From contig CM120640.1 of the NCBI GenBank assembly GCA_051362555.1, forward strand, positions 11,098,001 to 11,162,000: DNA of 64,000 nt, written 5' to 3'. This DNA is from Lingula anatina (taxonomy: Eukaryota; Animalia; Brachiopoda). A program made the translations under genes and the position numbers. The notes under the pieces are model-generated. The model saw nothing but the letters and a program-made list of their open reading frames with translations, searched no databases and was not told the origin of the DNA. This document shows, piece after piece, positions 1-64,000 of the stretch (position 1 is its first letter; the number at the start of each line of letters is the position of its first letter).

Positions 1-28
<28 letters not shown>
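1..28. repeat. (AT)n microsatellite (truncated by the window edge)
   Basis: Direct reading. Confidence 0.95.
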
Positions 29-32
<4 letters not shown>

Positions 33-79
33 AAATAGTGAATAAATAAAACCAGAATGCACTTCATTTTCAACCCCAT

Positions 80-85
80 TTTATT
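80..85 (-). terminator. Candidate polyadenylation signal (AATAAA) for USP16/45, implying a ~1.8-kb 3' UTR
   Basis: TTTATT on the plus strand at 80-85, followed on the minus strand by T-rich sequence and an (AT)n tract. Not verified by transcripts. Confidence 0.35.
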
Positions 86-1905
86 TACATAAAGAATCAA
101 AACTGAAGGCTTTATATCTGAAGAAACCATATGAGAATACAAACTAGTATTGCACATTTACAGCATATTCTGTCCTATGTAACATCTGAATTTCAGACAT
201 CCTAAAATGTTGTGTGGACTCATGTGACAAATATATTTTTCTAAGACTACGGTGATCAAAAGATTATAATTTAAGTACCCATTCACTATATTAATCAAAA
301 CTTTCACGATTACTTTCTTAACACAATACTAATCTGCATGTGAAAATACCACAGTGACAACAATATATACTGCTAATTATATAAACACAGAACTTTTTTG
401 TACAATTAACAACTTAATTAAGGCCTCTTTTAATCTTTTAAATTCATAAACAATATAAAATTCAATACATTTGCAATAATCAAAAAGCTAGGTGAAACAT
501 TAAAGGTAGTACCAATAGTTACTTAATCCAATTTGAAAAATCACTTATTCCCATAATGCTCTATGGTTATACTGAAACTTCAAACCAAATAAAAGTGGTC
601 TCAAACACAATAACCAAACAGATAAGGTAAAAGCAGTACCTCCTTTAAGAGACAAGTGGTACAAAAATGGAACTGTTTTCTTTTTTTTATGACGATTTTT
701 TAAAAACTAATCAAACCTCAGTCAGAGGTAGAAAAAAGGTGTAATAAACCACACCCTTCATTGAAGGGGAAGGGGGGGGCGAGCAGAACACCCTTATGGG
801 GTCAGATTTATTAGTAAAATTAATTGACCAGCACTGACATCAAATTAGCTTCAGTCGTGCCAATTTAAATCCAAAAATAGTAAAATTGTCATGTCAAATT
901 TGCATGGCATTTCATGAACTGTAAGTTCTGACCAACATTGCAGTTCATACAAGTTTTATAGCTCGTTCATTTCACTTGCTTTTATATTGATATAATTGGA
1001 ATTCTAAAAACCACTAAACCGAAATGACACTTTTTAAGACATTTTGAAGAAAACAGATTTTGACAGCATTAGATCATTCAAACAGAGATGGAGATGGATA
1101 CATACTTAAAGGAAACCACAGAACGACAACTCCAAATTAGCCCTGACATGTCCTCAGAGGGACGAGAAAGAGAGGTTGGCCCCAAACAAAATGTAGGAGT
1201 GCTGAAGCTGAGCGAAAAGAATTTGGGTGGCAGACATGTAGTCAACCCCCACAGCAGCAAAAGATAGAGGAAAATGGTGGAGGATGCTGACAAGCCTTAA
1301 AAGCCAACCATGGCTTGAAGAGGATAAGTAAGTAAGAAATATCATGCAAACTGTTGACTGATACCTTTATAAGCATGCTGTAGTAGTTGTGAAATGCAAG
1401 GTAGCTGACACTGCCAGGGCCCCAGGTGGTGAAGGAAAACAAGTCAGTGTCAGCTCTAGACTGGAATGGGGACCCCATGGAAAATGATGAGCAGCTACCT
1501 AACTATACAAAACACTGCAGAGTCCACTTTGACATCCAAGATTTTCATGATGTTTAAACAGTGATAGAAGCAAAGCAAGAAACATATCATTGCACTAAGG
1601 GGCATTCAACATGATTCTCAATGACAAACAAAGAGCTTGTTATTTTTTAAAGTCAGTATCTTATCAAATATCTAGTTAGTATCTTCATAGCCATGTGAAT
1701 TGTTCATGGTTGACATAATATCAAAGGCAAATGACACAATTGTCTCTGGGAGCAAGACTACATATTTCAACCAATATCTCTAGATTATCAACAAATCATA
1801 AAATCACACAATCTCTCAAAAGACATGCAACTGCCACCAAAATACACTTGACCACAATTACAGCATCAAATATATCTCCTCTTACAAACAATTACATAGT
1901 CTCAA

Positions 1906-4900
1906 TCAAAATATTCTTTCATAAAATAGAAGATAAGCCTGAGCCCGTAGAACATTGGATTCTGCTGCCTCACTGACTCTGCTGTCACTAACGTAAAACC
2001 AACGTCCTGGAGGTGGTTTGGGTTCTCCCTCCTCCATCTTAGCCTCCTCTTCCTCATCCTCTGATAAATCTCTAATGGGAAGTTTGGCTGTGATGCCATT
2101 GGTCTGCAGGAACTCCTTCAACCTTCCATTGGCATTGGGGCGGACTTTCACAAATGCAGTGTAATGTCCTCCAGTCAGACGACCACTGTGCTCTACCACT
2201 CCATAGAGGGCATACAGGATCTTCTTCTTACCACGCTGAACTCTCTACAATTAAACAAAGCTATTGAACATTGTGTATCATTAACTTAAATCAATGCAAG
2301 TCTCAATGGAAAGAACCACCACTATATATTAGTTTCAGCCATATAACTATTTTTACAAAATTTACTCAACTTGGCACGAAAAATCAAAATTGTTTCATTT
2401 TTTGAACCTGAAGTAAATTTTGTGTATCGTTTTTTTACAAATAAATTCAGTCTGGCATGAACCTGACAGTGTGCATTATTTAATGATATATCTGGCTACT
2501 CTACCTGGCACATTGAAGAACAAAATGGAGCCAGATCCAAGATCAAGGGGAAGTCTACATGGCGACTGACCTTCCTGAGAGTGTAACCCACCTTAAACCA
2601 AACAAATCAAACTATTCTGTTAACATTTCTTTCATACAAATACCAAGAAATAAGAATACAACATGTTTCTAGTGAACTGCCAACACGAATCTTTAATGTT
2701 CAGCTTTTTTTAGGTTTCTGTACATCTTCCCTGATGCAATCAGATACTTGAACAAAAATGTTTATCTTTTCACAAAGAAAAAAAAAATGCACAATTGTAA
2801 AATATGCATATTAAAAACTAACATGAATTTATTCTCACACTGCAGTAAAAATTAAATTTCAGTTGAAGATATCACTAGGCACTAGTGATTAAGTTAAAAT
2901 CTTTACTCCATTTACATTTTTACCTGTTGAAACCTTTTGAGCTGAAGGGTCAGCACAGCTGGTGGGCTGTAGATTTGTAACTGTTTACTTGCACTGGTGT
3001 AAGTAGTCCCTTTCTTGCCTGTACAAATAGAAAATGGAGTACAAGTGGGGATGAGCATACACTTTTATAAAATCAGGGTATGAAAAAGTTAATTTTCCAG
3101 AGCAGAATTATCCCAAAATTTTTTTCAGTCACCTGGTTAACCCTTATAAGTAAATATATAAAAACTCCTGGTACAAGAAAAGGTCTTTTATACCATTTAG
3201 TGACTCAAAAAGGACAAAATTTGTTCACCTACCTCCTGCTTTGCGGTTTCTCTTTGAGCAGAATTCACAACCAAACTTGTTATTGCCCGTTAATAACTCC
3301 ATGGTGGTGAACTGGTTCAAGCAAGACAAAACGGAGCACTCATAGGGAGTAGGCTTATACCTTGGTGAGAGGGAATACGTAGAGCGTTTTACACACTCTC
3401 TTTTCATCTGGTCTCTTGACTTTGGCACCTTGGATTTGCTTTGCAGTGTCTGTGCACTCGAGTTATTGTGTCTTGGAGAAGAGTTCTGGGAATCGGAAGA
3501 ATACTTGTTGGTTTCAAGAGGTAACACCTGACCATTTACTAAAGAGTTATCTGACAAGCTTTTTACAGATTTAACCGAAGAATTCTGACCATTTTCTGAG
3601 GTCTGCTCAGGACAGGTGCTCATATCCTCGGCAACTTTCTCTTGGTCCTTCTCATCAGGTTTAGAATCTGTTTTTAAGGCATTATCATCAGATTTAACCT
3701 GAGAAACAGGTGCTTCTTCTAATTGCACTTGAGCTAGAGATGCAGTAATATTATCTAGGTCAGTTACATTTTCCTTAATGCTAGCACTTTCCTCAACCTG
3801 CTGACAAGTATTAGTTCCATTTTGTTTTATATGAACCACATTTTCTTTAGTCCTTTCTTCAGAGTTTAAAGAAGGATCCACATCTTCTGCAGTAGATGCT
3901 GTGCTTGCACAAAGTCCATCTGAAGCTCCCCCTACTATTAACATCTTCTCTTTGCTGTGACCACCATGATCAGCTTGCTCGTCGCTCAGATGATGCGTGT
4001 TCTCAGTGTTTGTGTGTTGAACCTCTTCTTCTTCTTCCACTCTGTCACCCACTGGTACGGTCTCTGGCATTTCAAGTAGTTTGAACTTATTTCTCGAGGT
4101 GTCACTTGCTGTTTCTAGGTTGTCCTCTATGTCTGCATCTGAGCATAAAGACAAGGATATTGAACATAACACCACAATTATACATTAAGAATTTTGCAGA
4201 AGCATACAGCTCTTTTTTTTTTTTTTGTAACAAATAAAATATGTTTTATAACTTACATCCATTATACGACTTAAATATGATGTGTAAAAAAACATGATTA
4301 ATTTTATTTGATATAAAAAAAAATCAAAATTCGATGGAAATGAAAATCAATTGGGATGACCAAATTTAGAAGAGTTACATGGATACCATAACACGAGATT
4401 TTGAATTAAGTGGAATCCACATAGAGAACTATGGAGAAATGTACTAAATTTCATTACATGGTGCATTTAGCTCTTTTATTTTGCCTTCAATGTCTTTAAG
4501 ATTTATTTGCCCTAATGACAAAGAAGAACCAGAACTTGGTCATATATCAGAGACAATTTCAAACCAAAACCAACCTGAATTTTCCTCAGTGCTCTGAGAC
4601 TCCTCTTGCAGTTCTTTTCCATTTTCTACAGTCAGTTCTTCCTTATCTTCCACCTCCCCATCTTTACTCTCATTCTCCTCGATCTCCACTGCCCCATTAA
4701 CTACATCAGGCTCCCCACCACCTCCATCACCACCACCAGCAGCATCTTCCTGTAAGACACACTGGGGCTGGACCTTGTTCTTCTTTAGTTTACTCATTTT
4801 CTGTAAATGAAAAGCAACAATACTGGTGAGAAATAAAGAGGCTGCACAGTATTCTTGGTCACTTCCATTAAATCTGAAGTATGAAAACTTAGTTCAATAA

Positions 4901-7900
4901 CGAAAATAAAACAAAATATAATTTTATATAAATGAAACTCTAATGAAAATCACTTATATATTTTTCTGCAGTTAATTCATTAACCTACAAATTTGTAATT
5001 TGTAAAATAAAGATTACTGGTAGGTGATATTCACCTTTTGTTGTTTCCTCTGTTTCTTAGACATGTGTTTGCTGGTGTTCCTGGCAAATCCATCCACAGC
5101 ATTCAGAGGCTGTTCCTGGCTGTCTTCTTCCTTTTTGCTCACATGCAACCCTTGATCAGGCTTCTTCTTTGAACCAAAGCAACTGCTCAGGCTATTTGGG
5201 CGACTGGGCTGATAAAAGAACAAGAAAAAGAATCCCTAATATATAAAAAAAAAACATTAAAAATGCACAAATGATTCAAGGGTAGGTAAATTTATCAAAT
5301 TTCTAATTTTACTCAAGATAAAGCAGTAATCATTTTAAATGAATATTTTCAACTTTTTATGACAGAAAGAAAAAGAAACACATTAAAACTGTTTGTTAGA
5401 CTATTTAAGTTGACTAAAATTTTGGTCTGAAAGCCATGACCAACTTTTGGCATGAAATGATTTCTGTAACAAGATCAAGTCATCTTGGGAATGAGAGGAT
5501 AAATAAGCAATGTTTCGCCATTAACATACATCAACACAGACATCTTACTAAATGTACATAACAATTTTGGTTTTGAAAAAATCTTCTTACCTTTTCTTCA
5601 GCTATTGGTAAGGAAAGGTCAAGGAAAGGCTCAAATATCTGGGAAGACTGTAATTTCAATGAATATGCAATAAATATTTAATAAAACCAGTTTTGTAAAA
5701 ATTACTTCCACTTGTACAGAATAAAAGTTAAAAAGATGTGTGAGATACTTATTTACTCAAACTTAGTTAACATAAGCACCATCTTTCATTATCGCTTGTT
5801 GGTATATACAAATGGATATTGTATGATCAAACTGATAAAATACCTTGATATTTGTAACTGTGTTATTTTGCTAACACTTCAATAATTATAAATAACCATT
5901 TTTAACATGCTGCTCAACATACGCAGCCCAATACTACTTACACAGAAGCTTTTGGGCATTGATAACCATCAAACTGCAGCTTCACTTACCATGTTGCATT
6001 CCTCACATGTGACAGTACTCAGCAGAAGTCCCCCAAACACACTGTCCACAAATGTTTGCTTGGTATACTGTCCATAAACTGCAAATGAAAAAGAATGTGC
6101 TACATATTCATCTTCTGTTGAAAAATTTATCTTGAAACTCTTAAAACTAATTAAGAAGTCATACATTTAAGCACATACACTGGTTTTATGCAGCACAAAG
6201 AATGATCAGCAACCACTCACCTTTCAGTTTAGCTTTAGTGTCTTCGTCACACTTCTTGGGGTTGATGTTCATCTTCTGTAAAATTGCAGACTGCACCCTC
6301 TGAAAATAGGTAATCCATTTTCTGGTAAGTATATTATAATCTTAAATAGAAATACGTCAGAAGTTTCTATATAAAATGCACATGATATAGATACATTGAT
6401 CAGGACTTGGTGCAATATTGTGACAACTCCCACTCACATGCATGCACCAACATGTGTGCATACATACATACATGCACGCACACACACTGGATGATTTTAA
6501 GTGTCCATTTATAGCATACATTTTCTTTCCACTACAGTAAATGTCATACAGAAATGGTATACTGGAATGTTTGTTTCTCTCCTACAGTAAGCAAACTGAC
6601 AAGCATCTAATATCCAACAACAATTTTACAAAAATAAATAAATAAATAAAACAAATTTTTATCAAAATTACCTTGATTTCTTCTGTTTTCATTCCATCCA
6701 GCAGATGGCGCAGTAGTTCATGACTGTCTTGTTGCTGAAACCCTTTAAATCTGGGAGCTCTAAACAAGCAAAGATTGAAAATCAACATTTCCCTTTTATA
6801 TCAAACAATGATATCTGTAAGGGCACCAAAATATAGAACTGTAAGGCCTTTTAACAGACAGAAATACCAAAATACAACTAAATAACCACTGTAACATTTA
6901 TCATATAAATTCACTACACAACCATTCTAGTTTACCATCTTCCCAGACTGAAATGGTTAAGACCTGTGACTAGCAGGGCAGTGCAAATGTCTTACACAAT
7001 TACGATTATTTAATTGAAAATTTCCTTTGTAACAATGTAACAACATGACCTACTTTTTACACACTTGTCCAAAGAGGTAGCTTGGGCTGATCACATTATT
7101 CTTGGTGGCGGAGTTCATGTCTTTGAGAAAAGACAGCATGGAGAGGGTCAGAGATCCGGCCTCAGGTAGCTCCACTGACAGAGGCTCCTTAAACAAGGAC
7201 ACAAGATCAATGACATCTAACTTATTATTTTCAGTAGATATTAATCAAGATTTGTACAGTCCTACAGTTTTACCTTGTGCGACAGTCATCAATATGTGCA
7301 CTTGATGGGCAGTGCCCACATCAATTCACTGTCACTGGATATCATGTAGCATACACTTTCCCTCCAAAACTGTGATACAAAGATACAGATTGGGTCTACT
7401 GGTATGCTCTCTTCAAGCAAACATGTACAGTTTGAGATGTAAACATTTGCAAAATGCCAGTAAAACTGAAGCTGTGTCAGTGAAATTTCATACAAATATT
7501 CAGTTACTGGCCACCATTAACGATTTGGGCAACTTGATCCTATGACCCTTGTGGTTTAAAGGATTAGTTACTTAAAAAGGTGTTTGGCATAGACTGCATG
7601 TAAAGCACTTTTCATGTTGTTCTTATTGATCAATTGTTCATCAAAAAATTTTTTCATGTGTTAAAAGAACCAATTACAAGTTTAACTATCATCTACATAA
7701 CAATTTAATCTATGAAGAAACAAAACATCTATTATTGATACCTAAAGGTATTTCTGACACTTACAACTCTGATCCTAGGCTGGAGTTTTTCCTCCGTATC
7801 GCTGTCCTCCTCACTGGACTGGTCACTGGAGCTCACATCTGCATCAGCATTGGAGGCTATGTGGACACTTAGTCCCTTCTTACTGTTCTCATTTAGGATC

Positions 7901-10760
7901 TCCTCCAGAGCATAGGTCTGGCTCAGGTTCTGAAAAAATAGGGATCTATCAGTTAGAGAAGATAATGTCAGCAAAAAAAAGCAGAAACAGGCTTACTGAC
8001 TGTATTAAGCCTTATTTTAAGTATAAGACACCAACTAAACTTTATCTGGGTCAAAACGTTTTGAATCATTATCTGTCACAAAAGTATAAGACATTTACTA
8101 TATATAAAATGCAAACTGGGTCAAATCTCTATGGATCATTCTCACTATGAATGTAAAGAATGAAACTGTATATATATATAACAATATTAATTAAAGAAAA
8201 TCAACTGCCCCTCTTTTAGCTTCTTAAGTATCCCTCCACCCCCACTGCCCGAAATGAAATTGTATAAATCCGCGAGTCTACATACTCACCTGCATCACAG
8301 CATTGAAGAAACAGGTGTTGCCAAGGTTACTGAGGCCCTAAAATTTATACCTCAAGTTAACACATCAAACTATTTTCCAACCAAAATACTCCAAAATCAA
8401 AAGTTTTTTTATACTTAAGTAATATTGAGAACAGATCCTGCAATACATTTGAAAAATGACAATCATTAAATAAAATCCTAAGTCAAAAAATACACAAACC
8501 AGTTAGATACTGAACTTACCTTGACCTTGCCTGGTAATAAAGAGGAAGGCGCCTGTGTGGTGCTGGTCGCCCCCTTCACCTTGTTGCTCTGCTGGTTTTT
8601 GTTATCTTGGGAAACTGCCTCCTCTTCTGCTGCAACTTTCTTTACTAGAAGAGAATGTTTTGTCATTTCTGTATGCATAAATAATAAAACTTTGACTACA
8701 AAAACAAAGTTCATTGCAAGGAAACAACTCAGTTGCCCTTTCAAGTCCTGTGTAATTACCAAATATGAATTCCCATTCTTGACTTGAAATTTATTTCACA
8801 GATCCTGGATTAAAAATTCAATTATATATATGAAAAGTCCAGTAAAAAAATTTAAATTCCATTAACTAGTCTCACCAGCTGCTGATGCTGGCTGCTCTGG
8901 TTTTGGCATCCCAGCTTGCTTCCTGACAAACTCCACACATTCCTCTAGCTTCTTACTGATGGCAAGATCCACCTCATCATCACACTCATAACACCTGAAC
9001 ATGAACATTACCAAACGTATGTGAAACTGATCAATTCAACTACAAAGTGTGACTTTGTCTTTTGAACTCTAATACATTTATCAGTCCTGTGTTTTGTAAT
9101 TTTGAAAAATAAAGGTTTCATCAATTTTACATAGTCCACAGGGATGTTATGCACGTGGGTGTATTTCTTTTTAAAGTACTATCATTGTTAATAAATTATC
9201 ATTTTTATTTAAAATATAACCCTTATTTTGTCAATTTCAACAAGAACCCAAAATGAAACAAGCCATCTGCAGTAATTGTGGAAAATGGCATCTACCGCAA
9301 TCTTATATTTACTGATCTCCACACACCAATTCATTTAGCTCTGGTATCACTGACTTACCACACTAGCCAAGTGGTTAGATTAACTACCATAGAGTGGGAC
9401 ACAGAGCGTGGGGCCTGAAAGTGCTTCAAAGCATGCTGGTGCTTGGAATTGCGATCACAACCCTGAAATAACAAAAACAAAATCCTTGAAAATAGATGCA
9501 AGTAGAAATAAATGTCTCTCATGGTTCTCTTCAACTAAATATTACATTTGAATTGTCCTTAAAATTCATATTTTGCTCTGGACAGTGCCACACTGTGAAA
9601 ATATCATAACTCACTACAAAGCTTAAGCTTGCCTATTAACTCACATAATAATTACAAAACACAAGGTTACTAATCTTTAAAAAATCGGAAAAATCAATTG
9701 GGTTACAATCTAAAAATCACCAAACTACCCAAGAAATAAAAAAATAATTTTTAAGTTCTCACCTGATTTCCACATTGTAAGCAAACCCAGATAGTTGTTT
9801 CTAATTCATCTAGCATGTCATCTGGATCTGGCTCTGGCACGGCTGCAGCCCCAGAGGAGGTGTTACTGCCACCTGTCTGATTCTTGCTGTTGGCGCCATC
9901 TTTACTACAAGCCTAATGGTAAATCAATAGCTTCGATTGAGATTTATCCCACCATTGTGTTGAATTTACAAATATATGTGAAAACAATGCAAGAAAAGTT
10001 GTTTTCATTAAATACTTGCAATTTTTTATAATTTACACTGCTGTACAGGGTCACATCTGGTTTATGAAATCAAATTAATAAGCATCAGTTCTGGAGTTAA
10101 TGTTCCGTCACAGACCAAATGATAAGTTTACCAAGCCCCAAAGTGTGACACATTTTGGAACTGATTCCCTCACACCTGCTCTCATCCATATGTAACCGTA
10201 ATGCCTTATAAGAGAAAGATAATTACCAAGCAGTCCCCAATAGGTCCACCCTGTCTCAAACCCTTCCTGACAGCTGCCAAGTTCACAGACTTGTTAATGT
10301 GTCTGCAATTTTTTGCTACAATAAAGAGAGATAATAAAAGTTCATAAATATTATTCATCTTTCTTATATCCAAAGCATAAATATCAGGCTAAGTGCACCA
10401 AAATAAACATAATCAGAAATAGGAAGTAGAAAATTTTCAAAAATATGTGAATAGCCTGTCTGGTCACATCAAGCTATAAATACTTTTATCCGATTACAAG
10501 AAATATTTCAACTGGCAGGTACATTCCTCTCATATCTGTTTTATAGGAAACAATAAACTAACAAAAAATAATGTGGCTAACAAAGTTCCCCACGTTGACC
10601 TTTGTTGATTTCACAGCAGGTACAACTAACCTGCTGCTACAGCAGCTGCCTCATCATCTTCACTTGTGTTGAATTCATTCTCATGACTAGCCTTGCGCAA
10701 CTTGTGCTTCTTTTTCCCCATGCTGTACTGAGATGGGATACTGGACTCAAGGACTCGCAT
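1906..10760 (-). CDS. USP16/USP45: Ubiquitin carboxyl-terminal hydrolase 16/45 family (zf-UBP + USP catalytic domain), 19 coding exons, ~1054-1067 aa
   Basis: Phase-consistent GT-AG exons, in transcription order: 10631-10721 (ATG MGKKKHK; in-frame upstream ATG at 10760), 10227-10315, 9763-9912, 9359-9462, 8876-8994, 8520-8644, 8290-8337, 7765-7929, 7054-7187, 6672-6759, 6221-6299, 5990-6078, 5591-5647, 5035-5208, 4575-4800, 3233-4138, 2924-3018, 2505-2591, 1906-2244. Motifs: zf-UBP ([25 protein letters not shown]...WCYECDDEV), Cys box [46 protein letters not shown], His box [29 protein letters not shown], and terminal [11 protein letters not shown]. The long acidic insert in the catalytic domain is typical of USP16/45. 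Confidence 0.95.
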
Positions 10761-11318
10761 TGGACAGGCTGTCACTTACTCATCTAATTTTATCTGGTAA
10801 TAAAACATCTTCCTACATTCATATTTTAATTTGGAGAACAAAATGATTATAAACAATTTTTTTCATACATAAACAGCAAATGAATTGCTCACATTTTATC
10901 CTACTTTCATTTTTATGATTGATTAAATGCTCTGTCAGAACAGAAACCATTCGAGGAATTTAACATCAGAACAGACTTGAAACTCTTCCTGCCAGGTTGG
11001 GCAAAAGGGCAATTTTAAGCCAGGTTTTGTGTTACAAGATTGGCATGCTTTAATTTCCAACCGAATTGAAGAGAATCACGCCAAAACTGAAATTTCTTAG
11101 TACATATTACACTTTATAAAGTTAGTTTCATCGGTAAGTCACGCAAGCGACATCTCTCATCAAACGATCAACCCACGCGTGAACTTGCCATTCTGACTAA
11201 ACCATAATTATGTCAAGCTGTTTCCAATGGCTGGCAATTCATATCGCTTATCTAGCTAGTTATCCTATTACTATATCAATCGTTTATTATTACGAATGAC
11301 AAACAGGTGACAACTTAC

Positions 11319-11410
11319 CTACTTTTATCTAAGAAAACGAGAGACAAATACCAGGAAGGTCCTCATGGTTGATATCATGGCTTCACCTGAACGAGATGAT
11401 TTACGTCAGG
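11319..11410 (-). promoter_or_regulatory. Probable non-coding first exon and promoter of USP16/45
   Basis: Strong minus-strand donor TAG|GTAAGT with the exon ending at 11319, and a matching acceptor TTATTACCAG| at 10793. CpG density rises locally at ~11.1-11.7 kb, with a CRE-like TTACGTCA at 11401-11408. The 5' boundary is approximate. Confidence 0.55.
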
Positions 11411-11626
11411 TCGTTATCGTAGAACTCAATCTTAGTAGCAAGGAAATTGTATATAAAAAGATGTAATTGGCAAGCAATATTAGACTTATTCTTGCATACT
11501 CGCAAGATATTGATACCTAAAGCATCTGTTATTATTTTATGAACAATCTCAGTGTCGTAGTGGGTCCAGAGGGCAGCACATACTAGATTGAAAAAATATT
11601 TCCAAGATAAACCAAAGAAAACTAAG

Positions 11627-12137
11627 ATGTTGAGTAAGCTTGTCTTGATTGTAGCCGCACGACACTGATAGGTGCTGCCATCCTGCAGGTGAAAATTTTA
11701 TTCTCATTAAAATATCACCATAGTGTCACACTTTATAAATTTTTTTCATAAGTTAAATGGTCTGAAGCGTTTTAAAGTTTAAGAAAACATACTTAATGGG
11801 TGCCGGCATTAGTTCACGATTTTATAGAGCTTCTTTTTAACAAATATTTTCATCGATATGATGAAAGAATAAGAATTGTGTTGAGAATGACTATAAATTA
11901 TTTAAGAGCATTTTGGGATTTTTTGTAAAGTTTGTATTTCAATTAGTTCATTCTTTAATATTATGAATTTTGGTTTTTTTTTTTTTTTTGCTTATAGCGT
12001 ATAGGCCTATCTTGACCTATATCTTTAAATGACAAACAACATTTGTGTGGGTATAAATCTAATCTAACAAGTTTTTCAACCTGCAACACAAAATACCTTT
12101 GAAATTGTAATGTTAATCTATTTTAGTGGTTTTTCCC

Positions 12138-12173
<36 letters not shown>

Positions 12174-12276
12174 GAACATCGTCTACACCACACAAATACA
12201 CACACCTCTATACAAAAACGAAGAGCTCTTAAATCACCATCAAAAGAAGTTCTTTCTCAACAAATTATTCCTTTAA
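11627..12276 (+). pseudogene. Possible two-exon small secreted-peptide gene with a 1-nt frameshift, or a divergent lncRNA
   Basis: TATAAAA at 11452 and ATG at 11627 giving MLSKLVLIVA. The shifted frame continues TTLIGAAILQ to a donor CAG|GTGAAA at 11688, then a strong acceptor (CT)nCAG| at 12174 and a phase-0 ORF to TAA at 12276. Confidence 0.25.
12146..12172. repeat. (CT)n microsatellite ending in CAG (doubles as a splice-acceptor-like tract)
   Basis: Direct reading. Confidence 0.9.
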
Positions 12277-14938
12277 AACACTGCCCTCCATTTCCAACCC
12301 CTCTTTCATTGCATGTAAGAAAAGAATATCAAATTTGTTGCTCTGAAATTTGACGACAAGGGCTTTCTGTTATCGCCCTCGAACGGAGCTTTTTAACTGT
12401 CACATAGAATTACCGAGGCGATCGACAAGAACAAACTCTGTGCAGAAATCGGAAATCTCTTTCTGTGGAGTTATATCAATTTTCTGGATGTCTGAATTTT
12501 CGCCGCAAAACCATCTCTCTGCAGTGGGTATCACTGCTTAATCAAATCAATTAGTTGGGCGTTCGATTTCGGAAAGCGTCGTTGCGATTATTTCATTTCG
12601 GTATGGCTGAAGTTACAGGTGGGGGGATCTCTACCTAAGGCATTGTAAACTGAGAAAGTACGAAAGGAAATCACTGCAGTATAGATTCTAGAAAAGCACA
12701 TTTTAGTGCGGATTAATTTTATCTCTCGTCCAGCTGTCGGCTAAATTCCTATCCCATCCCTCAGAGCCAGTATGTGGGTCTAGTTAATAGATGATAGGCT
12801 GCGACAGCATATCGCTCAATTTAAGGATATGTCGTCATATTATCTTCACAAATTTGATGGATGAGAGCTGTTTTTTTGCACGACCGTATCAAGGCTTGTC
12901 TGCTTCGGTGAGCATATTTCACAGCAAATGTTTGCAATAAACTTGTTTTATTTCTATCTCCTGCGCGCTCAGCGTGATGGGTATATGATGTAGTATTTCA
13001 ATTTTAGGGTCTCTCCCTATATTTGCCATATTTTTGTGAATTGTGCCGACGAGAAAAAGAAAGCAATGGGCGGTGCGGTGTAATAGGAAACACAAACATG
13101 ATATTTGCTTTAGCACACTTTCAATTTAAGACAAGAATGTGCTTTATTACTAAACCAGGCTGGGGTGCTGCTCTACTATGTGTCTCCAAGCGCCCTAGGG
13201 CCAACAGTTGGTTTTGTGGTATTTGGTAATGATTACATTTAGGCAAGAATAAAGATCTTAAAGCTATCTTAATTTGTTTTCCACAATAAACATGTTTGTG
13301 GAGGATCTTTTCTTGAAAAGAAACAACAAAGGTGCGGGGACGGACAATACATCTAATCCACTTATTACAGTAGCAATATTATTTGGAAAAAATTTCCATC
13401 CGTCCCTTTCTCTGCGGTCTTTTTTGTTGTTGTGTCGCAGTTTATTCATAAATCCTAACTTTGATCTCTTAGATACACAATGTAGATTGTCAAAGCGGAG
13501 TAGAGGAACTTTGATGAATCTTCCCGACTCAAAGCCTCGGGGCTGGAAACACACTGCAAGTAGACGGTCGGATGCCAAGTGGATGCAATTTATTGCAGTC
13601 ACTCCGGGTAATCGCTCTCCGGGCCAAAGGAACAGATTGCTTTCATTTTCTCCCTAAAGGTTAACCAGCCGTCCATCCTCAGCAGCTACCATGAAATATT
13701 CTAGAATGTTAAGGTCGATTAAATCAAGAGGAACACGTCAAATACAATGTTCATCTTTTGCGTATGATATTGAATTACTTACATTCTTACTTTGTTTATT
13801 ATCAACGCATATCAGAAACGGGGGAACATAGATGATTTTTTATATCTCTATGGTGGAATTACATTGGAATTTTCACTAAAAAAACAAATTTCTTTTTCTG
13901 ATTTTAATGTCCAAGATAACTGCAGAGGAATGTCACTTTGCGATTTTCTTTCTTTTTTTCCCTATTCGATCGACTTAAATTGCCCATCACCAGACCCGTT
14001 TTTACGAAACTACACATCCATTTGCACCGTTAAACCCTGGCCAGGGACGTCATGTACCCCATAAAGCCCTAACCTTTCACTCATTGCCCCTTCACATGCG
14101 AAAAGAAAATGAAATTCTGGTCGAGATTAAGACCGTGGCGCATGCAAAATACTCACTAGAACATATGGGGATGAATTTTATCATTCATGATATCTGAATT
14201 AGCGGCCGAAGTAAGACGGGCATTAAATGAATCACGGCAAGTGGATCAATTACAATTATGCTCCTCCGCGAATCATAACACATCTAAAACTAAATTAGCT
14301 GATATACGCCTGGGTGTTAACAGTGCCCGTTTGTTTTAGCTGTATGTTGAAATCTACACACAAGATAAGAGCAAAGAACTTAAGAAAATGCGTCTTTGAT
14401 ATTGGATTTCTGTAATTGGATCTGCTTATGCTTTATACATCCACGAAGCTGTGGATATGGTTCTGTCGTCTGTAATAATCATTTAAGTAACTTAAAGACT
14501 GAAAATTGACCATATAAAGAGACTCAATTTTGTTTCATTTTGTTTTATTTATTTATTTATTTGTGGAGGGAGGGTATAAAAGAAATGATATTATTTTGAA
14601 ATATTGTGATGCATGCAAAAAAAAAAGAATATCCCATATTTTGTTCTCCATTCTTCCTCAATCAGCATACAAACATTTCAGCTCTCAATCATACCTACCC
14701 GCAGCCAAACAAAAATTACATTTTAGATGAAGACCACAAGTACTCGGCCATGACTGACTTAGCTCTTCCACGATAAGAACAATCCGATCAACTTCCCATA
14801 TCACAAACAGTATTTGTTTTTCTTCGGTCTTAAAGGAAGGGTTAATAAGCACACTGATATCTAAATTTGTGATTAGTCACAGCACTGGCTGCATGTCCTC
14901 TAATAATGTTGGGTCTACAGAAATGATAAACCAAAAAT

Positions 14939-14941
<3 letters not shown>

Positions 14942-14991
<50 letters not shown>
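14942..14991. repeat. (AT)n microsatellite
   Basis: Direct reading. Confidence 0.95.
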
Positions 14992-14993
<2 letters not shown>

Positions 14994-15617
14994 GCAGGTA
15001 ATCCCTCACAGCCAGTTGCGCGTTGACACGGAGTTTTGTTTTGTCAGCACTTATCAGATGCTGATAGTTCAGTTCACCGGGTTTATCATCGACTGGCGCA
15101 AACTGTTTTTTAATGTTAGAACAGTGCTTTGTTGAATGTCAACTACGGGTGTGTACGTGCAATTTTGCAAGATAAATCAAACTATCGGAGACATCCACAT
15201 CAGCTTGACAAGATTATGACGGAATGCATTGCTCCTTGGTCTATTCGAACAAAGATCTTATCGGTGTAACAGCAAGATTGCATGTACATGAGTGAAGATG
15301 TCCCTCTAGAAGTATTAATGGATAGCATATTATTAACACCTCGCCCATTTCTGAGCAGTGGGAGACGTCAAAAGTGATCCCAAGGGTTAACCCTCTGTCA
15401 GCATTTCATATCGTCATTTTCTATCTTCATATTCCCACATGAAATGAGAGTCAGTCACGCAGCGGGGAAATATGACAGGGATCATATTGTACATTATAGT
15501 TCTAGTCGCGTAGAAAGAGAACAAGCCAAAGGCAGTGGTTACGTAGTTAAACATTTAAATATATACGATCTCAAGTGTTGCAGTTTGCTTTGTCCCTTTA
15601 ATTAAAACATGATTCAG

Positions 15618-15648
15618 ATGATGATTATCATCATCATCATCATCATCA
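15618..15648. repeat. (GAT)/(CAT)n trinucleotide repeat
   Basis: Direct reading. Confidence 0.85.
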
Positions 15649-18600
15649 ACGGCATGAGGGCGAATGAAAAAGATTACCAAACGAACGACAAGAAGAAAGA
15701 AAATATACAGTGAGAACTATATTGTGCATTATAGGCATTATAAACAAGCCTAGTGACTAAAATCCAAGCTCCGTCAAATATTGCATACCAGATTGTTCTC
15801 ATTTATGAGAGAGAAAATTAAACCTTCGAGACATAATGCAAGTTATATGTAGCGGAGACACAGGCGTAATATAATCATATATGGTGAATATAACGTGTGC
15901 GCACGTTTTTCCTATTTGCTAAAAAGCATTCATTTTGTTGGGCCATAATTGCGCTGACATGTCGAGCATTTTGGCAACGTCTGCTGCAAAATATTTAGTA
16001 ACATATTGCAGACGACTTATTCAGTTCTAGTAGCTTAGTCATATAGATTCTAACAGATCCATATATTTATCATTAGTTAAGTATGATGAGTTGAAATGAG
16101 TATAGAAGGAGACACGGCATGTCTATAACAGAAGGTAAATGCATTCTTTAGACTATTTGACATTCCTCTCACGTGCGTGCTTTTTAGATTTTATCTTAAA
16201 TACAGCCGATTTGATCACATTTGGGAGTTGGAACCACCTTGTGACCCGAGGTGCACTTTGTTGATAAGTCAAAATGGTAAAAGTGCCATCAGTTTCGAAA
16301 AACAAAATGAGTAGGCTTTTAAGCATGGTTTTTCTTTTATTTCACGCGAACAAAAAAAAAAAAAAAAAAAAAACTTTTTGAAACACGTGAACACATTTTA
16401 AAGACAGGCAATGTGCGTCTCAGGTTCGAATCCGTGCTACAAACTATGTACTCAGCAGATGCTAATGTATTTCTATAATATTCACACGTATGTAGTACTA
16501 CATATACTTCTCAAAAAAACAGTAAAGGTATGCTGGTTCGTTTTACATCAAACAGACTCAGAATATGCGACGTGCCAAGCACGCTACGGGCCTCGGATGG
16601 AATTTTCTGCAAATTACCCCTTCTACTTTACGCTACTATTAAAGATCAATCCATGTTCTTTGAAAAAAAATCAATTTTGTTGAGTTTTTTGTCTCTTGAC
16701 AGAGTAGCATTTTGGCAAGTTCAATCTCTTCCCACAGTTAATCAAAGTTGATGAAAAACGCAGTCTAGTGATATCTTCAGAAAATTGTAAACAGCTAACA
16801 CAACTGATCAACATGCCCGTTAGAATGTTGTAAGTTAAATCTCGTAGTTTGTGCTCTACTCGGTCAACGTGAACCTCACGTCGCTCAAACACTGCAGAGT
16901 TTGGCAGACGCGCCGTTTTGAGTAGACCCCCTGGGTCGACATTGCAGGATATTACACCGCAAAGATGCCCGACATCAGTTCTAACGCAAAGCTGATCGCG
17001 ACCATATTATGGAAGATATGACGTCCTATAAAAACATGAAAAAAAGAAGGAAATTCACACCAGAACAGGATATTCGATCACAAATTATTAACACTTTAAT
17101 GCATTTATGAAATCAGGAAACTAAATTGATTTTTCTTCGTCCTTTTTGAAGTTAAAAGCTTTTCTGCAAAATTACAACAAAGAATGTATTCAGTTTTTAT
17201 GGAAAACGCATCACATCAGTCAGATGTGTTCATTGTGCCCGGTACAAGTTATTAGAGACACCGGGGACTCGCATTCCTCTTCTCTTTGGTATTATCTCTC
17301 CAATAAAACTCGACCTCTGACCTCTTATCATTTAGTTGTAAGCTTCTCAAATCAAGAACCGATATGCCACTCACGCTGCAGTGTATTTCAAACCCCGCCA
17401 TTGAGACTACTTAGACAAAATGGCCCAACAAGAAAACTTCTAAACTGATAACAGCATGACGCGCTAGATATTTCCGATGAGAACACAATAGAAGGATTTA
17501 ATCCGGTTTAGCAATGGTGTTGATAACAGGGAATTAAGACTTCGAGGAGCGACTAAGTACAGTAAACTACATGGAGTTGGAAGTGCGCACACATACACAA
17601 TCAAACACTACCCGGGCATGCTTTCTACCCCAGCTCATTATCAAACTTAGAAAAAGCCCCGCCAAACGTCGTTAACACAAATTTCCTGCGTTGGAACAGA
17701 TCAGCGACGGGTGGTAGATATGAAATGGATTTCTCCGTGCCAAATTTAATTGATTTACTATATCTTTGGGTCTCTTCCTACGCACGGAAACGGAAGAACT
17801 GCTGCACACTACATATTTACAAAGCGAAATTTAGACTTGGGAAGTTTCATCTACATTGCACGAATCTTTAAAGGGAAAACGGTACATATGGTGGGAAAAC
17901 GCGCGCGCAGCAGCGCGGGCCTCGACCTACGTAATCGTGTCAGTTAGCGGACCGACTGCGTTATTCAGATAAAGCACAGATGTTGTCAGTACTATGCTGA
18001 GTACAAAACACGTGTGATTAGAGGCGCATCGAGTGGGGGTCTAAAGCTTTAGCACTGAAGTGTTACACAAAGCACAACACAAACTACAACCTTGTTTTCT
18101 TTCCTTTAAACCAGGTGGCCGGCGTTACAACTGATGCAAAATGAAGCAACAACAACTTGTGAAAGCCCATTGTGACAAATATATCGAGCGTTTTATTATA
18201 ATTTTCGATCCAAACGGCCGAGTGATTGAAATCAAAAACACCAGCTTAACTGCTTTGTTACAAAATTACAACTCCACATTTTATGTTACAAACGTGAAAT
18301 AAAAGTTCCCTTACTTACTAATCGATTCAGTATTGCGTTTGAAGCATGGACTCCCATGTTTCATTATTAGTGACGTGCGAATTAACACAAGGTGAGCATT
18401 TTAAGTACTATCCCAACCCTGCACGATATTTCTAAATATAAATAAAAGTAAAAAGGATTACTGTGCACAATTTTGTTCACCTTTGTTCTAATGATCACTC
18501 AAAAACGATCTAAATTATCAGTACGGGTGGCAAATGCAGGTTTCCGGAAGTGAAAAAAAAAAAGGATGCGCGATTATTGGCATCGTTAGTAAACTGCAAC

Positions 18601-19626
18601 TATAGCACCAGCAGAACGAGTCTTGCAAAAATTTCTGCAGACCTAAAATAAAAATAAACAAACGGCAAGAATATGTGAACCACTACAATGTTAAAGTATC
18701 TGTTTGACATCTCAGAGTAATAGAGTTCATATGAAGACTTCCATCATCAATCAGCCGCGCTTCACCTTGTGACAGCTGGCTGCCGTAGCATTTAGGTCAG
18801 AAAAATATCATCTGCCTATAGTTCTATGATCAACAAAACATTCAACTCAAATAGAAGACTAAGGAAAATCCATTCCCTTTGATATCCTTCCACTTCAATA
18901 GAAATTCCCCATTTAAAGATCAAGGGCGATTGGTCCCGGTGCAGATAATTCTTTCAAGTTTCCTGATTTTTATCGAGAGGCACCAGACGTTATCTTTCAG
19001 TACCTGATCCAAAACGGCAGACTTTTGGATCTCTATGTCGAAACTGAATAAATTTGCTGTGTTTATACAACACACTTTAACAATACCCCATCTAATTAAA
19101 CTCATACGGGCTCTCCTTTCCGGCTAGTGCACATGAATTACCTGTATGGCACGGTGGGACAAAGCAAACAAAAGAACGAACTAAATGCACAGGGACCGAC
19201 CCCCACTTTATGGGTACCTTCCAAATAAATTAGTATCTGTGCTCACATAGAAGTCTTATCACTCATCTTCCAGGATGAACCGGAGAATTCCAAGGCTTTG
19301 ATTACGTTTAAGTACAAACAATCTAGCCGATTGTTAACTGCCTTGAGTTCTCTGTAGTACAAAGCCTATTGTAATCAGGTATCCATTTGCAATTACTCTG
19401 CAAACGGGCTGCGGATTACCACTTAAAGTCAACACTTATCACACAAAAGCTATTTTAACTGTAGCTCTCCTCGCTTATTCATTGCACAATTTTGTAAACC
19501 AGGAAAATTCAACAACTCTGTTGAAGTTGGGGTTAAATAAAAATAAAGTCTCTCTTAACTTAAAGGATTTTGGCCACTTGAACGGCAGTATGATCATACT
19601 TCAAAGCTTTCCACAGCCCCTCAGTA

Positions 19627-21492
19627 TCACACCCTGACCCCCACTACGTCCTTGTCTTTCTGACCCGCGGGGACCATTTTAACTACAGTGGCTTGTTGAG
19701 GTGCTGGGTATGCCATCACCACGGTTGGACTGGGAACGTTTGTGGTGGACTTTCGTGGAGAAAATCTCCTTGAGCAAAACATTTTCCATGAGTTTATCGT
19801 CTTCCCTGTCCATATCCACATCCCGCTGGTGATGCCAACAATTAGAGACATGAAGATTTTGAGCATGTAAACTTCCACTGTAGGAATGGAGGCTTCTAAA
19901 CTACAGTCTTGTGCTCCAGACTCTGTTTCTTTACATGGTCTGGCCATTGCTATTTGTCTCCAAGCATCAGCATTTAGCTGCTCATAGAATAAACACCCAA
20001 CCACACAGGTGGCTGGCACAGTATATAACACAGAAAAGATTCCTATTTTTGCCATGAGTTTTTCTAGTTTTCTGAGGTTCTGTCCCCCATTGTTTTTCAA
20101 ATTTTTCCTGATGTGCACCATGGCAACAAACCCGGCTAATATAAATGCTGTTCCAAGGAGGAGATAAGTAAACAGTGGAGCTAGAACAAATGCAGTTAAT
20201 GCTGTCTTATCTTGATGTCCAACATAGCATAATCCAGTCAGCTCATCCCCATCGACACGCCTCATTGTGAGGATAATAATGGTCTTGATGGCTGGGATGG
20301 CCCAGGCGGCAAGATGAAAATAACTACTCAGAGCCTCTATTGCTTCCTCTCCCCACTTCCTCCCCGCAGCCAAAAACCATGTTACTGTCAGAATCACCCA
20401 CCAAATCGAACTGGCCATACCAAAAAAATAAAGAATCAAGAAAACGACGATGCACCAAGTGCTTTCAAGACCCTCTTGAATTAAGAAGTCTCCTTTCTTG
20501 CTATGATCACAAGAGATTGGGTCAGCTCCAATGCTGGCCCGTATTATATAGGCTGTGGAATAAATCAAGTAACACACAGACAAGAAGATGATGGGTCTTT
20601 CTGGGTACTTGAATCTTGATGTGTCTATGATATATGTGAACACTGTAATTAGGGTAGAAAGTGAGCATAACGAGGCCCAGATTGTCATCCATATAAATGC
20701 AAATTCTTTGTCACTATGTCGGAAATATACATCTATGTTACACTTGGGTGCACATGTATCATTTTCTCCTTGTTTACTGATATGTAAAAATCTATCCGTA
20801 CATGTCAGCTGTCCCTTTTCACCGACCACCCCATAACTGGGGTCATCTTTGGGTATTTTGACAGTGCTTGGAACAGTTGTAGTTGTGGTTGTTCTTTCTT
20901 TAAGGAATTCCTGTAATTTGTCCCATCCTGTGTTGTCCCATGGGCTCTGTGAAATACCAATGCCCGCAGGTAAACGGTCCAAATCAATAGGGTGTTTATC
21001 ACGTTCAGCTTCACTTGGAATTTCCATATCTTTTGGAGCTTCCATACAAAGTTTTCCCTTTTTGTCAGGGAAATTTGAACAGTTTAACATACTTGGCCAA
21101 TTGAAGTTGAATCGATGTAGTACTGGCTCGCATTTTTCTTTCACTTTTTGACACATAGTCCTACATGGGGGTATTACCAGTATCTCATCGACTTGTTCGG
21201 TGCACATAGGCGCATGAAGCGAACACAGAAAAAACTTTAATAAACTCGTGCTCAGTCCTGTACATCCTATTTGAATCAATGGAATAAACTCCTGTACCCG
21301 CAAGCCCGCCTCATCTTGAGTCCTATGTCCCACGATATTTGGCATACTGGTCATGTTATATTTCATGTCGGAACAGAAGGTGATGGCTATACGCTCACAC
21401 CGCTCGTGAGCTGTGTGAAAGTCCTGATATCCCTGGCCCAGCACCGCAGTACTTATGGTGCTTAACACCACTATCCATCTCCACAGGGCCAT
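19627..21492 (-). CDS. FZD9/10: Frizzled-9/10 Wnt receptor, single coding exon, 621 aa
   Basis: Signal peptide, then a 10-Cys CRD (CERIAITFC...YNMTSMPN...FFLCSLHAPMCTEQV...CMEAP; the MCTEQV and LCMEAP segments are Fz9/10-type). Seven TM helices with RFKYPERPIIFLS, YFFGMASSIWWV, YFHLAAWAIPA and KLEKLMAKIGIFSVLYTVPA. Dishevelled-binding KTxxxW (KTINSW) at 19786-19803. C-terminus ends ...GVRV. Confidence 0.97.
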   Translation of the reverse strand: MALWRWIVVLSTISTAVLGQGYQDFHTAHERCERIAITFCSDMKYNMTSMPNIVGHRTQDEAGLRVQEFIPLIQIGCTGLSTSLLKFFLCSLHAPMCTEQVDEILVIPPCRTMCQKVKEKCEPVLHRFNFNWPSMLNCSNFPDKKGKLCMEAPKDMEIPSEAERDKHPIDLDRLPAGIGISQSPWDNTGWDKLQEFLKERTTTTTTVPSTVKIPKDDPSYGVVGEKGQLTCTDRFLHISKQGENDTCAPKCNIDVYFRHSDKEFAFIWMTIWASLCSLSTLITVFTYIIDTSRFKYPERPIIFLSVCYLIYSTAYIIRASIGADPISCDHSKKGDFLIQEGLESTWCIVVFLILYFFGMASSIWWVILTVTWFLAAGRKWGEEAIEALSSYFHLAAWAIPAIKTIIILTMRRVDGDELTGLCYVGHQDKTALTAFVLAPLFTYLLLGTAFILAGFVAMVHIRKNLKNNGGQNLRKLEKLMAKIGIFSVLYTVPATCVVGCLFYEQLNADAWRQIAMARPCKETESGAQDCSLEASIPTVEVYMLKIFMSLIVGITSGMWIWTGKTINSWKMFCSRRFSPRKSTTNVPSPTVVMAYPAPQQATVVKMVPAGQKDKDVVGVRV

Positions 21493-21634
21493 AGTAAAGC
21501 TCTGGGAGTCGCAGAATCCTCTTAAACAGCACTCGGTAAGAGTCTCCTGCGGCGTGCTCCTTCGCTAGGGTAAACAGCTCTTCAGCTGGAAAGACTTCAG
21601 CACTCGACTGCGTGAAGGCTGCTAGTATCACCGC

Positions 21635-21712
21635 TTAACTCAATGTTGAATGATCAATACGCCAACAACAGGTTCGAATAATAAATCTATATAAGATTCT
21701 TTTCACACACAT
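21635..21712 (-). other. Upstream ORF (25 aa, MCVKRILYRFIIRTCCWRIDHSTLS*) in the predicted Fz 5' UTR
   Basis: This is the only ATG I found between the TATA-implied TSS (~21765) and the Fz start codon. It ends at TAA 21635-21637. Confidence 0.4.
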
Positions 21713-21790
21713 CAAATGTGTACAAATATCGATTATGAAGCGGAAGGCTTTGACACTTTGAATAGTAACACGATCCGGGTTTTTGTGCGC

Positions 21791-21798
21791 TTTTTATA
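21791..21798 (-). promoter_or_regulatory. TATA box (TATAAAAA) of the Frizzled gene
   Basis: Minus strand reads ACTATAAAAAGCGC about 300 bp upstream of the Fz ATG, within CpG-rich sequence. Confidence 0.55.
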
Positions 21799-23149
21799 GT
21801 ACTATTTTGCGAGCAATCAGCGTGTCGTCCGTATTCCTCCGCTCGGTAGGCGGAATGTTTTGCTCACTTTGAACCAACCGCACGAGCATCCAGCCATGTC
21901 AATCACCCCGCAGGCCCAGTAATGGGATACCCTTACTTTAATACAATGACAATCAGCCTTCAGCATAGCAAGAAAAAGAAAAAATACAAACTGCATTTAA
22001 CTGGGTTTCGCTTGATCTCCACCAACAATTTATCTTTATTATCTTTTCTTTAACATCTTCCAATTATGCGATTCTCCTGTCTAGATGCTTTGCCAGCATG
22101 GTTGAGGCAAGCTACTCTAAAAGATTGCCCTCTTTGATAAACAGCCATTGGAAAGTCGTTTACCATTTTGATGCTATAAATCAACATGTTGGTGTCATAT
22201 TTTCTGGTCACTAACGTTGAACAAGCCTCAAAAATTATAGACCAATTACGTAATTCCGCAGAATACTTATCATGGACACACAATATCCCCGTTTTGATTT
22301 CAGCACGTAATGGCCATTACTGATATGTGGAAGCGTCACTGTCCGTTCTTATGGCTTTGTGCATGTGCCTACCAGCCTTGTGATATTTTTACTTAGAAAT
22401 ATTTAGAATTGAAATGTAATAAATATTTAGGTAGGCCCTATTATCAGAATTGTAAGGGGTGTGTTGCGGATGTCACAGCTTCATTTTTTTGTGGTTAGCA
22501 TGTAGGTGTGAGAGGATTAGAAAAAACGAAGGGAGGGGCTATAACAGAATGAAAGGGGACTGATGAAGGCCAGCAAAGAAACTAGTTTTAGTTAAACAAG
22601 TTATATAGAAAATTAAAGGGGGACTTCTGCATTAAACAAGGTTCACCGTTATTAATTTACCAAAATGAGTCCATCAACTTATATGCAGGTACTAACTATC
22701 CCCCCTCTTAGATATGTACCAGTAGTTAGTTATTACACAATGAAATGCTATATGAAACTCTTCTCCCATTTTTTTTTTTTTTTGCTTTGCATTTTCAAAA
22801 ACCTTCTATTTATTTATTTATTTATTTATTTATTTATTGAAAATTGAAATTGCATTATTAGACAATAAAACAAGTGCACAACAAGAGGGAAAGCTATCCC
22901 ATACTGGATAACATTGCAAATAATTATATATCGATGATTGAATGTAATATAACCAATATTATCCCTTTCAGTAAAAGGGGTTAGCAAACACATTGGCACT
23001 TATATAATAAGAATTACTTAAAGTTTAAATGTATGGGGTCGACAAAACTTGGGAATCCTTTTAACATTATCTAAAGTGTAATTCTGGATGAAAATCTATA
23101 CACAACCTGGGTTCATTTTCGAAGATTTTTCGATTTACTACCCTTTGAA

Positions 23150-23235
23150 GCCTTCGTACTTTCAATGTTGTTGCCGAACTGTCATACGAGCACGCGTAAG
23201 TGACCTAGTTCTGTTGTTAGACGACATGTTGACAG
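23150..23235 (+). promoter_or_regulatory. Candidate non-coding first exon of ANKRD6
   Basis: Consensus donor GACAG|GTGAGT at 23235/23236 within a CpG-rich patch, after which the DNA becomes CpG-poor like a methylated gene body. The start coordinate is approximate. Confidence 0.5.
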
Positions 23236-26200
23236 GTGAGTGCGTTACGTTATCCGCCTTTTACCGTTAAATATTCAGTTAAATATAAATACCTTTTGCA
23301 AATTTAGGCTACAGAAACAGTGTCATCTTTCTCTCCCTTCTTATTTCCCCCTCTCCTTCCAATTCTCTCTCTCTCTCTCTCTCTTTCTTTCACACACACA
23401 CACAACACAGATCACTGACGCGAACCTCAAGATTTTGGCTCTCACCGAACCGTTGATATTAATGCCATTTTTTCACAGAGTTGCTGGGATAATAGTTAAC
23501 TTGGATTTTGCTTACAGTATTCAGATATGGTAACATTTTGAACTCGGTTATCGGTTAAAACAATTAAAAAATATACCCTTACTAAGCTACAGTATATAAG
23601 TCCCAATAAGTATAACTCCTATTCTCTCCATCTACTAGTATATGGTCAAAAGTTTATAAGTTTATAGTTAGCTGAATCGATAATTTAGGATAAATCAGTT
23701 CGGCCGATTACACATGTAATGGAGGTAGTTTTTCCTTTGATATTCTAATCGGATGTTTGCTGTTTGTTTCCCTTACATTTTGTAGTGGTCGAACAATTGA
23801 AGGTTTGTCTGTTCCTTGGTGTGACCAATTTTGCTATACTCTTTATACCTGTATCCATTCTCATTGTGTATTATTCTGTCATTTGGTTTGAAGATAATTA
23901 TTCATGAGCATCACTGTAGCAGTTCTCCATTGCCAAGATTGCTGCTGAAAAATGAGGCAATCAACGGCATACTGTAGCTTTTCGTTTTACCTTGTTTATT
24001 CTACAGTCCAGCAAGGTGACTGCCATAAGTGACACAGAACGTGGAGAATTTGACTACTTAATATAGCAATTGATCTCCCTTATGTCCATATCTGTGGCAA
24101 GATTATTGAGATAAAGATTCTTTTCAGATGTAACACCCCTTAATCTTGACAGAGCCCTATATTTCAGTAGTAAATAATGCATGGTTGGCTATTGTTCCTC
24201 GTTAACCATGCCCACCAGCGACAACCTTGGATGAAAAGTATATCTGGTTGTCTGGTGATTTGTCACCAAGAGGAACGGCAGTAGTCCTAATCTGTGTCTA
24301 CTACACAACGGAATGTTGCCATACTGTCTGAATAGCTCGTGGTAACAATGACAACAAGAAAGTTCAGTTAAAAGAGGAGTGGGCCACAATCTTGACTTTT
24401 GGATCAATAGAGACTCTATAATACATATTCATGAAAAGTCTCGGTTGTGCATTTGTCTGGGATGTAGTATTACCATTTTATGTCGGAGGTAATAGGTAAT
24501 TAGTAAGAAAACAACAGGCTTTTCTTTGTGACAGTCACATATTGAGATTATATTGAATTTTGTTTAATCTCTGAAATTTGCTATTCTGCAGGTAGTCCTT
24601 GATCTAACAACAATCAAGTTTCCAAGATTTTAGTCAGGTATATTTTCATTTTTGTACATGGTAACACCTTTAACATTTTGTTTAGAAATTCAGAGCTAAT
24701 ACAAAATACCAGAGAAATGCTTTACAAATTTACCTAACCTAAGGTGGCATAGGCCAAAAGTTAGTAATAGAGGTGAAATAACTGTCAGGGTTAGAAAGAG
24801 CTGTCTTTTCCTACTAGTGATAGTGTTGTTTGCACCTGTAGGCTACACACTGCAAATGTTTTGTCAGTGCTTTCCCTTTTCTTAAAGGTTGATGGATTGT
24901 GTGTCATGAAAAATTTTTTAAAATAATGGTGGATGGATAGGCATTACCCATCTAAGATATCTTACTCTTTTCTGATGAATAGGGTGGTACAAATTAAAAG
25001 TTTGATGGACACATGGCATTTAAAGTTGATTTTACCAGATTTCAGTTCCTGTTTTTCTGTGTTCTTATCACGTTTGGTGTAGTGTTCTAGAATTTCTAAT
25101 TATTTAGCACCTGACAATTAGTTTCATTTGAAGATTGAATGTTTTAATTCAAGTAAGATTGTCTTATCTGATCTCAGTTAAGAAATGATTTGGAAACTTC
25201 TAATGTTAATACTACAGTATTTCTCTGTGGAAAAATTTCATCTTTTTGAATTATAACCCGGAAATTGAAAATAGTATGAATACCATGGAGTGTTATAGCT
25301 CTCTTACCATTAAGGATGGTATTTGGCTTGAGATATTGCTGTACTATGTTTCTCTGGGACAAAAATACTGTATGTATCAAATCCTGATTTGTTGTGAAAT
25401 GTAGAAATGGCCTTAGAATAATTTGGGTGTGCATATGAAGGAAAACATTAAATTTGAATGCCTACCCTTTCAACTATATTAAAAAAATATAAATTTGCAC
25501 TCATTACCTTGGATGTATGCTGACACAGAAGACTTTGTGATTGACATAGGCCGTGAATTCCATGCTCAGCATCATGGGAGTTAAGACAATCAGTTTATTA
25601 ACGAGCAGCAGGTCTTGTGATGTGACATTGCTAGGCAATAGACAGCCACTGGTAGATTTTGCAATACTGGAATGTGTAGGGGTACTCAATTCAACGATCA
25701 AGTGTCTGATAAGGTTTTTAATACAGGTAGTATATAAAAAGTCTATCTGGGGCACAGTACCTGTTATTTCAAATTAGGCACAGGTACAGTAATCAGCTAA
25801 GTAAAAGCTTGTGTTCTGAAATTTGTTTTACTGGCACTACAACATAAAATATAAGTGAGATTAACATTATTTAAAAGAAATTTTATGTGAATTGATAATT
25901 TCAGATAATTGACCTTGTTATGAATATATTTTTATACATTGAAAATGGATAAAAATGATTTTGTGTTTTGATGGGCTGCCAGCATATTGTACACTTAGCT
26001 ACCTGGTTTTATGAAAATAGATAATGAAAAATGCCTTTGTAGGCCAACAAGACAAACTGTTCTTTGGCACTAGGAGTGTCTGTAGACTACGTGAGAGTTG
26101 ACTTCCTGTTGTAGGTTAACTTTTAAATGAAAGCGAAGTTTATAATTTTAAGTACCATTCAGCTGGTAAGTGTTTGGTGACTCCACAAGTTCTGTGTACT

Positions 26201-29200
26201 TGTTAGCTAGGAAAAGCCAAAGACTTAAAGAAAGAAAAAACTCTGCTTTTACTTTGAACCTTGGAATTCTATCAACATTAGGCAGACTTACAAAACGGGG
26301 CTCAACATCTGGAATGTGGGCCCATTATTCTTATAGATGCTGTGAAGGTGATGGTGGCCAATTTCATCATTTTATCAGCTGTTATTTGTCCTAAGTGAAT
26401 ACCATAGTTATGGCATGGTCTTCTGGATTACAGAGTTGGTAAGTTATACATGGTCGTATTTCAGCAGATTTATTTGAGAAAATGTTTCACAGTATGGGAT
26501 ACAGACGTATCTGAATGGCATGTTGAGCAGTGAATTGTACAATTGAATGTTCCGGGATATTAAACTCGATGTTTGTTTGCATTTTCTGATAGCATTGATT
26601 TGGTTCTGAGTTGAGCTTACTGCAGGCTAGAATCAAGAAGACAAAAGATATGTAATTTCATTTATTGGAAAAAAAAAGAATAGTTGTATCATGCCAAGTC
26701 TGTGACTACTACCATGCTATGCAAGAAGAAAGGGGTAGGGATGGCAGACCATTGAAAAGCACATTAAGGTTAGGATATCTAATTTGGTGTGACAGAGGAA
26801 AAAGCACCCTGGGTGTATGTAAGCAGTGTCATGTCCTGGTGCTGTCATATCTTGTAGTCCTTACTGGGTACTTGGATGCTATCAGAAACCTTGTTCATAA
26901 AACAAAACATGGCCTCACAGAAGTTGAATCCGATACCATGGGAAATGAGATTTTAGCCACTGCTGATCAGGTCCTAACTTTACTAGAATATGCTGGTCGT
27001 CAAGTACATGGATAAGTTTCTGTCATTGGAATATTGTGGTTTTTAATCATATCTCATGTATATTTCCAATGTGTATATCAGGCCCAAATTGGGAGAGTGC
27101 TTTTCCTCTAAAGAATGCGTGGGTATGCTATTTTACTTCTTATCTTTTTGTGTGCATTCTTTGGTGTGTGACATGTCTGTATGTAATAGATTTTAAGAGG
27201 TGGAAGGAGGTGTCATCCAGACTTGTATGACCAAGGATGGGTTTTATGCCAAGTTCTTTATGACTGACTATACTGCCAACAATGAAAATATTGGGGGTGT
27301 AGCTTAATGTAACTGAGATACAGATTCTTCTAATGTCATTATCTCATCTTATTCAACATATTCCCAGTAATCTTTTCTAGATCCAATGTGGTAAGTGTCA
27401 GTGCCTTTTCATGTATCATATAATTAATATTAGTTTGCTTTGACAAATTCCCCTTGTCTTTTTGCACTGATGTTTATATTTTGTGTGAAATGGAGGGGAA
27501 CCCCATCTGTCTGCACATTGATTCTGTGGAAATGGTTTGAAAATGACATTAATGGCCATTTTATGTGAAGGGATTGTTTTGTGGGGATAGTTTGCTGTTT
27601 TTGGAACTTTACACACACACTGCTTGATGAGTGAAGGTAAACGTCTGGGTGATGCCAACTTACAGGATGAAAGCATTTTTAAATCCCATGTAAGTGGAAA
27701 GACTGTCAGCATCCACAGTTAAAAGGTGTTGACAGTGACTTACCTGCCTTCCACTACCTATCAGCATTGCTTTTGACACTACTATGAATGTCAGGGTGGT
27801 GGATCTTTGGCCTGTCACTTAGAAAAGATTAAGTGAATTAACAATGATATGCTACTGCATTTCTAAATGTGTTAATTTAATTCCACGAGCTTCTGGTTTT
27901 GTGCCTGTTAAGGATGGGCTGACTTCTTTGCAATAATGTGATAATGATAGGACTATTTTCTCAGGTAGGTATTAGGAGGTGGGAGGGTCATATAATGACA
28001 ATAATAATGTAATGATGCAAAGATTAATCATAAGCCCAGAGCAACTTGGAGGATCAGGCAAGCTTTGTAAAGAGAACTTCACTGCTCTTTCCTGTGATAA
28101 AATTCATCTAGTTGGGGGTTCTCCTTATATCATAAATCACGATTATAATACCCTAGACAATTAAGATTGCATGAGGAATTAAATTTTTGTATGTTCTTCC
28201 CTTGCTTCCCACTATTTTAATTGATATCACCACAGGATAATAATACATACTTATGTGGCCAAGTCAGTCCATTTGAATGTAAGGGCCTGTAATATATTGG
28301 CCATCAAATGAGATGATCGTATTACCTGTAACTGATATGTGTCTCTCTGTGGTGGAAATGTCAGTTGTAGGTCATGGATGCATTCTGTGCCTTGGTATAT
28401 TGTTTCTTTTTAAAGTGCACCTTGGTGAAGGGTACATTTTATATCGCAGACTAGAGAGGATAGAGGATGACAGAGAATAGTATGGTTCATGTTTTACACT
28501 TAAGTCTTGGGCACAGTCTAGTGAGTTCACTATAGTGATAGGGTACGAAAATTCAGTTTAATGTCATTCTTGTTCAATAAGGTTAGCACCTAGTCTAGAA
28601 GTATTTTTTAGCCTTTTTGTATAAGTATAATATGGCTGCATCCATCAACTTTTTAATTCAAGCCAATTTGAACAGACTCCCTGCATTAAGTTGTATGTCA
28701 ACACATTAAAAGAGGTAGGTGGTTGATAAATGACGAGTTCCAGACTGAGGCCTAGACTTTTAATTGCAATCAGACTGTCTTCTTCCTGGAGTTCATTTAG
28801 AAATAGTTCAAGGACCAATCAGCATTCCCTTTTACCCTTCATATAACGCAGCAGAAGAACAGAAAAATAGTATTTTTACCCCCTTGTTTTCACTTTCCTT
28901 TAGTTATTTTATGGAATGGAATTAAAGAATTCATATATTGAAGAGGGGAAAATTTTGTGGGATTGTTCTTATTGAAAACAAGGTTGGATGGGACCCATGA
29001 TATGCATTTTAATTGCTTATTTTCACTTGAAGAACAGCACTAAGCAACAATATTTTTGCATATGTCCTATTTAGAAACTTTTGTTAATATCTGCAAAGTT
29101 ATTGTTTGTTATTCAGGCTTTTTCATTGATTTTCAAGTGTGAGGAACAATCTCAGAGTTAGGCTGACCTTGTCCTGTAGAAAAGTCATTCCGTATGGGGT

Positions 29201-29889
29201 GTTAAGAAGTTCAACTTAACAGACCTTGTTTTAGTTTCATTCCCACTCCTCCCGACTCATAAACACTGATGTTTTTTCAGTGGTTATTTAGGTTTAGTGA
29301 ATGTGAAGGGTACGAAAGTTAACAGCAATCTACATAGAGAAATAAAATGGATTTCACGTGTAGTTAATTTTAAGCAGTTTTATTGCTTTTACCTGGAAGG
29401 AAGAATCAGTGGATAAGCTTAATTGAGTCGTTATAGCCAGTTTTACATGTGTCAGATCATAAAATTCCAACAGATTATTAGCATCATTATGTTCTTAACT
29501 TACGTCACACCTGTTAAAATGTCTGTGGTAAATTGTTTTGGTTCATGATAAGTTAACATATATTATTTGTAAGTTTAGAAATGGGAAATGTTTATGTAAA
29601 AAAGAAATAAAAGTAAAATTAAAACATCACATCATGGACAAGATGTTGTATGTCTAAATGTGTACTCTCTTTACAGTTCTGTTGCTGATGATTGAAAAAA
29701 TATATTTGTCACTAGGTTGCTCTAATCTTGATCAGGAAATGTGCAAAAGTAAGAATAACAATTTCAGATACATAAGCAAGTATTAATATTTTACCAATAC
29801 AAAAGAAATATTAAATAGAACAGTTTTAAGGTATGTTATTTTCTTTCAGACTGATTAACAACATTGGAGAAGAAATAAAAAGGATATAA

Positions 29890-59608
<29,719 letters not shown>

Positions 59609-60241
59609 AATGATGTGATATTTCTTTCAATTAACACTTATCCTGGCACGTTTTCTACTTATTGACTCTAAAGTTGTCCTGTAATGTTATCAGTAGTACA
59701 ATAACGTCCTGTTTCCAGGTTTAGTGGAACAAAAATAACATGTCAAGACTGTATATGTTGCTAATGTTATATTATATTATAGGTGCCTGGATTTTTACCA
59801 AATTGAATACAGATTTTGCTTTTAATGAAAAGTCATACCTGTACAAGTGAATTCTGTTAGATCTGATCTGTCTCCGATCTGTTCCACTTTGATTTTAACA
59901 ATTTATAGCCATTCAAAACTAGTAAAACTGCTTATGTCAATTCATTTCTTTATTTTACTGTATTAAAAATGTCATTGTTATAATTTTTCCCAATATTTGC
60001 AACAAATTGAACAGCATGTTGGTAGTTTACATGGTTAAATGTTGGGCGTCTTACAGTTAGTTAATTATTTCAAAGTTGAGCTTCATTATTTTCACATTAT
60101 ATAATGCAGAATCTATGCAAAATAAGTGCATTTAATGCGTGTTTATTATACTTAATGCTTTTATAATTATGTATTATGTATTATGTACATTTATGTATAT
60201 AGTGTTGTTTATATACAAAATGTTAATTTATTCCGTGCAGC

Positions 60242-60247
60242 AATAAA
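60242..60247 (+). terminator. Candidate polyadenylation signal of ANKRD6
   Basis: AATAAA about 630 nt after the stop, preceded by TGTA-rich sequence and followed by T/GT-rich downstream elements. Confidence 0.6.
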
Positions 60248-61332
60248 GTATTTTCTTAAAGACACCAGGAAGTTTTTCCTATTCTTAAACTTGGTTCAGG
60301 TTCCTTGTTGGTTCCTTGAATGTTTGTCACGTTCAACATAAAAGATTACATGTGTTCAAATTGTTGATTTTATTTTTTCTTGAAAATGAAATTTTTCACA
60401 GATTTTGGGAATACAGGACATTACTGATATTTTCTTGATTTGTTCGTGTCTGGTTAAACTGACTTGCAAGTCAAATGAAAAGTATTTACAAAAAAACAAA
60501 AAAAAATGCAGTTTACATCAAGGAGAAAAACAAAGAACATCTCTAATGACATCTTTTTACAATTAATTTTAATTACGATTATGTTTTTGGACCCGCACAG
60601 AACCCCCAATAATTAAATGAAAGTGTACGTGTATAAAATATGCTGAGACAACTCCCCTCTTTGTACGCCTAAAGTTGGGTGCAGTCTGCAGTTAAAAGGC
60701 AAAGAATGAGGCTTGACCATTTTGGTCTTTGTAAATAATGTCCTGCCAAGTTGTAGGTAGGAAAATATCAGCATGTAAATATAATTCAAATCGACTTAGA
60801 GACCAATTACGTTGGTACTTTGCATAAGCCAGCTCAAACAAGTTTTTCTACAAAAAAAGACGGATCACACATATGAAACTGAAACTTGTGCCAGTGTTGA
60901 GCAAATTTCTAGTCTTTCATGATCATCATAAAGAAAAAAACAATACCTTAGATCTGATAATTATGATGTAGAACCTGTTTCAACAATGTACATTAAATAA
61001 TAATAATACATTATAAATAAATACATCTCCCATCAGTAATCTACACTTTTAAAACTTAGCTGCCTGGGATACCACTGCTGCAAAATTGTATTTCAAAGTA
61101 TTTGTCTATTTTACCATTCCACTGAAGAATCATGCATCTAAATATATATAATTGTGGAACCTATAAAGTCTTTGTTTGCATTCATTCTCCACTAAGTGAA
61201 TACTGTTACATCATAATATTTTCTTTCAAATTCTTTTCCTTTAGAATATGGGCCAGTAACACACTATGCAGAATATTCATACTCTGCACATGTGGACCCA
61301 CAGAGCATTTTCAGATTTTATCTCAACAATTA

Positions 61333-63871
<2,539 letters not shown>

Positions 63872-64000
63872 CTGAAAAGACCAACACTTTAACCAAATGT
63901 ATATTTTAATGATATGAAGTCATCAAATTCAAATTTTTTGTACTAATTTCATGTTATGATTTCAATTAGTTTGTTATATGAATTTTTGCATGAAAAGTGA

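What the first reader, a model, noticed from the sequence alone, without database searches (positions are those of the whole stretch)
19627..59608. Frizzled-9/10 and Diego/Diversin (ANKRD6) sit head-to-head: candidate co-regulated Wnt/PCP receptor-adaptor module
Seen: Fz9/10 is transcribed leftward (TATA 21791-21798) and ANKRD6 rightward (candidate first donor at 23235), so their 5' ends are ~1.4 kb apart with no gene between them. Established: Diego/Diversin is a core planar-cell-polarity protein acting on the Frizzled-Dishevelled side, and Diversin dampens beta-catenin signalling while promoting JNK/PCP output. Human FZD9, FZD10 and ANKRD6 are on different chromosomes. Inference: a shared bidirectional promoter or enhancer set could co-express this receptor with the adaptor that biases its output. 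That would also be unusual because the classical PCP receptors are Fz3/6 and Fz1/2/7, not Fz9/10. I do not know of this linkage having been described.
Basis: partly seen in the sequence, partly recalled or inferred. Interest (0 to 1): 0.8.

Follow-up and report, generated by a model that had tools for sequence, protein, structure and literature searches.

The report
Ancient Frizzled-9/10–Diversin head-to-head gene pair
In a lamp shell (Lingula) genome a Wnt receptor gene and the gene for a cell-polarity adaptor of the same pathway point away from each other, likely from two promoters about 1.4 kb apart, and database numbering suggests they are still neighbours in limpets, abalones, mussels and scallops, but the one published expression study (in another brachiopod) does not show them switching on together.

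Summary
The window is a Lingula brachiopod locus. Frizzled-9/10 (minus strand, 21492-19627) and a true ANKRD6/Diversin (plus strand, 11 coding exons, 40652-59608) diverge with no recognisable gene between them. Their start codons are 19.2 kb apart. The '1.4 kb' figure rests on a non-coding first exon ending at 23235, which I could support only indirectly: strand skew flips at 22.2-24.9 kb, CpG depletion begins at 23.7-24.6 kb, and sparse plus-strand RNA begins at 23.0-23.4 kb. No splice joint was seen.

New here: accession numbers and scaffolds place the two genes next to or near each other in 10 of 27 other species (Patella, Haliotis, Mytilus, scallops). They are on the same chromosome, unresolved, in 9 and on different sequences in 8. 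The neighbourhood likely predates the brachiopod-mollusc split and was likely lost more than once. No paper found describes it.

Co-regulation is not supported. In Terebratalia, dgo is maternal, then low and patchy, while fz9/10 rises at gastrulation over the broad mid-body. The two genes also differ in CpG class. Best reading: an ancient 5'-5' microsyntenic pair with two separate promoters, a new member of a known kind.

The parts
19627..21492 (-). Frizzled-9/10 CDS, single ORF, 621 aa (CRD + 7TM; KTxxxW-type motif KTINSW, motif recalled)
18400..19626 (-). Fz9/10 3' UTR, at least to 18400 (edge of the stretch laid)
   Evidence: continuous depth in 4 of 4 runs, minus-strand in the 2 stranded ones
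21493..21798 (-). Fz9/10 5' leader and core promoter: TATAAAA 21798-21792, inferred start near 21766
   Evidence: sequence; reads fade at about 21.6 kb; TSS not mapped
21799..23000 (.). Spacer between the two inferred promoters, with a CpG trough at 22.5-23.0 kb; a few minus-strand reads at 21971-22327 in 2 of 4 runs
23000..23235 (+). Candidate distal non-coding first exon of ANKRD6 (CpG peak 23.0-23.25 kb; donors after 23195 and 23235); left edge not mapped; splicing to ANKRD6 not shown
11061..24484 (.). CpG-intact domain (o/e 0.91 in 11-19 kb, 0.76 in 21.5-24 kb, Fz CDS 0.45) holding Fz9/10, its 3' gene-free stretch and both promoters; flanked by CpG-depleted gene bodies (o/e about 0.2)
   Evidence: change points
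29850..29928 (+). Candidate internal non-coding exon (AG...GT)
   Evidence: sequence only; no joint seen
30780..30972 (+). Alternative 5' coding exon of RefSeq isoform X1 (ATG 30804); preceded by an AG acceptor, so possibly internal
39535..39567 (+). Alternative 5' coding exon (coding part) of RefSeq isoforms X2/X3
40641..40783 (+). ANKRD6 common first coding exon (ATG 40652)
46624..55243 (+). ANKRD6 ankyrin-repeat exons: 46624-46722, 52284-52385, 52928-53026, 53259-53357, 54536-54634, 54808-54906, 55166-55243
55489..56031 (+). ANKRD6 exons 55489-55671 and 55858-56031 (start of the conserved post-ankyrin block)
56558..59608 (+). ANKRD6 last exon: conserved block, Q/P-rich tail, DSGYSS motif, C-terminal GSDV

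Best explanation
Frizzled-9/10 and ANKRD6 are divergent neighbours in this genome that are likely driven by two separate back-to-back promoters and have likely stayed together since the brachiopod-mollusc ancestor because the only place to part them is a roughly 1.4-kb spacer, not because they must be co-expressed. SHOWN: identity, exon structure and orientation of both genes; one CpG-intact domain over Fz and both promoter regions; a CpG-depleted, G-skewed plus-strand unit from about 24 kb to the ANKRD6 coding exons. INFERRED: the distal ANKRD6 start lies at 23.0-23.2 kb; CpG depletion reflects germline gene-body methylation, so ANKRD6 is a maternal or broadly expressed gene; Fz9/10 is a TATA-driven patterning gene whose enhancers likely lie in the CpG-intact stretch on its 3' side (11-19 kb); a break in the spacer is rare and would cut upstream elements of one or both genes. 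Some shared input at the distal promoter is possible but would couple only part of ANKRD6's output to Fz.
For: Skew change point 22.2-24.9 kb. CpG change point 23.7-24.6 kb; the same method puts the neighbouring USP gene's boundary at 10.9-11.1 kb, about 0.2-0.4 kb inside its candidate first donor at about 11.3 kb. In 5 stranded runs, plus-strand reads lie only from the bin starting at 23042 onward, with none in 20900-23041. There is a CpG trough between two CpG peaks. Near-consecutive accessions in 9 species and one more sharing a 1.73-Mb scaffold, out of 27. The genes are on different sequences in 8 of 27, including different chromosomes in Dreissena, so the link looks dispensable. Discordant expression in Terebratalia. 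5'-5' is the commonest and best-kept orientation among ancient pairs (PMC3514665 section 7).
Against: No splice joint ties 23235 to ANKRD6. Plus-strand reads were absent in the four bins 30182-31600 in all 4 runs. Orientation and spacing in molluscs could not be read from accessions. No background rate of adjacency retention was computed, so neutral retention is not excluded. The expression data are from another brachiopod whose linkage is unknown, and their late-gastrula domains (apical and pedicle lobes) could partly overlap. No ANKRD6 coding exon was laid with reads, so there is no co-expression measure in Lingula. CpG o/e is a proxy; methylation was not measured.
Confidence: 0.5

Rival explanations
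1. Co-regulated receptor-adaptor module: shared elements in the spacer, possibly Wnt/TCF-responsive, switch on Fz9/10 and the distal ANKRD6 promoter together, so that the receptor comes with an adaptor that damps beta-catenin output and favours PCP.
For: Same pathway (PMC11414264 section 11). Ancient adjacency. Both promoters lie in one CpG-intact domain. Strict TCF motifs CTTTGAW (motif recalled) number 5 against 1.4 expected in 21493-24500 (4 of 300 shuffles), three of them between the TATA box and the candidate exon. Precedent: FZD6-Cthrc1 linkage (PMC7058181).
Against: Discordant timing and domains in Terebratalia. Different CpG class. Alternative ANKRD6 5' exons. Link apparently lost in several mollusc lineages. 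The TCF count is one of 18 post hoc tests, and the looser motif is not enriched there (55 of 300).
Confidence: 0.2
2. Classical genomic regulatory block: Fz9/10 is the target and ANKRD6 a bystander whose 17-kb 5' introns hold Fz enhancers.
For: An intronless developmental gene beside a gene with long 5' introns fits predictions 1 and 2 of PMC3514665. Discordant expression is expected in such blocks.
Against: The 5' introns are CpG-depleted (o/e 0.21-0.22) and show no TCF excess (14 against 18.5 expected). The CpG-intact, gene-free stretch is on the other side of Fz. ANKRD6 is not functionally unrelated. No conserved non-coding match to 80 short metagenome loci (a weak test).
Confidence: 0.17
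3. The ANKRD6 promoters are at about 30 or 39.5 kb, and the plus-strand RNA at 23-30 kb is a separate non-coding transcript; the genes are then ordinary distant neighbours.
For: RefSeq 5' coding exons at 30804 and 39535. No joint seen, and no reads in 30182-31600.
Against: G skew (z +8.1 over 29930-39400) and CpG depletion run unbroken from about 24.5 to 40.5 kb, with no CpG peak at 30.8 or 39.5 kb. The 30.8-kb exon has an upstream acceptor. At least four RefSeq transcripts encode the 40652-start protein, implying non-coding 5' exons.
Confidence: 0.13

Closest known systems
Conserved ancestral microsyntenic pairs, 5'-5' class (PMC3514665, Irimia et al. 2012; section 7 and passages read, supplements unavailable)
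   Same: Two non-paralogous genes, divergent orientation, short inferred spacer, adjacency apparently kept across phyla.
   Different: Seen here only in brachiopod plus molluscs, with apparent repeated loss; co-expression not shown. 'Frizzled' and 'Fzd' do not occur in that paper's main text; its pair list could not be read.
FZD6-Cthrc1-Slc25a32 synteny block of gnathostomes (PMC7058181, passages read)
   Same: A Frizzled gene kept next to another Wnt/PCP component; co-regulation proposed there but stated to be an open question.
   Different: Different Frizzled subfamily, a secreted partner rather than a cytoplasmic adaptor, gnathostome-specific; the orientation there was not checked.
Genomic regulatory blocks (target plus bystander; PMC3514665 passages)
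   Same: A compact developmental gene beside a long-intron gene, with differing expression.
   Different: The neighbour is in the same pathway, and the CpG-intact gene-free DNA lies away from it.
Terebratalia transversa fz9/10 and dgo/diversin (PMC11414264, sections 8, 9, 11 read)
   Same: Orthologues of both genes.
   Different: Linkage is not addressed in the sections read; expression is described as differing in time and place.

Membership tests
Frizzled 9/10 subfamily | CRD plus 7TM Frizzled domains | tested here: met
   PF01392 and PF01534
Frizzled 9/10 subfamily | Groups with named Fz9/10 and vertebrate FZD9/FZD10 | tested here: met
   FastTree: sister to Terebratalia Fz9/10 (96); clade with FZD9/10 at 85. 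The outgroups were unnamed metagenome Frizzleds. Named top hits are mostly 9/10; a few carry automatic 'Frizzled-4' or arthropod-style 'Frizzled-3' labels.
ANKRD6/Diversin/Diego | N-terminal run of 6-8 ankyrin repeats | tested here: met
   definition from PMC11414264
ANKRD6/Diversin/Diego | Orthology: clade with Div/ANKRD6 and shared post-ankyrin block | tested here: met
   Clade of 20 at SH-aLRT 99 (quick tree; no vertebrate row). Block present in 20 of 20 clade rows and 0 of 9 other ankyrin proteins. Atlas top hits are chordate ANKRD6.
ANKRD6/Diversin/Diego | Binds Dishevelled and acts in PCP | not testable with these tools
   Inferred from orthology only
Bidirectional promoter pair | Divergent 5'-5' orientation | tested here: met
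Bidirectional promoter pair | Start sites less than 1 kb apart | tested here: inconclusive
   Inferred about 1.2-1.45 kb, with a CpG trough between; starts not mapped (criterion)
Bidirectional promoter pair | Correlated expression | tested here: inconclusive
   Not measured in Lingula; literature on Terebratalia is discordant
Conserved ancient microsyntenic pair | Adjacent in distantly related lineages | tested here: met
   By accession and scaffold proxy: consecutive locus tags in Patella caerulea; consecutive or near accessions in 5 Mytilus, Mizuhopecten and 2 Haliotis
Conserved ancient microsyntenic pair | Orientation conserved | not testable with these tools
   No mollusc genomic DNA holding both genes could be fetched
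Genomic regulatory block | Long introns in the neighbour gene | tested here: met
   17 kb inferred 5' intronic span; introns of 5.8 and 5.6 kb
Genomic regulatory block | Conserved non-coding elements or enhancers for the target inside those introns | tested here: inconclusive
   No blastn hit to 80 short loci; CpG-depleted and no TCF excess
Genomic regulatory block | Bystander functionally unrelated to the target | tested here: not met
   Both are Wnt/PCP components

The most novel reading that the evidence does not exclude
A Wnt receptor and its output-biasing adaptor have shared one Wnt/TCF-responsive regulatory spacer since the Cambrian ancestor of brachiopods and molluscs. Wnt input co-induces Fz9/10 and the distal-promoter ANKRD6 isoform in the same cells, a hard-wired feedback that tilts Fz9/10 from beta-catenin to planar-polarity signalling. 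The maternal ANKRD6 expression seen in bulk data would come from other promoters and mask it.
Probability: 0.18. Interest if true: 0.72.

Novelty: new member of a known kind. Interest (0 to 1): 0.45.

Why it matters
The linkage appears undescribed and older than 500 million years (age recalled from the fossil record). It joins two members of one pathway, like the vertebrate FZD6-Cthrc1 block whose function is still open. It is apparently kept in limpets, abalones, mussels and scallops and broken in several other snails and clams. That gives a natural experiment on whether same-pathway neighbours are held by co-regulation or by promoter geometry. If co-regulation were shown, it would point to Fz9/10 as a polarity receptor in spiralians. 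As it stands it is a specialist's synteny note. It also corrects a RefSeq label: the 'trithorax group protein osa' of L. anatina is ANKRD6.

Tried and rejected
No whole genome is held for this window. No RNA holder was listed by the index; 9 raw-read runs of the same species label were offered and 7 were laid (X1-X5, X7, X9). The first lay was swamped by an interspersed repeat at 31.7-33.2 kb, hiding 28 joints and 448 loose ends. The second gave no joints at plus-strand depth under 2.3. A search with the first 140 residues of the last exon found only the Lingula protein. The metagenome scan gave 80 Frizzled loci, mostly short; none had ANKRD6 exons or non-coding matches, which is uninformative because only 2 had a full 10 kb upstream. 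PDB ranks FZD4 first among full-length chains because no full-length FZD9/10 was listed; among isolated CRDs FZD4 and FZD10 lead. It was not used for orthology. The careful ANKRD6 tree did not finish; the quick tree is quoted. Large RefSeq XP gaps were rejected as evidence of separation: the adjacent L. anatina pair is 42-48 apart, and P. vulgata is 2,919 apart while P. caerulea is consecutive. 'Different scaffolds' can also mislead: an older M. galloprovincialis assembly splits the pair that RefSeq numbers 2 apart. TCF enrichment was treated as a lead only (post hoc; CTTTG ranked 13 of 1024). Earlier scan findings: none. Literature: ten searches listed no paper whose title or abstract start describes the linkage; three-term searches for ANKRD6+frizzled+synteny, microsynteny+frizzled+diego and ANKRD6+FZD10+syntenic gave 0 papers. 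Supplements that may bear on this could not be read: PMC3514665 (none held), PMC13121700 (two spreadsheets and one PDF too large), and Fig. S15 of PMC11414264 (labels only).

Full report
ORGANISM AND GENES. The Frizzled ORF (minus, ATG 21492, stop 19627, 621 aa) is 97% identical to Lingula anatina frizzled-9, so the window is from Lingula. It has the Fz and Frizzled Pfam domains. In a 46-row FastTree it is sister to Terebratalia Fz9/10 (96), within a spiralian clade (99) that joins vertebrate FZD9/FZD10 at 85; the other Frizzled classes were represented only by unnamed metagenome rows. On the plus strand, 11 GT-AG exons, all phase 0, give an open 1404-aa frame from ATG 40652 to 59608. RefSeq L. 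anatina has this gene, labelled 'trithorax group protein osa', on the same 1.17-Mb scaffold as its frizzled-9. It is ANKRD6/Diversin. It falls with Terebratalia Div and ANKRD6-labelled mollusc and chelicerate proteins (SH-aLRT 99, quick tree), all 20 of which share a post-ankyrin block absent from 9 other ankyrin proteins. The nearest Atlas clusters are chordate ANKRD6 (0.98). Between the genes there is no Pfam hit in the 2 unassigned long ORFs and no Rfam hit.

WHERE DOES ANKRD6 START? Four indirect lines support it. (a) Strand skew changes at 23,642 (interval 22.2-24.9 kb). The log-likelihood gain is 42 at 23.2 kb, 17 at 29.85 kb and 2 at 39.4 kb. G skew over 23240-40640 is +0.127 (z +10), matching a known ANKRD6 intron (+0.126) and mirroring the minus-strand USP gene (-0.117). 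(b) CpG o/e falls from 0.76 (21.5-24 kb) to about 0.2 at 24,484 (interval 23.7-24.6 kb) and stays low to 40.5 kb. The same method puts the USP gene's boundary at 11,061, near its candidate first donor at about 11.3 kb. CpG o/e as a proxy for gene-body methylation in invertebrates is used in PMC8330077 (passages). (c) The donor at 23235 is the only AG|GTRAGT in 18.8 kb, under a CpG peak. (d) In stranded runs, oriented by the Fz reads, plus-strand RNA appears from the bin starting at 23042 to 30181 at depth 0.1-2.2, and never in 20900-23041 (X4 agrees). Against it: no splice joint was listed, the four bins 30182-31600 were empty in 4 of 4 runs, and RefSeq has 5' coding exons at 30804 (X1) and 39535 (X2, X3). 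I put the distal start at about 80-85% likely. Fz reads fade near 21.6 kb, consistent with the TATAAAA at 21798-21792 and a start near 21766 (inferred). A CpG trough at 22.5-23.0 kb separates two CpG peaks, which looks like two promoters rather than one.

IS THE ADJACENCY CONSERVED? No animal genomes can be read here, so I used accession order and scaffold length as a proxy. Twenty-seven other species had both genes among the rows returned (top 120 hits per search; 30 clusters looked up). Ten point to adjacency. Patella caerulea has locus tags SNE40_019693 and 019694. Mytilus coruscus has CAC5397611 and 612-614 on a 350-kb contig. M. californianus, M. edulis and M. trossulus are consecutive, and M. 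galloprovincialis is 2 apart. Mizuhopecten is 2 apart on a 530-kb scaffold. Haliotis rubra is 6 apart (2.46 Mb) and H. rufescens 10 apart. Ylistrum shares a 1.73-Mb scaffold (ANKRD6 accession not looked up). Nine share a chromosome-scale sequence with distant or unknown numbering: P. vulgata, H. cracherodii, H. asinina, Babylonia (both duplicates), Tubulanus, Ostrea, Mactra (903 apart), Sinanodonta (1,017) and Biomphalaria glabrata (894). RefSeq gaps are not positional, so these are unresolved; the last three use GenBank numbering and are probably separated. Eight are on different sequences: Dreissena (two chromosomes), Nucella (four scaffolds), Physella, Plakobranchus, Elysia marginata, B. 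pfeifferi, Candidula and Bulinus (short scaffolds or mixed assemblies weaken some). The simplest history is adjacency in the brachiopod-mollusc ancestor, with likely losses in the caenogastropod-heterobranch snails and the heteroconch bivalves (grouping recalled). The ten species are four mollusc families, not ten independent cases. Orientation is unknown, and no annelid, deuterostome or ecdysozoan pair could be tested. That human FZD9, FZD10 and ANKRD6 are on different chromosomes is recalled, not checked.

IS IT A CO-REGULATED MODULE? The only expression evidence found is for Terebratalia (PMC11414264, sections 8, 9, 11). [quoted passage not shown] The timing is nearly opposite, although local overlap is not excluded and linkage in that species is unknown. 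In the window the genes differ in class: Fz lies in a 13-kb CpG-intact domain that includes a 7-kb gene-free stretch on its 3' side, while ANKRD6 has a CpG-depleted body and several 5' exons. TCF motifs are in modest excess in 11.4-19.6 kb (18 against 9.2; 1 of 300 shuffles) and, in the strict form, in 21.5-24.5 kb (5 against 1.4; 4 of 300), but not in the ANKRD6 5' introns (14 against 18.5). These are 18 post hoc tests and the motif ranked 13 of 1024, so they are a lead only.

MECHANISM. Best (0.5): two separate back-to-back promoters whose short spacer is a small and costly place to break, with largely independent expression. Rivals: co-regulated module (0.2), regulatory block with Fz enhancers in ANKRD6 introns (0.17), and downstream-only ANKRD6 promoters (0.13).

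KNOWN KINDS AND NOVELTY. Ancient 5'-5' pairs are a described class (PMC3514665, section 7 and passages), and a Frizzled kept beside a PCP partner has a precedent in FZD6-Cthrc1 (PMC7058181, passages). Ten searches of the open-access library listed nothing on a Fz9/10-ANKRD6 link. The pair list of PMC3514665 and the large supplements of the Lingula genome paper PMC13121700 (main-text term search and three small supplements only) could not be read and might contain it. Ankrd6/Dgo was not found outside bilaterians (PMC4818920, passages). Verdict: real, apparently undescribed, a new member of a known kind; the co-regulation claim is open and currently disfavoured. Interest 0.45.

Noticed in passing
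window 56558-59608 (+) and orthologues P0141-P0281: The otherwise unalignable ANKRD6 tail keeps short motifs: DSGY in 10 of 10 aligned spiralian proteins (DSGYxS, a beta-TrCP-type degron by recall, in 8 of 10), RSRSDE-like in 7 of 10, and a C-terminal S/T-D-V (class I PDZ-binding type, recalled) in 27 of 30 other proteins, I-D-V in 3. These are candidate Dishevelled-PDZ and degradation signals.
   Followed up: partly
window 20809-20862 (-): RefSeq L. anatina frizzled-9 lacks 18 residues that match a 54-nt in-frame GT..AG segment in the CRD-TM1 linker: a possible exitron or a model artefact. No joint was among those shown.
   Followed up: partly
window 11061-24484: A sharply bounded 13-kb CpG-intact domain around Fz9/10, with a 7-kb gene-free stretch 3' of it showing a modest TCF-motif excess: candidate enhancer field.
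   Followed up: partly
window 21971-22327 (-): A few minus-strand reads upstream of the Fz TATA box in 2 of 4 runs: an upstream Fz start or antisense RNA from the ANKRD6 promoter.
   Followed up: no
window about 1900-11320 (-) and 62060-63880 (-): Flanking genes: a ubiquitin C-terminal hydrolase (PF00443; USP16/45-like by recall) and a thiolase (PF02803) convergent with ANKRD6. Their synteny was not tested.
   Followed up: partly
window 31980-32790, 62556-62752, 40927-43410, 45543-46526: Interspersed non-coding repeats: a palindromic element at 32 kb with a copy at 62.6 kb that draws many partly matching RNA reads, and two elements bounded by 35-39 bp inverted repeats (MITE-like), one with internal tandem units.
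   Followed up: partly
P0016/P0191 and P0056/P0158 (Babylonia areolata): Two Fz9/10 and two ANKRD6 copies, one of each on two different chromosomes, consistent with duplication of the whole linkage group.
   Followed up: no
runs X7 and X9 over window 18400-21500: These runs differ from the window at many more fixed sites than X1 and X4: a divergent population or cryptic species under the same label.
   Followed up: no
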